This document shows, in pieces, positions 1-64,000 of a stretch of 64,000 nt of DNA. The stretch is from the NCBI RefSeq assembly GCF_050282285.1, contig NZ_JBLZZJ010000013.1; one strand, 5' to 3'. The translations under genes were made by a program, and so were the position numbers. How positions within the stretch are numbered: position 1 is the first letter of the stretch; each line of letters begins with the position of its first letter. A model generated the notes under the pieces. That model did not search any database and was not told the DNA's origin. It saw nothing but the letters and a program-made list of their open reading frames with translations. The stretch is from Pseudomonas sp. (GTDB lineage Bacteria > Pseudomonadota > Gammaproteobacteria > Pseudomonadales > Pseudomonadaceae).

Positions 1-87
1 GACCTGCCCGTCATCCTTGCTCTTCTTGAGCTTCTGCTGGGACGCTTCCTCGGTCTTTTCCTGGGAGCTGGCGTTCTGCTCAGACAT
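1..87 (-). CDS. flhB: FlhB flagellar export-gate protein, first 29 codons only (gene continues off the left edge)
   Basis: Not in the ORF track because it is partial. The reverse-strand ATG at 85-87 reads MSEQNASSQEKTEEASQQKLKKSKDDGQV. This fits the conserved FlhB N-terminal signature KTE-x-(P/A)(T/S)...(K/R)(E/D)(E/D)GQ(V/I). The ATG overlaps the fliR stop at 80-82. Confidence 0.75.
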   Translation of the reverse strand, partial: MSEQNASSQEKTEEASQQKLKKSKDDGQV

Positions 88-880
88 CGGCGCCCTCCTG
101 CAGGATCGTGCCGATGTTGTGCAGCAGCTCCCGGGTCAGGTGCAGGTAGTTTTCCGGCAGGTTGGGCATGGTCAGGTACATGCACAGCAGCCCCACCAGA
201 ATGGTGATGGGAAAGCCCAGGGAAAACAGGTTCATCGCCGGCGAAATACGGTTCAGCAGGCCGAAGCAGAACTGCACCAGGGTCATGCAGAACACCACCG
301 GCAGGGTAATCAGCACCGCGGCGGAGAACACCCAGGCGATCGCCTGCAGAAAGCGCTCGAAGCCCATGTACTGCAGGCCGCTGCCCACCGGCCAGTAGAT
401 GAAGCTCTGGTACACCACGCTGACGGTCAGCAGGTGGCCGTCGATGGCCAGGAACAGGAACACCAGCAGGATGAAGTACAGCTGGTAGACGATGGAAGAC
501 GACGACACCCCGTTCATGGGGTCGTTGTAGCGCGCCATGCTCATGCCCATCTGGGTGGAGATCACCTCGCCGACCAGCATGAAAATGGTGAACACCAGCT
601 GCAGGGTCAGCCCCAGCAGGATGCCGAACAGCACCTGCTCCAGGGTGGTCAGCAGGCCCTTCAGCGACAGCGGCTCGATCTGCGGCGACTCGGGCAGCGA
701 GGCGCCCAGGGCAATGGTCAGCGCCAGGGCCAGCAGCACGCGCACGCGGATCGACAGCGCCTTGTGGTTGAACAGCGGCGCCATGCTGAACAGCGCCAGG
801 ATGCGACAGAACGGCCACCAGTACGCGAGCATGGTGTTCAGGTACTGGCTGGCCTGCATCAGGGGTTCGGTCGCTTGCAT
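80..880 (-). CDS. fliR: FliR flagellar type III export membrane protein
   Basis: ORF 80..1093 trimmed to Met72 (MQATEPLMQASQYL...), which begins 6 nt after the fliQ stop. It is a polytopic membrane protein of about 266 aa in the fliP-fliQ-fliR position. Confidence 0.9.
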   Translation of the reverse strand: MQATEPLMQASQYLNTMLAYWWPFCRILALFSMAPLFNHKALSIRVRVLLALALTIALGASLPESPQIEPLSLKGLLTTLEQVLFGILLGLTLQLVFTIFMLVGEVISTQMGMSMARYNDPMNGVSSSSIVYQLYFILLVFLFLAIDGHLLTVSVVYQSFIYWPVGSGLQYMGFERFLQAIAWVFSAAVLITLPVVFCMTLVQFCFGLLNRISPAMNLFSLGFPITILVGLLCMYLTMPNLPENYLHLTRELLHNIGTILQEGADV

Positions 881-885
881 GTGCG

Positions 886-1158
886 TCAGCCGACCAGCCG
901 GCCTGCCTGCTTGAAGGTTTCGATGAACAGGTCGCTCAGGGTGCGCAGGATCCAGTGCCCGGCGAACATCAGCATGCCGAGGGTGATCAGCAGGCGCGGC
1001 AGGAAGCTGAGCATCTGCTCGTTGATCTGCGTGGCCGCCTGGAAAATGCTCACCAGCAGGCCGCCGATCAGGCTGGGCACGATCAGCACGCACACCACCA
1101 GGGCGGTGATGTACACCGCATTGGAGACGATGGTGACGGCGACTTCCGGAGTGAGCAT
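886..1158 (-). CDS. fliQ: FliQ flagellar export membrane protein
   Basis: 90 aa protein with two TM segments and the sequence ...FQAATQINEQMLSFLPRLL... typical of FliQ/SctS. It lies between fliP and fliR. Confidence 0.92.
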   Translation of the reverse strand: MLTPEVAVTIVSNAVYITALVVCVLIVPSLIGGLLVSIFQAATQINEQMLSFLPRLLITLGMLMFAGHWILRTLSDLFIETFKQAGRLVG

Positions 1159-1171
1159 GCGCGCGGCCTCG

Positions 1172-1930
1172 CTAGAACGGCTGGATACTGGTGGTGAGGG
1201 TGCCGACCAGCAGTGTCCAGCCGTCGACCAGTACGAAAATCATCAGTTTGAAGGGCAGCGAGATCATCATCGGCGACAGCATCATCATGCCCATCGCCAT
1301 CAGCACGCTGGCGACCACCAGGTCGATTACCAGGAACGGCACGAAAATCATGAAGCCCAGCTGGAACGCGGTTTTCAGCTCGCTGAGCACGAAGGCCGGC
1401 AGCAGCAGAGAGAAGTCCAGCTCGGCCAAGTCGCCGGGCATTTCTTCGCCGGCCAGAGCGACCATGGTTTCCAGCGAGTTGACGTTGGTCTGCGACAGCA
1501 TGAACCGACTGATGGTGGTCTTGGCTGCGCCGAGGCCTTGCTCCAGGGTGATCTGGTCGGACTCGAACGGCACATAGGCCTCGGTGTAGATCTCCTGCCA
1601 GACCGGGCGCATCACCAGCAGTGTCAGGCACAGGGCGACGCCGATCAGCACCGGGTTCGGCGGGCTCTGCTGCAGGCCGATGGCCTGGCGCAGAATGGCC
1701 AGCACGATGATGAAACGGGTGAAGCAGGTCATCATCATCAGCATCGCCGGCAGGAAGCCGAGCAGCGTCATGATCAGCAGGATCTGCAGCTTGACGCTCA
1801 GCTCCTGGCCGTTCTCGGTGTCGTTCAGGCTGAACAGCGAGATGTCGCCACCCGCCGCCTGGGCCAGCATCGGCGAAGCCATGCCGCCGAGCAGCAGGCC
1901 CCAGGAGAACAGCCGCCGCACGCGTGTCAT
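1172..1930 (-). CDS. fliP: FliP flagellar export membrane protein
   Basis: 252 aa with an N-terminal signal sequence. FliP/SctR motifs are present (FTRFIIVLAILRQAIGLQQSPPN and GFMIFVPFLVIDLVVASVLMAMGMMMLSP). Its start overlaps the fliN stop, so no fliO lies between them. Confidence 0.95.
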   Translation of the reverse strand: MTRVRRLFSWGLLLGGMASPMLAQAAGGDISLFSLNDTENGQELSVKLQILLIMTLLGFLPAMLMMMTCFTRFIIVLAILRQAIGLQQSPPNPVLIGVALCLTLLVMRPVWQEIYTEAYVPFESDQITLEQGLGAAKTTISRFMLSQTNVNSLETMVALAGEEMPGDLAELDFSLLLPAFVLSELKTAFQLGFMIFVPFLVIDLVVASVLMAMGMMMLSPMMISLPFKLMIFVLVDGWTLLVGTLTTSIQPF

Positions 1931-2298
1931 GCGGTCAGGTCGTTCAGGCTGGCACCGCTGAGTTCGACGATGCGCAGGCCGTAGTTGCCGTTCATCACCA
2001 CCACCTCGGCCTTGGCGAACAGCGCGCCATTGACCTTTACGTCCAGCGGCTCGCCGGCCAGCTTGTCGAGGACGATCACGCTGCTGGCGTCGACGTCCAT
2101 CAGCTCCTTCAGGGAAATCTCGGTGGAGGCGACTTCCAGGGTGACGTTGACCGGGATCTTGCCGAAGAAGCTCAAGTCCTGCTGAGGCAACTGGACCGGG
2201 GTGTCGACGGCGGCCGTCTCGTTGCCGATTGCGGGCAGGCCGAGGTCGCTGTCATTGATCAGGCTGTCGAATTCGTTATCGGAAAGGGGGCCGTTCAT
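1927..2298 (-). CDS. fliN: FliN C-ring / switch protein
   Basis: 123 aa with a C-terminal SpoA-type domain (VNVTLEVASTEISLKELMDVDASSVIVLDKLAGEPLDVKVNGALFAKAEVVV). It overlaps fliM by 4 nt. Confidence 0.9.
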   Translation of the reverse strand: MNGPLSDNEFDSLINDSDLGLPAIGNETAAVDTPVQLPQQDLSFFGKIPVNVTLEVASTEISLKELMDVDASSVIVLDKLAGEPLDVKVNGALFAKAEVVVMNGNYGLRIVELSGASLNDLTA

Positions 2299-3134
2299 GG
2301 GTTTTTCACACTCTCAAGAGAGGTCAGAAAGAAGGAGCCGTCTTCTTCGAATAGGGCGCCGCGAAACAGCTTCTGCTGGTTGATCTGCACGTCGCAGCGC
2401 TCCAGCAGGCGGACCATCAGGATGTCGCCCAAGCGCAGGTCGAGTACTTGCGACAACGGCATCTGCATGGACGCGATCACGCAGTCCAGGTGCACCGGCA
2501 GGTGCCTGATCTGCTCGATCGGGTTACCGCTGAGCTGCCCACTGCTGGGGCCGGCCAGACGGCTGGTCAGCTCATCGACCAGTTGCGTATCCAGGTAGAT
2601 GAAGATCGAGGATTGGGTGCCCGTGGTGTGGCTGCTGTAGCTGAACTCGGCCACGTATTCCCACACCGTTTCCACATAAGCGTTTTCGTACGGTGTCAGC
2701 TCGCCGAACGTGGAGCCGGCGAGAATCGAGCGAGCGAAGATCTGCGCGATATCCATACCCAGGCGGCTGCGCATGCGCTGCTCGGAGGTGCTGATCGGTG
2801 GTGTGTCATGGCTGGGTAGCGAAGTACCGCCGTAATAACACTCCAGGGCCTCGGTCAGCAGCGGTCGATCAATGCTGAAACCCACTTTCCCCAACGGGGA
2901 GCGGTATATGCACTCCGCAGCCTGTTCACGCTGCTCGTGGACTATCACGTTATTAAGTTCGAGATTGATCCGGTAATTACGCAGGAAATAATCACTGATC
3001 ACCCGCGGGTGTTTGCTGGACAACTCCCGGATGTAAAGGGGGATCTTGTGATAATGCCTGCCCAACTTCTGCGGCTTTAACCGGGTCAGACTATCGGCGG
3101 GCACGCCATGGTGGACTTTTGCATTGCCAGTCAT
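2295..3134 (-). CDS. fliM: FliM C-ring / switch protein, short lateral-type form
   Basis: 279 aa with FliM-like middle and C-terminal SpoA regions (...LDLRLGDILMVRLLERCDVQINQQKLFRGAL...). It is the first gene of fliMNPQR-flhB. The N-terminus MTGNAKVHHGVPADSLTRLK has no LSQxEIDALL CheY-P binding peptide. Confidence 0.85.
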   Translation of the reverse strand: MTGNAKVHHGVPADSLTRLKPQKLGRHYHKIPLYIRELSSKHPRVISDYFLRNYRINLELNNVIVHEQREQAAECIYRSPLGKVGFSIDRPLLTEALECYYGGTSLPSHDTPPISTSEQRMRSRLGMDIAQIFARSILAGSTFGELTPYENAYVETVWEYVAEFSYSSHTTGTQSSIFIYLDTQLVDELTSRLAGPSSGQLSGNPIEQIRHLPVHLDCVIASMQMPLSQVLDLRLGDILMVRLLERCDVQINQQKLFRGALFEEDGSFFLTSLESVKNP

Positions 3135-3594
3135 GTTGTGAGCTGTCTTCCTGGAAATTAATGCAGGACGTTCTCTGGCCCGCCAGGCGGTCGTTATAGA
3201 AAACAGTGTCTATGGACTGGAGGGGCTGCGTGATATGCAGCGACAACGGCCCACGCCGCACAGTGCCTGTGATAGAGACCTGTGTAGATGAGGGGCGAGT
3301 CTAGGGAGAGAGGCGCTGAAAATTAAATCAATAGATATCAAATGCTGTTTTTGATAAGCCTTGGCGGCGCTTGATTTAAATTTACGCTAAGTGATTCGGG
3401 CTTTTTTTGTGCGCTTGTTAACGTTCGCGGCGTGAACCCGTTTTGCTTTATCCGGTGCAACGCAATTGCATGAAGCAGATGCCTATTAGAGACGACCGGA
3501 TTGGAAAGTTCCTTAAACACCGTCACAAAAAATAGACGGCGTTTACAGCAAGTACGGCGCGTGTGCCGGACAATAAACAAACAGGTGATTTACA

Positions 3595-5007
3595 TTGAAG
3601 TCGTTCCCTCAATCAGTGAATTATGCCTGCGACAGGTTGTTCGATGAGCTGCCGGCGCAGCAGACAACCATTATTGTTGGCCACGCCAGCGAAGACAGTT
3701 ACGCGCTGTTGAGCAAAGGCCTGCAACGCCAGGGTTGCCGGGTCAGCCGTTACGCCAGTTGTGCCGACCTGGACGCCCGGGTGTTGGCCCAGGCGAGCCT
3801 GGTCTTCGTCTTCATCAGCAGCCTGCCGGCCCATGCGCTGTTTGCCCAGGTCGGGGCGATGATGCGCGGTGCGCAGACCATCAGTGTCATTCCCATCGTT
3901 GAATACGCAGACCAGGAAAAAGCTGCCGCACTGCTGGAGCTGGGTTGCGTCGATTACCTGTTGTCGCCCTTCAGTGAATCCCAGCTGAGCGCCCTGCTGC
4001 GTCGTCAGGAGTCGGCCCTGGCCGCCGAGGAAAGTTTCGTCTCCTGCTCCCAGGCCGGGCGCCGCCTGTTGGCCATGGCCCAGCGTGTGGCACTGACCCG
4101 TGCGCCGATCCTCATCACCGGCGAGACCGGCACCGGCAAGGAGCTGATGGCGCGCTACATCCACCGCTTCTCCACCAGCGACGACGCGCCCTTTATTGCC
4201 GTGAACTGCGCGGCGATCCCCGAGCAGATGCTCGAATCCATTCTGTTCGGCCACGAGCGTGGGGCGTTCACCGGCGCGGTGAATGCGCAGCCCGGCAAGT
4301 TCGAACTGGCCAATGGCGGGACCCTGGTCCTCGACGAAATTGGCGAACTGCCCCTGGGCCTGCAGGCCAAGTTGCTGCGCGTGCTGCAGGAGCAGCGGGT
4401 CGAACGCCTGGGCGGGCGCAAGGAAATCAAACTGGACGTGCGCATCATCGCCGCGACCAACCGTGACCTGCAGGTGGAAGTGGCAGAAGGGCGGTTCCGC
4501 GCCGACCTGATGTTCCGCCTGGACGTATTGCCCCTGCACATCATGCCGCTGCGTGAGCGCAAGGACGATGTGCTGCCCCTGGCCCGGCGCTTCATCCGCA
4601 AGTACGCCCCGCAGGAGCAGCACGACAACCTGCTCACCGACCAAGCCTGCGCCGCGCTCCTGGCCCATGACTGGCCGGGCAACGTACGCGAGCTGGAGAA
4701 CACCCTGCAGCGCGCCCTGGTGCTGCGCAACGGCCTGTTCATCCAGCCCCAGGACCTGGGCCTGGCCGTACCGGCCACCGCCGTCGCCAGCCAGCCCGTA
4801 CTGGCGCAGCCGTCGATGGTCGATGGCGGTGGCAAGGCGGCCCTGCGCGCCAGTGGCAAGTGGGCCGAGTACCAGCACGTGATCGACACCATCCGCCGTT
4901 TCGGCGGGCACAAGACCAAGGCCGCGGAAAGCCTGGGCATGACGCCCCGGGCCCTGCGCTACCGCCTCAATGCCATGCGTGAGCAGGGCGTGCAGATAAC
5001 CATCTAA
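3595..5007 (+). CDS. Sigma-54-dependent transcriptional activator (LafK/FleQ-like flagellar master regulator)
   Basis: 470 aa with a TTG start 8 nt after AGGTG. It has Walker A GETGTGKE, the sigma-54 contact motif GAFTGA and a C-terminal Fis-type HTH (AAESLGMTPRALRYRLN). The N-terminal receiver-like domain lacks the acidic pocket, phospho-Asp and conserved Lys (IIVGHAS / FVFISSLP / LLSPF). Confidence 0.9.
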   Translation: MKSFPQSVNYACDRLFDELPAQQTTIIVGHASEDSYALLSKGLQRQGCRVSRYASCADLDARVLAQASLVFVFISSLPAHALFAQVGAMMRGAQTISVIPIVEYADQEKAAALLELGCVDYLLSPFSESQLSALLRRQESALAAEESFVSCSQAGRRLLAMAQRVALTRAPILITGETGTGKELMARYIHRFSTSDDAPFIAVNCAAIPEQMLESILFGHERGAFTGAVNAQPGKFELANGGTLVLDEIGELPLGLQAKLLRVLQEQRVERLGGRKEIKLDVRIIAATNRDLQVEVAEGRFRADLMFRLDVLPLHIMPLRERKDDVLPLARRFIRKYAPQEQHDNLLTDQACAALLAHDWPGNVRELENTLQRALVLRNGLFIQPQDLGLAVPATAVASQPVLAQPSMVDGGGKAALRASGKWAEYQHVIDTIRRFGGHKTKAAESLGMTPRALRYRLNAMREQGVQITI

Positions 5008-5034
5008 CAAGTCCACAGGTTCGGAGAGCAGAGG

Positions 5035-5367
5035 ATGAATTCACTCATGCAGGTGCAGCAGGACATGCTGGGCCGGATGGATCAGATCAAGACCCTGTCC
5101 GAGGGTTCGGTGATCAAGCCCGCCCAGCTGTTCGAGGCCCAGCCTCAGCAAGGGTTCGCGGTGGCCTTCGACAACGTCCTGCGGGCTGTGGATAACCAGC
5201 AGCACCAGGCCGGCGCCGCCGCAGCCGCGGTGGACAGTGGCAAGAGCGATGATCTGGTGGGCGCGATGATCGAGAGCCAGAAGGCCAGCGTCTCGTTCTC
5301 GGCGTTGATGCAGGTGCGCAACAAGATCACCAGTGCCTTCGAAGAAGTCATGAGGATGCCAATGTGA
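5035..5367 (+). CDS. fliE: FliE flagellar basal-body protein
   Basis: 110 aa with the C-terminal FliE signature ...MIESQKASVSFSALMQVRNKITSAFEEVMRMPM. It lies immediately upstream of fliF. Confidence 0.9.
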   Translation: MNSLMQVQQDMLGRMDQIKTLSEGSVIKPAQLFEAQPQQGFAVAFDNVLRAVDNQQHQAGAAAAAVDSGKSDDLVGAMIESQKASVSFSALMQVRNKITSAFEEVMRMPM

Positions 5368-5387
5368 TCGGGCGAGAGTACTGAGCC

Positions 5388-7064
5388 GTGCTGGAACTCA
5401 TAAAGAGCAAACTGCCCGAGGGCGGTTTCAAACTCGACCCGCGCCTGACGCTGCTGGCCTTGGCGGTCGTCGCCGCGCTGCTGGCCGTCGGCGTGGTCTA
5501 TTACCTATGGCGTGACCAGGGCGCGTACCGGCCGTTGTATGGCGCCGGTGAGGCGTTCCCCGCTGCCGAAGTCATGCAGGTGCTGGACGCCGATGCCATC
5601 GCCTACCGCCTGCACCCGCAGAGCGGTCAGGTGCTGGTCCGCGAAGACCAGCTTGGCCGCGCGCGCATGCTGCTGACCGCCAAGGGCGTGCAGGTGGCGG
5701 TACCCACTGGCTACGAGCTGTTCGACAAGGAAGAGCCCCTGGGCACCAGCCAGTTCGTCCAGGACGTGCGCCTCAAGCGCAGCCTGGAAGGCGAGCTGGC
5801 GCGCACGGTGATGTCGCTGAAAGGCATCGACTCGGCGCGGGTACACCTGGCGCTGCAGGAGCAAGGCTCCTTTGTCGTCAGCAAGCGTGACCCGGCCAAG
5901 GCCTCGGTCATGCTGCAGATGGCGCCGGGCTACAAGCTGACCCCGGAACAGGTCGGCGCCATCGTCAACCTGGTGGCCAACAGCGTGCCGCAGCTGGGCA
6001 CCGACAACGTCAGCGTGGTCGACCAGCACGGCGTATTGCTGTCCCGTGGGCTGAACCTGGCCAACGGCCCGGTGCAGAACTGGCAGGTGGTCGACGACTA
6101 CCAGCAGAAGGCGGTGGGCAACGTCGAAGAGGTGCTGGCGCCGATCCTCGGCAACGGCAACTACCGCATCAGCGTGGCCGCCGACATCGACTTCAGCCAG
6201 CGTGAAGAAACCTTCCAGGCCTACGGTGAGTCGCCGCGCCTGCGCAACGAAGTGCTGCGCGACGAAAGCGTGCTCGACCAGCTGGCCCTCGGCGTGCCCG
6301 GCTCCCTGAGCAACCGCCCGGTGCCGGCGCCCGAGCCGCCTGCCGAAGGCGAGCCGGCAGTAGCTGGCGCCGCAGAGGCCGATGTCGCCAACAAAGCGGC
6401 TACCTCCTTGCGCAAGGAATCCAACCGCCAGCTGGATTACGACCAGAGCGTCACCCACGTCAAACACGCGCCGTTCGCCCTGCGCCAGCAGAGCGTGGCG
6501 GTGGTGCTTAACGCCAGCAGCGCGCCGGAAGGCGGCTGGACCCCCGAGGCCCGTGCCGACCTGGAAGCCATGGTCAAGAGCGCGGTGGGCTTCAACCAGG
6601 CGCGCGGCGACCTGCTGACCCTCAGCGTGTTCCCGTTCACCACCAGCGAGATGCCGGTGGAGGCGCTGCCCTGGTGGGAAAACAGCCGCCTGCATGACCT
6701 GGCCAAGCTGGCGGTGTTCGGCCTGATCAGCCTGTTGCTGCTGTTGATGGTGGTGCGGCCGGCGGTGCGCAGCCTGACCCGTCCGGCCCAGCCCGCACTG
6801 CCGGACGAAGGCAACGACGACACCCTAGCCCTGCTCGCGGAGCGTTCCGAACGCCTGCTGGGGCGCAACCAGGACGAGATCGGCGGGCTGAACGTGCTCG
6901 GCGAACTCAACCCGCTGTCGGAAATCCGTCTGCCGGCACCGGGTTCGGGCCTGGAGCTACAGATCGAACATTTGCAGATGTTGGCCAAGAACGATCCTGA
7001 GCGTGTCTCGGAAGTGATCAAGCAATGGATAGGGCGAAATGAAAGAGACCTCAACCCGGCCTGA
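5388..7064 (+). CDS. fliF: FliF MS-ring protein
   Basis: 558 aa with a GTG start and an N-terminal TM segment. The YscJ/FliF ring region is present (LFDKEEPLGTSQFVQDVRLKRSLEGELARTV...ARVHLAL), followed by a C-terminal TM segment and a FliG-binding tail. Confidence 0.95.
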   Translation: MLELIKSKLPEGGFKLDPRLTLLALAVVAALLAVGVVYYLWRDQGAYRPLYGAGEAFPAAEVMQVLDADAIAYRLHPQSGQVLVREDQLGRARMLLTAKGVQVAVPTGYELFDKEEPLGTSQFVQDVRLKRSLEGELARTVMSLKGIDSARVHLALQEQGSFVVSKRDPAKASVMLQMAPGYKLTPEQVGAIVNLVANSVPQLGTDNVSVVDQHGVLLSRGLNLANGPVQNWQVVDDYQQKAVGNVEEVLAPILGNGNYRISVAADIDFSQREETFQAYGESPRLRNEVLRDESVLDQLALGVPGSLSNRPVPAPEPPAEGEPAVAGAAEADVANKAATSLRKESNRQLDYDQSVTHVKHAPFALRQQSVAVVLNASSAPEGGWTPEARADLEAMVKSAVGFNQARGDLLTLSVFPFTTSEMPVEALPWWENSRLHDLAKLAVFGLISLLLLLMVVRPAVRSLTRPAQPALPDEGNDDTLALLAERSERLLGRNQDEIGGLNVLGELNPLSEIRLPAPGSGLELQIEHLQMLAKNDPERVSEVIKQWIGRNERDLNPA

Positions 7065-8103
7065 TGAGCGTGGCTCATCCGCCAAGAAAGAGCTCCAGAC
7101 GCGCTCGCAGATGCGTTCCATGAGCTCGATGGAACAGGCGGCGATCCTCATGCTGAGCATGGGCGATAGCACCTCCGCTGGCGTGCTGCGGCATTTCTCC
7201 CGCGAGGAGATCGTCAGCATCAGCCAGGCCATGGCGCGCCTGTCCAACGTCAAGCAGCCCATGGTGTCGGACGTCATCAGCCGCTTCTTCGACGACTACA
7301 AGGAGCAGAGCAGCATCAAGGGCGCCTCGCGTGCCTACCTGTCGGGCATGCTCGGCAAAGCCCTTGGCAGCGACATCACCCGCAGCCTGCTGGACAGCAT
7401 CTATGGCGAGGAAATCCGCGCCAAGATGGCCAAGATGGAGTGGATCGATCCCAAGCAGTTCGCCGCGCTGATCGCCAAGGAACACGCGCAGATGCAGGCG
7501 GTGTTCCTCGCCTTCCTGCCGCCGGGCATGGCCAGCGAAGTGCTCGAATGCATGCCGGCTTCGCGCCAGGACGAACTGCTGTACCGCATCGCCAACCTCA
7601 GCGAGATCAACAGCGACGTGATCCAGGAACTGGAGCACCTGATCGAGCGCAGCCTGTCGGTGCTTTCCACCCAAGGCTCGCAGGTACGCGGGGTGAAGCA
7701 GGCGGCGGACATCATGAACCGCTTCAAGGGCGACCGGAACCAGATGTTCGAGCTGCTGCGCGCCCACAACGAAGACCTGGTCGGCAAGATCGAAGACGAA
7801 ATGTACGACTTCTTCATCCTCTCGCGGCAGAACCAGGACGTGCTGCAGACCCTGCTCGAAGTCATCCCCCTGGAAGAGTGGGTGGTCGCGCTCAAGGGCG
7901 CCGAGCCGGCGCTGATCAAGGCCATCCAGGGCGCCATGCCCAAGCGCCAGGCGCAGCAGATGGAGTCGATCAACCGCCGCCAGGGCCCGGTGCCGCTGAG
8001 CCGGGTCGAGCAGGTGCGCAAGGACATCATGGGCGTGGTCCGCGAGATGGCCGCCGACGGTGAGTTGCAGGTGCAGCTGTTCCGCGAACAGACAGTGGAA
8101 TGA
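7039..8103 (+). CDS. fliG: FliG rotor/switch protein
   Basis: FliG-like throughout (MEQAAILMLSMGDSTSAGVLRHFSREEIVSISQAM... and ...MPKRQAQQMESI...). The start is uncertain: ATG 7039 overlaps the fliF end, and the alternative Met25 is at 7111. Confidence 0.9.
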   Translation: MKETSTRPDERGSSAKKELQTRSQMRSMSSMEQAAILMLSMGDSTSAGVLRHFSREEIVSISQAMARLSNVKQPMVSDVISRFFDDYKEQSSIKGASRAYLSGMLGKALGSDITRSLLDSIYGEEIRAKMAKMEWIDPKQFAALIAKEHAQMQAVFLAFLPPGMASEVLECMPASRQDELLYRIANLSEINSDVIQELEHLIERSLSVLSTQGSQVRGVKQAADIMNRFKGDRNQMFELLRAHNEDLVGKIEDEMYDFFILSRQNQDVLQTLLEVIPLEEWVVALKGAEPALIKAIQGAMPKRQAQQMESINRRQGPVPLSRVEQVRKDIMGVVREMAADGELQVQLFREQTVE

Positions 8104-8113
8104 GGAGCCGCAC

Positions 8114-8809
8114 ATGACCGTCAAGGTGATCAAGGGCGCCAGTCGCAACTGGCGGCCGTACCGCTTTCCGCCGCGCAGCAGCAACGCGCTACCCGGCGAC
8201 TGGACCGGCGACCCGGCAGCTATGCAGCGGGCCATCGCCGATGGCTTCCAGGAGGGCACCGAGAAGGGCTACCAACAAGGCCTGGAGCAAGGCCAGGAAG
8301 CCGGCCTGCGCGAGGGCTTCGACAAGGGCCGCGAGGAAGGCTTGCGCCTGGGGCGCGATGAAGGCCGCGTCGAAGGTCGGCGGCTGTTCGAGGAGGCCAG
8401 CCGGCCCCTGGAACACGTCAGCGAACAACTGCGCAGCTTCCTCGGCGAACTCGAACTCAAGCGCCGCCAGGAGCTGCTGGAGCTGGTGAAGAAGGTCGCG
8501 CAGCAGGTCATCCGCTGCGAGTTGACCCTGCACCCGACCCAGTTGCTGACCCTGGCCGAAGAAGCCCTGGCGTCGATGCCGGGTGACCAGGGTGATGTGC
8601 GCATCCTGCTCAACCCGGAGGAGTGCGCCCGCATCAAGGACCTGGTGCCCGAGCGCGCCGCCGCCTGGCGCCTGGTGCCGGACGACAAGCTGGCGCTGGG
8701 CGAGTGCCGGGTGGTTACCGCCCAGGCCGAGGCCGACATCGGCTGTCAGCAGCGCCTGGATTCCTGCGTGGACACCCTGTCCGAGCACCTGAAACTGGCC
8801 GAGAGCTGA
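8114..8809 (+). CDS. fliH: FliH flagellar ATPase regulator
   Basis: ORF 8060..8809 trimmed to the ATG at 8114, which follows GAGGAG just after the fliG stop. It has a charged repeat region (EGTEKGYQQGLEQGQEAGLREGFDKGREEG) and a FliH C-terminal domain. It lies between fliG and fliI. Confidence 0.85.
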   Translation: MTVKVIKGASRNWRPYRFPPRSSNALPGDWTGDPAAMQRAIADGFQEGTEKGYQQGLEQGQEAGLREGFDKGREEGLRLGRDEGRVEGRRLFEEASRPLEHVSEQLRSFLGELELKRRQELLELVKKVAQQVIRCELTLHPTQLLTLAEEALASMPGDQGDVRILLNPEECARIKDLVPERAAAWRLVPDDKLALGECRVVTAQAEADIGCQQRLDSCVDTLSEHLKLAES

Positions 8810-8812
8810 CCG

Positions 8813-10132
8813 ATGCTGGAAAGCTTCAAGCTCGACGAGGCCCTGCGCTCGCTGGACACCGTGCAACTGGCCAAGGTCAGCGGTCGCCTGGTGCGGGTGT
8901 CCGGCATGCTCCTGGAAAGCCTCGGCTGCCAGCGCATGACCGGCCAGCGCTGCTACGTGGAACAGGGCGACGGCAGCATGCTCGACGCCCAGGTCGTGGG
9001 CTTCAACCGTGACCTCACCTACCTCATGCCCTTCAAGAAGCCCATCGGGCTGACGGCCGGCTCCCGGGTCTTCCCGGCCAAGGACGAAGCCTCGCTGCAG
9101 ATCGACGACTCCTGGCTGGGCCGGGTGATGAACGGCCTGGGCGAGCCCCTCGATGACCTCGGCAAATTGACCGGCCGTGACCCGTTGCCCACCGAACTGC
9201 CACGGGTCAACCCGCTCAAGCGCAAGCCGGTGTCCGAGCCGCTGGATGTCGGGGTGCGTGCCATCAACGCACTGCTGACCCTCGGCAAGGGCCAGCGGGT
9301 CGGGCTGTTCGCCGGCAGCGGCGTGGGCAAGAGCGTGCTGCTGGGCATGATCACCCGCGAGACCAAGGCCGACGTGGTGGTGGTCGGGCTGATCGGCGAG
9401 CGTGGCCGCGAGGTACAGGAATTCATCCTGCATTCGCTCGGCGAAGAAGGCCGGCGCAAGGCCGTGGTGGTGGTGGCACCGGCCAACGAATCACCGCTGA
9501 TGCGCCTCAAGGCCACCGAGCTGTGCCACTCCATCGCCGCGTACTTCCGTGATCAGGGCAAGGACGTGCTGCTGCTGGTCGATTCCCTGACCCGCTACGC
9601 CATGGCCCAGCGCGAGATCGCCCTGGCCCTGGGCGAGCCGCCGGCGACCAAGGGCTACCCGCCGTCGGTGTTCGGTCTGCTGCCCGAGCTGGTGGAAAGC
9701 GCCGGCAACGGTGAGAGCGAGCGCGGCAGCCTGAGTGCGCTGTACACCGTGCTGGCCGAAGGCGATGACCAGCAGGACCCGATCGCCGACTGCGCCCGGG
9801 CCATTCTCGACGGCCACATCGTGCTGTCGCGGCGCCTGGCGGACGTCGGCCACTACCCGGCCATCGACATCGCCGCCTCAGTCAGCCGCTGCATGAGCCA
9901 GGTCAGCGCGCCGGCGCACCAGGGCGCGGCGCGGCAGTTCAAGGAGTTCTACAGCACCTACGAGAAGATCAAGGAACTGATCCCCCTCGGCGGCTACACC
10001 CCTGGTCTGGACAGCAAGACCGACCGCTCGGTGCAACTGGCACCGGTGATCGAGCGCTTTCTGCGCCAGGAAGTCGGAGCCGGAGCCGACCTCGACCAGA
10101 GCATCACCACCCTGCAGGGCATCATCAAGTAG
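8813..10132 (+). CDS. fliI: FliI flagellum-specific ATPase
   Basis: 439 aa with Walker A GSGVGKS and Walker B VLLLVDSLTR. Similarity to the F1/T3SS ATPase family runs throughout. Confidence 0.97.
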   Translation: MLESFKLDEALRSLDTVQLAKVSGRLVRVSGMLLESLGCQRMTGQRCYVEQGDGSMLDAQVVGFNRDLTYLMPFKKPIGLTAGSRVFPAKDEASLQIDDSWLGRVMNGLGEPLDDLGKLTGRDPLPTELPRVNPLKRKPVSEPLDVGVRAINALLTLGKGQRVGLFAGSGVGKSVLLGMITRETKADVVVVGLIGERGREVQEFILHSLGEEGRRKAVVVVAPANESPLMRLKATELCHSIAAYFRDQGKDVLLLVDSLTRYAMAQREIALALGEPPATKGYPPSVFGLLPELVESAGNGESERGSLSALYTVLAEGDDQQDPIADCARAILDGHIVLSRRLADVGHYPAIDIAASVSRCMSQVSAPAHQGAARQFKEFYSTYEKIKELIPLGGYTPGLDSKTDRSVQLAPVIERFLRQEVGAGADLDQSITTLQGIIK

Positions 10133-10140
10133 GAGCGTCC

Positions 10141-10566
10141 ATGAAAGACCAGATCGACGTGCTGTCCCGCCTGGCCAGCCTGCGTGGCAGCCGGGTGCAG
10201 CAGATGCTCGGGCGGGTGAATTACCAGAAGAACCTGTGCCAGCGGTATCGCAACAACATCACAGGCCTGAACCGCCTGTGTGGTTTCACCGTGCCGATGA
10301 CCACGCCGCTGCAGCGCGACAACCAGCAGCAGTACAAAGCCACGCTGCACAAGATGGTGGAACTGCAGCGCCGCGAGCTGCAACTGGCCGAGGAGAACCT
10401 GGCGAGGATTCAGTCGGAACTGCTGGCAGCGATGCGCAGCGAGAAGGTGGTGATGCAGGTCATCGACACCAAGATGGCCCAGTGGCAGGCCGCCCTGGCG
10501 CAACAGGAACAGAAGATTCAGGATGGCCTGGCCGCCCAGGCGTGGATGCGCGCCCAAGGCGCCTGA
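10141..10566 (+). CDS. fliJ: FliJ export chaperone/stalk protein
   Basis: 141 aa coiled-coil protein directly after fliI, with typical FliJ size and position. Confidence 0.75.
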   Translation: MKDQIDVLSRLASLRGSRVQQMLGRVNYQKNLCQRYRNNITGLNRLCGFTVPMTTPLQRDNQQQYKATLHKMVELQRRELQLAEENLARIQSELLAAMRSEKVVMQVIDTKMAQWQAALAQQEQKIQDGLAAQAWMRAQGA

Positions 10567-10568
10567 CC

Positions 10569-10746
10569 GTCGCGGCTGAAGCCCCTCCCACGGAGCGGGG
10601 GAATGACAGAACCTTGTGGGAGGCGCTTCAGCGGCGAAGGGGTAAGGATTCAGAGGGTGTGGTCGCCGGGTGTTTTAAGCTCGCGGCTAAAGCCCCTCCC
10701 ACGGTGGGATGGCGAAATCCCCGTAGGAGGCGCTTCAGCGGCGAGC
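10569..10746. repeat. Four REP-type palindromic elements in two inverted pairs
   Basis: The four elements are gtcgcggctgaagcccctcccac (10569-10591), tgtgggaggcgcttcagcggcgaa (10615-10638), agctcgcggctaaagcccctcccac (10677-10702) and cgtaggaggcgcttcagcggcgagc (10722-10746). Confidence 0.85.
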
Positions 10747-10815
10747 TCTTCAGGGCTGACCACCCCACCCGCTGACTACTCATGTACAGGCTTCATGATT
10801 TTTTCGAAAAAAGAT

Positions 10816-10843
10816 TTAAGTCCAGACCGCTGACGGTCGCTTA
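10816..10843 (+). promoter_or_regulatory. Variant sigma-28-like promoter TTAAG-N15-GTCGCTTA upstream of flgM
   Basis: Reads atTTAAG-tccagaccgctgacg-GTCGCTTA, ending 33 nt before the flgM ATG. The same TTAAG-N15-GTCGC architecture recurs at 11677 and 20822 (minus strand). Confidence 0.5.
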
Positions 10844-10875
10844 TTTGGCTGTAACCCCAAGAGTTGGATGACACC

Positions 10876-11160
10876 ATGGAAATCAGCAGGCAATTCAAAG
10901 CCGGTTTCAGCGTTCAGGCCGAGGCGCCCGCCCAGACCCGCGTCGAGCGCTCCGAGCAGGCCAAGGCGCCTGCCGGCACCACCGGCAATGCCCCCGAGTC
11001 GCGCCTGGAAGCCCTGCAGGACGCCATGCGCAGCCTCCCGGACGTCGACCTCGACAAGGTCGCGGCGATCAAGCAGGCCCTGCAGCGCGGCGAAATCGTC
11101 AGCGACAGCGCGGCCCTGGCCGGCAGCATGCTGGCTTATCACAGCGGTAGTGATGCGTGA
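10876..11160 (+). CDS. flgM: FlgM anti-sigma-28 factor
   Basis: 94 aa counted from the ATG at 10876 (the ORF track starts at TTG 10864). The C-terminal FlgM signature is present (DVDLDKVAAIKQALQRGEIVSDSAALAGSML). Confidence 0.75.
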   Translation: MEISRQFKAGFSVQAEAPAQTRVERSEQAKAPAGTTGNAPESRLEALQDAMRSLPDVDLDKVAAIKQALQRGEIVSDSAALAGSMLAYHSGSDA

Positions 11161-11597
11161 GTCGACGTGAGCAGTTGCTCCAGGTCGCCGAGCAGGACGT
11201 CCAGCAGGACTGTGCCGACTACCTGAGCCTGCGCGGCCTGATGCAGGAGCTGTATCAGCAGTTGCTCAACCGCAACAGCCAGCAGATCGATCTGCTCAAC
11301 GATCAGATCGCCCACCTGGTCGATCAGGTGCGTAGCCGCGCCGAGCGTCGCAGCAAGATCCTCACCGCCTTTGGCCTGGGTGCCGGTGCCCCGGCCGTGC
11401 AGCAACTGTTCGGCCTCTACCCGGATGCCCGCAACGAGCACCTGCGTCAGACCTGGCAGCAACTGAGCCAGCTGGTGCAGCAGTGCAAGCGCCTCAACGA
11501 ACGCAACGGCAAGCTGCTGGCGATGCACAACGACATCCTCAACCAGATGCTCGGTGAGCAGCTCGACAACCAGCTGTACACCCCGCAATTCTTCTGA
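11157..11597 (+). CDS. flgN: FlgN-like hook-associated-protein chaperone
   Basis: 146 aa helical, Q/L-rich protein. Its GTG start overlaps the flgM stop (GTGA). Size, composition and position next to flgM fit FlgN. Confidence 0.6.
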   Translation: MSRREQLLQVAEQDVQQDCADYLSLRGLMQELYQQLLNRNSQQIDLLNDQIAHLVDQVRSRAERRSKILTAFGLGAGAPAVQQLFGLYPDARNEHLRQTWQQLSQLVQQCKRLNERNGKLLAMHNDILNQMLGEQLDNQLYTPQFF

Positions 11598-11676
11598 GTT
11601 CTACCACTCCCTTCCTGCCTTCCACCGGTGCTTCGCCGCTGCCCGCGTTCACGCCGTATTTCTCCCACCCCAGCGC

Positions 11677-11704
11677 TTAAGAAAAGTGCCGTTGCCGTCG
11701 CCTG
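11677..11704 (+). promoter_or_regulatory. Variant sigma-28-like promoter TTAAG-N15-GTCGCCTG upstream of the fliD operon
   Basis: Reads gcTTAAG-aaaagtgccgttgcc-GTCGCCTG. This is the second copy of the TTAAG-N15-GTCGC motif. Confidence 0.45.
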
Positions 11705-11837
11705 TTTAAGGGATGTGCCCGGCCCTTTGCGTCGATGCGGAAATGGCCTTTCCCCCTGTTGCCGATTCAGCTCCGAGCGGAAGTTTCCCTTCTGCATGGA
11801 ATTGCCTGAAACCCGCATGAAACCTGGGTTTTGCGAT

Positions 11838-11853
11838 TGGCACCGTTATTGCT
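11838..11853 (+). promoter_or_regulatory. Sigma-54 promoter (TGGCAC-N5-TTGCT) for the fliD-fliS-fliK-fliL-fliA-motAB operon
   Basis: tTGGCACcgttaTTGCTg is a perfect -24/-12 consensus with correct GG-N10-GC spacing. It ends 28 nt before the fliD ATG. Confidence 0.75.
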
Positions 11854-11880
11854 GATACCCCTACAAAGGAGCGTTATTTC

Positions 11881-13176
11881 ATGGCAATCGATTCCGACTA
11901 CGTCAAGCAGATGTCCTCGCAGCTGGCCTCTTACGAGGTGCAGGCTGCGCTGGCCAAGGCTAACCGCAACGAGGCGAGCTACAAGGCTCAGCTCAGCGCG
12001 GTGAGCACGTTGGAGAGTGCGCTGAAAACCTTCAGCTCCTCGATCAAGGGCATGAAGAGCGCCGGCAGCACGATGCTGATCAACAGCGCCAAGTTCAGCC
12101 AGGAAGGCTATGCCACCGCCACGGTCGGCACCAACGCCGTACCGGGCAACTACCAGTTCTTCGTCGAGCAGCTGGCCAGCCGGCACCAGGTGTCGGTCGG
12201 TGGCCTGCAGCCCGGCGACCTGGGCAGCGGCACCCTGACCATCGGCCAGGACGGCAAGTCGTTCAACGTCGACGTCAGCGGCGCCTCCACCCTCGAAGAG
12301 CTGGCCAGCGCGATCAACGGCGCCGCCGACAACAGTGGGGTCAAGGCCACCCTGGTACGCAGCAACGGCGAAGTGTCGCTGGTGCTGAGCAGCGAGAAGA
12401 GCGGTGCGGACAACGCCATCAGCGTGTCTGCCTCGGGCAACGCGGCCCTGGCCACGGCTGTGGGCAACCAGCAGGAACTGAGCAAGGCCCAGGACGCCCA
12501 GGTGCGCCTCGGTGGCGAGACCGGCATGTTGCTGACCAATGCCAGCAACACCTTCGAGAACATCATCGACGGCGTCAGCCTGACCTTCAACCGCACGCAC
12601 AAGGCAGGCGACCAGCCCCTGGGCGTCGACATCGGCCAGGACAGCAAGGCCACCCGGGACAAGGCCCAGGCCTTCATCAGCGCCCTCAATACCCTGATGA
12701 CCACATTCGATTCGCTGACTGCCAGTGGTGGCGAGACCAGCAACCGCGGTGTGCTGGCGGGCGATTCGAGCATCCGCTCCATCGAGAACATGTTGAACCA
12801 GGTGCTGCGTACCGAATTCGGCGGCGCCAGCCTGATGGAGTTCGGCATCGTCGCCGACCGCAACGGCAAGCTGACCATCGACGGCGCGCGCTTCGACAAG
12901 GCCGTGGCGGCCAATCCGGAAGGCTTCGAAAAGCTGTTCACCGACAAAGGCGCGCTGCTCGACACCATCGACAAGAACCTCGCGGTGTACACCAGCAGCG
13001 CCAACGGCCTGATGAAGACTCGCAAGGACAGCCTCAACAGCATGCTGCGCCGGGTCGATGACCAGTTCGACAACATCCAGAAGCAGTACGACAGCTACTA
13101 CAGCCGCTACCTCAAGCAGTACACCAGCATGATGCAGACGATGTCGGCGATGGAACAAACCTACGGGATGTTTTGA
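11881..13176 (+). CDS. fliD: FliD filament cap (HAP2; LafB-like)
   Basis: 431 aa. The FliD N-terminus (YVKQMSSQLASYEVQAALAKANRNEASYKAQLSAVSTLESAL) and C-terminus (...YDSYYSRYLKQYTSMMQTMSAMEQTYGMF) are both present. Confidence 0.93.
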   Translation: MAIDSDYVKQMSSQLASYEVQAALAKANRNEASYKAQLSAVSTLESALKTFSSSIKGMKSAGSTMLINSAKFSQEGYATATVGTNAVPGNYQFFVEQLASRHQVSVGGLQPGDLGSGTLTIGQDGKSFNVDVSGASTLEELASAINGAADNSGVKATLVRSNGEVSLVLSSEKSGADNAISVSASGNAALATAVGNQQELSKAQDAQVRLGGETGMLLTNASNTFENIIDGVSLTFNRTHKAGDQPLGVDIGQDSKATRDKAQAFISALNTLMTTFDSLTASGGETSNRGVLAGDSSIRSIENMLNQVLRTEFGGASLMEFGIVADRNGKLTIDGARFDKAVAANPEGFEKLFTDKGALLDTIDKNLAVYTSSANGLMKTRKDSLNSMLRRVDDQFDNIQKQYDSYYSRYLKQYTSMMQTMSAMEQTYGMF

Positions 13177-13571
13177 TGAGCACCTACCAGATGAATGAAA
13201 GCTACGACAGCTACCGCTCCGTCGACCTCGAGGCCCGCGCCGCCGCGGCATCGCCCTATGAGCTGGTGCTGGTGCTGTTCGACGGCCTGCTCGATGAGCT
13301 GGCCCGCGCCCGTGGCCACATCGAGGGCAAGCGCTACCAGCAGAAAGGGCAGTCGCTGGAGAAGTGCCTGAGCATTCTCAACGGCCTCAACAGCGCCCTG
13401 GATTACGACAACGGCGGGGAAGTGGTACAGGGCCTGTCACGGCTGTATGACTACTGCATCTACCGGCTTTCCGACGTCAGCGTGTCGCTGTCGCTGGAAG
13501 GGCTCGATGAGGTGGTGCACCTGCTCGGCGTGCTGCGCGAGGGGTGGGAAGGTGTCAATGCAACCCGCTGA
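13173..13571 (+). CDS. fliS: FliS flagellin chaperone
   Basis: 132 aa with FliS motifs (SPYELVLVLFDGLL...KCLSILNGLNSALDYDNGGEV...LSRLYDYCIYRL). Confidence 0.92.
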   Translation: MMSTYQMNESYDSYRSVDLEARAAAASPYELVLVLFDGLLDELARARGHIEGKRYQQKGQSLEKCLSILNGLNSALDYDNGGEVVQGLSRLYDYCIYRLSDVSVSLSLEGLDEVVHLLGVLREGWEGVNATR

Positions 13572-13884
13572 GGAACGGCGCCTGTTGCTGATGTTCAGCA
13601 CGGTGCACGGGCAGTTGCGTGCGGCGATGGAGGGCCGTGACTGGGAGCGCTTCGCCGCGATCGACCAGCGCGTGCGCGAGTGCCTGGACGCCCTGTCCGC
13701 CTGTGTCGAGCCGAGCGCCGAAGTGCTGCAGGCCAAACAGTTGCTCAAGGAGCTTTACGGTGCGGCGCTGGCCGGCTGCGCCGAAGCCTGTGAAAAGCTG
13801 CGTCAGGTGCTTCTCACGCACCTGGAATACGTGGAAGGGCGTTCTGCCTACCAGCGCGTCGATTTGTACCAGGGTGGGAGATAG
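13558..13884 (+). CDS. Small helical protein in the FliT/LafD position (putative chaperone)
   Basis: ORF 13447..13884 trimmed to the ATG at 13558, giving 108 aa. It overlaps the fliS end and lies between fliS and fliK as fliT/lafD does in laf clusters. I recognise no sequence motif. Confidence 0.4.
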   Translation: MQPAEERRLLLMFSTVHGQLRAAMEGRDWERFAAIDQRVRECLDALSACVEPSAEVLQAKQLLKELYGAALAGCAEACEKLRQVLLTHLEYVEGRSAYQRVDLYQGGR

Positions 13885-13887
13885 GCC

Positions 13888-14997
13888 GTGCAACCCATAC
13901 TGAATCAGGGCGGTCCTTCCGGCCTGCCAACCCTGGGCGACGCCCAGGCCGCGCCGCGCCCTGCCGGCTTTACAGCCGCGAATTCCGGTCAGACCGACAG
14001 CTCGCCCGTACCGGTGGTGGAATTCGCCAGCGAACTGGACAGCCTCGATGAACTGCTGAGCGACGCGGTTGAGCAGGTCGACGCCAGCGCCGATGCCCTG
14101 CCCATCGAACTGCCGGTGCAGGCGCAAGACTCTTCCCAGGCGGCGCCGGAACCGGATGCCGAACAATGGCTGCTGAGCATGCTCGGCCAGCGTGACGCCC
14201 AGGTCCAGGCCCGTGATGGCGAGCCGTTGGCGGTGACCGATGACGCGGTCGCCGCGGTTGATGACGCGGATGCGCAAGCCTGGCGTGGTCCGTTCAATCT
14301 GCCTGCCTCTATCGCCGCCAGCGCTGCTCCCGTGTACGAGCCCACGCCGCGTGTGGCCGCCGGTAGCACCGGCACCGTGGAAGTGAGCGCGCTGCCGAGC
14401 AATGCCCCGGCCGTGTTCGAACCGCCGGTGGTCGATGGGCTGGACACCGCTCCCGGCAGCGCTCTGGAGCGCGCCGTGAGCCAGGCTGCCAGCAGCGCGG
14501 AGCCGGTCGCGAGCACCACCACCGGCACCCAGGCTGCCGCCCACAGCGCGATGCCGGAACGCACGCTCAAGTTGCAGGGCCCGGAGCACAAGTGGGGTGA
14601 GCAGATGCTGCATGCCCTGCGCGAGAACGTCGAGATGCAGGTCCAGCAGCGGATGCAAAGCGCGACGATCCGTCTCGATCCGCCGGAGCTGGGCAGCCTG
14701 GAAATCTTCCTCAGCCACGAATCCGGGCGCCTCAGCGTGCAGATCTCCGCCGCCCAGGCCGACGTCGCGCGGCTGCTGCAGAGCACCAGCGAGCGCCTGC
14801 GCCAGGAACTGGTCGGGCAGAACTTCATGCAGGTCAGCGTCGGCGTCTCCAGCGATGGCCAGTCCGGTCAGCAGCATGCCCAGCAGGGGCGTGCGCAGCG
14901 TTTCGACGAGGAGCCTATGGTGGCCGCCACTACGTCCGGCACGCAGGACCAGCCTGGCACCACACGCCGTCGCAACGATGTGTTGATCACGGTGTGA
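13888..14997 (+). CDS. fliK: FliK hook-length control protein (LafE-like)
   Basis: 369 aa with a GTG start and a low-complexity A/P/Q-rich N-terminal half. The C-terminal Flg_hook domain is present (IRLDPPELGSLEIFLSHESGRLSVQISAAQADVARLLQSTSERLRQEL). Confidence 0.85.
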   Translation: MQPILNQGGPSGLPTLGDAQAAPRPAGFTAANSGQTDSSPVPVVEFASELDSLDELLSDAVEQVDASADALPIELPVQAQDSSQAAPEPDAEQWLLSMLGQRDAQVQARDGEPLAVTDDAVAAVDDADAQAWRGPFNLPASIAASAAPVYEPTPRVAAGSTGTVEVSALPSNAPAVFEPPVVDGLDTAPGSALERAVSQAASSAEPVASTTTGTQAAAHSAMPERTLKLQGPEHKWGEQMLHALRENVEMQVQQRMQSATIRLDPPELGSLEIFLSHESGRLSVQISAAQADVARLLQSTSERLRQELVGQNFMQVSVGVSSDGQSGQQHAQQGRAQRFDEEPMVAATTSGTQDQPGTTRRRNDVLITV

Positions 14998-15065
14998 GAC
15001 CGGCGCGGCAGTGCCTGTCGCGTGTGAAAAATCATTAATCAGTAGCAGTGGATTGAGAGTCGGTT

Positions 15066-15536
15066 ATGACGATGCAGCGGGTGATTCTGATAATGCTGGT
15101 GCTGAACACGGCGATTGCCCTGGGCTGCGTGGCGCTGACCTACACCATGCTCAAGCCCTTGCGCAGCGGAGAAGCGGTGCAGAGCTCGTGGTTCGAAGGC
15201 AGCACGGAAGAGGAGGCCACCAGCGAGTACACCTTCTTCCCGGTTCCGAAAATAATCGTCAGCTTGCAGGGTGAGGGCCGCGAGCACTACTTCGTGCTGG
15301 ACCTGGTGCTGCAGGCCGACATCCTGGCGGACACCAAGAAGCTCGAGCAGATCGACCCCATGGTGCGCACCTCGGTGGTCGGCCACCTGTCGGCCATGAG
15401 CTTCGCCCAGTTGCGCGGCATGCCCATCGCCGACCTGCAGGTGTCCCTGGAGACCGCACTGCTGCAGGACTTCTCCAGCAAGAAGCTGGCGGTGCCGTTC
15501 GACCATGTGCTGGTCAGCAAGCTGATCGTCCAGTAG
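15066..15536 (+). CDS. fliL: FliL basal-body-associated protein (LafF-like)
   Basis: 156 aa with a single N-terminal TM segment. The FliL core is present (FFPVPKIIVSLQGEGREHYFVLDLVLQ...). Confidence 0.8.
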   Translation: MTMQRVILIMLVLNTAIALGCVALTYTMLKPLRSGEAVQSSWFEGSTEEEATSEYTFFPVPKIIVSLQGEGREHYFVLDLVLQADILADTKKLEQIDPMVRTSVVGHLSAMSFAQLRGMPIADLQVSLETALLQDFSSKKLAVPFDHVLVSKLIVQ

Positions 15537-15545
15537 GCCACGGCG

Positions 15546-16280
15546 ATGAATGCGAACTGCGCAATCGACTATGGCTACAGCGCCGACCCGAACGGGTTGC
15601 CGGTGTTCGCGCCGGGCGCCGAGCAGAAGTGGCTGATGCAGTACCTGCCACTGGTCAAGCGCATCGTCAGCCAGTTGTCGTTGCAGGCCAACCAGGTCCT
15701 CGACCGCGAGGACATGGAGCAGATCGGCCTGATGGGGTTGCTCGAAGGGCTGCGCCGCTATGGCACCCCGGACGAGAACTTCGGTCGCTTTGCCGCCCTG
15801 CGCATTCGCGGTGCGATTCTCGATGAGCTGCGCCGCCAGGACTGGCGCCCGCGTCAGGTGCGCCAGCAGGCACACAAGGTGCGCGACGACATCCGCAGCC
15901 TGAGCCGCCAGCTCGGCCGGGCACCCACGGATGAAGAAATCATCGGCTTCACCGGGCTGGCCGACAAGGACTACCAGGAGTTCCTGCGGGCCGAGTCCTG
16001 CGAAGCCATCGAAAGCCTCGACGACCTGTTGCAGAACGGCCACGAAGGCTTTCTCGAAGGCAGCGTCGGGGTCGAGGAGCGGGTACTCAAGGAGCGCCTG
16101 CTGGCCCAGGCCCTCGACCAGTTGAACGAGCGCGAACGCCTGGTGCTCACCCTCTACTACCAGCATGAACTGAGCCTCAAGGAAATCGCCCTGGTGCTCG
16201 AACTCAGTGATGCGCGCGTGTGTCAGCTCAGCAAGCAGGCCCTCAACAAGGCCTGCCGTTACCTAACCGAGAGAAATTAG
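15546..16280 (+). CDS. fliA: Flagellar sigma-28 factor (FliA/LafS-like)
   Basis: 244 aa with sigma-70 regions 2, 3 and 4 (YLPLVKRIVSQL..., EDMEQIGLMGLLEGLRRY, ...LSLKEIALVLELSDARVCQLSKQAL). Confidence 0.93.
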   Translation: MNANCAIDYGYSADPNGLPVFAPGAEQKWLMQYLPLVKRIVSQLSLQANQVLDREDMEQIGLMGLLEGLRRYGTPDENFGRFAALRIRGAILDELRRQDWRPRQVRQQAHKVRDDIRSLSRQLGRAPTDEEIIGFTGLADKDYQEFLRAESCEAIESLDDLLQNGHEGFLEGSVGVEERVLKERLLAQALDQLNERERLVLTLYYQHELSLKEIALVLELSDARVCQLSKQALNKACRYLTERN

Positions 16281-16282
16281 CC

Positions 16283-17155
16283 GTGCAGAAAGTAATAGGT
16301 GCATTGATCATCGTGGCCTGCGTGCTGGGCGGATACGCCATGGCCAATGGCGATATGCGAGTGCTCTGGCAGCCGGCCGAGGTGGTGATCATTCTCGGGG
16401 CCGGCCTGGGCAGCCTGATCGTCGGCAACCCCAAGGAAGTGCTGCTGGAGATGTGCTCGCAGATCAAGGGCGTGTTCATCTTCAAGCGCCGTGGTGAGGA
16501 GTTCCAGCGCCAGTTGCTGATGCTCCTGTACGAGCTGCTGGAAATGGTCGACGTCGGTGGCCTCAAGGTGCTTGATGCGCACATCGAAGAGCCGGATCAG
16601 AGCGACCTGTTCGCCAAGTACCCGCTGATCCTCCAGGAAAAGAACCTGATGGCGTTCATCGCCGACAACTTCCGTCTCATGGCCATGGGCAAAATCAGCG
16701 CCCACGAACTGGAAGGCTTCCTCGAGCAGGAGCTGGACGCCATGGAGCACACCCTGCTGCAGCCGTCGCGCTCGCTGCACAAGATCGGCGAGGCCATGCC
16801 GGGTTTCGGCATCCTGGCCGCGATCATGGGCATCATCATCACCATGGGCAGCATCGGCGGCTCGGTGGCCGAAATCGGCGCCCACGTGGCGGCAGCCCTG
16901 GTCGGTACCTTCCTCGGCATCTTCTTCTGCTACTGCCTGATGGACCCCCTGAGCAACGCCATGAGCCAGCGCATCAAGACCGAACTGTCGGCCCTGGAAT
17001 GCGTGCGCACCACCCTGGTGGCACACGTGGCGGGCAAGCCGACGCTGCTGGCGGTGGACGCCGGGCGCAAGCTGATCGAGCAGGACGTGAAACCCGCCTT
17101 CAAGCAGCTGGAGACCTGGGTCAACCGCTACGAGGATGAAAGGGACGCGGCATGA
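16283..17155 (+). CDS. motA: MotA stator protein (LafT-like)
   Basis: ORF 16220..17155 trimmed to the GTG at 16283, 3 nt after the fliA stop. It has four TM segments and the MotA/ExbB core (MPGFGILAAIMGIIITMG... VAAALVGTFLGIFFCY). Confidence 0.92.
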   Translation: MQKVIGALIIVACVLGGYAMANGDMRVLWQPAEVVIILGAGLGSLIVGNPKEVLLEMCSQIKGVFIFKRRGEEFQRQLLMLLYELLEMVDVGGLKVLDAHIEEPDQSDLFAKYPLILQEKNLMAFIADNFRLMAMGKISAHELEGFLEQELDAMEHTLLQPSRSLHKIGEAMPGFGILAAIMGIIITMGSIGGSVAEIGAHVAAALVGTFLGIFFCYCLMDPLSNAMSQRIKTELSALECVRTTLVAHVAGKPTLLAVDAGRKLIEQDVKPAFKQLETWVNRYEDERDAA

Positions 17156-18093
17156 AGAAGCGCGGCGACAAAGACCATGAGGTGATCATCAAGCGCCGTT
17201 CCAAGAAGGGCCATGACGATGCCCATGGCGGCGCCTGGAAAGTCGCGTTCGCCGACTTCACCCTGGCGATGATGGCGCTGTTCATGGTGCTGTGGATCGT
17301 CCAGCCGCAGAACGACAACACCGTGCAGGCCCAGGCCGAAATGCTCACCAACCCGCTGGTGGACGGCGGCGCCGGGGTGTTCGACGGCACCAGCCGCACG
17401 CCGCTGGACCTGGATGGCATGCCGGTCACGGTGAGCCGCGAGGTCGACCCGGCCAACGACGCCGACAAGCCCCAGGACGGCAAGCCGACCGCGGCCGATG
17501 GTCGCAAGCACTATGGCTCGCCGGCGGAAATGCAGGAGCTGGCCGAGCTGATGGAAGCCCTGGCCGAAGAGGTCGATGCCCTGGCCAACATCGAAGTGCA
17601 GGTGGTACCCCAGGGGCTGCGCGTGCTGATCAAGGATGACCAGCAGCGCTTCATGTTCCAGCGCGGCAGCGCGGTGCTCAACCCGCATTTCCAGCGCCTG
17701 CTCACCGGGCTGTCCGGGGTGCTGGCCAAGGTCGACAACAAGCTGATCATCAGCGGCCATACCGATTCCACCCAGTACCGCCAGCAGGCCGGTTACAACA
17801 ACTGGAACCTTTCGGGAGACCGCGCCCTGCGGGCGCGCAACGTGATGGTCGATGGCGGGCTGCCGGCCGCGGGCATCCTGCAGGTGGCAGCCCAGGCCGA
17901 TGTCATGCCGCTGCGCCCGGATGAGCCGGAGAACGGTGCCAACCGGCGCATCGAAATCCTGCTGCTGACCAGCAAGGCGGAGAGGCTGTATCGGGAGCTG
18001 TTCGGGGAAGGGTACGCCCAGGCGCACTACTCGCAGAGCGGCACCGAATTCGTCGCACCGCCGGAACCGGCGCCGAAGCAGGGCGCGCTCTGA
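17152..18093 (+). CDS. motB: MotB stator protein with OmpA-like peptidoglycan-binding domain (LafU-like)
   Basis: 313 aa. GGAWKVAFADFTLAMMALFMVLW carries the conserved channel Asp. The C-terminal OmpA-like domain reads ISGHTDST...NWNLSGDRALRARNVM...NRRIEILLL. Confidence 0.93.
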   Translation: MKKRGDKDHEVIIKRRSKKGHDDAHGGAWKVAFADFTLAMMALFMVLWIVQPQNDNTVQAQAEMLTNPLVDGGAGVFDGTSRTPLDLDGMPVTVSREVDPANDADKPQDGKPTAADGRKHYGSPAEMQELAELMEALAEEVDALANIEVQVVPQGLRVLIKDDQQRFMFQRGSAVLNPHFQRLLTGLSGVLAKVDNKLIISGHTDSTQYRQQAGYNNWNLSGDRALRARNVMVDGGLPAAGILQVAAQADVMPLRPDEPENGANRRIEILLLTSKAERLYRELFGEGYAQAHYSQSGTEFVAPPEPAPKQGAL

Positions 18094-18094
18094 C

Positions 18095-18565
18095 TCAGAG
18101 CGGGCTCTGCGGCTTGGCGGCGCAGTAGACCTGGCGGGTCTCCTGCCCGTACAGACAGGTGCGGAACGGCACCAGGTTGATGGTCGAGCCCTTGTGGCGG
18201 CCGTACATCAGGTTGAATACCAGCTCGTTGTCGGTATCCCCGGCCAGGCCGGTGACATCGCCTTCCTCGACCCGCAGGCGGTAATGGCCGAGAAAGCCGT
18301 ACTCGATGCTGCCCGAGGTTTCCAGGATGGCGCCGCCCTGGCGCGTCATGGCGTAGAAGCGGCCGTTGCGGAACTGGACGGTGTGCGACACATCGATGAC
18401 CTCGCCGCTGCTCAGCTGCATCTGCCCGCTGGAGCTGTAGCGCCCGTCCAGCTCGCTGCTGGAGGTGTAGTTGAACCACAGCACCAGGCTGCCCAGCAGC
18501 AGGGCCAGCACCGCACCGATGACGACCAGCAGGCAGCGGCGGCTGACGCGATCAAGGGCCTTCAT
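18095..18565 (-). CDS. Membrane-anchored periplasmic protein, partner of the ToxR-like regulator (ToxS-like in architecture only)
   Basis: 156 aa counted from the ATG at 18565, which overlaps the upstream stop (ATGA). It has an N-terminal anchor (CLLVVIGAVLALLLGSLVLW) and then a beta-rich region of about 125 aa. I recognise no motif. Confidence 0.55.
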   Translation of the reverse strand: MKALDRVSRRCLLVVIGAVLALLLGSLVLWFNYTSSSELDGRYSSSGQMQLSSGEVIDVSHTVQFRNGRFYAMTRQGGAILETSGSIEYGFLGHYRLRVEEGDVTGLAGDTDNELVFNLMYGRHKGSTINLVPFRTCLYGQETRQVYCAAKPQSPL

Positions 18566-19422
18566 GGCAAACACGCCTGGAGTTGGGCATCGGCGATTCG
18601 TTCCAGCTGGCTTTCATGCAGCATCAGCGAGCGCACGCGGTCTTCACCGGCCACGCACAGCACTTCGTAGTAATCGGACGCCATGCCGAAGATCAGGTCG
18701 GTGGGTTTGCCCGCCATGGCAGCCATGCGCTTGGCCAGGGGCTGGGTGGCATGGGTCAGTTGCTGCAATTGCTGCTCGTCGCGGTCGATGTAGATGATCG
18801 TGGCCTGGCCGATCTTCAGCTGATTGCTGAGCAGCTTCGACGGGCTGTTGGAGGTGAACAGGTAGATCAGTGCCGCACCGCCGATCAGTGCCAGGCTGAT
18901 GGGCAGGGCGATCAGCAGGCTGCGCTGGTTGCGTGTGGTTTGCGGCGGGTCGAGGTGGATGACCGGTGCGGGCTCCTCGACCTCGACGGGCGGCTCGCGG
19001 GGTACCGGCGGGGCGTCGACCACGGTTGGCGTGGCGAGGAAGTTGGGGTTGAACATGTAGCCGCGGCGCGGCAGGGTCTGGATGATCTCGCGGTTCTTCT
19101 CGTCGGCCAGCACCTGGCGCAGGGTGTAGATCTGCTGGTTGAGGCTGCCCTGGCCAACCACGCGATCGGACCAGGCGTGGCTCATCAGTTCTTCCCGCGC
19201 CACCACTTCCCCAGGGGCCTGCAGCAGGCGTTCGAGCAGGCGGCTGCCGGAGAACCCCAGATCGATCTTTTCCTCGGTGCCGTCGCGGATCAGCAGCAAC
19301 TGGTAGAGCGCCGGGTAGAAGTGTGCGTGGCAGTCCGCACGACCGGTCCTGATGATCAGGCAGGAGAGCGTAGCCCCGGCATCCGCAGCGTGGTTCTCGG
19401 TCAGTGTATTCATGCGTTCCAT
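18562..19422 (-). CDS. ToxR/CadC-like membrane-bound transcriptional regulator (LafZ-like)
   Basis: It has an OmpR/PhoB winged-helix domain (LGFSGSRLLERLLQAPGEVVAREELMSHAW...QQIYTLRQVL...LPRRGYMF). A Pro-rich linker, one TM segment (SLLIALPISLALIGGAALIYLF) and a periplasmic domain of about 95 aa with two Cys follow. The start is set at 19422 (or 19413) because third-position G+C falls sharply upstream of it; the track ORF extends to 19590. Confidence 0.8.
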   Translation of the reverse strand: MERMNTLTENHAADAGATLSCLIIRTGRADCHAHFYPALYQLLLIRDGTEEKIDLGFSGSRLLERLLQAPGEVVAREELMSHAWSDRVVGQGSLNQQIYTLRQVLADEKNREIIQTLPRRGYMFNPNFLATPTVVDAPPVPREPPVEVEEPAPVIHLDPPQTTRNQRSLLIALPISLALIGGAALIYLFTSNSPSKLLSNQLKIGQATIIYIDRDEQQLQQLTHATQPLAKRMAAMAGKPTDLIFGMASDYYEVLCVAGEDRVRSLMLHESQLERIADAQLQACLP

Positions 19423-19689
19423 GACGATGAGGATGCATCCATCGGGGGAATGTACCGGGCGTTCCTGGGTTGGCGGCATTCTGGCGTCAGAAAAAAACCG
19501 TCGCAAGTCTTGTGCCATCGGACTTTGGCTGGCACCGCCCTGCTCAAAGGCTCGAATTCCGATAGGAAACGGCAAGCGTATGGCGCCCATCCGATATCAC
19601 TGCCAAGCCCTCTAGGACGGACCTTTGCGCGGTATGAATCATCGAAAGTGTGCCCTTGTATGATGACAGTTGATTGCGCGTTGCACCGT

Positions 19690-19717
19690 TTATCGGCAAG
19701 CGTAGCCAATGACTTGA
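19690..19717 (-). promoter_or_regulatory. Canonical sigma-28 (FliA) promoter TCAAG-N15-GCCGATAA
   Basis: The minus strand reads ccTTCAAG-tcattggctacgctt-GCCGATAAacgg. It lies just downstream of the flagellin terminator and points at the ToxR-like gene. Confidence 0.65.
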
Positions 19718-19784
19718 AGGGTTGTTTGCACCTTGGGGTGGCGAGCGTGCGCGCAGGCGGTCGCCGGTGCTGAAAGACGGGCAC

Positions 19785-19809
19785 GAAAAAACGCCCCAGG
19801 AGGGGCGTT
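19785..19809 (-). terminator. Rho-independent terminator of the flagellin gene
   Basis: The minus strand reads aacgcccc-tcct-ggggcgtt followed by tttttt, 44 nt after the flagellin stop. Confidence 0.8.
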
Positions 19810-19852
19810 CTCGGGTGGCGCAGTCCGTTGCGCCTGATCGGTGCCTGAGGGA

Positions 19853-20731
19853 TCAACCCAGCAGGGACATGACCATGCCTGGCATCTGGCCGGCTTGCTT
19901 GAGCATGGAGATGCCCGACTGCATGAGCATGGAGTTCTTGCTCATGTTGGCGCTTTCCTTGGCGAAGTCGGCGTCCATGATGCGGCCCTTGGCCATTTCG
20001 GTGTTGTCTTTCATGTTGGCCAGGTTGTTGGCGGTGTGGTTCAGGCGGTTGATGTTGGCACCGAACTGAGCACGCAGGGCGCCAATGTCGTCCAGGGCGG
20101 TGTTGATGGTGTCGATCATGCCGTTAGCGCCAGCGGCGTCGGCAATTTCGGTACCGGCAGTGCCCGGGGTGGTGTAGTTGCTGGACAGGCCGTCCAGGGC
20201 AGTACCCAGTGCGGTGGACTGAGTGGAAGCATCCAGCTCCAGGGTTTCAGCGGCGGTTGCGCCGATCTGGAAGGTCACGGCGCCGGCGCCGAACTTGCCA
20301 GTGGCACCGTCGAGGCCGAACAGGGCTTCGCCTGCGTAGCTGGTGTTGGTCATGATGTTGGCCAGCTCTTTACCCAGCTCGTCGTATTCGGCTTGCAGGG
20401 CGTCACGGTCAGCCTGGGCGTTGGTGCCGTTGGCGGACTGGGTGGCGAGGTCTTTCATGCGCTGCATGATGTCGGTCATTTCGTTGAACGCGCCTTCAGC
20501 GGTCTGCAGCAGGGACACTGCGTCGCTGGTGTTGCGCATGGCCACGTCCATACCGCGAGCCTGGGCGTTCAGGCGAGTAGCGATCTGCAGACCGGCGGCG
20601 TCGTCGGCAGCGGAGTTGATGCGCAGGCCGGTGCCCAGACGCTGCTGGTTGTTCGACAGGGCGTTGTTGGTCTTGTTCAGGTTGGTCTGGGTGATCAACG
20701 AGGAGTAGTTGGTATGGATAGACAGAGCCAT
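19853..20731 (-). CDS. fliC: Flagellin (short, LafA-like, 292 aa)
   Basis: Conserved flagellin N-terminus (MALSIHTNYSSLITQTNLNKTNNALSNNQQRLGTGLRINSAADDAAGLQIATRL) and C-terminus (...MDADFAKESANMSKNSMLMQSGISMLKQAGQMPGMVMSLLG). Confidence 0.97.
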   Translation of the reverse strand: MALSIHTNYSSLITQTNLNKTNNALSNNQQRLGTGLRINSAADDAAGLQIATRLNAQARGMDVAMRNTSDAVSLLQTAEGAFNEMTDIMQRMKDLATQSANGTNAQADRDALQAEYDELGKELANIMTNTSYAGEALFGLDGATGKFGAGAVTFQIGATAAETLELDASTQSTALGTALDGLSSNYTTPGTAGTEIADAAGANGMIDTINTALDDIGALRAQFGANINRLNHTANNLANMKDNTEMAKGRIMDADFAKESANMSKNSMLMQSGISMLKQAGQMPGMVMSLLG

Positions 20732-20794
20732 TTGAGTATTCCCTTTGCGTGAGAGCTTGATTAAAAGCTGGCTGTGATTGCCTGCTGAAAGGGT

Positions 20795-20822
20795 AAGGCG
20801 ACAGACTTTTACCGCCGCTTAA
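20795..20822 (-). promoter_or_regulatory. Variant sigma-28-like promoter TTAAG-N15-GTCGCCTT upstream of the flagellin gene
   Basis: The minus strand reads atTTAAG-cggcggtaaaagtct-GTCGCCTTaccc, ending 64 nt before the flagellin ATG. This is the third copy of the motif. Confidence 0.55.
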
Positions 20823-20870
20823 ATGGCGCCTGAAATTTTTCTACGACCGGTCTTCCCGCCCCTACGGAAC

Positions 20871-21170
20871 GTGCCCATCCACAACACCGGCGACGCTATC
20901 TGTGTAGGAGCGGGCTTGCCCGCGAGCTCTTCTCCCGCAGCCACCCCGATGTCGTTCCCCCACAACCACCGAGTTCGCGGCTGAAGCCGCTCCTACGGGG
21001 TGCGTTCATCCACGCCACCGCCAGCGACGCTACCTATGTAGGAGCGGCTGGGCGGCATACCGATTGCCCGCGAGCTTTCTCCCGTAGCCACCCCGATGTC
21101 GCTCCCACAACCGCCGAGCTCGCGGCCAAGGCCGCTCCTACAGGACGCGCCCATCCACAACACCGGCACA
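20871..21170. repeat. REP cluster organised as about 2.2 tandem copies of a ~130-140 bp unit
   Basis: The unit (g)cccatccacaacaccggc...ctgtgtaggagcgggcttgcccgcgagc...gccaccccgatgtcg...cgagttcgcggctgaagccgctcctac is repeated. The second copy has an expanded REP loop (gtaggagcggctgggcggcataccgattgcccgcgagc). Confidence 0.8.
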
Positions 21171-21173
21171 CCC

Positions 21174-21989
21174 CTAACGAAACGTACTGCTCACCACGCC
21201 CTTGTCGAGCACTTTGGCCTCGATGGTCTTGCCGCTGCTGAGGTTGCGCACGCGGATCACGGCCTTCAGTCCGCCGTTCTCCAGCGCCTCGCCCATGGTC
21301 GAGGCTTCGATGCCGTCGTGGCTGGCCATGATCTTGACCTGCTGGCCGCGCTTGATCAGCAGCGGCGTTGTCAACAGGCCGGGGCTGAGGGCCTGGTTGG
21401 GGCGGATACGGCGCTTCGCGCCCATGCCGGCGACCTCGTCCAGGTCGGTAAAGAAGCCCCGCGACGCCTTGCCGATTTCCAGCTCCTGCAGCGTCAGCTG
21501 AGACGCGCCGATAGTCTGACCGCGCTCGATGGCCTGGCTGCTGAACACCGCTGGCAGGAACACGCTGGCCTGGCTGCTCACCACCACGGCCCAGCCCGGT
21601 TGATCGGCGCAGCGCACGTCCAGGCGCTGGCGTGCCAGCAGTGAGGCTCCGGCGTCGCTGGGGCTGACCGTCAACGGCTGGGTGCAAGGGGGCAGCGACG
21701 CGGTGCTGTTCAGCGAGGTGCTGGTGTGGGTGAAGCGTGTTTTCGTCCAGCCCTGGGCTTTGGCTTCGCTGGCCACGGCCTGGGCCAAATGGCGTTCCAC
21801 AGCCTGGTCGATCTGTTGGCTGGCGCTGAGCTCGGCCTGAGCAATACCTGGCAGCAGAGCAGCGACCAGGCCGACCACCAGGCGCGGCGGACGCAAAGCG
21901 GAAAAGACGCTTCCGCATCGCGCTGTGCGGCGCGGCGAATGCGGAAGCAATGCGACGCTCCGTGCGTTTTTCTTTGTCTCAAAATCCAT
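21174..21989 (-). CDS. flgA: FlgA P-ring assembly chaperone
   Basis: This is the C-terminal part of track ORF 21174..22427. It carries a FlgA/SAF domain (GRFFTDLDEVAGMGAKRRIRPNQALSPGLL...IKRGQQVKIMASHDGIEASTMGEALENGGLKAVIRVRNLSSGKTIEAKV). The start is ambiguous: ATG 22028, ATG 21989 or TTG 21896. The TTG would give a clean signal peptide, MRPPRLVVGLVAALLPGIAQA. Confidence 0.85.
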   Translation of the reverse strand: MDFETKKNARSVALLPHSPRRTARCGSVFSALRPPRLVVGLVAALLPGIAQAELSASQQIDQAVERHLAQAVASEAKAQGWTKTRFTHTSTSLNSTASLPPCTQPLTVSPSDAGASLLARQRLDVRCADQPGWAVVVSSQASVFLPAVFSSQAIERGQTIGASQLTLQELEIGKASRGFFTDLDEVAGMGAKRRIRPNQALSPGLLTTPLLIKRGQQVKIMASHDGIEASTMGEALENGGLKAVIRVRNLSSGKTIEAKVLDKGVVSSTFR

Positions 21990-22022
21990 TGAAATCAACT
22001 GCTTAACCACCTTTGTCAGGTT

Positions 22023-22038
22023 GGGCATGGTTTGTGCT
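22023..22038 (+). promoter_or_regulatory. Candidate sigma-54 promoter for flgBCDEF(GHIJKL)
   Basis: gGGCATggtttGTGCt has correct GG-N10-GC spacing and matches 4/6 and 3/4 of the flanking consensus. It ends 42 nt before the flgB ATG. Confidence 0.45.
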
Positions 22039-22079
22039 CCAGCACTCCCGGACTGAACCTTGCTGAAGGGTAGTGGGCG

Positions 22080-22445
22080 ATGAGTATACGGATTGATGAG
22101 GCGTTGGGCGTTCATGCGCGTGCCCTGGAGTTGCGGGTCGAGCGCAGTGAAATCCTCGCGGCCAACCTGGCCAACGAAGACACCCCGGGCTTCCAGGCGC
22201 GGGACATGGACTTCGCCGGGGAAATGCGGCGCCTCGAAGGTGGCAGCCTCGATTCGTTCTTCGCCACGACGCGCTCGCCCGACTACCAGTACCGGGTGCC
22301 GACCCAGGCTTCGCAGGATGGCAACACCGTAGAGCTGAGCGTGGAACAAGCGGAGTTCTCCAAGAACTCGATGGATTTCCAGACCAGCCTGACCTTTCTC
22401 AACATGAAATTCCGTGGCCTTAAACAAGCCATCGAGGGGCGTTAA
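22080..22445 (+). CDS. flgB: FlgB proximal rod protein
   Basis: 121 aa; contains ANLANEDTPGFQARD and the C-terminal rod heptads. Confidence 0.93.
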   Translation: MSIRIDEALGVHARALELRVERSEILAANLANEDTPGFQARDMDFAGEMRRLEGGSLDSFFATTRSPDYQYRVPTQASQDGNTVELSVEQAEFSKNSMDFQTSLTFLNMKFRGLKQAIEGR

Positions 22446-22448
22446 GCC

Positions 22449-22877
22449 ATGTCATTCGATTCCATCTACCGCATTGCCGGCTCGGCGATGAACGCACAGA
22501 CCGTGCGCCTGAACACCGTGGCCAGCAACCTGGCCAACGCCGACTCCGCCGCAGCACGCCCCGAGGATGTCTACGAGGCCCGCAAGCCGGTGTTCGCCTC
22601 CGTCTACGAGAACGGCCAACTGACCCGCGGCGCCGGCATGGGCGGCGCCCATGTGCAGGTGCTCGATGTGGTCACCGCCGGCCGTGAGCCGGTGCGCCGC
22701 TACGAGCCGGAAAACCCGTTGTCCGACCGCGATGGCTACGTGTTCTACGCCGACATCAACGAGATCGAAGAGATGACCGACATGATGTCCGCCAGCCGCA
22801 GCTTCGAGACCAGCGTCGAGGTGCTCAACCGTATCAAGGGCATGCAACAGGGCCTGCTCAAACTGGGAGAAGCGTGA
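22449..22877 (+). CDS. flgC: FlgC proximal rod protein
   Basis: 142 aa; N-terminus MSFDSIYRIAGSAMNAQTVRLNTVASNLANADS and C-terminal rod motif. Confidence 0.95.
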   Translation: MSFDSIYRIAGSAMNAQTVRLNTVASNLANADSAAARPEDVYEARKPVFASVYENGQLTRGAGMGGAHVQVLDVVTAGREPVRRYEPENPLSDRDGYVFYADINEIEEMTDMMSASRSFETSVEVLNRIKGMQQGLLKLGEA

Positions 22878-23554
22878 TGAGCACTGTCAGTTCCACGGGG
22901 TCCGGCACCAACACCTACGGTCGCGACGATACGGTCCGTCAGGGCGTCAACGTCAGCGACGCGACGCAGATGGAGAACAACTTCATCAGCCTGATGGTCG
23001 CGCAGATCCGCAACCAGGACCCGACCAAGCCGGTCGACAGCACCGAGTTCCTCAACCAGTTCTCCGCGATGTCTCAGGTCAAGAGCATGGAAAACATGAC
23101 GGCCCTGAGCAAAAGCAACCTGGTGCTGCTGGACAACCTGCAGACCCTCACCGCCGCCGGCCTGGTCGGCCAGGAAGTGAAGGTCGCGGTGGACAGCCTG
23201 CAACTGAGCGACGAGAAGATCAGCGGCCGGGTCAACCTGGAGCACAGCGCCGGCAAGACCGTGCTGACCCTGACCGACAGCAACGGCGTGAAGAAAGAGG
23301 TTCAGCTCGGCGCCCAGGTCGCCGGTGCCGTGGACTTCGAGATCGATCCCGTGGCCCTGGGCCTGGAGCCCGGCCGCTACAAGGTCGAGGTCACCACCGA
23401 CAGCGGCGAATTCCCGCAGGTGGAGGTGGCAGGCCTGGTCACCAATGTCCGGGTCAGCGCCGAAGGTCCGGTCCTGGAGATCAAGGGGGCTGGCTCCGTA
23501 CCGTTCTACAAGATCACCGAGTTTGGTCAGTCGAAACTGGCCGGTCTGCTCTAG
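22874..23554 (+). CDS. flgD: FlgD hook cap/scaffold protein
   Basis: 226 aa; FlgD motif FISLMVAQIRNQDPTKPVDSTEFLNQFSAMSQV. Confidence 0.92.
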   Translation: MMSTVSSTGSGTNTYGRDDTVRQGVNVSDATQMENNFISLMVAQIRNQDPTKPVDSTEFLNQFSAMSQVKSMENMTALSKSNLVLLDNLQTLTAAGLVGQEVKVAVDSLQLSDEKISGRVNLEHSAGKTVLTLTDSNGVKKEVQLGAQVAGAVDFEIDPVALGLEPGRYKVEVTTDSGEFPQVEVAGLVTNVRVSAEGPVLEIKGAGSVPFYKITEFGQSKLAGLL

Positions 23555-23590
23555 TCGAGCGTTCTCTCTCTTTCAAAAGGTTAATACGCC

Positions 23591-24775
23591 ATGAGCTTCA
23601 ACATTGCCCTGACCGGCCTCAACGCCGTTTCCGACCAGCTGGACACCATCAGCAACAACATCGCCAACGTCGGCACCACCGGCTTCAAGTCCTCGCGCAC
23701 CGAGTTCGGCAGTGTGTACGCCGACAGCCAGGCCATGGGCGTGGAAGTCCTCGGCCTGACCCAGAGCATCAGCAAGGGCGGCGCGCTGGTCGGCACCGGC
23801 CGCAGCCTGGACCTGGCCATCACCGGCGGCGGTTTCTTCGTCACCCGTGGCAGCAATGGCGACGTGAGCTACACCCGTGCCGGTGTGTTCGACACCGACA
23901 AGGACAACTTCATCGTCGGCAACAATGGCCGCCTGCAAGGCTACCCGGTGGACGCCGCCGGCAACCTGCAGGTCGGCAACCTGGGCGACCTGCAACTGCA
24001 GAACGCCAACCTGCCGGCCCGCGCCACCGACACCCTGTCGTTCGTGATGAACCTGGACTCCAACGAAGCCGTGCCGACCGTGGCGCCGTTCGACCCGGCC
24101 AACGCCGAGTCCTTCAACTCGACCTACACCACCAAGGTCTTCGACTCCCAGGGCCGCGAACACACCCTGACCCAGTACTTCGTCAAGACTGGCGCCAACG
24201 ACTGGGCTGCCCACTACTACGCCGACGGCGTCGCCGTGGGTGGCCCGCAGGCCCTGAACTTCGGCACCAACGGTGCGCTGACCGGTCCCCTGGCTCCAGT
24301 GGCGGTCAACTTCCCGCTGGCGGGGGTCGACCCGATGGCCGTGGCCATCGACTACACCGGCAGCAGCCAGTACGGCTCGGATTTCGTGGTCACCACCAAC
24401 CGCGCCTCGGGCTATGCCGCGGGCGAGCAGACCGGCCTGTCGATCGAGAAGAACGGCATGGTCTACGCCAACTACAGCAACGGCGAACGCATGCTCCAGG
24501 GCCAGGTGGCCTTGGCCTCGTTCATCAACGCCGGCGGCCTGAAGAATGAAACCGGCACCGCCTGGAGTGAGACCGCCGAATCCGGCGCGGCGCTGATCGG
24601 CGTTCCCGGTGTCGGCGCCCTGGGCGAGCTGGCCGCGGCGGCGCTGGAAAGCTCCAACGTCGACCTGACCCAGCAACTGGTCGGCCTGATGGAAAGCCAG
24701 CGCAACTACCAGGCCAACACCAAGGTGCTGTCCACCGACAAAGAACTCACCCAAGTGCTGTTCAGCGCGATCTGA
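23591..24775 (+). CDS. flgE: FlgE hook protein
   Basis: 394 aa; N-terminus MSFNIALTGLNAVSDQLDTISNNIANVGTTGFKSSR and C-terminus ...LESSNVDLTQQLVGLMESQRNYQANTKVLSTDKEL. Confidence 0.96.
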   Translation: MSFNIALTGLNAVSDQLDTISNNIANVGTTGFKSSRTEFGSVYADSQAMGVEVLGLTQSISKGGALVGTGRSLDLAITGGGFFVTRGSNGDVSYTRAGVFDTDKDNFIVGNNGRLQGYPVDAAGNLQVGNLGDLQLQNANLPARATDTLSFVMNLDSNEAVPTVAPFDPANAESFNSTYTTKVFDSQGREHTLTQYFVKTGANDWAAHYYADGVAVGGPQALNFGTNGALTGPLAPVAVNFPLAGVDPMAVAIDYTGSSQYGSDFVVTTNRASGYAAGEQTGLSIEKNGMVYANYSNGERMLQGQVALASFINAGGLKNETGTAWSETAESGAALIGVPGVGALGELAAAALESSNVDLTQQLVGLMESQRNYQANTKVLSTDKELTQVLFSAI

Positions 24776-24784
24776 GGCTGATTT

Positions 24785-25513
24785 ATGGACCGTTTGGGCT
24801 ACACCGCGATGACCGCCGCCAGCCGCACCATGACCTCGCTGTCGGTGCGCGCCAACAACCTGGCCAACGCCAACACGCCGGGTTTTCGCGCCGACCTGGA
24901 GCAGGCCAAGGCCGTGGCGGTGGAAGGCTACGGCTACGACAGCCGCCACCTGGCGCTGGTGCAGAGCAACGGCGTGAGCTTGGCGCCCGGCGCCATGATG
25001 GCCACCGGGCGTGATCTGGATTTCGCCATCAACGGCCGCGGCCTGATCGCCCTGCAGGGTCCGGAAGGCGAGGTCTACACCCGCAATGGCAGCATGCAGG
25101 TGGACGCCGAGCTGAACCTGACCATCAACGGCCGTCCGGTGATGGGCGAGGGCGGTCCGATCGTGCTGCCGGAATACGACAGCATCCACATCGGCTCCGA
25201 TGGCGTGGTTTCGGTGATGCCGCGTGGCGACTTCGTCATGGCCGAGGTCGACCGCATCAAGCGCGTCGACGTGCCGGCCGCCGAACTGGTGAAGGACGAA
25301 GCCGGCCTGCTGGTCACCCGCAACGGCGAAGCCCTGCCGGTGGATGAAAACGTGCGGCTGATCGCCGGCCACCTGGAAGAAAGCAACGTCTCGGCCGTCG
25401 ACCAACTGGTGGCGACCATGAGCCTCAACCGCCTGTTCGAAACGCAGGTGAAGATGATGAAAGCTGCCGAGGATTTGTCCGAGGCGGGTAATCGCATGAT
25501 TCGCGGCAGTTAA
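24785..25513 (+). CDS. flgF: FlgF proximal rod protein
   Basis: 242 aa; contains SVRANNLANANTPGFRADLE and the C-terminal motif LEESNVSAVDQLVATMSLNRLFETQVKMM. Confidence 0.94.
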   Translation: MDRLGYTAMTAASRTMTSLSVRANNLANANTPGFRADLEQAKAVAVEGYGYDSRHLALVQSNGVSLAPGAMMATGRDLDFAINGRGLIALQGPEGEVYTRNGSMQVDAELNLTINGRPVMGEGGPIVLPEYDSIHIGSDGVVSVMPRGDFVMAEVDRIKRVDVPAAELVKDEAGLLVTRNGEALPVDENVRLIAGHLEESNVSAVDQLVATMSLNRLFETQVKMMKAAEDLSEAGNRMIRGS

Positions 25514-25543
25514 TGACAAGTAGCCCGGATTGCGGGTGACAAC

Positions 25544-25609
25544 CTGTAGGAGCCAGCTTGCTGGCGATCAGCGGGTCAACAGCATCGCCAGCAAGCTGGC
25601 TCCTGCAAG
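25544..25609. repeat. Inverted pair of REP-like palindromes between flgF and flgG
   Basis: ctgtaggagccagcttgctggcgat ...15 nt... atcgccagcaagctggctcctgcaag can fold into one long hairpin. It occupies most of a 160-nt gap inside the rod/hook operon. Confidence 0.8.
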
Positions 25610-25673
25610 ATCGAGGCAAACCGTTTGCCTGGGAACATAGGGGCTACGGGCGAGAACATAGAGGAGCGATCAC

Positions 25674-26459
25674 ATGAGTTCTGCACTTTGGGTCAGCAAG
25701 ACCGGCCTCGCAGCCCAGGACAAGGCCATGTCGGCCGTGGCCAACAACCTGGCCAACGTCAACACCACCGGCTTCAAGAGCGACCGCGTGGTGTTCGAGG
25801 ACCTGTTCTATTCCATCGAGCTGCAGCCGGGCGCCCAGGCCGACCTGGTCAACACCGTGCCGTCGGGCATCCAGCTCGGCAGCGGTGTGCGTGTGGCCGG
25901 CACCCAGAAGATCTTCACCGAAGGCGCCATGCAGCCCACCGGGCAGCCCATGGACCTGGCCATCGTCGGCCAGGGCTTCTTCCAGGTGGAATCCGCCGCG
26001 GGTGAAATCTTCTTCACCGAGAGTGGCCAGCTGCAACCCAACGCCGAAGGCGTGCTGGTGAATGCCCAGGGCCTGCCGCTGGTGCCGGCCATTGAAGTGC
26101 CGGCCGGCAGCCGTGGCTTCACCGTGGGCAGCGACGGCATCGTCACCGCCGTACTGCCGGGCGACACCGTGCCGGTGGAGCTGGGGCAGATCACCCTGGC
26201 CAACTTCGTCAATCCGGCCGGCCTCGAAGCCATGGGCGGCAACCTGTACCGCGAGACCGTGGCCAGCGGCGAGCCGGTCGAAGGCGTACCGGGCGAAGAA
26301 GGCCTGGGCACCATCAAGCAGGGCGTGCTGGAAGGCTCCAACGTGCAGGTGGTCGAGGCCATGGTCAACATGATCTCCATCCAGCGCGCCTACGAGGCCA
26401 ACGCCAAGGTGCTGGACGCCTCCTCCGGGATGCTGCAATTCCTCAACCAGACCGTGTGA
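25674..26459 (+). CDS. flgG: FlgG distal rod protein
   Basis: 261 aa; N-terminus MSSALWVSKTGLAAQDKAMSAVANNLANVNTTGFK and C-terminus ...LEGSNVQVVEAMVNMISIQRAYEANAKVL. Confidence 0.96.
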   Translation: MSSALWVSKTGLAAQDKAMSAVANNLANVNTTGFKSDRVVFEDLFYSIELQPGAQADLVNTVPSGIQLGSGVRVAGTQKIFTEGAMQPTGQPMDLAIVGQGFFQVESAAGEIFFTESGQLQPNAEGVLVNAQGLPLVPAIEVPAGSRGFTVGSDGIVTAVLPGDTVPVELGQITLANFVNPAGLEAMGGNLYRETVASGEPVEGVPGEEGLGTIKQGVLEGSNVQVVEAMVNMISIQRAYEANAKVLDASSGMLQFLNQTV

Positions 26460-27127
26460 TCGCCATGACGCGCCTTTTTCCGCTCCTGCTGGTGCTGCTG
26501 CTCGGGGGTTGCGCCAGCTTCAACGAGATGCTGCCCGACGAGGACTCCAGCGAGTACCAGCCGCTGGAGCTGGACTACAGCTTGCCGCCGACCTCCAGCG
26601 GCGGCCTGTACCGTTCCGGCTACGGCGGCTCGCTGCTGCGGGATCAGCGCGCGGTGCGGGTTGGCGACATCCTGACCATCGTGCTCGACGAGTCCACCCA
26701 GTCGAGCAAGAGCGCCGGCACCAGCTTCGGCAAGTCGTCGAGCCTGTCGGTGCCGGTGCCCACGGTGCTGGGCAGCACCTATTCGGACCTGGAAACATCG
26801 GCCTCGGCCGATCGCGATTTCAACGGCTCGGCGCGCAGCTCGCAGCAGAACACCCTGCGCGGCGCCATCGCCGTGACCGTGCACAAGGTGCTGCCCAACG
26901 GCACCCTGATGGTGAAAGGCGAAAAGGCCCTGCGCCTCAACCAGGGTGATGAATACATCCGCCTCACCGGGCTGGTACGCCTGGACGACATCACCCGCAA
27001 CAACCAGGTGTCGTCGCAGAACGTCGCCAACGCGCGTATCTCCTATGCCGGACGCGGGGTGCTGAACGACAGCAACTCGGCCGGCTGGCTGACACGCTTT
27101 TTCACTCACTCGTTGTTTCCCCTGTAA
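26456..27127 (+). CDS. flgH: FlgH L-ring lipoprotein
   Basis: It has a lipobox (LLLGGC) and the FlgH core (VGDILTIVLDESTQSSKSA...ISYAGRG). The start is either GTG 26456 or ATG 26465. Confidence 0.93.
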   Translation: MIAMTRLFPLLLVLLLGGCASFNEMLPDEDSSEYQPLELDYSLPPTSSGGLYRSGYGGSLLRDQRAVRVGDILTIVLDESTQSSKSAGTSFGKSSSLSVPVPTVLGSTYSDLETSASADRDFNGSARSSQQNTLRGAIAVTVHKVLPNGTLMVKGEKALRLNQGDEYIRLTGLVRLDDITRNNQVSSQNVANARISYAGRGVLNDSNSAGWLTRFFTHSLFPL

Positions 27128-27142
27128 GTGGAGCGTGACGGC

Positions 27143-28246
27143 ATGCGCCCGTTTTCGACGTTTCTCGCCTTCGCCGGTCTGCTGATTGTCCAGGGCGTGG
27201 CCCATGCCGTGCCGATGATGGACCTGGTGGATATCGAAGGCATCCGTGGCAACCAGTTGATCGGCTACGGCCTGGTGGTCGGCCTGGACGGCACCGGTGA
27301 CAAGAACCAGGTGAAGTTCACCAGTCAGTCGGTCACCAATATGATCAAGCAGTTCGGCGTGAACCTGCCGCCGAACGTCGACCCCAAGCTGAAGAACGTC
27401 GCGGCCGTGACGGTGACCGCCGAGATCCCGCCGTCCTACAGCCCTGGCCAGACCGTGGACATCACGGTGTCCTCCCTGGGTGATGCCAAGAGCCTGCGCG
27501 GCGGCCAGTTGCTGATGACCCCGCTGATGGGCGTGGACGGTGAAGTCTATGCCCTGGCCCAGGGCGCCCTGGTGGTCGGCGGCCTGAATGCCGAAGGCCG
27601 CAGCGGCTCCAGTGTGGCGATCAACACCTCCAACAGTGGCCGCATCCCCAATGGCGCCACGGTGGAGCGGATGATCCCCAGTGATTTCTCCGAGCGCGAC
27701 GAGGTCATGCTCAACATCCGCCAGCCGAGTTTCCAGACCGCCAGCCGCGTGGTGGATGCGGTCAACGCGCGCTTCGGCAGCGGCACCGCCACCGCGCTCA
27801 ACGCGACCAAGGTGTCGCTGCGCGCCCCGGTGTCCAGCAACCAGCGCATCAGCTTCATGGCCATGCTCGAAGCGGTGGAAGTGGAAGAAGGCCGCACGCG
27901 GCCCAAGGTGGTGTTCAACAGCCGTACCGGCACGGTGGTGGTGGGTGAGGGCGTGCGAGTCAAGGCGGCGGCCGTGGCCCATGGCACCCTGACCGTGACC
28001 ATCAGCGAGAACCCCCAGGTCAGCCAGCCCGGGGCCTTCTCCGGTGGGCAGACCGCCGTGGTGCCGCGCTCCGACGTAGACGTCACCCAGGAAGCCAACG
28101 GCATGTTCAAGTGGCCCGAAGGCGCCAGCCTGGAAAGCATCATCAACACCGTCAACAGCCTGGGCGCCACCCCGGACGACGTCATGAGCATCCTTCAATC
28201 CCTGGAACAGGCCGGCGCCCTCAACGCCGAGCTGATCGTCATCTAA
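27143..28246 (+). CDS. flgI: FlgI P-ring protein
   Basis: ORF 27128..28246 trimmed to the ATG at 27143, 9 nt after GGAG. It has a signal peptide ([22 protein letters not shown]) and the FlgI core ([21 protein letters not shown]). Confidence 0.95.
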
Positions 28247-28259
28247 GCGCAGGCCTTCC

Positions 28260-29450
28260 ATGAGTATCGTTTCCCTCGCCCAGCACCTGAACACCCACCG
28301 CGGCGCCGCCGACGGCATCGGCCCCAACCGCCGCGAGCAGCTGGAAGTCGCCGCCGAGCAGTTCGAGGCGCTGTTCCTGCAACAGATCCTCAAGCAGATG
28401 CGCAAGGCCAGCGACGTGCTGTCGGCCGACAACCCGATGCGCAGCCGCGAGCTGGACACCATGCGCGACTTCTACGACGAAGTGCTGGCCGAGACCCTGG
28501 CGGGCAAGAAGCAGACCGGCATCGCCGACCTGCTGGTCAAGCAGCTGTCCGGTGCCAGCGGCGAGGCGGTGGACTTCGAACAGGCCGCTGCCGCCGCCCG
28601 CAACGCCGACCTACCGGAGCGTTCGCCGAGCCTGCTCGACCCGCTGCGCAACACCTGGCAGCGCGGCGTCGACACCCTGAGCAGCGCCTGGCAGCGCAGC
28701 TCGGAAGGGTTCATCGCCCTGGTCGACCGGGTCATCCAGCAGGAGTCCGGTGGCCGCGTGGACGCCGTGTCGCCCAAGGGCGCCCGGGGCATCATGCAAC
28801 TGATGCCGGATACCGCCCGGGAAATGGCCGCCGAGCTGGGCCTGGAGTTCAGCGAAGCGCGGCTGACCAGCGACGCCAGCTACAACAAGCAACTGGGCAG
28901 CGCCTACCTGGGCAAGATGCTCGACCGCTACGACGGCGAGCATGCCCTGGCCCTGGCTGCCTACAACGCCGGCCCCGGCCGGGTGGACGAATGGCTGCAG
29001 CGCAACGGCGACCCGCGCCGTGGCGAGATCAGCGTGGGCGCGTGGATCCAGCGCATTCCGTTCCAGGAAACCCGCGACTACACCCACAAGATCCTCAGCG
29101 ACCTGCAGGCTTCCGCCGCACCTGTGGATAAAACGCCGGCGTCACCGCCGCAGGGCGACGTCAGCCCGCTGTCGGGGCAGACCCAGGCCCAGCTCGGCAC
29201 CGCGGTCGGGGCCGACCAGGGCCTGGTGCTCGGCAGCGCCGCCAGCAAACGCCTGGACACCGCTGCCCCGGCGCGCACGCTGCCGGCCGAGGCGCCGCTG
29301 TCGGCACAGATCCACCGATTTAAGTTACCGGCCGATTACGTCGCCTTACCGGAGAGAACAGCCCATTCGGTGGCGGACGCAGGTCATCAATCCCGCTCCG
29401 CCGCATTTGCTCAATCGATCCGCATTGAGCGCAAGGAGATTGACGCGTGA
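28260..29450 (+). CDS. flgJ: FlgJ rod-cap protein fused to an SLT (GH23-type) lytic transglycosylase domain
   Basis: The N-terminal rod-binding motif is AAEQFEALFLQQILKQMRKAS. The central SLT motifs are VIQQES(E162)GG...ARGIMQLMPDTA...AYNAGPGRV. A tail of about 130 aa, rich in P/A/Q, follows. Confidence 0.85.
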   Translation: MSIVSLAQHLNTHRGAADGIGPNRREQLEVAAEQFEALFLQQILKQMRKASDVLSADNPMRSRELDTMRDFYDEVLAETLAGKKQTGIADLLVKQLSGASGEAVDFEQAAAAARNADLPERSPSLLDPLRNTWQRGVDTLSSAWQRSSEGFIALVDRVIQQESGGRVDAVSPKGARGIMQLMPDTAREMAAELGLEFSEARLTSDASYNKQLGSAYLGKMLDRYDGEHALALAAYNAGPGRVDEWLQRNGDPRRGEISVGAWIQRIPFQETRDYTHKILSDLQASAAPVDKTPASPPQGDVSPLSGQTQAQLGTAVGADQGLVLGSAASKRLDTAAPARTLPAEAPLSAQIHRFKLPADYVALPERTAHSVADAGHQSRSAAFAQSIRIERKEIDA

Positions 29451-30814
29451 GCACCCTCAACCAGATCGCTTTCAGCGGCGTACGCGCGGCCCAGGTGGCG
29501 CTGTCCACCACCGGGCAGAACATCGCCAACGTCAACACGCCCGGTTTCAGCCGCCTGCACACGGTGATGAGCTCGCTGTCGGGCCAGGGCGGGCTGAACG
29601 TCGGTGGCGGTGTGGAAGTCACCAGCATCCGTCGGCTCTCCAACGACTTCCAGACCCAGCAGCTGTGGCGTGCCACCACCGAGCAGAACTACTACAGCAA
29701 CTCGCAGCAGTACCTGACCTCCCTCGAAGGCCTGATGTCCGGCGACGGCTCGAGCATCAGCGTCGGCCTTGACCGCTTCTTCGCCGCGCTCAGCGAAGCC
29801 AGCGCCACGCCGGGTTCGGTCGCCCTGCGCCAGCAGATCATCAGCGAGACGCGCAACCTCAGCCAGCGCTTCAACGGCCTGAACAGCAACATCGACGCGC
29901 AGATCAACGCCTTGCACGACCAGCGCACGGCCATGGGCAGCGAGATCAACGGCCTGACCGAGAACATCGCGCTGCTCAACAAGAAGATCGTCGAAGCCCA
30001 GTCCATCGGCGGCGACACCTCGGCCCTGCGCGACCACCGTGAAAGCCTGGTCAACGACCTCAGCAAGTACGCCAAGCTGCGGGTCAACGAAGTGCCGGAC
30101 GGCTCGCTCAGCGTCGCCCTGGCCAACGGCCAGCCGCTGGTGGCCGGCGCCACCGCCGGGCGCCTGCAGATCACCAAGACCCCGACCGGCGAGCAGGAAG
30201 TCGCACTGTCCTTCGCCGGCACCAGCTTCCCGCTCAAGCAGGACGGTTTCGGCGGCGCCTTCGGTGGCCTGTACGACGTGGAGTACGGCAGCCTGCGCAC
30301 CTCCCAGGACGCCCTGCACGACATGGCCGGCCAGCTGGCGCAGATGATCAACGACACCCTGGCCACCGGTTTCGACCTCAACGGCAACCCGGGCCAGCCG
30401 CTGCTCACCTACAACGCCACCAGCACCACCGCCATGCTCACCCTCAACGACATCACGCCGGAAGAGCTGGCGCTGTCCTCGGCGGCGGGTGAGAGCGGCA
30501 ACAACGAGGTGCTGCTGGAACTGCTGCTGCTCAAGGGCCAGACCATCACCGTGAATGGCAGCCAGGTGACCCTGAACGACGCCTTTGCCGGGATGCTCGG
30601 CCAGGTCGCCAGCGCCAGCCGGCAGAACCAGGCCGACCTCAAGTCCGCCACCGCCGTGACCCAGCAGGCCCAGGCCCAGCGCGACAGCGTCAGCGCCGTG
30701 AGCCTGGATGAAGAAGCGGTCAACCTGATGACCTACCAGCAGGCCTACACCGCCAACATGAAAGTCATCAGCACCGCCAACCAGTTGTTCGACGAGATGC
30801 TCGCGTCCTTCTGA
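29447..30814 (+). CDS. flgK: FlgK hook-filament junction protein (HAP1)
   Basis: 455 aa. The GTG start overlaps the flgJ stop. N-terminus FSGVRAAQVALSTTGQNIANVNTPGFSR and C-terminus SLDEEAVNLMTYQQAYTANMKVISTANQLFDEML. Confidence 0.94.
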   Translation: MSTLNQIAFSGVRAAQVALSTTGQNIANVNTPGFSRLHTVMSSLSGQGGLNVGGGVEVTSIRRLSNDFQTQQLWRATTEQNYYSNSQQYLTSLEGLMSGDGSSISVGLDRFFAALSEASATPGSVALRQQIISETRNLSQRFNGLNSNIDAQINALHDQRTAMGSEINGLTENIALLNKKIVEAQSIGGDTSALRDHRESLVNDLSKYAKLRVNEVPDGSLSVALANGQPLVAGATAGRLQITKTPTGEQEVALSFAGTSFPLKQDGFGGAFGGLYDVEYGSLRTSQDALHDMAGQLAQMINDTLATGFDLNGNPGQPLLTYNATSTTAMLTLNDITPEELALSSAAGESGNNEVLLELLLLKGQTITVNGSQVTLNDAFAGMLGQVASASRQNQADLKSATAVTQQAQAQRDSVSAVSLDEEAVNLMTYQQAYTANMKVISTANQLFDEMLASF

Positions 30815-30847
30815 ATGCCGCGCCGTTAACCAGCCGAGAATCGACCC

Positions 30848-31762
30848 ATGCGGATTACCAACGCGCAGACCACCGCCCTGATGCACAACTCGATGAACAG
30901 CAGCTCTGCGCAGGTGGCCAAGCTGATGCAGCAGATGGCGCTGAACAAACGCATCCTGCTGCCCTCGGACGACCCGATCGCCAGCGTGCGGGTGCTGCGC
31001 ATCCAGCGCGAGGAAGCGAGCCTGGAGCAGTACCGCACCAACATCGCCAACGTTTCCGGCAACCTCTCGACCCAGGAAGCCAACCTGCAATCCACCTCGG
31101 ACGCCATGCTCAATGTGCGCGACCTGTTGCTGTGGGCGGCCAACGGTTCGAACACCAGCGAAGACCTGGCGGCCATTGCCGGTGAGCTGGAGAACATCGA
31201 GAAGACCATCCTCAGCTTCGCCAACGTGCGTGACGAAGAAGGCCGCTACCTGTTTTCCGGCACCCTCAGCGATGTGCCCTCGGTGACCTACGATGCCGGC
31301 ACCGACACCTACGTGATGACCGGTAACGCCAAGCACCGCCAGGCCGCTGTGGCCAACGGCGTGCTGGTGGCCGAGAACATCACCGCCCTGGAAGTATTCG
31401 GCCCGAACATGGACATGCTCAACGACCTGCACGGTCTGGTCGCCATGCTCAAGGACCCGGCGCTGGATGCCACCGATCCTGCCGTGCGCCAGCAGATCAC
31501 CGACACCCTGAACCAGCTCGATGCCACCCACAGCGGCGTGCTGGGTGCGATCACCGAACTGGGCGGCCGGCAGAACACCCTGAGCCTGCTCAACGACAGC
31601 AACGAGGAGGTCTCCCTGGTCAACCAGAAGATCGACGGCGAGCTGTCCAAGCTCGACTACGCCGGTGCCACCATCGACCTCAACAACTACCAGCTCTCGC
31701 TGCAGGCGACCCAGAAGACCTACCTCCGGGTCAACGAGCTGTCGCTGTTCAGCCTGCTGTAA
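30848..31762 (+). CDS. flgL: FlgL hook-filament junction protein (HAP3)
   Basis: 304 aa; contains MRITNAQTT...ILLPSDDPIASVRVLRIQRE and a flagellin-like C-terminus. Confidence 0.92.
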   Translation: MRITNAQTTALMHNSMNSSSAQVAKLMQQMALNKRILLPSDDPIASVRVLRIQREEASLEQYRTNIANVSGNLSTQEANLQSTSDAMLNVRDLLLWAANGSNTSEDLAAIAGELENIEKTILSFANVRDEEGRYLFSGTLSDVPSVTYDAGTDTYVMTGNAKHRQAAVANGVLVAENITALEVFGPNMDMLNDLHGLVAMLKDPALDATDPAVRQQITDTLNQLDATHSGVLGAITELGGRQNTLSLLNDSNEEVSLVNQKIDGELSKLDYAGATIDLNNYQLSLQATQKTYLRVNELSLFSLL

Positions 31763-31780
31763 GTCGCTGGGGGCCGCGCC

Positions 31781-32824
31781 ATGAAGATCGACAAGCAGCT
31801 ACCGGTCACGACCATTCTCGATCCGCGCGCGCGCGATCAGGCGCAGCTTCCGGATTCGCCCCTCGTGCCGCGCCGGGCCACTCCGCCGCGTGCCAGCGAA
31901 TCGGCCGCCGGCACCGAGCGCCTGCTGGGCAAGGGCGCGGGTTTCAGCCTGCAACTGAACCAGCAGCTGTCGTCCATGCAGTCCGCCGAGCGCTACCTCA
32001 GCGAGCTGTCGGACCAGCTGTCGGCGCTCAAGCTCAACCTCAGCCGGCAGATCAGCTCGCCGCAGACGGTCAACGAGCGCGAGAGCATCGCCCGCTCCCT
32101 GCAGCAGGTGAACAGCCTGCTGGAGCAGCGCGCCAAGCGCTCCGGCGAATCGCTGGACGCCACCTTCAAGCTGCGCCTCAACGAGCCGCTGCGCAGCCGC
32201 TTCAGCCTGCAGGGCCTGGAGTCCATCGAAACGGTCCAGCGCTCGGGCAAGGAAACCCTGCTGCTCAGCGCCGGGCGCTACCTGGCCGAGCCGCTGGCCG
32301 TGGTGCTGGATGACGGCATGAGCAGCGAGCAGGTGCTGCGCCGCTTCAACAGCAGCCTGGGCCAGGCCGGCATGCGCGCCGAACTGGACCAGGACGGCGC
32401 CCTGAAATTCTCCGCCCCCGAAGGGGACTGGCAGACCATCAAGGGCCAGCTGCGGGTCCAGGGTGAGGGCAAGCTGTTCAGCAAAGTCGCCGCGCCGCTG
32501 GCCAGTCACGACGATGGCTTGCTCGAGTTTCCTACCGAGCTGGGCCAGGACACCTTCCGCGAACTGCGCCAGCTGCTCGATTCGGTGGTCTCGGCCCTGG
32601 ACCGCGTGGGCGCCCTGCGCGAACAGCTCAGCCAGCGCCAGGCCGACGTGCGCGAATTCCTCGCCCGCCAGGAAAGCCTGGACGAAAAGCAGTGGGCGCT
32701 GGGCTTCGCCTCCTCGGTGTTCGATGCGCGTGGACGCAAGTCCTCCGGTTACTCGGTGGTGTCGCAAACGGTGCTGGCCCAGGCCAACCTCACCCGTTTT
32801 GCGGTGGTCAGCCTGCTGTCGTGA
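31781..32824 (+). CDS. Flagellin/HAP-terminus-like protein of unknown role (LafW-like)
   Basis: 347 aa. It has N-terminal heptad helices (LQLNQQLSSMQSAERYLSELSDQLSALKLNLSRQI) and a C-terminus (SVVSQTVLAQANLTRFAVVSLLS) that resemble flagellin-superfamily termini. It follows flgL directly. Confidence 0.55.
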   Translation: MKIDKQLPVTTILDPRARDQAQLPDSPLVPRRATPPRASESAAGTERLLGKGAGFSLQLNQQLSSMQSAERYLSELSDQLSALKLNLSRQISSPQTVNERESIARSLQQVNSLLEQRAKRSGESLDATFKLRLNEPLRSRFSLQGLESIETVQRSGKETLLLSAGRYLAEPLAVVLDDGMSSEQVLRRFNSSLGQAGMRAELDQDGALKFSAPEGDWQTIKGQLRVQGEGKLFSKVAAPLASHDDGLLEFPTELGQDTFRELRQLLDSVVSALDRVGALREQLSQRQADVREFLARQESLDEKQWALGFASSVFDARGRKSSGYSVVSQTVLAQANLTRFAVVSLLS

Positions 32825-33146
32825 CGGCAGCTCGCTCGCGCCGTTTCTCGCTCCCGCGGCATTTCACCACGGCGCCAAGTGTTTTCGCGGTCACAGTTCG
32901 ATGAGGCTCCCGATCATGAATGGATGCGGTTCGGGTTATCCTGCGCCCAAGCCCGAAGGCCCACGCTGGGGTCGACAGCAACACCCCGGATGCCTTCATA
33001 ATGTCGCCAGCATGGTGGCACTGTGCCTTTATGCGATTATTGGGCTGTGTGCAGGCATCAGGAGACTATGCAACGATCTTGCGTTTGTATGGGTCTCAAG
33101 GAACGATGCGATCGGCCCCGTGACGGGGCAATGGCGGGGGAATTCC

Positions 33147-33485
33147 ATGGTTTATGTACAGCGTGACGAGCACGGACGCCTGCTTCGGGTCGAGTATCAG
33201 CCGTTCGACGGCATGACCGACAACCTGGCAGTGGAAAGCGACGAACTGAAAGCCTGGCTCAACGCCAAGGAAGAAGTGCGCGCGCGGCTGGCCAGCCTGC
33301 ACAGTTCGGACCTCGAACTGGTGCGCGTATTGGAAGACGTGGTCAGCGTCCTGGTCGAACGGGGCATCATCCAATACACCGACCTGCCCGAGGCCGCGCG
33401 GATCAAGCTCGATCAGCGTGCCGTCGCGCGCGCCGAGATCGAAGGCCTGAGCAGCATCCTCAGCGGTGAGCCGCCAGACGCCTGA
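33147..33485 (+). CDS. Small conserved hypothetical protein
   Basis: This is the last 112 codons of track ORF 32463..33485, starting at the ATG at 33147 (MVYVQRDEHGRLLRVEYQPFDGM...). A strong terminator follows it. Confidence 0.6.
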   Translation: MVYVQRDEHGRLLRVEYQPFDGMTDNLAVESDELKAWLNAKEEVRARLASLHSSDLELVRVLEDVVSVLVERGIIQYTDLPEAARIKLDQRAVARAEIEGLSSILSGEPPDA

Positions 33486-33511
33486 ATCCAGGCGTGACAG
33501 GTACGAATGAA

Positions 33512-33542
33512 GAGGCCCCGGGTGCGAACCCGGGGCCTTTTT
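33512..33542 (+). terminator. Rho-independent terminator
   Basis: aggccccggg-tgcgaa-cccggggcct followed by ttttt. Confidence 0.85.
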
Positions 33543-33770
33543 CGTTGCGCTGTGGGCGCGGCAGACTGCCGAGTCATTTAGACTTTGAATTAGTCTTCAT
33601 GACATGAATTCAGTGCGAGTCATTGCGACTATGAATCTATAGGTAGTTGATTTCAATGATATTTATTGTTGGCACAGTTCCTGAAATACCTACTGCAGAT
33701 ACCCGTCGGCGTCGAGCGACCCCAATCGTCCAGCCGGCCACCTTTTCTCATCTGCTTTAGGAACCGACCG

Positions 33771-34190
33771 ATGCAAGCAATCAACAGCAAAGTCCTGCAG
33801 GCCCTGGAGAACGTCATGGTGATTTCCACCACCGACCTTCAAGGCAACATCACCTACGTCAACGACCTGTTCTGCACGCTCACCGGCTACACCCGCGAAG
33901 AGCTGCTCGGCCAGCCCCACAGCCTGGTGCGCCACGCGGCCGTGCCCAAGGCCACCTACAAGCAGATGTGGGACACCATCAAGAAAGGTGAAATCTGGAC
34001 CGGCGTGATCCCCAACGTTGGCAAGAACGGCGGCCTGTACGTGGTCGATACCACCGTGCAGCCGGTGTTCGACGAGCAGGGCACCATCGTCGAGTACATC
34101 AGCATCCGCCGGGTCATCAATGACCTGATGGCCGACTTCGAAGCCCTGGAGTTCTCCAAGGAGCAATTCGACGACTACTACGACAGGTAA
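33771..34190 (+). CDS. Stand-alone PAS-domain protein (Aer-type PAS)
   Basis: 139 aa counted from the ATG at 33771, 8 nt after AGGA. PAS motifs are present (NITYVNDLFCTLTGYTREELLGQPHSLVRHAAVPKATYKQMWDTIKKGEIWTGVI...GGLYVVDTTVQPV). Confidence 0.8.
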   Translation: MQAINSKVLQALENVMVISTTDLQGNITYVNDLFCTLTGYTREELLGQPHSLVRHAAVPKATYKQMWDTIKKGEIWTGVIPNVGKNGGLYVVDTTVQPVFDEQGTIVEYISIRRVINDLMADFEALEFSKEQFDDYYDR

Positions 34191-34196
34191 GCAGCC

Positions 34197-35747
34197 ATGC
34201 CAGCGTCCATCGAACGCATCGTGATCGCTTATGGCTCCGAATCCGGCAATGCACACGGGCTGGCGGAGCTTTTCGCCCGCCTGTCCTGGGTGCAGCCGTA
34301 CGTCGTGGTCGTGCAGGATCTCAACAGCCTGGCGCTCGACACCCTGAGCGCCAGGGACCGGCTGGTGATCGTCTCCAGCTCCTTTGGTGATGGCGAGCCA
34401 CCGGGCAACGCCGACCGCTTCCTCGACCAGATGGCGGCATGCGCCAACCTGGAGGGAGTGCCCTACGCCATCTTCGGCCTGGGCGACACCGCCTACCCGA
34501 CCTTCTGCGGCTTCACCAAGGCCGTGGACGCGGCCCTGCTGGAGAAAAAGGCCGTGCCCTTCATGAATCGGGTCGATGCCGACATCGATTTCGAAGGCTT
34601 CTTCGACACCTGGTGCGCGGCGTTTGAAGCCGTGCTCAACGGCGATGCCGAGGCCGGTCTGCGCCTGGACCTGCAAGTCACCGCCTACGGCGAAAACGCC
34701 GCCTGGCCGGCACGCATTCTCTCGCGCATCGAACTCAACGCCAGCGCGCCCTACGCCTACCAGTTGCGGCTCGACCTCAAGGGTAGCGGTATCAAGTACC
34801 GCGCCGGCGACAACCTCTACGTGTTGGCTGAGAACGAGCCGGCGCTGCTGGCGCGCATCGATGCCTGGTTCGGCCTGAGCGCCCCCAGCGACCTGCTGCG
34901 CCACAAGGAACTGCGGCAGATCGGCAAGTCGACCCTGCGTGACCTGGCCAAGGCCTCGCAGAACGACAGCCTCAAGGACCTGCTCAAGGTCAGCGCGCGC
35001 AAGGACCTCGACGGCTACCTCTACGGTAAGGACATCTTCGACGTGCTGACGGACTTCTGCGCGCCGGAGCAGTTCAGCCTGGAAACGCTGGCCGAGTGGC
35101 TGCCCGAGCGGCTGCCGCGGGCCTACTCCATCGCCTCCCACGACCATGCAGACTACGTGGACCTGTGCATCCGCGAGGTCGCCTATTCACTGGAAGGCCG
35201 CGACCGCACCGGCATGGCCACCGGCTACCTGACCCGCGACACCCAAGCGGTGCAGGTCTTCGTGCGCAGCAACCCGCGCTTCCACCTGGCCCGGGACGCG
35301 CAGCACCCGCTGCTGCTGATCGGCACCGGTACTGGCATCGCCCCGCTGATCGCCCTGCTCGAACAGCGCGAACGGGAAAACAGCACCGCCCGCACCTGCC
35401 TGGTGTTCGGCGACCGCCGCCGCGCCTCCGACTACCTGTACCGCCCGCGCCTGGCCGGCTGGCATGCCCGGGGTGTGCTGGAGCGGGTGCTCACCGCCTT
35501 CTCCCGTGACAGCGACCGGCGCTACTACGTGCAGGACGCACTCGTCGACAACGGCGCCTACATCTGGGAGCTGATCGAGCAGGGCGCCCACCTGTACCTG
35601 TGTGGCAACAAGGCCAACCTGGAAAGCGCCATCGAACAGGCCCTGGTTACCGTCGCCAGCCAGCACGGCAAGCTCGACGACGAGGCCGCCGAAGCCTTCG
35701 TCCAAGAGCTGGTAAGCGCCGGCCGTGTGCACAAGGAGCTGTACTGA
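34197..35747 (+). CDS. Diflavin reductase (flavodoxin + FAD/NADPH ferredoxin-reductase domains; CysJ-like)
   Basis: 516 aa. It has a flavodoxin-like N-terminus (IVIAYGSESGNAHGLAE...VSSSFGDGEPP). The FAD motif is RAYSIAS, the NADPH motifs are LLLIGTGTGIAPL and YLCGN, and YVQDAL is also present. Confidence 0.85.
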   Translation: MPASIERIVIAYGSESGNAHGLAELFARLSWVQPYVVVVQDLNSLALDTLSARDRLVIVSSSFGDGEPPGNADRFLDQMAACANLEGVPYAIFGLGDTAYPTFCGFTKAVDAALLEKKAVPFMNRVDADIDFEGFFDTWCAAFEAVLNGDAEAGLRLDLQVTAYGENAAWPARILSRIELNASAPYAYQLRLDLKGSGIKYRAGDNLYVLAENEPALLARIDAWFGLSAPSDLLRHKELRQIGKSTLRDLAKASQNDSLKDLLKVSARKDLDGYLYGKDIFDVLTDFCAPEQFSLETLAEWLPERLPRAYSIASHDHADYVDLCIREVAYSLEGRDRTGMATGYLTRDTQAVQVFVRSNPRFHLARDAQHPLLLIGTGTGIAPLIALLEQRERENSTARTCLVFGDRRRASDYLYRPRLAGWHARGVLERVLTAFSRDSDRRYYVQDALVDNGAYIWELIEQGAHLYLCGNKANLESAIEQALVTVASQHGKLDDEAAEAFVQELVSAGRVHKELY

Positions 35748-35777
35748 CACGCTCACGCTCCAGCCGCTTCTACATCC

Positions 35778-35804
35778 CCTGTAGGAGCGGCCTCGGCCGC
35801 GAGC
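35778..35804. repeat. Single REP element
   Basis: cctgtaggagcggcctcggccgcgagc. Confidence 0.8.
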
Positions 35805-36007
35805 TTCAAGGCCTCACGCCTTGAACCGCTCACCTCCGCTCTTCCCCGCCATTCCTCCCCGAAAAACCCTGTCGCACAAACGACAATCTGTCGCGTTTAG
35901 TGTGTAGTGGTCTACTGAATCCGCCCCGTCATTGCGGTAAGAATGGGTGCTGCGTTGGGAACAATAACGTGGCCCTTTGCCACTTCTCACCGAACAAGGA
36001 ACGTCTG

Positions 36008-37123
36008 ATGACCACATCCGTGCTGCAAGGCCTGTACTGGCATGACCTCGACGGCATCCGCGAGCGTCACGCCGCCGGCGCCGACCTGAATGGTCTCGAC
36101 GACAACGGCTGCACGCCGCTGACCGAAGCCATCAGCGGCGGCATGGGGTATCCACCGGTGGTCAAGCTGCTGCTGGAACTGGGCGCCGACCCGCACCTCG
36201 CCGACGGCAACGGCCTGACACCCTGGCTGGCCTGCCTCATGCGCCGCCAGGACCGCGTGGTGGAAACCGAATACCGCAAGATTCGCAAACTGCTCGAAGC
36301 CGCCAAGGCCGACCGCCGTGGTGACGAACTCTTCGAACTGGAAGACAAGGCCGCCGCCGGTGACCTGCGCGCCGTGCAGGCGCTGCTCGACAAGGGCTGC
36401 CCGGTGGAGGGAGCGCACGCCGCCCCCCTGGGCGTTGCGCTGTTCAACGGTCACGGCGACGTGGCGGAACTGCTGCTGCAGCGTGGCGCCTCGGTCGAAG
36501 GCAAAGGGGCCGACGAGCACGGCATGACCCTGCTCATGAGCGCCGCCAATTATGGGCTGCTGGACATGGTGCAATTGCTGGTGCGCCACGGCGCCGACGT
36601 GTGCCGCGCCTGGAGCGGCCCCGACAGCTGCCAGACCGCCGCCTGGTACGCGCGCGATGCCGGCCACAACGAGGTCGCCGACTGGCTGGCCGCCCAGCAC
36701 CCGGGCGCCGAACGCAGCCCCATTCCCAAGGCCGCGCTCAACGGCGGTGCCAAGGCCAAGTACCTCGACCTCTACCGCCACTACACCCAGGGCGCCAACC
36801 ACGGCCTGAACACCGAGGCCATCGTCAAAAAGCTGCAGCGCTGGGACAAGGACTACGGCATCCACGTGCTTGATGTCGCCACCGACCGCCTCACCGTGCA
36901 GTTCGACCGCCTGCCCGACGACCTCGGCAAACTGGCCAAGGACCTCGGCAAATTCTGCCCCGACACCCTCGACAGCTTCGCCGCCCTGGCCGAACAGAAA
37001 ACCCCGACCCCTGACCAGCAAGCGCTGCTGCAAGGCCTCGACCCTGCCGACAAGCACTTCGCCCACAAGGCCCTGCAACGCTGGCTGCAGACCCACCAGG
37101 CCGTTGCGTTGTGGTGGGATTGA
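36008..37123 (+). CDS. Ankyrin-repeat protein with an unrelated C-terminal domain ending in WWD (possibly DUF4253-like)
   Basis: 371 aa counted from the ATG at 36008. It carries several ANK repeats (GCTPLTEAISGG...VVKLLLELGADPHLADGNGLTPW; GMTLLMSAANYGLLDMVQLLVRHGADV). A C-terminal region of about 120 aa ends ...KFCPDTLDSF...AVALWWD. The domain name is from memory only. Confidence 0.7.
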   Translation: MTTSVLQGLYWHDLDGIRERHAAGADLNGLDDNGCTPLTEAISGGMGYPPVVKLLLELGADPHLADGNGLTPWLACLMRRQDRVVETEYRKIRKLLEAAKADRRGDELFELEDKAAAGDLRAVQALLDKGCPVEGAHAAPLGVALFNGHGDVAELLLQRGASVEGKGADEHGMTLLMSAANYGLLDMVQLLVRHGADVCRAWSGPDSCQTAAWYARDAGHNEVADWLAAQHPGAERSPIPKAALNGGAKAKYLDLYRHYTQGANHGLNTEAIVKKLQRWDKDYGIHVLDVATDRLTVQFDRLPDDLGKLAKDLGKFCPDTLDSFAALAEQKTPTPDQQALLQGLDPADKHFAHKALQRWLQTHQAVALWWD

Positions 37124-37167
37124 TCCACAGCTAGCCCCGCTGGCGCGGTTATCCACAGGCACAAAAA

Positions 37168-37190
37168 AGCCCGGCATATGCCGGGCTTTC
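37168..37190 (+). terminator. Rho-independent (bidirectional-looking) terminator
   Basis: aaaaaagcccggcatatgccgggctttc: a perfect 9-bp stem with an A-run upstream and a T-rich tail downstream. Confidence 0.75.
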
Positions 37191-37254
37191 TGCATCCGTA
37201 GTGTGGGTCGAGGCCCGGAGCTGAGTGCCGCCACTGACCGCGCGGCGCACCTAC

Positions 37255-37421
37255 CCTGTAGGAGCGGCTTCAGCCGCGAGCTCGGCGGCCTCATGGCAGC
37301 ATCGAGGTAGTGGTTCGACCGAAAAGCTCGCGGGCAAGCCCGCTCCTACAGGGTATGCGCGCCGCATGCGGAACTGGATGCCTGGCGCCGATCCTTGTAG
37401 GAGCGGCTTCAGCCGCGAGCT
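37255..37421. repeat. Three REP elements in alternating orientation
   Basis: The elements are cctgtaggagcggcttcagccgcgagct (37255), agctcgcgggcaagcccgctcctacagg (37325) and cttgtaggagcggcttcagccgcgagct (37394). Confidence 0.85.
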
Positions 37422-37467
37422 TGGCGATGTCATGGCGGACGCAGGGCGCCCACCTGACCCTGGGAAA

Positions 37468-37764
37468 TCAGCGCTGCTTGCACATCTCCAGCTCGGCCTG
37501 ACTGTTCAGCTCAGTGCGAATACCAAGGCGGTATTTGCAATAAGCGATCACCACCTGCCGCTCTTCATCGTTCAGTCGCTCGAGCGGTTTGTCGTCCTGG
37601 TCCGATGCATAAATATTCTCGAACCGCACCTGAAAGGTCGGGTGCTTTTTGATGAAAAACACCAGCCGGTTGTCTTCGGCAAAGTAGGTCTTGTAGAAGC
37701 CGACGCCCAGCCAGGCCAGTGACACGGCCAGCGCTACCAACAGCAGGGATATCCTGGTTTTCAT
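37468..37764 (-). CDS. Small exported/membrane-anchored hypothetical protein
   Basis: Track ORF 37468..37818 trimmed to MKTRISLLLVALAVSLAWLG..., giving 98 aa. The segment has lower G+C than its surroundings. I recognise no motif. Confidence 0.5.
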   Translation of the reverse strand: MKTRISLLLVALAVSLAWLGVGFYKTYFAEDNRLVFFIKKHPTFQVRFENIYASDQDDKPLERLNDEERQVVIAYCKYRLGIRTELNSQAELEMCKQR

Positions 37765-37910
37765 GATGTCGCCGACTCCTTGGCCTGCTGTATAGACGTT
37801 CTCACTGGGTTCATTCATCCCTGACCGCAGCCAATGTACCCCGTAGCCTGGGTCGAGCGAAGCGACACCCGGGACGATCTTTGCCCCGGCGCCGCTCGCT
37901 CACCGCGTAC

Positions 37911-38222
37911 TCAATGTCGCCGCGACGCCTCGCCAATCCCCTCGACACAGGCCCGCACCGTGGCCTTGGCCATTTCCACCAGGCAGGCGCAGGCATGGCC
38001 CATCTGTTCGCGGCGTTGCGCGTCGGTGTGGTTCAACTGAAGGGCCAGCTCCTCGGCCACATCCAGCAGGCTATAGGCACTGTCCAGCGCATCGGCCACC
38101 GGCACGCCGGGCTGCACGGCGAACAGTGGTTGCCGGGCGGCATTGCACGGATGGAACAGCGTGCTGACGGTTCTGGCCGCGTTGTGGTTGCCGGCTGGGG
38201 TGGGGCTGCATGAATCCTTCAT
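37911..38222 (-). CDS. Small hypothetical protein (resembles the Pseudomonas DUF3077-type family; from memory only)
   Basis: 103 aa with a strong AAGGAG 7 nt before the ATG. The core reads PLFAVQPGVPVADALDSAYSLLDVAEELALQL. Confidence 0.55.
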   Translation of the reverse strand: MKDSCSPTPAGNHNAARTVSTLFHPCNAARQPLFAVQPGVPVADALDSAYSLLDVAEELALQLNHTDAQRREQMGHACACLVEMAKATVRACVEGIGEASRRH

Positions 38223-38373
38223 GAGTACGGCTCCTTGATTTGAGAAGCCGCCACGTTCGTGACCAAACGAAATGGGTGGCGGCTGTACGCAGGTTGGTCA
38301 ACCGGGAATCAAGGAACCCGGCGCGCACGAATGCGCCCCACGCACAGCCACCATAAATCGGTTCAGCAGACAC

Positions 38374-38405
38374 AAAAAAGCGCCTACTCCGATGCGGTGG
38401 CGCTT
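38374..38405 (-). terminator. Hairpin plus T-run on the minus strand
   Basis: The minus strand reads aagcgcc-accgcatcggagta-ggcgctt followed by ttttt. Confidence 0.45.
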
Positions 38406-38602
38406 ATGCGCCTTGATGTTCTCAGGTGACCAAACCCGGCCGCTGAATTGGCAGCGACGGGCGAACTGTAGGCGTTCGGGAGCCGGAGGCGCAAGACGGA
38501 TCGCCGGAGTAGAAGGTCAGCGTTAATCGACACGGGTGGTAGGAGAAGGCTGCAAGGTGCTGCCAGCGCCGGTTCCCGATAGATCCGTCCTGCCCGAGAA
38601 CG

Positions 38603-38634
38603 AAAAAAGCCCCAGGCATTCACCTGGGGCTTTT
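38603..38634 (-). terminator. Strong bidirectional hairpin terminator, probably the ancestral tRNA-Arg terminator
   Basis: gccccagg-cattca-cctggggc has six A upstream and four T downstream. It begins 10 nt beyond the displaced tRNA 3'-end copy. Confidence 0.75.
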
Positions 38635-38638
38635 CATG

Positions 38639-38653
38639 TCTGGCGCCTCGGCG
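38639..38653. repeat. Left direct repeat (attL-like): displaced copy of the tRNA-Arg 3' end
   Basis: tctggcgc-ctcggcg matches tctggcgcactcggcg at 43140-43155 in 15 of 16 positions, with one base missing. Confidence 0.65.
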
Positions 38654-38784
38654 TGCTTAGAATATGAACTGTAACTATCTGTTTTATATGTTTTTTCTGG
38701 TTAGTTATCTTTGCTGGGATACAAGTAGGGATACATGCTGTGCTGAGGACGAGGGGGCAGCGAACCGTCCCCTCCAGCAAATCA

Positions 38785-41019
38785 CTAGGCCGTGGTGATA
38801 GGAATCCGGACTTGAGTTCGAGGTTCCAACGGCAGCAAGATTTCCGCATAGGCTTGCAGCACAAGTGAGTACAGATTCTTGACTCGTGGTGCTTTCAGCG
38901 TTACCAGAAGCGCATACGGCATTGGACGAGCCTCTTTGTCCGCACGGCCTTCATCACGATTGTGATAGTAGAGATCAAAACAAGGCTTGACTAAAGACGA
39001 GCCGCGTTTTGTCTTTGACGCCTTAAGACATGGTTCCCACTTATGTCCGTCCTGCCTCAATTGGAGCTCTGACTTGTTGTAAATTTTCCCTGTAGAGAAA
39101 AAAGTGTCCGTGTTTGAATAATCTTCGCTTTTATCCTCAGCAACTTTTGTGGTGTCGGGGCGGAAGACGACCTCTAGCCCTGCTCGGGTATAGGCGTGTG
39201 CGAATGCAGGATCTACTTCCGGCGCGATAGCAAGAGTTGCTTTTACCTGTACATTTCCGGTTAGTACTGAGTCAGGCAGCGGGATTGGGGCCCTGAGATA
39301 TTTGCTCAGAGGCAGGAGTCCCTCGTAAAGAATTGTCACTTCGTCATCTTCACAAGCCAAGAGAACCTCTGGGTCGGAAATAAATCGACCCCAGCCAACT
39401 TCTTGGCTCTTATGGTCACCACTGTCTGAGTGATGAATCAAAAGAGCACGAATCCCCAGCGGAGATATATCCTCGCCAATCAATGCCCGGGCGCCAACAC
39501 ATGTGCGAAGTGCAAAGGGAGTCGCGAAACTTGTGCCTTCTACTCCTGATATTCCATGCGCATAGCTTGAGACGACGCCGAATGGTTGTTGAGTTGTGCC
39601 GCCGAATGAAACGCCATCTGGTTTTGCTATGCCTGGGGTTCTACCTGGACCTACTGAGCTGTAGGAGGCTCGAGACCAAATTTTATCCAGGGAGTCGCAT
39701 GCCCCCACTGATAGAACGTTTACACCATCAGCAGGAGGCTGGATTCGATTTAGTTTAAGCTCGTGATCTAGCTCGCCTGTGTTTCCGACGGCAACGGCTG
39801 CTAATACGTCTTTTTTTGCGAATCGTAGATCGAGTTCAAAGGTCCAGCGATTTATTTCATCATCTTCTACTGACATGTCGGGGCCGAGGCTGAAATTTAC
39901 GAAGTGGTACGGCTTCTCGACTCCATCAAGGTGATTTAGTATTCGATCTAGTACGTCGTAAAATTCAAAGTCACCATCTAAACCTGTTGCGTCATCAATA
40001 ACCCGTATATGGTCAACCTTGGAGTAGGGCATTGGGATGTTGTCGGTGCTGCTGATATGCCCGAACAGTATTGCTGATGTCACTGCCTCCCCATGATGGA
40101 GTAAGTCAATAGTTGCGTTTCCTACTCCCTCACCTTCATAGCAATTAACCCATTTGAGCAAGGGCGATCCCTGAGGGATGCCGCCGTCAAAGATGGCTAC
40201 TCGGACTTCGCTATCTAAAACTAACTCATCTGGGAGGGCAGAACTTCCCGAGTACAGGGTTCTAATCGCGCCAGGCTTAAAGGTGCGAAGGGTTGGCATT
40301 CTGCGCACAGCCCTTACATACGTAAAGGTGCCTACCTGCTCAAGAGAAACATTCGTTCCACGAATCGGAATAAATGTAATTCCTGACGAAAATCTGACTT
40401 TTTTCTTTATTGGTTCGACATTAATATGATCTAGAAAGTTATAGAATGAATTGAGTACGTTGGGATTCGCGCCACTGTGCAGAACAACTTCGAAAAGACC
40501 GCTCGTATTATTTGACTCTGGACCTTTAACTTTTGATTCGCCAGTCGGAATCGTGAGATCTTCAATCGCTTGTAGCTGTAAATGAGCATCACTGTCAGGC
40601 TGCCAGCCGTTAATTTTTTCTGCGAGTCCTCTCAGAGCTTTCCTTGTCGTGGAAACGAACAATGTGTCTGTTACCGCACCCTCTGGATGTTTTTCTATTC
40701 CCCATTGTTCTGGTTTGACATATTTGGATGTGCCGCCGACAGTGATGAAACCTACTTCATTAAGAAGCTCTTTGGGGAAGTCTGTCTTTGAGATAAATCT
40801 TGGGTGAATAACAATGTTTGCAATTACCTTGTCCTCTGGCAGCGCAGTGCTTTCCAAGTTGTCCAGGTAGGTGCATGCGTTGCGCAGCTTTGTTGTAATC
40901 CGCTCCTTTGCTGATGAAAAAGAATAGGCGGGGTTCTTCTCACTTGGGCCATTTTTTTTAGTCACAACTCTGGTTAGAGCTTCGCCCTTCCCAAGGAGGA
41001 AGTTTTTTTTCTTTTCCAT
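38785..41019 (-). CDS. Large cytoplasmic subtilisin-family (S8) serine protease with unknown N-terminal (~270 aa) and C-terminal (~240 aa) regions
   Basis: 744 aa with no signal peptide (MEKKKNFLLGKGEALTRVVTKKNGP...). The S8 catalytic motifs occur in the correct order: AIFD278GG, HH309GEAVTS, VAVGN413TG and GTS497FATP. Codon usage is A/T-rich. Confidence 0.85.
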   Translation of the reverse strand: MEKKKNFLLGKGEALTRVVTKKNGPSEKNPAYSFSSAKERITTKLRNACTYLDNLESTALPEDKVIANIVIHPRFISKTDFPKELLNEVGFITVGGTSKYVKPEQWGIEKHPEGAVTDTLFVSTTRKALRGLAEKINGWQPDSDAHLQLQAIEDLTIPTGESKVKGPESNNTSGLFEVVLHSGANPNVLNSFYNFLDHINVEPIKKKVRFSSGITFIPIRGTNVSLEQVGTFTYVRAVRRMPTLRTFKPGAIRTLYSGSSALPDELVLDSEVRVAIFDGGIPQGSPLLKWVNCYEGEGVGNATIDLLHHGEAVTSAILFGHISSTDNIPMPYSKVDHIRVIDDATGLDGDFEFYDVLDRILNHLDGVEKPYHFVNFSLGPDMSVEDDEINRWTFELDLRFAKKDVLAAVAVGNTGELDHELKLNRIQPPADGVNVLSVGACDSLDKIWSRASYSSVGPGRTPGIAKPDGVSFGGTTQQPFGVVSSYAHGISGVEGTSFATPFALRTCVGARALIGEDISPLGIRALLIHHSDSGDHKSQEVGWGRFISDPEVLLACEDDEVTILYEGLLPLSKYLRAPIPLPDSVLTGNVQVKATLAIAPEVDPAFAHAYTRAGLEVVFRPDTTKVAEDKSEDYSNTDTFFSTGKIYNKSELQLRQDGHKWEPCLKASKTKRGSSLVKPCFDLYYHNRDEGRADKEARPMPYALLVTLKAPRVKNLYSLVLQAYAEILLPLEPRTQVRIPITTA

Positions 41020-41032
41020 CAGCTGGTTCCCT

Positions 41033-42124
41033 TTATTTGTTGCTGGCAGTTTTCTTTCTGATTGTGTCTCTGGCTACGCCCGTTATTTCCGAAGCTCTTC
41101 GTTGGGTTACGCCAGCTTTTATTAGGCTACAGGCAAGCTCCAGTTTTGCGGGGCTAGGCAGCAGCAGCGCTTCCCTTGAAATTCGGTCAGATAATATCTC
41201 TGTTATTGGGGTTGAATTAATTATTGATGCCCGAAATGCAGAAGTTAGCCATTTTTCAACATCTGCGAATGAGTTGTTTGAAAAAATGATAGAGATTGCT
41301 GTTGATAGTTCTTCGGCATTTTTTATGTTTAGTTTTGTAAGTTTCGGTAATACGAATTTTGAAATTTCTAGTTTGTCAGGAAATGGTATTTCTATGATTT
41401 TGTCAAAGCGTCGCCATACAGCTCTGTCAAGAATTTCTGGGTGATTGGTCGCTGCGATTAGCATGCCATCTACAGGCCATTCATCCAAAGACTGCAAAAG
41501 TACGTTGACTAGCCGTTTTAGCTCTCCAACGTCACCAGCGTCATCACGTTTTTTTGCAACAGCATCAAACTCGTCTAGAAATAGAACGGAGCCATCATTG
41601 CTATGCTCCTTGAGAACGTTTTTTAGGTTGTTCCCTGTTTGGCCTAAGTAGCTGCTCATCACTGCAGCTAAATCTAGAGTTACTAACGGTCTTCCGAGTT
41701 GTTGTGCCAGCCACCTTGCAGACATAGTTTTTCCTACGCCTGGAGGTCCTGTGAAAAGCAGCGAACGAGTAGGAGAAATGCCAGCGTTCATCAGCTCCCT
41801 TACACGCTTGCGTTCTTCAATAATTTCATAGAGATCATGTTCTATGCTCGAGCTCCAGACAGGCTCTCCAGCGCTCTCAAAAGAGCTAAAGACCATTGAC
41901 GGACTTGTCTCTTTGTTACCAAAGGTGGTGGGGGTTGCTTTTCTCAAGCCGTCAGCTGGATTGTCCTCTGTTTTTGATAGCAGTCCTTTCAACTGCGATG
42001 AAAGCTCAGGGTGTTCCCCTTGAAATTTACGCGTAGCTCGTCGGATCACCATAAGGGCATCCTGTTGACGGCCGGAAAGGGCTAGTCTTGCGAGCTGGAC
42101 GTAATCCGTGTAGATGTCATTCAT
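41033..42124 (-). CDS. Classic-clade AAA+ ATPase with a C-terminal helix-turn-helix-like tail
   Basis: 363 aa. It has Walker A GPPGVGK132T, Walker B VLFLDE185FD, sensor-1 IAATN227 and the second region of homology PEILDRAVWRRF. The C-terminus reads LIKAGVTQRRASEITGVARDTIRKK. It ends 13 nt before the protease ATG. Confidence 0.85.
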   Translation of the reverse strand: MNDIYTDYVQLARLALSGRQQDALMVIRRATRKFQGEHPELSSQLKGLLSKTEDNPADGLRKATPTTFGNKETSPSMVFSSFESAGEPVWSSSIEHDLYEIIEERKRVRELMNAGISPTRSLLFTGPPGVGKTMSARWLAQQLGRPLVTLDLAAVMSSYLGQTGNNLKNVLKEHSNDGSVLFLDEFDAVAKKRDDAGDVGELKRLVNVLLQSLDEWPVDGMLIAATNHPEILDRAVWRRFDKIIEIPFPDKLEISKFVLPKLTKLNIKNAEELSTAISIIFSNNSFADVEKWLTSAFRASIINSTPITEILSDRISREALLLPSPAKLELACSLIKAGVTQRRASEITGVARDTIRKKTASNK

Positions 42125-42177
42125 TTCGTCCGCCTGTAAGCCGCTTGAAATGGGGCTTTCGTGTTGAATTGGGCGAC

Positions 42178-42207
42178 ACTATAGATGCTTGATGATAATT
42201 CGTCCAA
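42178..42207 (-). promoter_or_regulatory. Candidate sigma-70 promoter of the ATPase-protease operon
   Basis: The minus strand reads TTGGAC-N18-TATAGT, about 50 nt upstream of the ATPase ATG. The palindrome gttctgcttaacagaac (42214-42230) lies just upstream. Confidence 0.35.
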
Positions 42208-42638
42208 TTCTGCTGTTCTGCTTAACAGAACCAAACCCGGCCGGCTAAACAAGCGGGGTTTAGCACCGCTAAGCACGGTTAAGCACTGCAAATCTGTTGC
42301 TACATGGGGTCGAAAGGTGGCGTTGCTCGTTTAGAAGAATTCTGGCTTCTCAGCGGCTCAGGCTGCAGGGTTTTGCAGGGATCGAATCTGCGAGTAAACC
42401 GACGATGGTGCCAACACTTATGCACATGCGAGGCGGGTGAGGGGGGGGCAGGGAAAACCATAGGTTTAGCGGGCAGGCGTGGAGGGGGGAAGACTGCGCG
42501 CGCCCGCAGCAGCTCGATGGCTGGTCAGGGGCGGTAGGGTTGATCGGTGTGAAGCGGGACGCCCATGCTTGAGGCCGAAGCAGGTGAAAAAAGAAAGCCG
42601 CACAGGGCGGCTTTCTGGGACATTGAGGCCGGGGGAGG

Positions 42639-43021
42639 TCAGACGGTCTTGAGCCCTTTTGTCGGGCCGTAGTTCTCACCCCTGCTACCGATCTCGTCAG
42701 GGATCTTGCCGCCATGGGGACTAGCTTTTTCAGGGCGACGCGGTTGCCTGCTACTACCTCCCCCGATACCGCTGCTGGCACAGCTACTAACACCGTCTGC
42801 GCCTTGCGGTTGGTCTTCATAACTTCGCCCAGCACCAGGCGAGCGAAGTTCACCAGCGCGGCTTGCGTGTAGCCGCCCGCGATCACTGGGCCCAGTGGCT
42901 CGGTGCTCCGCTCGATCTCGGTATTGATCATGCGTTGGTCAGTGCGTGGTGCCTGGGCCAGGGCTTTCCAACTGGCGTTGGCTTCGCTGGCCCCCTCTTC
43001 TAAGAGTTCCAGAGGATGCAC
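42639..43021 (-). pseudogene. Possible frameshifted small ORF of unknown family between the operon and the tRNA
   Basis: Track ORF 42350..43021 looks coding only for about 95 codons. A shift of one base near 42705-42715 gives ...GKIPDEIGSRGENYGPTKGLKTV* with a stop at 42639-42641. That stop lies 23 nt before a minus-strand hairpin and T-run at 42587-42615. Confidence 0.25.
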
Positions 43022-43067
43022 CCTAGGACACAGGGAGGAAGGTTAAGGGTAGGCAACGGTAGACAAC

Positions 43068-43100
43068 CATAAACAACAAAGCCCGCTCTAAGCGGGCTTT
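43068..43100 (-). terminator. Hairpin terminator following the live tRNA-Arg
   Basis: The minus strand reads aaagcccgc-ttaga-gcgggcttt followed by gttgttt, about 40 nt after the tRNA 3' end. Confidence 0.6.
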
Positions 43101-43141
43101 GTGGGTGTTTCATAGGCATCAGACAACTAGAAACATCGATC

Positions 43142-43218
43142 TGGCGCACTCGGCGGGATTCGAACCCACGACCCCTGCCTTCGGAGGGCAGTACTCTATC
43201 CAGCTGAGCTACGAGTGC
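43142..43218 (-). tRNA. tRNA-Arg (anticodon CCG)
   Basis: The reverse complement is GCACTCGTAGCTCAGCTGGATAGAGTACTGCCCTCCGAAGGCAGGGGTCGTGGGTTCGAATCCCGCCGAGTGCGCCA. It folds by hand into a 77-nt cloverleaf with a 7-bp acceptor stem, GTGGG/CCCGC T-stem, TTCGAAT T-loop, anticodon loop CT-CCG-AA and an encoded CCA. Confidence 0.93.
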
Positions 43219-43564
43219 GTTGCGGGGCGCAATCATACGCATCTCGCTGGTGCGCGTCCATGCTGCCGGCTTGTTCGTGATTTCACACGAAAGGATGACG
43301 CAACCGGGCCGGTGATCAGAAAAATGTCAGTCAAACGGCTGTTTCGTTAATTTTTTCGAACGGAGTATTGCCCTTTACCCCTCGCGACCCTAGGATTCGT
43401 TTGAGATTTCAAACGCTCGCCCCGCCTCGCTTCGGAACTCCGGGCAAATTGTCCCGCTCGTAGTACTGACAGGCGTTGCGCACGCCAGACCATGACCATT
43501 CCCAAGCCCTTCGGTGGCTGATGACAACTGTCCGACGCCAGGGTGTCGGATCGAGGAGACTGCC

Positions 43565-45013
43565 ATGCAATTGAAAGACACCCAGCTGTTCCGTCAGCAG
43601 GCGTATATCGACGGCACCTGGTTGGACGCCGACAGTGGCCAGACCATCAAGGTCAATAACCCGGCCACCGGCGAGATCCTCGGCAGCGTGCCGAAAATGG
43701 GCGCTGCGGAAACCCGCCGCGCCATCGAAGCCGCCGACCGCGCCCTGCCGGCCTGGCGTGCCCTGACCGCCAAGGAACGCGCGAACAAGCTGCGCCGCTG
43801 GTTCGAACTGCTGATGGAAAACCAGGACGACCTCGGCCGCCTGATGACCCTGGAACAGGGCAAGCCGCTGGCCGAGGCCAAGGGCGAGATCGCCTACGCC
43901 GCCTCCTTTATCGAGTGGTTCGCCGAAGAAGCCAAGCGCGTGTATGGCGACGTGATCCCGGGCCACCAGCCGGACAAGCGCCTGATCGTGATGAAGCAGC
44001 CGATCGGCGTGACCGCCGCGATCACCCCGTGGAACTTCCCGGCCGCGATGATCACCCGCAAGGCCGGCCCGGCCCTGGCCGCCGGCTGCACCATGGTCAT
44101 CAAGCCGGCCTCGCAGACCCCGTTCTCCGCCCTGGCGCTGGTCGAGCTGGCGCACCGTGCCGGCATCCCGAAAGGCGTGCTCAGCGTGGTGACCGGCAGC
44201 GCCGGTGAAGTGGGCGGCGAGCTGACCAGCAACCCGATCGTGCGCAAGCTGAGCTTCACCGGTTCCACCGAGATCGGCCGCCAGCTGATGGCCGAGTGCG
44301 CCAAGGACATCAAGAAGGTGTCGCTGGAGCTGGGCGGCAACGCGCCCTTTATCGTGTTCGATGATGCCGACCTGGATGCCGCTGTCGAAGGCGCGCTGAT
44401 TTCCAAGTACCGCAACAACGGCCAGACCTGCGTCTGCGCCAACCGCATCTATGTGCAGGATGGCGTGTACGACGCCTTCGCCAAGAAGCTGGCCGACGCG
44501 GTCGCCAAGCTGAAGATCGGCAACGGCCTGGAAGAAGGCACCACCACCGGCCCGCTGATCGACAACAAGGCCGTGGCCAAGGTCCAGGAGCACATCGAAG
44601 ACGCGCTGAGCAAGGGTGCCAAGCTGCTCACCGGCGGCAAGCCCCACGCGCTGGGCGGCAGCTTCTTCGAGCCGACCATCCTGATCGACGTGCCGAAGAC
44701 CGCTGCGGTGGCCAAGGAAGAAACCTTCGGCCCGCTGGCACCGCTGTTCCGCTTCAAGGACGAGGCCGAAGTGATCGCCATGTCCAACGACACCGAGTTC
44801 GGCCTGGCCTCCTACTTCTATGCCCGCGACCTGGGCCGCGTGTTCCGCGTGGCGGAAGCGCTGGAGTACGGGATGGTGGGCATCAATACCGGCCTGATTT
44901 CCAACGAGGTGGCACCGTTCGGCGGCGTGAAGGCGTCGGGTCTGGGCCGTGAGGGTTCCAAGTACGGGATCGAGGACTACCTGGAGATCAAGTACCTCTG
45001 CCTCGGTATCTGA
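43565..45013 (+). CDS. gabD: Succinate-semialdehyde dehydrogenase (NADP+)
   Basis: 482 aa counted from the ATG at 43565, which follows GAGGAG. Aldehyde dehydrogenase motifs are present (ITPWNFP, ELGGNAP with catalytic Glu, NNGQTCVCANR with catalytic Cys). It lies immediately upstream of gabT. Confidence 0.9.
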   Translation: MQLKDTQLFRQQAYIDGTWLDADSGQTIKVNNPATGEILGSVPKMGAAETRRAIEAADRALPAWRALTAKERANKLRRWFELLMENQDDLGRLMTLEQGKPLAEAKGEIAYAASFIEWFAEEAKRVYGDVIPGHQPDKRLIVMKQPIGVTAAITPWNFPAAMITRKAGPALAAGCTMVIKPASQTPFSALALVELAHRAGIPKGVLSVVTGSAGEVGGELTSNPIVRKLSFTGSTEIGRQLMAECAKDIKKVSLELGGNAPFIVFDDADLDAAVEGALISKYRNNGQTCVCANRIYVQDGVYDAFAKKLADAVAKLKIGNGLEEGTTTGPLIDNKAVAKVQEHIEDALSKGAKLLTGGKPHALGGSFFEPTILIDVPKTAAVAKEETFGPLAPLFRFKDEAEVIAMSNDTEFGLASYFYARDLGRVFRVAEALEYGMVGINTGLISNEVAPFGGVKASGLGREGSKYGIEDYLEIKYLCLGI

Positions 45014-45036
45014 GGTCAGGTAAGAAATTGCAGCAA

Positions 45037-45073
45037 ACGCAAAGGGCACGAGAGCGCTGACCCTTTGCGTGTT
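45037..45073 (+). terminator. Hairpin after gabD (possible attenuating terminator)
   Basis: acgcaaaggg-14 nt loop-ccctttgcgt followed by gttt. Confidence 0.4.
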
Positions 45074-45196
45074 TCACACCGTTACTCGCAGTGGCCGGGA
45101 AAGCTGGGGCAGTCGATCATCGCATGCTGCCGTAGTTGCCTCCCCGCCACGTAATCCTTGAACCACGCCGACCGATGAGCGGCGAATGAGGACGTC

Positions 45197-46477
45197 ATGA
45201 GCAAGACCAACGAATCCCTGATGCAACGCCGCACCGCTGCCGTTCCACGCGGCGTGGGCCAGATCCACCCGATCTTCGCCGAATCGGCGAAGAACTCCAC
45301 CGTGACGGACGTCGAAGGGCGCGAGTTCATAGATTTTGCCGGCGGCATCGCGGTGCTCAACACCGGCCACCTGCACCCGAAGGTGATCGCGGCAGTGCAG
45401 GAGCAGCTGGGCAAGCTGACCCACACCTGCTTCCAGGTGCTGGCGTATGAGCCCTATGTGGAGCTGTGCGAGAAGATCAACGCCAAGGTGCCGGGCGACT
45501 TCGACAAGAAGACCCTGCTGGTGACCACCGGCTCGGAAGCGGTGGAAAACGCCGTGAAGATTGCCCGCGCCGCCACCGGCCGCGCCGGGGTGATCGCTTT
45601 CACCGGCGGCTACCATGGTCGCACCATGATGACCCTGGGCCTGACCGGCAAGGTGGTGCCGTACTCCGCCGGCATGGGCCTGATGCCGGGCGGCATCTTC
45701 CGCGCCCAGTACCCGTGCGAGCTGCATGGCGTGAGCGTGGATGACGCCATCGCCAGCATCGAGCGCATCTTCAAGAATGACGCCGAGCCGAAAGACATCG
45801 CCGCGATCATCATCGAGCCGGTGCAGGGCGAGGGTGGTTTCTACGTGGCGCCGAAGGCCTTCATGCAGCGCCTGCGTGCGCTGTGCGACCAGCACGGCAT
45901 CCTGCTGATCGCCGACGAAGTGCAGACTGGCGCCGGCCGTACCGGCACCTTCTTCGCCATGGAGCAGATGGGCGTGGTCGCTGACCTGACCACCTTTGCC
46001 AAGTCCATCGCCGGCGGTTTCCCGCTGGCCGGTGTGTGCGGCAAGGCCGAGTACATGGACGCCATCGCCCCGGGCGGCCTGGGCGGCACCTACGCCGGTA
46101 ACCCGCTGTCCTGCGCCGCGGCCCTGGCCGTGATGGAGGTGTTCGAGGAAGAGCACCTGCTGGACCGCTGCAAGGCTGTCGGCGAGCGCCTGGTGACCGG
46201 CCTCAAGGCCATCCAGGCCAAGCACAAATCGATCGGTGATGTGCGTGCCCTGGGCGCGATGATCGCGGTCGAGGTGTTCCAGGGTGGCGATCACCACAAG
46301 CCGTACGCCGCGCTGGTCGGCCAGGTGGTGGCCAAGGCCCGCGACAAGGGCCTGATCCTGCTGTCGTGCGGCACCTACGGCAACGTCCTGCGCGTGCTGG
46401 TGCCGATCACCGCCGACGACGCCCTGCTCGACAAGGGCCTGGCGATCATCGCCGAGTGCTTTGACGAACTGGCCTGA
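45197..46477 (+). CDS. gabT: 4-aminobutyrate aminotransferase
   Basis: 426 aa class-III aminotransferase (LNTGHLHPKV, TGSEAVENAVKIAR, ADEVQTGAGRTG, TFAKSIAGGFPL with the PLP Lys). Confidence 0.93.
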   Translation: MSKTNESLMQRRTAAVPRGVGQIHPIFAESAKNSTVTDVEGREFIDFAGGIAVLNTGHLHPKVIAAVQEQLGKLTHTCFQVLAYEPYVELCEKINAKVPGDFDKKTLLVTTGSEAVENAVKIARAATGRAGVIAFTGGYHGRTMMTLGLTGKVVPYSAGMGLMPGGIFRAQYPCELHGVSVDDAIASIERIFKNDAEPKDIAAIIIEPVQGEGGFYVAPKAFMQRLRALCDQHGILLIADEVQTGAGRTGTFFAMEQMGVVADLTTFAKSIAGGFPLAGVCGKAEYMDAIAPGGLGGTYAGNPLSCAAALAVMEVFEEEHLLDRCKAVGERLVTGLKAIQAKHKSIGDVRALGAMIAVEVFQGGDHHKPYAALVGQVVAKARDKGLILLSCGTYGNVLRVLVPITADDALLDKGLAIIAECFDELA

Positions 46478-46494
46478 TTTCCAGCCGGATAAAA

Positions 46495-46520
46495 AGACCC
46501 GCTTCGGCGGGTCTTTTTTT
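46495..46520 (+). terminator. Rho-independent terminator of gabT
   Basis: agacccgc-ttcg-gcgggtct followed by tttttt. Confidence 0.85.
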
Positions 46521-46560
46521 GCCTGTCATAACCCGTCGGCGGTCTCGCATTGGGCGCATG

Positions 46561-47005
46561 TGGTGGGTTACGGCGCATTCGATTCGTGCGGCGTTGCGTC
46601 GTGCGCGGTTCGTGCGCCTAACCCACCCTACGGGTTCGGTGGGGCTTTCGTAGGGTGGGTTAGGGGCGCTTGGAGATCTTGGGGGATACCGCGCAATCGG
46701 CGAGCCCCGTAACCCACCATTGGCCGTCGGACCGGAGTGCATTCTGGTGGGTTATGGCGCATCCGGTTCGTGCGGTGTTGTGTCGTGCGCGGCCCGTGCG
46801 CCTAACCCACCCTACGGGTTTGGTGGGATGGCTTCGTAGGGTGGGTTAGGGGTGCGTGGTGATATTGGGTGGTACCCGCGCAATCGGCGCGCCCCGTAAC
46901 CCACCATTGGCCGTCGGATCGGGGTGCGTTCTGGTGGGTTACGGCGCATTCGGTTCGTGCGGTGTTGCGTCGTGCGTGGTTCGTGCGCCTAACCCACCCT
47001 AGGGG
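46561..47005. repeat. About 2.4 tandem copies of a 185-186 bp unit built from nested inverted repeats
   Basis: Units start with tggtgggtta(c/t)ggcgc at 46561, 46746 and 46932. Each unit holds gcgcctaacccaccctacg / cgtagggtgggttagggg and ccgtaacccacc / ggtgggttacgg palindromes. By eye the copies are roughly 85-90% identical. Confidence 0.85.
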
Positions 47006-49899
47006 TTGGTGAGTTCGGCGGGGGTGGTGGCGTCGTCGGCCAGTCGGGCCAGGGGTTGGGGGCGGTCGATGAAGTAGCCCTGGGCGTAGTCGATGCCCAG
47101 GTCGCGCAGGCAGTCGAGGGTGGTCTGGTGTTCGACGAATTCGGCCACGGTCTGCAGGCCGAGCTGTTCGGCGATCTGCTGCATGGAGCGGACCATGGCC
47201 TGGTTGATCGGGTCGTTTTCGATGCCGACGATGAAGCTGCCGTCGATCTTCAGGATATCCAGCGGCAGGTGACGCAGGTAGGCGTAAGAGGCGAAGCCGC
47301 TGCCGAAGTCGTCCAGCGCGACCTTGAGGCCCTGGTCGCGCAGCTGGCTGATCCACTGCGATGACACGCCCAGCTCGCCCAGCGCCACCATCTCGGTGAC
47401 TTCGATGCACAGCTTGTTGGCCGGTATCCGGTGGCGTTGCAGCTCGCTGTGCAGCAATTGGTGGAACTCGGCGTCCAGCAGCGAGCTGGCGCTGAGGTTG
47501 ATGTTGACCTGGGCCAATTGCCCCATGTGCTCCGGGTTGTTGGCCAGCCACTGCAGCAGTTGCTGGATCACCCAGCGGTCGATGGCGCCGAGGAAGCCGT
47601 AGCGCTCCGCCGCGCTGAGGAACTCGCCGGGGCTGACCCACTTGCCGCTCTGCGGGTCGTGGTAGCGCAGCAGCACTTCGTAGTGCAGGCCGTCGGCGGG
47701 CTTCTGCAGCGGCATCACCGGCTGGAAGAACAGCTCGAAGTGCGCGTGGTCGATGGCTTCGCGCAGGCGGGTGATCCACTGCAGCTGGCGCTGGTGCTCG
47801 AGCAGGGCGCCGTCGCCGGGGTTGAACTGCTGCACCCGATTGCGGCCCTGGTGCTTGGCTTGCTGGCTGGCGCTGTCGGCCCAGTTCAATGCGGTTTCCC
47901 AATCGCTCACGCCGTCGCCCAGGGCCAGCAGGCCGATGCTGGCGTACACCCGGAACGGCCGCCCCTGCCAGGTGAAGACGAATTGCTCGACGCAGGCGCG
48001 CAGGTGTTCGGCCTGGAGCATGCCGGCGGCATCGTCTGCCTCGCGCAGCAGGATGGCGAACTCGTCGCCGCCGATGCGCGCCAGGTCGGCGTGCCGCGGC
48101 AGGTGGCTGAGCAGGTGGCCGGAGAGCTGGCGCAGCAACTGGTCGCCGGCGGAATGCCCGCACAGGTCGTTGACGTGCTTGAACTGGTCCAGGTCCAGGC
48201 ACAGCAGGTGGCTGAAGCGGCGCTTGCTGCTGCCGGTGAGGCTGTCCTGCAGCAGGCGCTCCAGCTCGCGGCGGTTGAGCAGGCCGGTCAGCGAATCGCG
48301 CGAGGCCAGCACTTGCAGGCGCTCTTCCAGGGCGCGTCGTTCGCTGAGGTCGACGACGATGCCTTCGATGCAGTCCTGGGCGATGCGCAGGTGCAGCGAC
48401 AGGTAGATCCAGTGCGCCTGGCCCTGCTGGTCGAAGACCTGGCATTCCTGGCTGACGGCGGTCTGGCTGGGGCTCAGGCTGGCGGCCAGGGCCTGCCACT
48501 GATCGTCGCCGAGCAGTTGCTGGATCGGCGTGCCGACCAGTGCGTCCGGGCTTTCGCTGGCCTCCAGGAAGCGCGCCAGGCTCGGGTTGACCTCCAGCAG
48601 GGTGCCGGAGCGGGTGCAGCGGAAAATCCCTTCGCTGGCACTGCGGAACAGCGCTTGGTACTGCTCCAGGTTACCGATGGCCTGGGCCTGGCTGTGCAGC
48701 AGGGCGCGGCGCACCCGCTCCAGCTGTTTGTCGAGCAGGGCGCCGAACAGCAGCATGCTGATCGCCGGCAGGTAGGCGTGCAGGTAGTTGAAGCCCGGCG
48801 GCAGCGGGATGTAGCCGGCGCGGCTGAGCGGCACCAGCAGCATCAACACCAGCGCAGTGCTCCAGCACAGCAGGTAGCCCAGGGCGTAGGGCCGCCGCTG
48901 GTAGAGGCCGAGCAGGGCGAAGCTCAGCTGCACCAGGCCGGTCAGCAGGATCAGCACGTTGAGGGTGCGGTAGGCATTGGCGCTGCCCTCCACGGCGCTC
49001 CAGCCGCACACCAGCACCACCAGCACGAACAGCCCGTTGCGCAGGTGCCGCAGGCGGCCCAGGCGCAGCTTCAGGGCGCTGGTGAGGAACAGCGTGCTGA
49101 AGATCAGCATCACTGGCGTCGAGAGGTTGGTCATCAGGCTGGTGAAGCCGGGCCAGTCCGGCACCAGCATGGCGTTGATGCCGTGCAGCGAGGCGTTGTA
49201 CACCGCCACGCCGAATACGGTGATGCAGTAGTAGGCCAGTTGTGGCTCGCGCAGGGTGCTGTACTTGACCAGGTAGAACAGCGCGATGCCCAGCAGGGCG
49301 CCGATCAGCAGACCGCTCTGCAGCCAGCTGCGGGCGATCAGCAGGTTGCTCTGCTCGGCGCTGACCAGGTGCATGGGCAGGCTGATCGAGGAGCCGCTTT
49401 GCACCCGTACCAGTAGGGTCTGCGGGCCATGGCCTAGGCGGGGCAGGGCCAGCATCAGCTGCGGGTAGGGTTCGCCGCGCTGCAGGAAGGGCCGGTCATC
49501 GCCGCTGTAGAGCGCAGCCACGAAGTGTTCGCGGTCGTACAGCCAGACTTCCACGTCATCCAGGAAGGGGTGGGCGATCAGCAGGTTCAGGCGTTGCAGG
49601 GCGGGGGCTTCGAGGTTCAGCGCCGCCCACCAGACGCTGGTGGAATAGCCCATGCTGGGCGGGCCGCCGCTCGGCACGCCCTCGGCGCGGATGCGGGTCA
49701 GGGCTTCGAGGGGCGTCAGCAGGCCTTGCGGGTCTTCCAGCAGCAGGGCTTCGCGGATGGCGACCGGTGTCTGCAGCTGTTCGGCGCTCAGGTGCAGCGT
49801 CGGCAGGGCAGCGGCCAGCCCCTGCGGCAGCCAGAGGGCGGCGAGCAGGCCGAGCACGAAATGTCGTAGCAGCTGAGTCATCCTGGCGCCCAAATCCAT
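46999..49899 (-). CDS. 7TMR-DISM sensor / PAS / GGDEF / EAL c-di-GMP signalling protein
   Basis: 966 aa. A periplasmic DISMED2-like region is followed by 7 TM segments and a PAS domain. The GGDEF motif (RIGGDEFAILL) and EAL-domain motifs (EVTE..., DDFGSGFASYAYLRHLPLDILKIDGSF) are present. The start is either 49899 or 49881. Confidence 0.88.
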   Translation of the reverse strand: MDLGARMTQLLRHFVLGLLAALWLPQGLAAALPTLHLSAEQLQTPVAIREALLLEDPQGLLTPLEALTRIRAEGVPSGGPPSMGYSTSVWWAALNLEAPALQRLNLLIAHPFLDDVEVWLYDREHFVAALYSGDDRPFLQRGEPYPQLMLALPRLGHGPQTLLVRVQSGSSISLPMHLVSAEQSNLLIARSWLQSGLLIGALLGIALFYLVKYSTLREPQLAYYCITVFGVAVYNASLHGINAMLVPDWPGFTSLMTNLSTPVMLIFSTLFLTSALKLRLGRLRHLRNGLFVLVVLVCGWSAVEGSANAYRTLNVLILLTGLVQLSFALLGLYQRRPYALGYLLCWSTALVLMLLVPLSRAGYIPLPPGFNYLHAYLPAISMLLFGALLDKQLERVRRALLHSQAQAIGNLEQYQALFRSASEGIFRCTRSGTLLEVNPSLARFLEASESPDALVGTPIQQLLGDDQWQALAASLSPSQTAVSQECQVFDQQGQAHWIYLSLHLRIAQDCIEGIVVDLSERRALEERLQVLASRDSLTGLLNRRELERLLQDSLTGSSKRRFSHLLCLDLDQFKHVNDLCGHSAGDQLLRQLSGHLLSHLPRHADLARIGGDEFAILLREADDAAGMLQAEHLRACVEQFVFTWQGRPFRVYASIGLLALGDGVSDWETALNWADSASQQAKHQGRNRVQQFNPGDGALLEHQRQLQWITRLREAIDHAHFELFFQPVMPLQKPADGLHYEVLLRYHDPQSGKWVSPGEFLSAAERYGFLGAIDRWVIQQLLQWLANNPEHMGQLAQVNINLSASSLLDAEFHQLLHSELQRHRIPANKLCIEVTEMVALGELGVSSQWISQLRDQGLKVALDDFGSGFASYAYLRHLPLDILKIDGSFIVGIENDPINQAMVRSMQQIAEQLGLQTVAEFVEHQTTLDCLRDLGIDYAQGYFIDRPQPLARLADDATTPAELTNP

Positions 49900-50072
49900 A
49901 CTGCGATGGCGCCAGGCCCTGTCTTTCCGGGGCTCCGGGGACGGTCTGGCGCCCCTGCAGTCTAGCCGAACGCGACAGTCGTGATTGCGCTGGCGGTCTC
50001 ACTCGGCAGCAGTCGTCATTGGCCGATCGTCCGCTTGCGCCGCCCACCGCACTGGAGTAGGGCTCGGCGGGC

Positions 50073-51128
50073 TCAGGCGTTCGACTGTTGCGCCAGGGGG
50101 CTGACCTGTTCGCGCTGCGTCCAGCGGTTGGCCCGGGCGAAGGTGCCGAAGTCGTTGAAACGCACGCCGTGCTCGCGCATCACCCGGTGGGCGAAGGGCA
50201 CGGTCAGTTGGCGGATGTAGAACGGCTCCTTGACCACGAAATGGTGGATCGCATGGCTGCTGCCGAAGTTGAAGCAGAACGCCTGCAGCGGCCACAGCCA
50301 CCAGGGGTTGAGGACCTGGGTCTGCTGGATCACGTTGCCCGGCTCGACATCGCCGTAATAGTGCATGTTCGAGCTGATGAAGTGCAGGCAGAAGGTGCGC
50401 AGCACGTTGGGGCCGACCAGCACCACCACGGCGATGTTCACCGCGTTCATCACGCTCAGGGTGGTGGCCGACCAGGCGATGGGCGCCCCCATCAGGTTGG
50501 CGATGCCATCGAGGGCATGAAAGCCCAGAAACGCGTACCAGGTGCCCCAGTTCAACAGGCCCAGCGGCGCATAGACCTTCAGCGTGCGGCTGACGATCAT
50601 CCAGCGGTGCTGGCGGGTCTTGGCGCGCAGGAAGCGGATGAACGAGGACATCATGTTGTCGCCCACCATCAGCAGGCGGGCGATGCCCCAGGGCTCGCCG
50701 TTGGTGATGGCGCGCTCCTCCAGGTCCTGTTCGGTGCCGGAGAGCTTGTGGTGGTTGAGGTGCAGGTGGCGGCGCACCCAGGGGTTGATGGTGCTCGGCC
50801 GGGCCAGCCAGACCAGGCCCATCATCAGGTTGTGCGGCACCGGTTGTTTGCGAAAGTACATGGAGTGGATCAGGTCGTGCTCCAGCTCATGGGTCAGCGA
50901 GGCGAAGAACGCGTTGAGCAGCAGGCAGGCCCACCAGGCCAGGTGCCCGCCGAGGTACAGCGCCGCCGAGCCGATCATGCCGGCCAGGGCGAAGGCCAGG
51001 ATGCCGGCGCCGAGGGCGTCCTGGTGCTTGAGCAGCGGGAAGCGCTGGCGCAGCTCGACGCCATGGGCCATCACCTGTTCGCGAATGATCGCGGCACGTT
51101 GCTGGGCACTTGCGGGGGAATGGGACAT
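50073..51128 (-). CDS. Membrane fatty-acid desaturase family protein
   Basis: 351 aa counted from the ATG at 51128; the track ORF extends spuriously to 51875. It has three His boxes: HELEHD, HLNHH and HAIHH. Confidence 0.85.
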   Translation of the reverse strand: MSHSPASAQQRAAIIREQVMAHGVELRQRFPLLKHQDALGAGILAFALAGMIGSAALYLGGHLAWWACLLLNAFFASLTHELEHDLIHSMYFRKQPVPHNLMMGLVWLARPSTINPWVRRHLHLNHHKLSGTEQDLEERAITNGEPWGIARLLMVGDNMMSSFIRFLRAKTRQHRWMIVSRTLKVYAPLGLLNWGTWYAFLGFHALDGIANLMGAPIAWSATTLSVMNAVNIAVVVLVGPNVLRTFCLHFISSNMHYYGDVEPGNVIQQTQVLNPWWLWPLQAFCFNFGSSHAIHHFVVKEPFYIRQLTVPFAHRVMREHGVRFNDFGTFARANRWTQREQVSPLAQQSNA

Positions 51129-51227
51129 GCCTACATCCTCTTGTTGACTGTGCGGCCACTGTGCCGCCAGGCTCGAACGAGCGCCTGACCCTGAACGCCA
51201 ACCTGTTGACCGGACCCGCCAATCTGC

Positions 51228-52241
51228 ATGACTGACGAACCCACGACCCTGGCCAGCTGGACCCGCGCCCTGCGCAAGCAGCTGGATGCGCTGGGCCTGG
51301 ACAGCGCGGCGTTGTGCCAGGCGGCCGGGCTCGACCCCAGCCAGCTGGACGACCCCAACGGGCGCTGCCCGCTGTCGCGCACCACGCGCTTGTGGCAACT
51401 GGCGGTCGAAGCCAGCGGCGACCCGGCCCTGGGGCTGAAGACCTCGCAGTTCGTCAGCCCCACCACCTTCCATGCCCTGGGTTACGCGTTGCTCGCCAGC
51501 AGCAGCCTGCGCGAGATGTTCGAGCGCATCGTGCGCTACCACCGGGTGGTCAGCGATGCCCTGGAGCTGGTGCTGCACGAAACGCCCCAGGCCTACGAAT
51601 TCCGCTTTCGCGTGCCGCCCGGCAGCCCGGTACCGGCCCCCGAGGCGCTGGATGCCTTCGCCGCGATCTACGTGCGCAGTTGCCGCAATCGCCTGGGGCG
51701 TGATTTCGCGCCGCTGGCGGTGCACCTGCAACGTCCCGCGCCGGCCGACCCGCAGCCCTGGCAGGCGGTGTTCCGCGCCCCGGTGCACTTCGGCGCCGAG
51801 GACAACCTGCTGCGTTTTTCCCGCACGGCCTTCGAGCAGCGCCTGGACGACGGCAACCCGGAGCTGGCCGAGCATAACGAGCGTGCCCTGGAACGCAGTC
51901 TCGAGCGTCTACAACCGGCAACCTGGAGCAGCCGCGTGCGCGCTTGCCTGGCGGCGCAGCTGCCGGACGGCGAGCCGTCGGCCGAGCGCGTCGCCCAGAC
52001 CCTGCACCTGAGCCTGCGCAGCCTGCAGCGGCACCTGGCCGACGAGGGCACGGGGTACGAAAGCCTGCTCAGCGAGACCCGCCACAGCCTCGCGGTGCAG
52101 CACATGCGGGACCCACGTTGCAGCATCAGTGAAATTGCCTACCTGCTGGGGTTCGCCGACACCAGCAGTTTCAGTCGCGCATTCAAACGCTGGACCGGGC
52201 AGGCGCCCAGCCAGTACCGGGAAGGACTCGAACGCTCATGA
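51228..52241 (+). CDS. AraC-family transcriptional regulator
   Basis: 337 aa with an N-terminal arabinose-binding-like region. The C-terminal AraC HTH reads ISEIAYLLGFADTSSFSRAFKRWTGQAPSQYR. Confidence 0.88.
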   Translation: MTDEPTTLASWTRALRKQLDALGLDSAALCQAAGLDPSQLDDPNGRCPLSRTTRLWQLAVEASGDPALGLKTSQFVSPTTFHALGYALLASSSLREMFERIVRYHRVVSDALELVLHETPQAYEFRFRVPPGSPVPAPEALDAFAAIYVRSCRNRLGRDFAPLAVHLQRPAPADPQPWQAVFRAPVHFGAEDNLLRFSRTAFEQRLDDGNPELAEHNERALERSLERLQPATWSSRVRACLAAQLPDGEPSAERVAQTLHLSLRSLQRHLADEGTGYESLLSETRHSLAVQHMRDPRCSISEIAYLLGFADTSSFSRAFKRWTGQAPSQYREGLERS

Positions 52242-53314
52242 ACCACCACGACCTGCTGCTGATCGGTGCCGGCCATGCTCACCTCGGGGTGTTGCGGCGC
52301 TGGGCGCTGATCGAGCGGCCGCCCGGTCGCATCGCCCTGCTCAGCCCCGCCCCCCAGACCTGGTGCTCGGGCATGCTGCCGGGGCTGCTGGCCGGCCGGT
52401 TTCCGGCAGCGGATTGCCAGGTCGAGCTGGCGCCGCTGTGCCGGGCGGCCAAGGTCGAGCTGATCCAGGGCAATGTGCAGGCGCTGTCCGCCGCCGAGCA
52501 GCAGGTGCTGCTCGATGACGGCCGCCGCCTCGGTGCCAGCTGGCTGTCGTTGAACGTCGGTGCCGGTTCCGTCTGCCCGCCGCAGTCGGGCGAGGGTATG
52601 CAGGTGCTGGCGGTCAAACCGTTCGCTACCTTCCTGCAGGGCTGGCGCGCCTGGCAGGCGGACCCACAACCGCTGGCGATCCTCGGTGGCGGCCCGGCTG
52701 GCGTGGAGCTGGCCCTGGCCATTGCCGGCCAGGTGCCGCAGGTCACGCTGTTCTGCGCCGGCCCGCTGCTGGACGGCCACCCGGCCGGGCTGCGCATGCG
52801 CGCCCTGGGCCACCTGCGCCAGCGCCGGGTGCAGGTGCGCGAGCACTGCCCGGTGGACCGGATCGACGGCGATTGCCTGGTCAGTGCCGACGAGCCGGTC
52901 TGGCGCACCGCGCGCCTGCTGCTCGCCACCGGCAGCCAGGCGCTGCCCTGGCTGACCGAGAGCGGCCTGAGCTGCGACAGCGAAGGCTTCGTGCTGGTGG
53001 CGCCGACCCTGCAGAGCCATTCCCACGGGCACCTCTTCGCGGTAGGCGATTGCGCCAGCCTGCCGGGCGCCCAGCGCAGCATGGCCTACGCGCAGCGCCA
53101 GGCACCGGTGCTCGCGGCCAACCTGAGCGCGGTGCTGCGGGGGGCGCCGCTGCGCAGTTACCGTCCTCATCGGCAACGCCTGGCCCTGCTCGCCACTGGC
53201 GATGGCGGTGCGCTGCTCGGCTGGCGCGACTGGAGCGCCGGCGGGCAGTTCTACGGACGCTGGAAGGATTACCTGGACCGCAGTTTCGTGCAGCGCCACA
53301 GCCTGTCCGGCTGA
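52238..53314 (+). CDS. FAD-dependent pyridine-nucleotide-disulfide oxidoreductase family protein
   Basis: 358 aa with two Rossmann motifs (DLLLIGAGHAH and LAILGGGPAGVELA). It overlaps the AraC gene stop. Confidence 0.75.
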   Translation: MNHHDLLLIGAGHAHLGVLRRWALIERPPGRIALLSPAPQTWCSGMLPGLLAGRFPAADCQVELAPLCRAAKVELIQGNVQALSAAEQQVLLDDGRRLGASWLSLNVGAGSVCPPQSGEGMQVLAVKPFATFLQGWRAWQADPQPLAILGGGPAGVELALAIAGQVPQVTLFCAGPLLDGHPAGLRMRALGHLRQRRVQVREHCPVDRIDGDCLVSADEPVWRTARLLLATGSQALPWLTESGLSCDSEGFVLVAPTLQSHSHGHLFAVGDCASLPGAQRSMAYAQRQAPVLAANLSAVLRGAPLRSYRPHRQRLALLATGDGGALLGWRDWSAGGQFYGRWKDYLDRSFVQRHSLSG

Positions 53315-53562
53315 CCGTGCTACCAAAGTGCCATGGCGCCTGCAGGGCCTGCCGTGGTTGAATCGGCTCAGGCGCGCGAAGGCTGCTGGACAGCCCCGTG
53401 CGATGGCACCATCCGATCGGACCTTCAGATTGCGCCGCTCAGGCCGATCCAGTAGTCAGACACATTGCACGCGATAGTCCGTGGCCGGTCCGCCAGACGG
53501 CCGCCACGTCCATGACCCTACCTGGCCACCGGATGGCCAGAATAAGAATAACGAGGTCTGTC

Positions 53563-55131
53563 ATGCGTTCTGCGTTTATCCGCTACCCCCAGGCGTGCCT
53601 GCTGCATGCGCTGGGGCTGGCCGCGCTGATGGCGGTGTACCAACAGGTGGTGATGCCCTGGTACGTGAGCATCCCGTCCTTCCTGCTGCTGGCCCTGTGG
53701 CCATGGCTCGGCCCCTGGCAGCGCCAGCACGAGCCTGCGCCTGAAGCGACGCCCGAAGAGGGTCGCTTTTCCAGCCTGAGCCAGAACCTCTCGCGTCACA
53801 CCTGCCACAACGCCCTGTCCGCCGCCCAGGTGTCCCACGCCGTGCAGCAGCTGGCGGGCAAGCTGCAATCGCAGCTTGGCGCGGTCGAGCAGATCAGCCA
53901 GGGCGCCGACGCCATCACCCACACCGAACAGGACAACGCCCTGCGCGCCGAGCAGACCCTGGCGGCGGCGCAGACCGTGCGCCAGAACAGCGCCAGCGGC
54001 CAGCACGAGCTGCAACAGGCGATCACCGCGATGCAGCAGCTCAGCGCACAGACTGCCGCCAGCCGCGAGTTGATCGACGGCCTGAGCGCCCGTACCGAGC
54101 AGATCGAACAGGTCACCCAGGTGATCCAGTCCATCGCCAGCCAGACCAACCTGCTGGCGCTCAACGCCGCCATCGAAGCAGCGCGGGCCGGGGAGCAGGG
54201 CCGTGGCTTCGCGGTGGTGGCCGATGAGGTGCGCAACCTGGCCGGACGCACCGCCAGTGCCACCGAAGAAGTGGGGCAGATGGTCGCCGACATCCGCCAG
54301 CAAAGCGCGGCGGTGGTGGCCCATATCCAGCGCCAGGCCGATGAGCTGGACCAGGCCGCGCGCCAGGTCGAGCACACCGGCGAGCAGTTGCAGGGCATCG
54401 CCACCCTGGCGGTGGACGTTGAAGAGCAGGTGGCGCAGATCAGTTCCGGCACGGCCAGCAATCACGAACGCCTGGCCAGCCTGTTCGTCGCGGTGGAGCA
54501 ACTGCGTGCCGACGCCCTGTCCAGCGAAAGCCAGACCCGGCAACTGGGCGTGGCCGCCGATCGCCTGGTCGGCCTGGCGGAAACCGTCAGCGAGCAACTG
54601 GCCGAGGTCGGCCTGGACGACTACCACCAGCGCATCTACAACCTGGCGCGTGAAGGGGCGGCAGCCATCGCCGCGCAGTTCGAGGCGGATATCCAGTCCG
54701 GGCGGGTCAGCCAGCAGGACCTGTTCGACCGCCAGTACCAGCCCATCCCCAACACCTTCCCGGCCAAGTACAAGACCCGCTTCGACAGTTACGCCGACCA
54801 GCTCCTGCCGACCCTGCAGGAGCCGCTGCTGAGCCGCCATGAAGGTCTGGTGTTCGCCATCGCCACCACGCCGGAAGGCTACGTGCCGACCCACAACAAC
54901 GCCTTCAACCACCCACCGGTGGGCGACAAGGCCATCGATACGGTGAAGAGCCGCAGCAAGCGCCTGTTCAACGACCGCACCGGCATTCGCTGCGGCAGCC
55001 ACGAGAAGCTGTTGCTGCTGCAGACCTACATGCGCGATACCGGCGAGCTGATGCACGACCTGTCGGTGCCGATCCATGTCAACGGCCGGCACTGGGGCGG
55101 TCTGCGCCTGGGTTACAAGCCGGAGCAGTAG
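53563..55131 (+). CDS. Methyl-accepting chemotaxis protein with a C-terminal extra domain
   Basis: 522 aa counted from the ATG at 53563, which follows GAGG. Two N-terminal TM segments have essentially no periplasmic loop. The MCP signalling hairpin is present ([37 protein letters not shown]). A C-terminal domain of about 170 aa follows (...GYVPTHN...[35 protein letters not shown]). Confidence 0.85.
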
Positions 55132-55470
55132 GCGTCGCAATGTTTAGTCAGGCTGAACCTGAATGTGTAGAAAGACGGATTTAATGCAACGCATCGCCTG
55201 TGCGAGCCTGCGGGCATGAGTTCGTTTCTGCACGACTTCTTCCGGCACGCACCCCATGTGCCCTCGCGCTTGCGCAGCTGCTTCGGCCTCAGCCGGACCA
55301 ACTCCCTGTTGCCTGAAATCCTCGCGTTCTGGGCGCTCTGGCATTGCCGGCACGCGCGCCCGCCGGACGTTATTCTCGTGGTTGGCTGATCCCACCGGCT
55401 GCTTGCAGCCCGTCGCTAGCTGTTGCCCGTCTTCGGGCAGTGCGCGCCATCCGGCGCTAACGAGAGTCCC

Positions 55471-56835
55471 ATGCAATTCGCCCCCATCGAGCAGGCCCAG
55501 GCGTTCCTGGCGCAAAACCCCGATATCGACATGTTCGAGCTGTTCATCCTCGACGCCAACGGTGTGCCGCGCGGCAAGCTGCTGCACCGCGATGAACTGC
55601 TCGCGGTGTATGAGAGCGGTCGCCCGCTGCCCAGCACCATCCTCGGCCTGAGCATGGGCGGGGATGACGTGGAGGATTCCGGCCTGGTCTGGGATGTCGG
55701 CGATATCGACTGCCGCGCCTTCCCGCTGGAAGGCAGCCTGACCCGCCTGCCCTGGCGGCAGATTCCCATGGCCGCGGTGCAGGTCAGCATGCACCCGCAA
55801 TCCGGCATGCCGGCGGCCGTGGCCGACCCGCGGCATGTGCTGATCCAGGTGATCGACCAGCTCAAGGCCGAGGGCTACCACCCGGTCATGGCCTGCGAGC
55901 TGGAGTTCTACCTGCTCGACCAGAAACGCGACGCCGCCGGTCGTCCGCAACCCGCGCTGGATGCCGATGGCCAGCGCCCGCGGCAGACCCAGGTCTATGG
56001 CCTGCGTGAGTTGGAGCAGATCGAGCCGTTCCTGGCGGACCTCTACGCGGCCTGCAAGGCCCAGGGTATTCCGGCGCGCACGGCGATTTCCGAATACGCC
56101 CCAGGCCAGGTGGAGATCACCCTGGAGCACGGCGATGCGCTGTTGGCAATGGACCAGGCGGTACGCTACAAGCGCCTGGTCAAGGGCGTGGCGCACAAGC
56201 ATGGGATGCAGGCGTGCTTCATGGCCAAGCCCTTCGACCACCTGGCCGGCACCGGCATGCACATGCATGTCAGCCTGGCCGATGCCGAGGGCCGCAACCT
56301 GTTCGCCGCCGAAGACCCGGCCGGCACGCCGCTGTTGCGCCAGGCGGTGGGCGGCATGCTGGCCTCGCTGCTCGATTCGCTGCTGCTGTTCTGCCCCAAC
56401 GCCAACTCCTACCGACGCTTCCAGGCCAACAGCTACGCGCCGCTGGCGCCGACCTGGGGTGTGGATAACCGCACCGTGTCGCTGCGCGTGCCCGGTGGCC
56501 CGGCCAATACCCGGCACATCGAACACCGCATCTGCGGCGCCGATGCCAACCCCTACCTGGCAGCGGCGGCGATCCTCGCCGGCATCTACCGGGGTATCCG
56601 CGACAACCTCGATCCGGGCGAACCGGTGGAAGGCAACGGCTACGAGCAGGCCAAGGAACTGCTGCCCACCGACTGGCTGACCTCGCTGCAAGCGCTGGAG
56701 CGCTCCAGCTGGGCCCGCGAAGCCCTGGGCAGCGCGTTCCTGGGTGTGTACCTGGCGGTGAAGCGTGCCGAGTACCGACAGTTCATGGCCGAGGTCAGCG
56801 AGCAGGACTGGCGCTGGTACCTGACCCAGGCCTAA
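55471..56835 (+). CDS. Glutamine synthetase-family enzyme (gamma-glutamylpolyamine synthetase, PuuA/PauA-like)
   Basis: 454 aa counted from the ATG at 55471. The GS type III catalytic-domain motifs are KPFDHLAGTGMHMHVSL, NSYRRF and NRTVSLRVP...RIEHR. Confidence 0.85.
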   Translation: MQFAPIEQAQAFLAQNPDIDMFELFILDANGVPRGKLLHRDELLAVYESGRPLPSTILGLSMGGDDVEDSGLVWDVGDIDCRAFPLEGSLTRLPWRQIPMAAVQVSMHPQSGMPAAVADPRHVLIQVIDQLKAEGYHPVMACELEFYLLDQKRDAAGRPQPALDADGQRPRQTQVYGLRELEQIEPFLADLYAACKAQGIPARTAISEYAPGQVEITLEHGDALLAMDQAVRYKRLVKGVAHKHGMQACFMAKPFDHLAGTGMHMHVSLADAEGRNLFAAEDPAGTPLLRQAVGGMLASLLDSLLLFCPNANSYRRFQANSYAPLAPTWGVDNRTVSLRVPGGPANTRHIEHRICGADANPYLAAAAILAGIYRGIRDNLDPGEPVEGNGYEQAKELLPTDWLTSLQALERSSWAREALGSAFLGVYLAVKRAEYRQFMAEVSEQDWRWYLTQA

Positions 56836-56939
56836 CTCGAATTTAGTGGCGCTGGGTGGATAACGCGTTGCGGTTATCCACCCAGCGCCCCACCCGAATA
56901 CGCACGGTGCGCAGGGCGCGCCGATAAGGACTCCCCCTC

Positions 56940-58253
56940 ATGAATGCGATCACCCAGGCAGTGATTCCGGCGGCAGAGCGCTGCCCGTCCTACTACAGCG
57001 CCACCCTCAACCAGGAAACCGATTACCCGACCCTGCAAGGCGAGGTCAGTGTCGATGTGGTGATCATCGGAGGCGGCTTCACCGGGGTGGCCAGCGCGGT
57101 GGAACTGGCCGAGCGCGGCCTCAAGGTGGCCATCGTCGAAGCCCACAAAATTGGCTGGGGCGCCACCGGGCGCAACGGCGGCCAGGTCACCGGCAGCCTG
57201 TCCGGCGACGAGGCCATGCGCAAGCAGATGCGCAACCGCCTGGGCAGTGAGGTCGATGATTTCATCTGGCACCTGCGCTGGCGCGGTCACGACATCATCA
57301 AGAACCGCGTGGCTCGCTACAGCATCGACTGCGACCTCAAGCACGGCCACCTGCACGCGGCGATGAAACCGGCGCATATGGCCGAACTCACCAACAGCTA
57401 CGAGGAGGCGCAGCGCCGTGGCATGGGCGACAGCGTGACGCTGCTCGACCGCGAAGGCGTGCGCAATCACCTGGCCAGCGACCTTTACAGCGGCGCGTTG
57501 AAGAACACCCGCAACATGCACCTGCACCCGCTCAACCTGTGCATCGGCGAAGCCCGCGCCGCCGAAAGCCTGGGCGCGCTGATCTTCGAGCACTCGCCGG
57601 TGCTGGACATCGTGCATGGCGCGCAGCCGGCGGTGATCACCGAAAAGGGCCGGATCAACGCCCGCCAGGTGCTGCTGGCCGGCGACGTGTACCACACGCT
57701 GGAGGCGAAAAAGCTCAAGGGCATGATCTTCCCGGCCATGGGCGGCATCGTCACCACCGCGCCGCTGGGCGAGTTGGCCGAGCAGCTCAACCCCCACGAC
57801 CTGGCGGTGTACGACTGCCGCTTCGTGCTGGACTACTACCGCCTGACCGCCGACAAGCGCCTGCTGTTCGGCGGCGGCTGCAACTACTCGGGCCGCGATT
57901 CCCGGGACATCGCGGCCGAGCTGCGACCGGGCATCGAACGCACCTTCCCGCAGCTCAAGGGCGTGGCGATCGACTTCCAGTGGAGCTGCGCCATGGGCAT
58001 CGTGATCAACCGTATTCCGCAGCTCGGCAAGCTCTCGGACAACGTCTGGTACTGCCAGGGCTACTCCGGCCACGGCATCGCCACCACCCACATCATGGGC
58101 GAGATCATGGCCAACGCCCTGACTGGCACTCTGGAGCAGTTCGACACCTTCGCCGGTTGCAAGCACATCAAGGTGCCAATGGGGGACGTGTTCGGCAACC
58201 CGATGCTGGCGGCGGGCATGTGGTACTACCAGATGCTGGAAAAGCTGCGCTGA
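56940..58253 (+). CDS. FAD-dependent oxidoreductase (gamma-glutamylpolyamine oxidase, PuuB/PauB-like)
   Basis: 437 aa in the DAO family, with the motif DVVIIGGGFTGVASAVELAERG. It lies next to the GS-like gene. Confidence 0.8.
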   Translation: MNAITQAVIPAAERCPSYYSATLNQETDYPTLQGEVSVDVVIIGGGFTGVASAVELAERGLKVAIVEAHKIGWGATGRNGGQVTGSLSGDEAMRKQMRNRLGSEVDDFIWHLRWRGHDIIKNRVARYSIDCDLKHGHLHAAMKPAHMAELTNSYEEAQRRGMGDSVTLLDREGVRNHLASDLYSGALKNTRNMHLHPLNLCIGEARAAESLGALIFEHSPVLDIVHGAQPAVITEKGRINARQVLLAGDVYHTLEAKKLKGMIFPAMGGIVTTAPLGELAEQLNPHDLAVYDCRFVLDYYRLTADKRLLFGGGCNYSGRDSRDIAAELRPGIERTFPQLKGVAIDFQWSCAMGIVINRIPQLGKLSDNVWYCQGYSGHGIATTHIMGEIMANALTGTLEQFDTFAGCKHIKVPMGDVFGNPMLAAGMWYYQMLEKLR

Positions 58254-58263
58254 GACTCCGCGT

Positions 58264-58805
58264 TGTGGGAGGGGCTTTAGCCGCGAGCTTTTGACAATCG
58301 CCGCTGAAGCGCCTCCCACGGAAGGGATTCCATCGTGGCGGTGGTTCGGCGAGGAGCTCGCGGGTAAGCCCGCTCCTACAGGGTGGCGCTCCGGTGTCAT
58401 GTACGCAGCGGCTGATAGTCGTGGTGGAAAACGCTTCGCGGTTTTCCACCCTACGGCTGATGGGCAATAGAGATGTGGGAGGGGCTTTAGCCGCGAGCTT
58501 TTAGCAATCGCCGCTGAAGCGCCTCCCACGGAAGGGATTCCATCGTGGCGGTGGTTCGGCGAGGAGCTCGCGGGTAAGCCCGCTCCTACAGGGTGGCGCT
58601 CCGGTGTCATGTACGCAGCGGCTGATAGTCGTGGTGGAAAACGCTTCGCGGTTTTCCACCCTACGGGCTGGTGGGCAATAGCGGTGTGGGAGGGGCTTTA
58701 GTCGCGAGCCTTTGACAATCGCCGCTGAAGCGCCTCCCACGGAAGGGATCCCACCGTGGCGGCGGTTCGGTGAGGAGCTCGCGGGCAAGCCCGCTCCTAC
58801 ACGGG
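58264..58805. repeat. About 2.6 tandem copies of a 210-211 bp unit, each unit containing several REP-type palindromes
   Basis: Units start with tgtgggaggggctttag(c/t)cgcgagc at 58264, 58474 and 58685. Each unit also has ccgctgaagcgcctcccac, gagctcgcgggtaagcccgctcctaca and ggtggaaaacgcttcgcggttttccacc. Copies 1 and 2 are nearly identical. Confidence 0.9.
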
Positions 58806-58838
58806 GACGGCGGCGCCAGGTGGACTGGCGGCCGGTGG

Positions 58839-60863
58839 TCAGGTCTGGCCTTGTGTCTGCAATTCCCGCGCTTCTTCCCGGCCGTCGACGAAGGCCACGG
58901 GCGGGGAGCCGTCGGCGTTGTGCTGGATGACGTCGCACGGTTGGCCCTGGTCGTTGAAGAACACTTGGCCCACACCCGCGCCGTTCCACAGGCGTTCGCC
59001 GGCCTTGCGGCGCGACGGGACGCGTGGCACCACTTGCATGCGGCGGCGTTTGGTCAGCCAGTTGAGCGGTGACCAGGGGGCGTACAGCCAGCGGTTGAGA
59101 CGGTCGAACCAGTCCAGCAGGCGCGGCGGGAATTCGTTTTTCAGGCCGCTGCTGGTGATCTGCCAGATGTGCGGGCGGGCCTTGCGCTGGCGGATCAGCA
59201 CTTCGTAGACGAACGAGTAATGCACGTCGCCCGACAGGATCACGTAATGCCCCGGCGTGCGCGAGTGGCGGAAGATGTTCAGCATCACCTGCGCCGCGCC
59301 GCGGTGGGCCATCCAGTTTTCCGCGTCGACCATCAACGGGTGGCCGAACCAGCTGAAGACTTTCTGGATGCTTTCGATCAGCTTGACCCCGAACATCGGC
59401 GCCGGCGAGACGATGATCGCGCTGGGGTGGTCGAGCAGGTCCTGCTGGAATTCGCACAACCCTTCCCAGTCGAGCAGCCCGGAGGGCCGCTTCAGGTTGC
59501 GTTCGCTGCGCCAGCGCCGGGTGCGGGTGTCGAGCACCACCAGGGCCGGCGTGGTGGGCAGCACGTACTGCCACTGGTGAAAGCTTTGCAGGTCGTCGAT
59601 CAGAGCATCCTGGGCGCTGGCGTCCAGGTGATTGTCGGCATCGCGCCCGGCAATCATGGCCTGGATCGTCTGCAAGGGCTCGGCGAAGGCATCGGGGTTG
59701 TTGCCCCAGCCCTGGCAGAGCAGGTAAGCGACCAAGGCATTGCCGATGATGCGTTTGGAGAACGGGTGGCCGTAGGCGACCTGTTCCCAGGAGGCGGACA
59801 GGTTCCAGTCGTCGGTGACGTCGTGGTCATCGAAGATCATCAGCGTCGGGATATGCGCCAGGGCCCGGGCAACCTGGCCCAGGCCGCTGCGGAAGGCTTC
59901 GACGCGTCCGCGCTCGTCCTGGTAGCGCTCGGTTTCCTCCGGCGTTAGCTCGGGCATTTCGGTGTCGAGCAGGGTCCAGGGCGTCGGCGACCAGACCAGC
60001 AGGTACATGGCCATGACCTCGGCGAAGGTCACCAGGTGGTTGTCGGCGCTGTTGCTGGTGAAGATCGGCTTCTCCACGCCACCGAAGAATTTCTCGCGCA
60101 GGGTCTCGTTGGTCGCCAGGGCGGGCAGCAGCTCGGCGCGCTGGTAGTAGCTGGCCGGGTGTGTGTAGAGCTCCTCGCTGTTGTCGACCACCGCGCCTTC
60201 CAGGCATTCGCCGAACAGGCCGACGGCCTCGATGACCTGGTGGATGGCACGCAGCATCGGCCCGGCAACGTCGTCGGCGTAGATCTGGTCGCCCGTCATC
60301 AGCAACAGGTTCGGGCGCTTGTTCGGCTCGTGGGGCTCGGCCAGCAGGCGGTCCACGCACAGCAGGCCGTCCGGCGCGCAGTGGTGGGGCTTGCGGCAGG
60401 AGCCGTGCAGCAACTGATCGATGCGCTCGCGCAGGACGAAGTTCGGTCGCTCGGCGCCGTCGTAGAGCAGGTGCGGCGCCCAGTCGGCGATGCCCTGGGC
60501 AGATTGCTCGCCGGTTTCGATCAGCAGGTCGTACTCGATGCGTACGTCGAAGGGCAGCGGCGTGTCGAGGGTCAGGTCGACCAGGTGCAGAAATGCCCGT
60601 TCACCGATCTGCACCACCTGGCACTGGTTTTCATCCAGGCGGTGATCCTGACTGGCTTCGCCTTCCGCCCCGAGACGCAGGGTCAGCGGCAGCGCCTGGG
60701 AACCCACCAGCCACAGCACCACGCGCTCCGCTTGCATGCGCCGCAGCAGCGGGCCGGCAAGGACCAGGGGCAGAGAGGTGCTGGGGGGCGGTTGGGTCGT
60801 GGTGTCGGGCATCGGGCTCGCGGGCTCTGGTAGAGGGCTGCAATAGACCGGGTGCATGGCCAT
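58839..60863 (-). CDS. PhoD-like metallophosphatase family protein
   Basis: 674 aa with metallophosphoesterase-type motifs (LLMTGDQIYADD and MIFDDHDVTDDWN). Possible starts are 60863, 60857 or 60812. Confidence 0.65.
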   Translation of the reverse strand: MAMHPVYCSPLPEPASPMPDTTTQPPPSTSLPLVLAGPLLRRMQAERVVLWLVGSQALPLTLRLGAEGEASQDHRLDENQCQVVQIGERAFLHLVDLTLDTPLPFDVRIEYDLLIETGEQSAQGIADWAPHLLYDGAERPNFVLRERIDQLLHGSCRKPHHCAPDGLLCVDRLLAEPHEPNKRPNLLLMTGDQIYADDVAGPMLRAIHQVIEAVGLFGECLEGAVVDNSEELYTHPASYYQRAELLPALATNETLREKFFGGVEKPIFTSNSADNHLVTFAEVMAMYLLVWSPTPWTLLDTEMPELTPEETERYQDERGRVEAFRSGLGQVARALAHIPTLMIFDDHDVTDDWNLSASWEQVAYGHPFSKRIIGNALVAYLLCQGWGNNPDAFAEPLQTIQAMIAGRDADNHLDASAQDALIDDLQSFHQWQYVLPTTPALVVLDTRTRRWRSERNLKRPSGLLDWEGLCEFQQDLLDHPSAIIVSPAPMFGVKLIESIQKVFSWFGHPLMVDAENWMAHRGAAQVMLNIFRHSRTPGHYVILSGDVHYSFVYEVLIRQRKARPHIWQITSSGLKNEFPPRLLDWFDRLNRWLYAPWSPLNWLTKRRRMQVVPRVPSRRKAGERLWNGAGVGQVFFNDQGQPCDVIQHNADGSPPVAFVDGREEARELQTQGQT

Positions 60864-60878
60864 TAGTTCGCCATGACC

Positions 60879-61562
60879 CTACCGGGCGTGTGCGCGCAAC
60901 CGCTGCAGGTCGAGGATTTCGATCTCGCCGTAGGTCAGGCGCACGATGCCCTGGGCTTCCAGCTCCTTGAGGATCTGGTTGGTGGTCTGCCGGGAGATTG
61001 CCAGCATCAGGGCCAATTGCTCCTGGGCCAGGTGGATGATGCGCCGTGGCTCGCCTTCGCCATAGTTGTCGGCGATCAGCAGCAGGCGCCGGGCCAGGCG
61101 CGGTGCGGCGGGCAGCAGGCTCATCTCCTCCAGGGCGTTGAAGGCCAGGCGCAGCTTGTGGCTCATCAGCAGGGCGAAGTCGCGCCAGTAGCGCGGTTCG
61201 CGGTCGAGCAGGGCGAGCAGGCTGGCCTGGGGCACTAGCAGCAGGGTGCTGGCGGTTTCGGCGAAGGCGTCGTGGGTGCGCGGCTGGCCGTCGAACAGGG
61301 AGATTTCGCCGAACCAGTAAGGTGGCTCGATCAGGGTCAGCAGTGCTTCCTTGCCGTTCTGGCTTACCGCGCCGATGCGCATGGCGCCTTCGACCACCGC
61401 GTACAGCCCGCTGGCCGGGTCGCCCCGACGGAACAGGCGCTGGCCGGGCTCCAGGTGCTGCACCTGCGCCGCGTCCAGCAGTGCTTCCTGCAGTTTAGCC
61501 GGCAGGGCGCTGAACCAGTGGCCTTCGCGCACGCGGGCGCGGTAGAGAGCGTGTTCGGGCAT
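60879..61562 (-). CDS. Crp/Fnr-family transcriptional regulator
   Basis: 227 aa with a cNMP-binding beta-barrel (LFRRGDPASGLYAVVEGAMRI...). The C-terminal HTH reads LAISRQTTNQILKELEAQGIV. Confidence 0.85.
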   Translation of the reverse strand: MPEHALYRARVREGHWFSALPAKLQEALLDAAQVQHLEPGQRLFRRGDPASGLYAVVEGAMRIGAVSQNGKEALLTLIEPPYWFGEISLFDGQPRTHDAFAETASTLLLVPQASLLALLDREPRYWRDFALLMSHKLRLAFNALEEMSLLPAAPRLARRLLLIADNYGEGEPRRIIHLAQEQLALMLAISRQTTNQILKELEAQGIVRLTYGEIEILDLQRLRAHAR

Positions 61563-61653
61563 CGGGGCTCCAGGGTTTGTCGGCTAGCTGACAGTGCCGC
61601 GCTACCGGTTGGCGTCATTATCCTCTGGCCTGCCCTATTTGAGGACAACAAGA

Positions 61654-62178
61654 ATGAAAACACTGACGGATCACCTGGCGCAGTACGCGGCCTATCACCG
61701 CGACCGCCGCAACATCGTTACCCATTTCGTCGGCATCCCGATGATCTTCCTGGCGGTGGCCGTCCTGCTGTCGCGTCCCGGCTTCGAGCTGCTCGGCCTG
61801 TGGCTATCGCCCGCCGCGCTGGTGGCCCTGGCGGCGGCCGTGTTCTACTTCCGCCTTGACCTGCGTTTCGGCCTGGTGATGGCGGTGCTGCTGTGGCTGA
61901 GCGTGTGGACCGGCGCCGAGCTGGCCGTGCAGTCCACGGCGCAGTGGCTGGGCGTTGGCCTGGGGCTGTTCGTGGTGGGCTGGATCATCCAGTTCGTCGG
62001 TCACCATTACGAAGGGCGTAAACCGGCCTTCGTCGATGACCTGTCCGGCCTGATCGTCGGCCCGCTGTTCGTGGTGGCCGAGCTGGGGTTCCTGCTGGGT
62101 ATGCGCCGCGAGGTTGAGCACGTGGTGGTCGAGCGTGCCGGCCCGACCTGCATCCGCGAGAAGAACGCTACTGCATGA
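61654..62178 (+). CDS. DUF962/Mpo1-like membrane protein
   Basis: 174 aa counted from the ATG at 61654. It contains YAAYHRDRRNIVTHFVGIP... and FVGHHYEGRKPAF, both typical of the family. Confidence 0.7.
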   Translation: MKTLTDHLAQYAAYHRDRRNIVTHFVGIPMIFLAVAVLLSRPGFELLGLWLSPAALVALAAAVFYFRLDLRFGLVMAVLLWLSVWTGAELAVQSTAQWLGVGLGLFVVGWIIQFVGHHYEGRKPAFVDDLSGLIVGPLFVVAELGFLLGMRREVEHVVVERAGPTCIREKNATA

Positions 62179-62231
62179 TCCTCAGGGTGGGCTGAGCGCC
62201 CACCTTTCTCAGGCCTGCCGCCCGGCGGGCC

Positions 62232-62975
62232 TCAGTCCATACGCATCCACTGGCTGGTCAGCGACCGGCTGTGACGGTCCACAGTGATCGGTGCGAACGG
62301 ACGGCCGGACACGCTTTCCAGGGTGTTGCTCTTGCTGTTCATGTCGCTCAGCGCGGCTTTCAGGTATTCCCAGCGCACTTTCAGCTTGGCCACGTCGGGG
62401 TTGGCTTTGTCATCCAGGGCAGCCAGCTCCTCGTCGACGGACGGCACCAGCAGGCGCTCGTCCTGGCCGAGGTAGGTGTCCGGCAGCTCGCGGGCGATCT
62501 CGAAGGTACCGACGTAGGAACGGCTGAGGTATTGCACGGCCAGGTATTCGACCTTGGCCGCCAGCTCGCTGCCGTCGTTCTGCGGCTGCTCGCGGGCAGC
62601 CTGGAGGAATTCGCGCAGGCCTTTGCTCAGGGCCTGGGTGTAGCTCCAGGGCACGTCGTCTTCGTTGGGGCCGAAGGAAACACCCTGGCGCAGCAGGGTA
62701 ACAAGCTCCTGGTGGCGAGTGCTCAGCTCGCCACCGGCGTTGGGCAGGCTCTGCAATGCGGCATCCAGCGCCTGCAGATCGGTTTCCAGGCGCTCCTGGT
62801 GGTTCTTCTGGAAGCCCTCGCCCCGTAACAGCATGAGGCTGCTGGTGGCGCGGCTGGCGTGTACCTGGATCTGCTCCTGGGGGCTCGACGCCTCGGCGAG
62901 CGCTATCGGCGACAGGCTCGCCAACACCCCAAAGGTCCAGATAATGAGCTTGTGAAACAACGGCTTGGAACGCAT
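62232..62975 (-). CDS. Exported hypothetical protein
   Basis: 247 aa with a signal peptide (MRSKPLFHKLIIWTFGVLASLSPIALA). The mature part is helical. I recognise no motif. Confidence 0.6.
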   Translation of the reverse strand: MRSKPLFHKLIIWTFGVLASLSPIALAEASSPQEQIQVHASRATSSLMLLRGEGFQKNHQERLETDLQALDAALQSLPNAGGELSTRHQELVTLLRQGVSFGPNEDDVPWSYTQALSKGLREFLQAAREQPQNDGSELAAKVEYLAVQYLSRSYVGTFEIARELPDTYLGQDERLLVPSVDEELAALDDKANPDVAKLKVRWEYLKAALSDMNSKSNTLESVSGRPFAPITVDRHSRSLTSQWMRMD

Positions 62976-63131
62976 TCCGAGGTGCTCCTTATTATTCTTG
63001 TGAGCAGTGCGGATGGAAGGTGAGCGGGGTTTTCCGCTGCCTATAGGGTAGTGCGTCCATCGCCGGGGGAAATTACCCCAAAGAGTGATTTCGTCGGAAA
63101 ACCAGCGCCAACGAATGACCGGGCTCGCCGG

Positions 63132-63938
63132 TCACTCGCTCGCGAGCTGTGAGGCGGCCAGTTTGCGCAGGTACTCGGCGCTGGCGGCGTCGGCGGGAAA
63201 GAAGGTTTCCAGGGCCAGTTCGGCCAGGGTCACGTCATTCGGCGTGCCGAAGACCGTGATGGTGCCGATCAGGCTGAGCACGCCCTCGTCCGTGCGGAAC
63301 TGCAGCGGCGTGAGCACGGCGTTGTGGTCGTACTCCTCCGCGTCGTCGGGGGCTGGGTAGGTCAGCAGTTCATCGAGCAGCGCCTGCAGTTGCTCGTCGC
63401 CGCTGATGGCGATGTCGTTGCGCAGGCGGGCCAGCAGGTGGGCACGCCAGTGCGCCAGGTTGACGATGCGCGGCGCCAGGCCCTCCGGGTGCAGCGACAC
63501 GCGCATCACATTCAGTGGCGGGCCCAGCAGGTGCGGGGCGACGCCGGCCAGGAACGGGCCGACCGAGGCATTGGCCGCCAGCAGGTTCCAGTGCCGGTCG
63601 ATGGTCATCGCCGGGTAGGGTTCGTGGACCTTGAGCAGTTGCTCGATGGCCTGGCGGGCGGCGCTCAGGGCGTCGTCGGTCAGGTCGTGCTGGCTGTACA
63701 GCGGCGCATAGCCCGCTGCGCCGAGCAGGCGGTTGCGCTCGCGCAGCGGGATGTCCAGTTGCTCGGCCAGGTGCAGCAGCATGTCGCGGCTGGGGTGCGA
63801 ACGGCCGGTCTCCACGAAGCTCAGGTGGCGCGTGGAGATATCGGCCTCGCAGGCGAGGTCGAGCTGGCTGAGGCGGCGCCGCTGGCGCCATTGGCGCAAC
63901 AGGGAGCCGGCGGTCTGGGAGTTGTTCATGGCCAACAC
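63132..63938 (-). CDS. XRE-family HTH regulator with an MmyB-like C-terminal domain
   Basis: The HTH reads LRQWRQRRRLSQLDLACEADISTRHLSFVETGRSHPSRDMLLHLAEQLDIPLRERN, followed by a ligand-binding-like domain of about 190 aa. The start is either 63938 or 63929. Confidence 0.8.
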   Translation of the reverse strand: MLAMNNSQTAGSLLRQWRQRRRLSQLDLACEADISTRHLSFVETGRSHPSRDMLLHLAEQLDIPLRERNRLLGAAGYAPLYSQHDLTDDALSAARQAIEQLLKVHEPYPAMTIDRHWNLLAANASVGPFLAGVAPHLLGPPLNVMRVSLHPEGLAPRIVNLAHWRAHLLARLRNDIAISGDEQLQALLDELLTYPAPDDAEEYDHNAVLTPLQFRTDEGVLSLIGTITVFGTPNDVTLAELALETFFPADAASAEYLRKLAASQLASE

Positions 63939-64000
63939 GATAGTCCGGCGGCGTCATGCCGGCCATTACCTGGCAGGTAATCGACGCACCTCGGCACGGG

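Follow-up and report, generated by a model that had tools for sequence, protein, structure and literature searches.

The 4.5-kb islet at 38639-43164 of the window (the whole stretch of Pseudomonas DNA analysed here, 64 kb in length) is very probably the remnant of a P4-type integrative element, which has lost its integrase and kept its ietAS genes intact. The kind of event is already known, and the islet is a well-documented example of it. The locus had been read from its letters as a site-specific integration into the 3' end of a tRNA gene, and this reading largely holds, with the observation confirmed and the interpretation supported. The related elements referred to below (L001, L002, L085 and L091) are known from short-read contigs.

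Integration site and empty site

The target gene, the two att cores and the hairpins at the junctions are arranged as follows.

43142-43218, minus strand: tRNA-Arg(CCG), the integration target, still intact
43140-43164, minus strand: attL core, the tRNA-proximal repeat copy, from the T-loop to CCA plus 2 nt
38639-38662, minus strand: attR core, the distal repeat copy, which reproduces the tRNA 3' end imperfectly (21/25 positions, one T missing)
38603-38634, minus strand: ancestral terminator of tRNA-Arg, now 4.5 kb away from it (from RNA folding)
43076-43102, minus strand: element-borne hairpin, now 3' of the tRNA (12-bp stem, kept in L001 and L091)

The tRNA gene lies where the original prediction had placed it, according to both ARAGORN and Rfam (tRNA family, 65 bits), and its region is 99.4% identical to L083 and 97% identical to L084. 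The direct repeat is real, and the 15 of 16 nt first ascribed to it are too few, since the match reaches further into the T-loop. The two copies, 4,501 bp apart, agree at 21 of 25 positions with one indel. The 16-mer TCTGGCGCACTCGGCG at 43140-43155 recurs as TCTGGCGC-CTCGGCG at 38639-38653, the only other site with at most one error in the 64-kb window, and no such site was found in 60 composition-preserving shuffles. Within the attR core, the T-loop-side part TTCTAAGCACGCC has the same letters in L001 and L002 and is thus derived from the element, whereas the CCAGACATG side matches the empty site and is thus derived from the host.

The predicted empty site, with the tRNA running straight into the terminator and a DUF3077-like gene, was found in Pseudomonas sp. 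GD03944 (L084). The order there is gabD, tRNA-Arg(CCG), terminator and DUF3077, and the 3' end of the tRNA is joined directly to GACATGAAAAAGCCCCAGG, with the terminator and the DUF3077 gene next in line. L084 7716-9585 matches window positions 45009-43140, and L084 9561-10376 matches 38662-37841. The homologies to the two flanks overlap by exactly the 25-nt repeat, so that L084 9561-9585, the part of attB that corresponds to the attL core, matches both repeat copies of the window. The proposed integration site, direct repeat and displaced terminator are thereby confirmed. GD03944 and a Pseudomonas sp. assembly were the nearest relatives recovered. The presumed P. putida-group affiliation was not borne out, because no P. 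putida name occurs among the closest relatives recovered, and GabD of the putida-labelled strain GM4FR is 91% identical. The closest relative, L083, carries at the same intergenic spot a different integrase-less island of 9.5 kb, with a type I R-M system, AbiD and PDC-M15.

The hairpin and T-run outside the left repeat had been proposed to be the ancestral tRNA terminator. When 38592-38641 (minus strand) is folded as RNA, a stem of 14 bp with a U-run behind it is obtained (-25.4 kcal/mol, z -4.6), and the same terminator directly adjoins the tRNA in L084, L083 and L031. Similar hairpins occur 3' of the tRNA in many Pseudomonas species. The hairpin that now follows the live tRNA is a different one, as first noted.

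Composition and absence of an integrase

A compositional break between the repeats, noticed in hand counts of single lines, is evident in the full profile. G+C is 0.62-0.71 in the flanks and 0.39-0.51 over 38.6-42.2 kb, and the AT-rich core has 0.467 against 0.64 for the 64-kb window. GC3 is 0.40 for ietA and 0.44 for ietS, whereas two genes in the flanks, gabD and the ankyrin gene, have 0.89 and 0.86, respectively. The islet was also said to lack a recombinase, and a tblastn search across the window with a related full-length integrase yielded no homology at E<=1. The locus thus shares several features with tRNA-integrated genomic islands of the tyrosine-integrase type, namely insertion into a tRNA 3' end with duplication of that segment, an empty site that joins both flanks at the repeat, and a composition that deviates from the host in G+C and GC3. 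An integrase gene beside the tRNA, a further such feature, is absent from the window; fragments or full genes are found in the relatives L001, L091 and L085.

The ietAS cargo

Most of the islet is taken up by two adjacent genes on the same strand, separated by a 13-nt gap.

42178-42206, minus strand: sigma-70-like ietA promoter (TGGACG, 17-nt spacer, TATAGT)
41033-42124, minus strand: ietA, AAA+ ATPase with a C-terminal helix-turn-helix, 363 aa
38785-41019, minus strand: ietS, S8 subtilase-type serine protease, 744 aa

Judging from profile and motif matches, the cargo is the known IetAS defence or toxin-antitoxin pair, an IetA-type AAA+ ATPase next to a co-oriented IetS-type S8 serine protease. 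The ietA product matches PADLOC IetA (1.6e-71) and Pfam AAA (2.4e-31, 109 bits), with a Walker A motif GPPGVGKT at residue 126 and a Walker B motif LFLDEFD at 181. The ietS product matches PADLOC IetS (3.9e-48) and Pfam Peptidase_S8 (4.6e-13) and contains the motifs FDGG, HHGEAV and GTSFATP. Compared to L001, ietA has 9 synonymous and 0 non-synonymous codon differences and ietS has 24 and 4, respectively. The resulting ratio of 33 to 4 indicates purifying selection on ietAS. Both promoter hexamers are kept in L085 and L088, at loci that are 70% identical. The system may well be active in this strain.

IetAS is one of the defence systems of Gao et al. 2020 and was first described as a plasmid-stabilising toxin-antitoxin pair (PMC13069673). 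IetS is a serine-protease toxin that is restrained by the IetA ATPase, and together they provide abortive-infection defence against phages and also work as an addiction module (PMC13069673; bioRxiv 10.1101/2022.08.27.505566). Such action would favour retention of the islet after its loss of mobility.

The decayed backbone

The stretch between the cargo and the tRNA, together with the attR side, holds the following features.

42991-43139, minus strand: attL-proximal backbone, which preceded the lost integrase gene and bears three degenerate TGTATCCC copies
42641-42990, minus strand: pseudogene of a satellite protein family (about 250 aa) distantly similar to Psu
42592-42616, minus strand: terminator 3' of the Psu-like pseudogene, kept in L001, L091 and L085
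42448-42504, minus strand: conserved box 1, the upstream edge of the cargo slot, kept in L001, L002, L085 and L091
42363-42379, minus strand: conserved box 2, CCTGCAAAACCCTGCAG, an imperfect palindrome, shared by the IetAS elements and the DRT3 element
38716-38735, minus strand: two TGTATCCC repeats 12 nt apart, on the attR side

The G+C-rich stretch at 42.2-43.1 kb, with its pseudogene, terminator and conserved box, is the element's own decayed backbone. It had been suspected to be host DNA or the sign of a misplaced junction, which can be rejected in view of its homology to the element backbone of L001 and L091. The attL-proximal part is 83-84% identical to these two elements, where it precedes integrase fragments. 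The pseudogene is truncated at the N-terminus, has lost about 85 codons near 42900 and carries a 1-nt frameshift at 42719/42720. Its ORF matches P0137 (phmmer, E 1.5e-19). The family itself has no PHROG match at E<=0.01, and its distant similarity to Psu is suggested indirectly, by an hhalign link (probability 88%) between the family profile and an L085 protein, which in turn matches the PHROG 'Psu-like' at 1.5e-18. Box 1 is 81% identical to its counterpart in L085.

TGTATCCC occurs twice in the 64-kb window, both times in the attR-side pair. L001, L002, L085 and L091 have the same pair, about 70-80 nt ahead of the attR-like core, and near attL, L001 and L091 bear further copies, three in forward and one in reverse orientation. 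On the attL side of the window, there are three degenerate copies, TGTCTACC, TGTGTCCT and TGCATCCT, with two mismatches each. We take TGTATCCC to be a putative arm-type integrase-binding site.

Related elements and mosaic structure

The L085 element is an intact relative of the islet, satellite-like in its predicted gene content. It comprises, in this order, int, an HTH/excisionase-like gene, Ogr_Delta, two AlpA genes, DUF3077, a primase-helicase, the Psu-like gene, the terminator, the box and IetAS, followed by the TGTATCCC pair, an attR-like core and the host terminator. Neither Sid nor a capsid-related gene was detected in it. Of its two ends, the locus analysed includes the one with the attR-like core, which suggests the tRNA target. 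In L001 and L091, the attL-proximal 150 nt of the window recur and lead into integrase fragments (Arm-DNA-bind_3, 7e-9), with 88-90% identity to the full-length integrase of L085. L091 combines this backbone with Drt3a and Drt3b (DRT3) as cargo instead and is another deletion derivative. In P0138, the middle part of int is fused to the C-terminus of a gene of the Psu-like family. The junction of the islet at the repeat recurs in independent contigs.

That the islet might be a mosaic was foreseen, and the comparison with L001, whose copy of the cargo sits at a variant tRNA-Arg(CCG), bears this out. Identity is 98-100% from 38650 to about 42450 and 70-87% thereafter, with the switch inside box 1, at about 42475. 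The near-identity of the cargo in diverged backbones implies that the defence cassette was swapped. Cargo and attR-side repeats would have been exchanged together between diverged backbones, with one crossover in box 1 at about 42475.

Proposed history and alternatives

The events probably took place in the following order. A P4-type element would have entered the 3' end of tRNA-Arg(CCG) by site-specific recombination catalysed by its tyrosine integrase. It would have supplied a replacement 3' flank of the tRNA with its own hairpin, and the original tRNA end and terminator would have been pushed 4.5 kb away. A later deletion, from the start of the integrase gene to about codon 45 of the Psu-like gene, would have removed int, Ogr/Delta, AlpA and the primase-helicase, and the leftover Psu-like gene would then have suffered a second, internal deletion and a frameshift. 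The cargo slot beside attR, with the ietA-ietS operon and its promoter, is intact. As no integrase fragment is left in the window, an int-bearing ancestry is deduced from the homology of the flanking backbone to the relatives.

Several other histories have to be weighed against this one. It is possible but not probable that the mosaic arose by tandem accretion, in which an L001-type satellite integrated at an att core of an older resident element, and recombination between the two copies of the Psu-like gene and box 1 deleted the old cargo and the newcomer's int-to-psu backbone, leaving the old backbone with new cargo and a new attR. One step would then explain both the integrase loss and the chimeric structure, and the identity switch within box 1 would be in line with it, as would the combination of L001-type repeats on the attR side with divergent ones on the attL side. 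However, no tandem intermediate was observed, the int deletion junction (~42990) and the internal deletion (~42900) still require separate events, and the data would be explained just as well if cassettes had been swapped between free satellites prior to integration. We consider it unlikely that an islet already devoid of integrase was imported by homologous recombination (transduction or transformation) via the conserved tRNA/gabD and terminator/C4-DUF3077 flanks, into a lineage that never saw the integration. Flank-mediated exchange has been proposed for hotspots beside tRNA or tmRNA genes (PMC10250203), and it would be in line with the mosaic identity pattern and with the different integrase-less island that L083 has at this intergenic position. 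Yet the 20 nt of host flank differ between L002 (GATAATG) and the window (GACATG), and so do the attR cores (GAG-G in the window, G---G in L002), which speaks against a block imported together with its flank. Between the window and L001, the acceptor variants of the tRNA are different as well.

It is less likely still that the islet is alive as a cis-mobilizable element, excised and moved in trans by the cognate P4-type integrase and AlpA of a related satellite elsewhere in the cell. The islet has kept both att cores and an intact attR-side TGTATCCC pair, and near-identical cargo with the same attR-side sequence is found at a variant tRNA-Arg(CCG). On the other hand, the two mismatches in each of the three attL-side copies argue against mobility without settling the matter, the related integrase was not found in the 64-kb window, and neither a circular junction nor a tandem array was seen. 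Finally, the notion of a chance repeat next to unusual resident genes of low G+C is hardly credible. It can draw on the short length of the repeat and on nothing else, and conflicts with the shuffles and with the recurrence of the junction in independent contigs. An empty site that ends exactly at the repeat, as in L084, refutes it.

Comparison with known systems

The remnant of a P4-type element proposed here is best compared to P4-like phage satellites, in which a hotspot for defence genes is located between psu and int (Rousset et al. 2022, PMC9122126; NAR 2026, PMC13586616). L085 shares with them a P4-type integrase with an Arm-DNA-binding domain, Ogr/Delta, AlpA, a primase-helicase and a Psu-like gene. 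The variable defence cassette is placed alike, between psu and attP-int in the circular form, and is likewise swapped between backbones, as illustrated by IetAS and DRT3 in the relatives of the islet. In contrast, the host here is a Pseudomonas and not a member of the Enterobacterales, and no Sid or capsid-remodelling gene was found on the islet side. Of the P4-like core set (int, alpA, delta/ogr, alpha primase, psu, sid), the window retains only the pseudogene of the family distantly similar to Psu. Having lost int, delta, alpA and alpha, the window copy is no longer able to be a satellite.

CIMEs have been defined for derivatives of ICEs and IMEs in Streptococcus. Like these and other decayed tRNA-linked islands, the islet is flanked by att sites on both sides, is devoid of recombination and transfer genes, and derives by deletion from a larger integrative element. 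It differs in that its parent is a P4-type element and that its attL-side repeats are degenerate.

With IetAS systems, the islet shares the two-gene operon of AAA+ ATPase and S8 serine protease, strong HMM matches and intact motifs. Its copy is a divergent Pseudomonas variant, with the closest named homologue 68% identical, and its IetA differs by the C-terminal helix-turn-helix.

In P. aeruginosa, core defence hotspots lie next to genes for tRNA or tmRNA (Johnson et al. 2023, PMC10250203). The islet likewise occupies a conserved locus beside a non-coding RNA gene, with IetAS here and the type I R-M/AbiD/PDC-M15 set in L083. The P. aeruginosa hotspots lie at tRNA-Pro and ssrA, whereas the locus described here is tRNA-Arg(CCG) next to gabD, and the islet differs from them in an insertion mechanism that can be read from its att sites.

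Integration site and empty site

The only tRNA gene of the window, tRNA-Arg(CCG), was predicted at 43142-43218 on the minus strand, and both ARAGORN and Rfam place it there. The 16 nt over its 3' end (43140-43155) are found again at 38639-38653, minus one base, in agreement with the original prediction of a 15/16-nt repeat. No further copy within one error exists elsewhere in the 64-kb window, and no match arose in 60 composition-preserving shuffles. In the sense of the tRNA, the repeat extends into the T-loop, with 21 of 25 positions alike (TTCGAATCCCGCCGAGTGCGCCAGA versus TTCTAAGCACGCCGAG-GCGCCAGA). The hairpin interpreted as a displaced tRNA terminator (38592-38641, minus strand; -25.4 kcal/mol, z -4.6) and the hairpin behind the live tRNA (43062-43112, minus strand; -22.7 kcal/mol, z -4.7) are both real, folding far beyond shuffled controls. 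When metagenome and viral contigs were scanned for the hairpin pattern, the single match was an unrelated terminator.

An empty site was expected to run from the tRNA straight into the terminator and the DUF3077 gene. Look-up of the exact DUF3077 protein of the window gave no record, and two genomes were reached via homologues of this protein. The first, Pseudomonas sp. GD03944 (L084), has the predicted arrangement, in the order gabT, gabD, tRNA-Arg(CCG), terminator, DUF3077, ankyrin/DUF4253. Window positions 45009-43140 correspond to 7716-9585 of this locus (97.3%), and 38662-37841 to 9561-10376 (94.3%). The direct repeat is exactly the 25-nt overlap of the two matches.

Attachment sites
attB, L084: ...CCCGCCGAGTGCGCCAGA followed by CATGAAAAAGCCCCAGG
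attB junction expected if the islet were excised: ...GCGCCAGACATGAAAAGCCCC
attL, window: ...GCGCCAGA followed by TCGATGTTTCTAG
attR, window: TTCTAAGCACGCCGAG-GCGCCAGA followed by CATGAAAAGCCCCAGG

In the closest relative (L083), the DUF3077 protein is 97% identical and the terminator lies directly behind the tRNA. Window 38476-38602 is replaced there by a different island of 9.5 kb without an integrase (205-9748), placed between the a1/b1 element and the terminator of the tRNA; this island encodes a type I R-M system (HsdR, HsdM, HsdS), AbiD (5.8e-65) and PDC-M15A/B. A gabD-anchored scan of species-representative Pseudomonas genomes listed about 30 loci. The tRNA adjoins gabD in most of these species and a AAAGCCCCAGG-type terminator stands behind it in many (in L031, for example, directly 3' of the tRNA); the left flank of the window is found in none of the loci listed, among which the closest relatives do not figure. 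Six of these loci (L004, L010, L013, L016, L021 and L024) have an insertion of 3-7.6 kb that separates gabD from the 5' side of tRNA-Arg(CCG), and this side is therefore variable too.

Cargo

The predicted compositional collapse between the repeats is clear: G+C is 0.62-0.71 in the flanks but only 0.39-0.51 at 38.6-42.2 kb, and returns to 0.58-0.63 at 42.2-43.1 kb. A 32-nt direct repeat of 72% identity (38733-38764 and 42424-42455), considered as a boundary, was judged a G-rich chance match. The AT-rich core is filled by two co-oriented genes, with GC3 of 0.40 (ietA) and 0.44 (ietS); in gabD and the ankyrin gene, GC3 reaches 0.89 and 0.86, respectively.

Cargo genes
41033-42124, minus strand: ietA, AAA+ ATPase (PADLOC IetA 1.6e-71; Pfam AAA 2.4e-31)
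38785-41019, minus strand: ietS, S8 subtilase (PADLOC IetS 3.9e-48; Peptidase_S8 4.6e-13)

By gene content the islet belongs to the IetAS systems, and the proteins contain Walker A, Walker B, FDGG, HHGEAV and GTSFATP motifs. A sigma-70-like promoter at 42178-42206 is kept in loci with coding DNA only about 70% identical. In its first description, IetAS was a toxin-antitoxin pair that stabilises plasmids, the protease being the toxin and the ATPase the antitoxin; against phages it acts in an abortive-infection manner, with a phage protein as the trigger, by a mechanism that is not yet known (PMC13069673; bioRxiv 10.1101/2022.08.27.505566). The islet provides a divergent variant, together with its native promoter, for functional work. 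Other IetAS homologues of the Pseudomonas type occupy other mobile contexts: next to a TIR-domain protein (L088, 4465-5388), at the end of an integrase/NikA/TrbL element in P. syringae (L095), and beside a DUF927-DUF3077-AlpA element in P. fluorescens (L096).

Parent-type elements and the cargo slot

Parent-type elements with 77% identity in IetA are present in L085 and L087, and share one gene order.

Gene order in L085 and L087
integrase (Arm-DNA-bind_3 + Phage_integrase), 291-aa protein, HTH/excisionase-like, Ogr_Delta, two AlpA
DUF3077, Toprim primase and DUF927 primase-helicase, Psu-like gene, terminator
conserved box, IetA, IetS, two TGTATCCC repeats, TTCTAGGCACGCCGGAGCGCCA, host terminator

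L001 and L002, both short public contigs, encode exactly the IetA protein of the window. L001 spans from inside tRNA-Arg to the distal repeat, and its tRNA has a different acceptor variant (GGATGCGCCA), so the host differs. A further contig, L091, also starts in tRNA-Arg, and has backbone in common with L001 at 98.5% and 91.6%. Its cargo, behind the same terminator and box, is Drt3a (2e-136) and Drt3b (6.5e-226), and beyond these come the same two repeats and a core resembling attR. With IetAS or Drt3a/Drt3b at the same place, the defence systems in the slot that lies between attR and the Psu-like gene are thus interchangeable.

In the 64-kb window, the TGTATCCC motif has only two copies, at 38716 and 38728 on the attR side; four additional copies lie near attL in L001 and L091, and the three forward attL-side copies of the window have two mismatches each. 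We infer that they are putative arm-type sites for the Arm-DNA-binding domain of the integrase. Four elements have a distal copy of the tRNA end that is short by 1-4 nt in the acceptor-stem segment. An imperfect attP core is one possible cause, and processing of the overlap region is another.

attR-like cores
Window, 38639-38662: CGCCGAG-GCGCCA
L002, 3876-3895: CGCCG---GCGCCA
L085, 13387-13408: CGCCGGA-GCGCCA
L091, about 5010-5030: CGCCGGA----CCA

The islet was suspected to be mosaic, and comparison with L001 bears this out. Between 38650 and about 42450 the two are 98-100% identical, and differ by 33 synonymous and 4 non-synonymous codon changes; from there to the tRNA identity is 70-87%, with 42750-42990 non-homologous. 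Conserved box 1 (42448-42504) contains the switch, and another conserved box, box 2, is found at 42363-42379. Together with the L001/L091 pair, in which the backbone is the same and the cargo different, the switch shows that cassettes are exchanged between backbones. The exchange may have taken place between free elements. Alternatively, it may have arisen by tandem integration, followed by deletion.

Backbone and loss of the integrase

The original prediction noted the host-like G+C at 42.2-43.1 kb, which is correct, and suggested a mosaic islet or a true junction elsewhere. Only the mosaic was right: the segment is element backbone, not host DNA beyond a displaced junction. Its 150-nt tRNA-proximal region is common to L001 (83-85%). 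L001 then carries a 64-aa N-terminal integrase fragment (Pfam Arm-DNA-bind_3, 7e-9; 90% identical to the L085 integrase), a 63-aa ORF and the terminator. The window homologue of the 63-aa ORF has a 1-nt frameshift at 42719/42720. A phmmer search of a representative library of 1.84 billion proteins matched 42644-43021 (minus strand) to a family of ~250 aa (P0137, E 1.5e-19). In the alignment, family residues ~48-88 are fused directly to ~172-end, and thus the gene is N-terminally truncated and internally deleted, in addition to the frameshift.

Members of this family sit directly behind the primase gene in other elements. The family profile aligns to the 250-aa protein of L085 with 88% hhalign probability, and the latter matches PHROG 'Psu-like' at 1.5e-18. 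In Pfam and PHROGs, the 223-aa ORF and the family had no matches, and the distant similarity to Psu is placed only through phmmer (representative library) and hhalign. A viral-contig profile scan with the family identified a single element, L098 (IMG/VR UViG_3300050582_000095, 440-9305), which encodes a D5_N primase, a family member, a P2-family major capsid protein, a resolvase, Mob_Pre and Ogr_Delta. It is satellite-like, yet has its own capsid gene; it supports the satellite association of the family and adds nothing on the cargo.

Similarity of the window to the region upstream of the integrase ends at about 42990, just before the int start position of L001, which indicates that the integrase gene has been wholly lost. 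In line with the predicted lack of a recombinase, tblastn with every L085 protein gave no integrase remnant in 42100-43141, with nothing below E 0.1. L091 retains a 186-aa integrase fragment and P0138. This protein, another match of the phmmer search, is a fusion of the integrase middle to the C-terminus of the family distantly similar to Psu, and represents a second, independent deletion scar.

Left flank and other features

Just outside attR, upstream of the DUF3077 gene (37911-38222, minus strand), lies a phage P1/P7-type immunity module, which is also present at the L084 empty site.

Features outside the islet
within 38272-38471, minus strand: C4 antisense RNA (Rfam RF01695, 85.6 bits)
within 38272-38471, minus strand: a1/b1 target element of C4 (Rfam RF03163, 56.5 bits)
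45090-45151, plus strand: gabT RNA motif, between gabD and the next gene (Rfam RF01738, 67.3 bits)
35777-35816, 37257-37297, 37393-37436, 20903-21001, 58331-58393, 58541-58603, 58776-58804: dispersed repeats

DUF3077 genes are also found inside the P4-type elements L085 and L096. In view of this and the C4 module, the 'host' flank beyond attR may itself be an older mobile-element relic. No further tRNA-derived repeat, as a sign of an older tandem element, occurs in 30000-38630. A separate small indel, the 628-bp stretch 37213-37840 (G+C 0.54; a 116-aa ORF with a signal-peptide-like start), is missing from L084 and present in L083, beside REP-like repeats. The dispersed repeats (~30-100 nt, 76-97% identity), seen as multiple matches of one L083 intergenic segment, are probably REP-type elements. 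The gabT RNA motif is the expected cis-regulatory element.

Discussion

With the empty site in L084, the reading of the islet as an integration into a tRNA 3' end that has lost its recombinase is essentially right. Besides attB, attL and attR, the set contains an element of the parent type that is intact, two deletion intermediates independent of each other, and a sister with different cargo. It makes a fully resolved case, outside the Enterobacterales, of a satellite defence cassette turning into a fixed chromosomal islet, and shows that in this Pseudomonas lineage defence DNA lands at the tRNA-Arg(CCG) gene next to gabD.

On a wider reading, the turnover of satellites would regularly end in integrase-less defence islets of this kind. 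A satellite would enter the tRNA, recombination at box 1/box 2 (42363-42504) would swap or deposit a defence cassette while the backbone is discarded, and the chromosome would retain the self-stabilising IetAS cassette. Since neither att core has been lost, the cassette could still be taken up by the integrase of a later satellite. That such islets are regular end-products, and that the boxes serve specifically for cassette exchange or regulation instead of being mere conserved intergenic DNA, is a combination that we consider unlikely.

Conceptually, the islet holds nothing at odds with known biology. Integration of P4-type elements into tRNA 3' ends is established, and in P4-like satellites the interval from psu to int is a known hotspot of defence genes, where cassettes are swapped rapidly (PMC9122126, PMC13586616). 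In Pseudomonas, defence hotspots flanked by tRNA or tmRNA have been described (PMC10250203). New here are only the Pseudomonas setting, the deletion series and the conserved boxes that edge the cargo slot. The islet does not itself qualify as a satellite, since the core genes are absent; in structure it is like a cis-mobilizable element, and it illustrates a known process cleanly and with good support.

Follow-up and report, generated by a model that had tools for sequence, protein, structure and literature searches.

An ietAS-family ATPase–subtilase operon as the probable surviving cargo of a decayed P4-like satellite in Pseudomonas sp.

The window analyzed here is a 64,000-nt stretch of DNA from Pseudomonas sp. 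(GCF_050282285.1 NZ_JBLZZJ010000013.1). Two co-oriented genes on its minus strand, encoding an AAA+ ATPase and an S8 subtilase, are located in an AT-rich islet whose G + C fraction is 0.40–0.52 at approximately 38.5–42.5 kb, compared with 0.62–0.69 outside. The ATPase gene comes first and lies 13 nt upstream of the subtilase gene. The gene coordinates, lengths, and 13-nt gap reported in a preliminary description, made from the sequence alone, were all exact. The features of the locus are as follows.

37911–38222, minus strand: DUF3077 gene (Pfam PF11275; E value, 4e-11)
38272–38358, minus strand: C4 antisense RNA (Rfam)
38419–38471, minus strand: a1/b1 target element of the C4 RNA (Rfam)
38595–42510, minus strand: mobile IetAS cassette, AT-rich, 3.9 kb (blastn, GC profile)
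38602–38634, minus strand: likely terminator of the hairpin-plus-T-run type, downstream of ietS and marking the end of the shared cassette
38785–41019, minus strand: ietS, 744-aa cytoplasmic S8 subtilase (PADLOC, Pfam, catalytic triad, AF2/Foldseek)
41033–42124, minus strand: ietA, 363-aa classic-clade AAA+ ATPase (PADLOC, Pfam, invariant motifs, AF2/Foldseek)
42126–42132, minus strand: box resembling a third half-site, CGGACGA, which overlaps the Shine-Dalgarno region 2 nt before the start codon (ATG) of ietA
42170–42206, minus strand: putative IetA operator, an inverted repeat whose halves bracket the core promoter
42178–42206, minus strand: predicted sigma-70 promoter of ietAS, TGGACG–17 nt–TATAGT (promoter scan)
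42465–42504, minus strand: conserved boundary element of approximately 40 nt, GGCGCGCGCAGTC(T/G)TCCCCCC..CCACGCCT (blastn and alignment)
43142–43218, minus strand: tRNA-Arg(CCG) (ARAGORN and Rfam)

Profile searches assigned both proteins to the IetAS family. IetA matched PADLOC profile PDLC02196 (E value, 1.6e-71; 239.7 bits; residues 38–311 on profile positions 38–315 of 374), and IetS matched PDLC02197 (E value, 3.9e-48; 162.3 bits; residues 36–723 on profile positions 37–730 of 749). Pfam analysis detected an AAA domain in IetA (E value, 2.4e-31) and a Peptidase_S8 domain in IetS (E value, 4.6e-13; residues 272–544). All the elements of the PADLOC/Gao_Iet definition of IetAS, namely the IetA profile, the IetS profile, co-oriented adjacency, and intact active sites, were found. 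The preliminary description had suspected a relationship to IetAS, which the profiles and the strictly conserved gene pair bear out, but had left room for an independent, undescribed ATPase–protease pairing, which these matches do not support. The scores against the NCBIfam equivalogs were below the cut-offs, at 203.4 bits for IetA with IteA_antiphage (NF042959; cut-off, 510) and 106.2 bits for IetS with IteS_antiphage (NF042956; cut-off, 900). By these scores the pair is outside the narrow IteA/IteS equivalog group, and therefore the RefSeq names of its relatives stay generic (“S8 family peptidase,” “ATP-binding protein”). Judged by sequence, the operon is a divergent yet genuine representative of the described IetAS toxin–antitoxin/anti-phage family, and the locus is a known kind of system, not a new one.

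IetA is predicted to begin with a three-helix domain, followed by a disordered linker (residues 55–74), an AAA+ core, and a C-terminal helix-turn-helix (HTH) (residues 324–362). In an alignment of 58 homologous sequences, the Walker A motif GPPGVGK132T, Walker B D184-E185, sensor-1 N227, and the arginines R238-R239 were invariant, which confirms the AAA+ motifs picked out earlier (K132, E185, N227, and the arginines). The pore loop S157-S158-Y159-L160-G161 was likewise invariant, with an aromatic residue at position 159 in 53 of the 58 sequences. The modeled fold (AF2 pLDDT 85; Foldseek) resembles those of FtsH, p97, PAN, and Vps4. The tail that had been called HTH-like proved to be real: the pattern G338-x-S-Q341-R342...G349-x-S-R352-D-T354-I-R356-K was invariant or near-invariant across homologues, and the segment was modeled as helices with a pLDDT of approximately 95.

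The S8 catalytic set proposed for IetS aligned properly, D278, H309, and S497 being invariant and N413 conserved in at least 90% of 58 homologues. There was no hydrophobic segment at the N-terminus of the sequence, in agreement with a protease that lacks a signal peptide. The N-terminal 272 aa, previously considered unassignable, had no match in Pfam or PDB sequences at E ≤ 10. Structure prediction (AF2 pLDDT 85; pTM 0.88) gave form to both flanks of the protease: two alpha/beta domains (approximately residues 17–125 and 152–245) were modeled before the catalytic domain (D278, H309, N413, and S497) and a beta-sandwich (approximately residues 556–715) at the C-terminus. The top Foldseek matches of this model were the pro-subtilases 3afg and 1r6v over 590–610 aligned columns. 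KP-43 and Kex2/furin, which bear C-terminal domains, were also among the top matches, and the matched pro-subtilases have a propeptide and a C-terminal jelly roll. Residues 174–240 of the model follow a beta-alpha-beta-beta-alpha-beta topology. We infer that IetS may resemble a pro-subtilase, with an I9-like prodomain directly before the catalytic domain and a beta-sandwich after it; the I9-like assignment comes from the whole-model Foldseek matches and the topology, with no sequence signal in Pfam or PDB. The extreme N-terminus, NFLLGxGE, was nearly invariant in the 58-homologue alignment. Compared with the nearest homologue, IetS is 97% identical at the protein level, whereas the cassette DNA is 90.7% identical, a sequence difference that indicates purifying selection on IetS.

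The predicted promoter was kept in the 91%-identical cassette and in P. aeruginosa homologues. The operator halves in the window are TGGACGA (42206–42200) and TCGCCCA (42176–42170), the latter differing from TCGTCCA at one position. The inverted repeat TGGAC[TG]A-N20-26-T[AC]GTCCA, which overlaps the −35/−10 region of the ietA promoter, occurred in 39 of 136 ietA upstream regions compared with none in 2.42 Mb of background, and its half-sites were 18-fold enriched. The strict motif was absent from about half of all loci. A canonical HTH recognition helix was encoded at 49 of the 63 loci with the motif and at 19 of the 74 without it, counts that are not corrected for phylogeny. This co-variation of the recognition helix with a conserved inverted repeat, TGGAC(T/G)A-N23-T(A/C)GTCCA, suggests that the HTH of IetA may bind the repeat at its own promoter and that ietAS may be autoregulated. 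Many homologous loci also have a box at about −9. Three 10-nt repeats (GTGCTTA, three copies) upstream of the promoter are shared by the window and its nearest relative alone.

The gene pair is strictly maintained among relatives. Of 141 testable loci from many phyla and IMG/VR contigs, 140 have ietA directly upstream of ietS in the same orientation, the opposite of the secreted or housekeeping family with no linked ATPase that would have argued against the preliminary description. The relatives are distributed patchily across distant phyla at 40–55% identity. They were found as cargo in P4-like satellites (at the variable cargo position in those examined), on many plasmids, on 64 viral contigs, and in phages phiT5282H and PfAC08. 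A Chromohalobacter relative adjoins an SLFN-type helicase, a MazG-like gene, and AbiEi, and an Acidovorax plasmid relative adjoins Shedu. No conserved third gene was found among the 132 nearest neighbors of homologous pairs, and this survey of flanking ORFs shows a self-contained, mobile two-gene unit. The idea that an ATPase/S8 module of defence type rides on a mobile islet is supported by relatives in satellites, prophages, plasmids, and defence islands. The 132 flanking ORFs were of mixed content, with CBASS, specificity subunits of type I R-M systems, a resolvase, and many housekeeping genes among them, and give no formal measure of enrichment in defence islands.

Two metagenome contigs contain P4-like satellites whose cargo is 90.7% identical to the cassette in DNA sequence (blastn). 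The satellite context was read at loci L004, L005, and L001 (P. aeruginosa CP106784), and the terminator hairpin falls within the block common to L004 and L005 (sequence reading, blastn). At the other end of the cassette, the boundary element was 90% identical in P. aeruginosa satellites whose flanks have diverged. One P. aeruginosa contig ends inside the boundary element. The Rfam matches scored 85.6 bits for RF01695 (gathering score, 45) and 56.5 bits for RF03163 (gathering score, 46.7). The C4 RNA and its a1/b1 target form the immunity/leader module of P4-like elements, and the same pair is present at positions 2817–3018 of L001, an intact satellite. The DUF3077 gene belongs to the core of the P. 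aeruginosa satellite and shares 79% DNA identity with its L001 counterpart.

Several parts of a satellite were missing from the window. The satellite primase and the 250- and 258-aa core proteins (queries from L001, L004, and L005) had no tblastn match in the window, and according to the ORF lists only small ORFs, one of them frameshifted, and no integrase lie between the tRNA and the cassette. By the primase/core-protein tblastn and the ORF lists, the hallmark set of tRNA-linked integrase, AlpA and Ogr/Delta, and Toprim-DUF927 primase was not found. What is present, namely the C4 RNA and its a1/b1 target, the DUF3077 gene, and the placement of the cargo behind the conserved boundary element, indicates by sequence comparison that the islet is a P4-like phage satellite reduced to a remnant. 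The tRNA-Arg(CCG) gene is the probable former attachment site. No att repeats or copy of the tRNA 3′ end delimiting the islet were found. A 14-nt flanking repeat (38429–38442 and 42230–42243) was considered as att and rejected; it is not kept in the 91%-identical cassette and is therefore regarded as chance. The preliminary description had called the pair the only intact cargo of a tRNA-linked AT-rich islet. The base composition and the tRNA were borne out; the word “only” is contradicted by the C4 RNA with its target, the DUF3077 gene, and a 116-aa ORF, all just downstream of the pair.

IetAS was first described as a toxin–antitoxin stability system with the protease as toxin and the ATPase as antitoxin (PMC5006074; PMC13069673 citing Yamamoto 2009), and the family is also presented as an abortive-infection defence (Gao 2020 as cited in PMC13069673). 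An ietA mutant was not clonable and protease activity was required for defence (PMC13069673), and abortive infection by ietAS was triggered by SPbeta YosG (Stokar-Avihail et al., bioRxiv 10.1101/2022.08.27.505566). No member clearly of the window subfamily was found among the experimentally tested IetAS systems; for this subfamily, we infer anti-phage activity from homology.

We consider it probable, with good confidence, that what survives as cargo of a decayed P4-like satellite beside tRNA-Arg is an intact IetAS-family module, a two-gene toxin–antitoxin-like abortive-infection system. In such a system, ietA and ietS would be co-transcribed from one promoter, and the cytoplasmic subtilase IetS would be toxic when free. 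IetS is probably built like a pro-subtilase, its catalytic domain preceded by the I9-like prodomain and followed by the beta-sandwich. IetA, with its intact ATPase site and aromatic-hydrophobic-Gly pore loop, would keep IetS harmless in an ATP-dependent manner; the antitoxin role is taken from the literature on other members, and threading or remodeling of IetS is our suggestion. On the comparative data, the HTH of IetA may bind the promoter-bracketing repeat and autoregulate the operon as classical antitoxins do. During infection, a phage product would upset the balance between IetA and IetS, and the released protease would cleave host and/or phage proteins, stopping the infected cell. The preliminary description had cast the ATPase as sensor or unfoldase and the subtilase as effector. 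The protease is kept as effector, but because the ATPase is the antitoxin in published relatives, its published role is to restrain the protease and not chiefly to act as a sensor or activator.

A more specific version, which we put forward tentatively and at low confidence, gives IetA a dual function as a promoter-bound autorepressor, through its invariant HTH and a conserved operator that accompanies the cassette across phyla, and as an AAA+ unfoldase restraining a zymogen-like IetS, with infection freeing the protease and derepressing the operon together. IetA would then engage perhaps the near-invariant N-terminus of IetS or its I9-like prodomain.

The pair could instead be mainly an addiction (post-segregational killing) module that stabilizes its carrier element, with phage defence secondary or absent. 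Both the founding IetAS (pTiC58) and SgiAT (SGI1) entered the literature as stability systems (PMC5006074; PMC13069673), the module is carried by many plasmids, and the cassette is intact although the satellite around it no longer has an integrase or primase, as expected of an addictive module. However, other family members protect against phage by abortive infection (Gao 2020 in PMC13069673; bioRxiv 10.1101/2022.08.27.505566). The P4-like satellites examined also have the cassette at the position where cargo varies. The hotspots of P4-like satellites typically carry defence genes, which counts against a role in addiction alone; the two roles are, moreover, mutually compatible. We regard a mainly addictive function as a genuine but minority possibility. 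It is considerably less probable that IetA is an activator and not an antitoxin, sensing a phage cue and unfolding or removing the IetS prodomain to switch on the zymogen, which is essentially the model of the preliminary description. The conserved pore loop and ATPase motifs, the predicted pro-subtilase-like build of IetS, and its N-terminus NFLLGxGE as a potential engagement handle would all suit activation, but in three studied relatives the protease was toxic without the ATPase or ietA mutants were unclonable, which points to restraint (PMC5006074; PMC13069673).

The decayed surroundings could mean that the pair, too, is inactive and merely left over from a dead mobile element, as the satellite has lost int, AlpA, Ogr/Delta, and primase (AlpA and Ogr/Delta judged from ORF lists) and the adjacent ORF is frameshifted. 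Both ORFs are nevertheless of full length with every catalytic and ATPase residue conserved, the promoter and terminator are conserved, and IetS is closer to its nearest homologue in protein than the cassette is in DNA; a relic is thus very improbable. Without profile searches only generic S8 and AAA domains are visible, and the pair could pass for a subtilase of a housekeeping or secreted kind served by its own chaperone, with no relationship to IetAS. This reading is refuted in practice by the strong IetA and IetS profile matches, the patchy spread over distant phyla at 40–55% identity, and the constant ATPase linkage; the missing signal peptide and the heterogeneous, often mobile neighborhoods also speak against it, and we assign it a negligible probability.

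For annotation, the operon is a routine defence and addiction module that PADLOC-type profiles recognize and the NCBI equivalog models do not. At the variable end of P4-like satellites of Pseudomonas, the cassette appears as cargo that can be exchanged, and it can outlive the satellite. This cargo evidence, the candidate operator, conserved across phyla and co-varying with the IetA HTH, and the predicted pro-subtilase-like structure of IetS are of modest wider value in view of the mechanism of IetAS; they leave the picture of what the system is unchanged. A dual-function IetA, if true, would be the first mechanistic outline for IetAS and an unusual antitoxin that uses ATP-driven remodeling, not simple binding.

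Compared with known systems, the window pair shares its gene order with the founder IetAS of Agrobacterium pTiC58 (NC_003065, 97873–101373; Yamamoto et al. 2009), where the AAA+ gene is also directly upstream of the S8 gene. The two IetA proteins are 42% identical over the AAA+ core, and pTiC58 IetA scores 239 bits on the same PADLOC model, equal to window IetA, but it is 328 aa long and lacks the C-terminal HTH. The 836-aa pTiC58 IetS is more distant, with 85.6 bits on its best PADLOC model versus 162.3 for window IetS, 23% identity confined to the C-terminal half (E value, 1e-4), and a different N-terminal part. SgiAT (S026/S025) of Salmonella genomic island 1 also pairs an ATPase antitoxin with a subtilase toxin on an integrated mobile element and belongs to the pTiC58-like branch, as its two proteins share 50% and 36% identity with those of pTiC58 (PMC5006074). 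The validated ietAS of Bacillus cereus m1293, in which SPbeta YosG triggers abortive infection (Stokar-Avihail et al.), has the same family label and two-gene layout as the window pair, but its IetA N-terminus, compared over the first ~500 nt of the clone, is of the pTiC58 type; the same ~500 nt had no match in plasmid or phage collections.

Closer in build is the IteA/IteS type (NF042959, NF042956; e.g., Acidovorax sp. T1 plasmid p1-T1), whose full-length architecture is the same as that of the window pair. This is presumably the type tested by Gao et al. 2020. PDLC02197 fits IteS at 980 bits and also aligns window IetS over residues 36–723, and IteA, like window IetA, ends in an HTH-like segment (GVSQRQIRNAI). 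Identity to the window pair is nevertheless 27% for IetS and 38% for IetA, and the recognition helix differs. The ietHAS system (Liu-DS4, PMC13069673) shares the IetA/IetS core, requires the protease for defence, and has an antitoxin-like ietA; it adds a third gene for the SNF2 helicase IetH, whereas no helicase lies beside the window pair or its relatives. The IetAS of PfAC08 (OR818368; PMC11878078) shares a Pseudomonas host, a mobile element, and a full-length IetS (33.6% identity over 97%) with the window pair, but it is distantly related and rides on a Pf prophage, not on a P4-like satellite.

The operon consists of two ORFs on the minus strand, at exactly the positions read from the sequence in the preliminary description:

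41033–42124, minus strand: ietA, encoding the AAA+ ATPase IetA (363 aa; ORF call)
38785–41019, minus strand: ietS, encoding the S8 subtilase IetS (744 aa; ORF call)

The 13-nt spacer between them carries a weak AGGGA ribosome-binding site. Pfam analysis matched AAA alone in IetA and Peptidase_S8 alone in IetS (residues 272–544). The ATPase motifs and the catalytic set proposed earlier were both confirmed by alignment with 58 homologues of each protein. In IetA, Walker A (GPPGVGK132T), Walker B (D184-E185), sensor-1 N227, and the arginines R238-R239 were invariant, and pore-loop-1 (S157-S158-[F/Y]-L160-G161) had an aromatic residue in 53 of the 58 sequences. The IetS residues aligned properly, with D278, H309, and S497 invariant and N413 at least 90% conserved.

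An AF2 model of IetA based on the 58-sequence alignment (pLDDT 85) showed a three-helix bundle at the N-terminus, followed by a disordered linker (55–74), the AAA+ core, and a C-terminal HTH (324–362), the last in agreement with the HTH-like tail noticed previously. The core is of the classic clade, and its best Foldseek matches were FtsH, p97, PAN, and Vps4. The HTH matches the catalytic site in conservation, with Q341, R342, R352, T354, and R356 invariant, and some homologues are labelled HTH_7, HTH_23, or HTH_38 by Pfam.

The model of IetS (pLDDT 85, pTM 0.88) gave predicted folds for the flanks for which structure prediction had been proposed. Two alpha/beta domains (approximately 17–125 and 152–245), the second with beta-alpha-beta-beta-alpha-beta topology, precede the subtilisin domain, which is followed by an all-beta C-terminal domain (approximately 556–715). 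The best structural matches were pro-subtilases that keep their propeptide and have a C-terminal jelly roll or sandwich, namely ProN-Tk-SP (3afg; 591 aligned columns) and fervidolysin (1r6v; 609 columns); KP-43 and Kex2/furin were also matched, and viral matches included proteins annotated as “Peptidase inhibitor I9.” From its topology and the whole-model alignments, we infer that the second N-terminal domain may be an I9-like intramolecular prodomain. The N-terminal 272 residues had no sequence match in Pfam or PDB and hold many invariant positions, including the extreme N-terminus NFLLGxGE. Within residues 1–15 (40975–41019, minus strand), the pattern x-N-F-L-L-G-x-G-E-x-L is at least 90% conserved from Pseudomonas to Bacillus and Myxococcota, which is unusual for a protein terminus. 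IetA could recognize this end of IetS as a tag for docking or engagement.

A candidate operator was found at the ietA promoter. By k-mer counting, TGGACTA or its reverse complement occurred in 51 of 82 ietA upstream regions, against a maximum of 15 in shuffled controls. The boxes pair as an inverted repeat, (G)TGGAC[T/G]A-N~23-T[A/C]GTCCA(C); relative to the start codon, the halves are at approximately -83 and -53, overlapping the -35/-10 region, and many loci have a third box at approximately -9. The strict inverted repeat was found 39 times over 136 upstream regions and not once in the remaining 2.42 Mb of locus DNA, and half-sites reached 4.0 per kb upstream compared to a background of 0.225 per kb. 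In the window, the first half (TGGACGA, 42206–42200) doubles as the predicted -35, the second (TCGCCCA, 42176–42170; one mismatch) lies just after the TATAGT -10, and a CGGACGA box lies 2 nt before the ietA ATG. The canonical recognition helix [SA]R[DE]T[ILVM]R[KR] was present in 49 of 63 motif-bearing loci but in only 19 of 74 motif-less loci (Fisher p ~1e-9, without phylogenetic correction). Together, these observations are evidence, though not proof, of IetA binding to its own promoter. Further upstream, the minus strand carries three tandem 10-nt repeats, GTGCTTA(A/G)NN (42259–42290), restricted to the window and a 91%-identical relative, followed by a 6-bp hairpin (GTTCTG-TTAAG-CAGAAC, 42215–42231).

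A protein search returned more than 1,100 IetS relatives. Among the best matches listed, nearly all were full length (about 740–750 aa), and IetS identity was 97% in two metagenome contigs, 72–79% in P. aeruginosa, 56% in Chromohalobacter, and approximately 46% in Bacillus and Paenibacillus. With a single genome taken per species, 309 loci were located, and the 80 kept span many phyla, including Gammaproteobacteria, Bacillota, Myxococcota, Acidobacteriota, Planctomycetota, Chloroflexota, Bacteroidota, and Chlamydiota. Relatives were also present on 64 viral contigs in an IMG/VR scan and on GenBank phages phiT5282H and PfAC08. Of 141 testable loci, 140 have an IetA homologue directly upstream in the same orientation. 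No conserved third gene was found among 132 nearest-neighbor ORFs from 34 loci; ordinary metabolic genes are found among them alongside CBASS, resolvases, and type I R-M specificity subunits. In P. aeruginosa and the two metagenome contigs with 97% IetS identity, ietAS occupies the end of a P4-like satellite; it lies in an island with SLFN-type helicase, MazG-like, and AbiEi genes in Chromohalobacter and in an integrase islet in B. cereus, and it adjoins Shedu on an Acidovorax plasmid. On an Agrobacterium plasmid, its neighbors are a caspase-family gene and Tn3. These individual contexts are typical of defense cargo.

The AT-rich islet described beside a tRNA was evident in the base composition, with a GC content of 0.40–0.52 across approximately 38.5–42.5 kb compared to 0.62–0.69 around it. 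Its features are as follows:

43142–43218: tRNA-Arg(CCG)
42640–43021, minus strand: apparently frameshifted ORF, between the tRNA and the cassette
42465–42504, minus strand: boundary element of ~40 nt, GGCGCGCGCAGTC(T/G)TCCCCCC..CCACGCCT, at the upstream edge of the cassette
38595–42510: IetAS cassette of 3.9 kb with promoter region and terminator (blastn)
38419–38471, minus strand: a1/b1 target of C4 (Rfam RF03163, 56.5 bits)
38272–38358, minus strand: C4 antisense RNA, just downstream of ietS (Rfam RF01695, 85.6 bits)
37911–38222, minus strand: DUF3077 gene, after C4 and a1/b1
37468–37818, minus strand: 116-aa ORF with one predicted hydrophobic helix, next after the DUF3077 gene

By blastn, the cassette is 90.7% identical to the cargo of two metagenomic satellites. 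The boundary element is common to P. aeruginosa satellites at 90% identity, the surrounding DNA having diverged, and an assembly break falls inside it in one P. aeruginosa contig. It looks like the boundary of a variable cargo site and may be a boundary or recombination site of a satellite cargo hotspot. On the other side, C4, its a1/b1 target, and the DUF3077 gene (79% DNA identity to the satellite’s copy) form a trio that lies upstream of the primase in an intact P. aeruginosa satellite; the C4 and a1/b1 arrangement recurs at 2817–3018 of L001, an intact P4-like satellite of P. aeruginosa (CP106784). The satellite primase and the 250/258-aa core protein were sought in the window and not found. 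No repeat of the tRNA 3′ end is present. The islet (approximately 37.45–43.14 kb) is therefore a mosaic left behind by one or two P4-like satellites, of which the IetAS cassette and the C4/DUF3077 leader survive.

The ORF beside the tRNA reads its first part in one frame and its last ~40 codons in another, stops before a terminator of its own (42592–42616), and had no Pfam match. The DUF3077 gene and the 116-aa ORF look intact and share the strand of ietAS. An isrK-like match between C4 and its target was below threshold. An exact 14-nt direct repeat, ACCAAACCCGGCCG, occurs within the a1/b1 element (38429–38442) and upstream of the ietA promoter (42230–42243); about 0.08 would be expected by chance in the region, and its conservation does not extend to the closest relative. 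A cluster of REP-like palindromic repeats (37242–37436; CCTGTAGGAGCGGCTTCAGCCGCGAGC and relatives), with two direct and two inverted copies, marks the islet’s far edge; they resemble the REP elements of Pseudomonas genomes. Just beyond the islet, 35900–37123 (plus strand) encodes an ankyrin-repeat protein of 407 aa with DUF4253 at its C-terminus. A gabT RNA motif (45090–45151, plus strand; Rfam RF01738, 67.3 bits) between gabD-like and gabT-like genes is ordinary for Pseudomonas.

In relatives, IetS-type proteases are toxic and are neutralized by the ATPase (PMC5006074). An ietA mutant was uncloneable and defense needs protease activity, and the anti-phage mechanism was still called unknown in the same 2026 paper (PMC13069673). 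For the B. cereus system, abortive infection is the mode of action, with SPbeta YosG as the trigger (bioRxiv 10.1101/2022.08.27.505566). The best-supported model combines this literature with the anatomy of the window proteins: ietAS would be an autoregulated operon in which IetA, in an ATP-dependent manner, probably threads or remodels IetS and thereby restrains it, and IetS would be a zymogen-like cytoplasmic subtilase set free on infection. The earlier proposal of the ATPase as sensor or unfoldase missed that the family has a toxin–antitoxin history, with the ATPase as antitoxin. Useful leads on the IetAS mechanism come from the covariation between operator and HTH, from the pro-subtilase-like model of IetS, and from the history of the cassette as satellite cargo, although they are not surprising in kind.

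Whether the pair was a true IetAS homologue or an independent pairing had been left undecided, and the PADLOC profiles decide for IetAS: IetA matched the IetA model PDLC02196 (E = 1.6e-71), and IetS matched the IetS model PDLC02197 (E = 3.9e-48) with residues 36 to 723 aligned. As a yardstick, the founder pair from Agrobacterium pTiC58 (NC_003065, 97873–101373) was scored on the same library; its IetA reached 239 bits, equal to the window IetA, and its IetS just 85.6 bits. By profile definition, therefore, the window pair fits IetAS no less well than the founder does. Its sequences nevertheless place it in a distinct IetAS subfamily. Compared to pTiC58, IetA is 42% identical over the core and IetS 23% in the C-terminal half only, and the pTiC58 IetA lacks the C-terminal HTH tail. 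Identities to the NCBI-annotated IteA/IteS of an Acidovorax plasmid were 38% for IetA and 27% for IetS. The NCBIfam equivalog cut-offs were missed widely (203 vs. 510 bits for IetA; 106 vs. 900 bits for IetS), which is why relatives are labelled merely “ATP-binding protein” and “S8 family peptidase.” The available N-terminus of the IetA from the validated B. cereus system groups with the pTiC58 type and not the window type; therefore, the function of the window pair rests on family-level homology. The preliminary description thus had the class and family right but overstated the novelty: judged by these comparisons, the pair is a member of the already known IetAS kind, in a subfamily whose function is assigned by homology.
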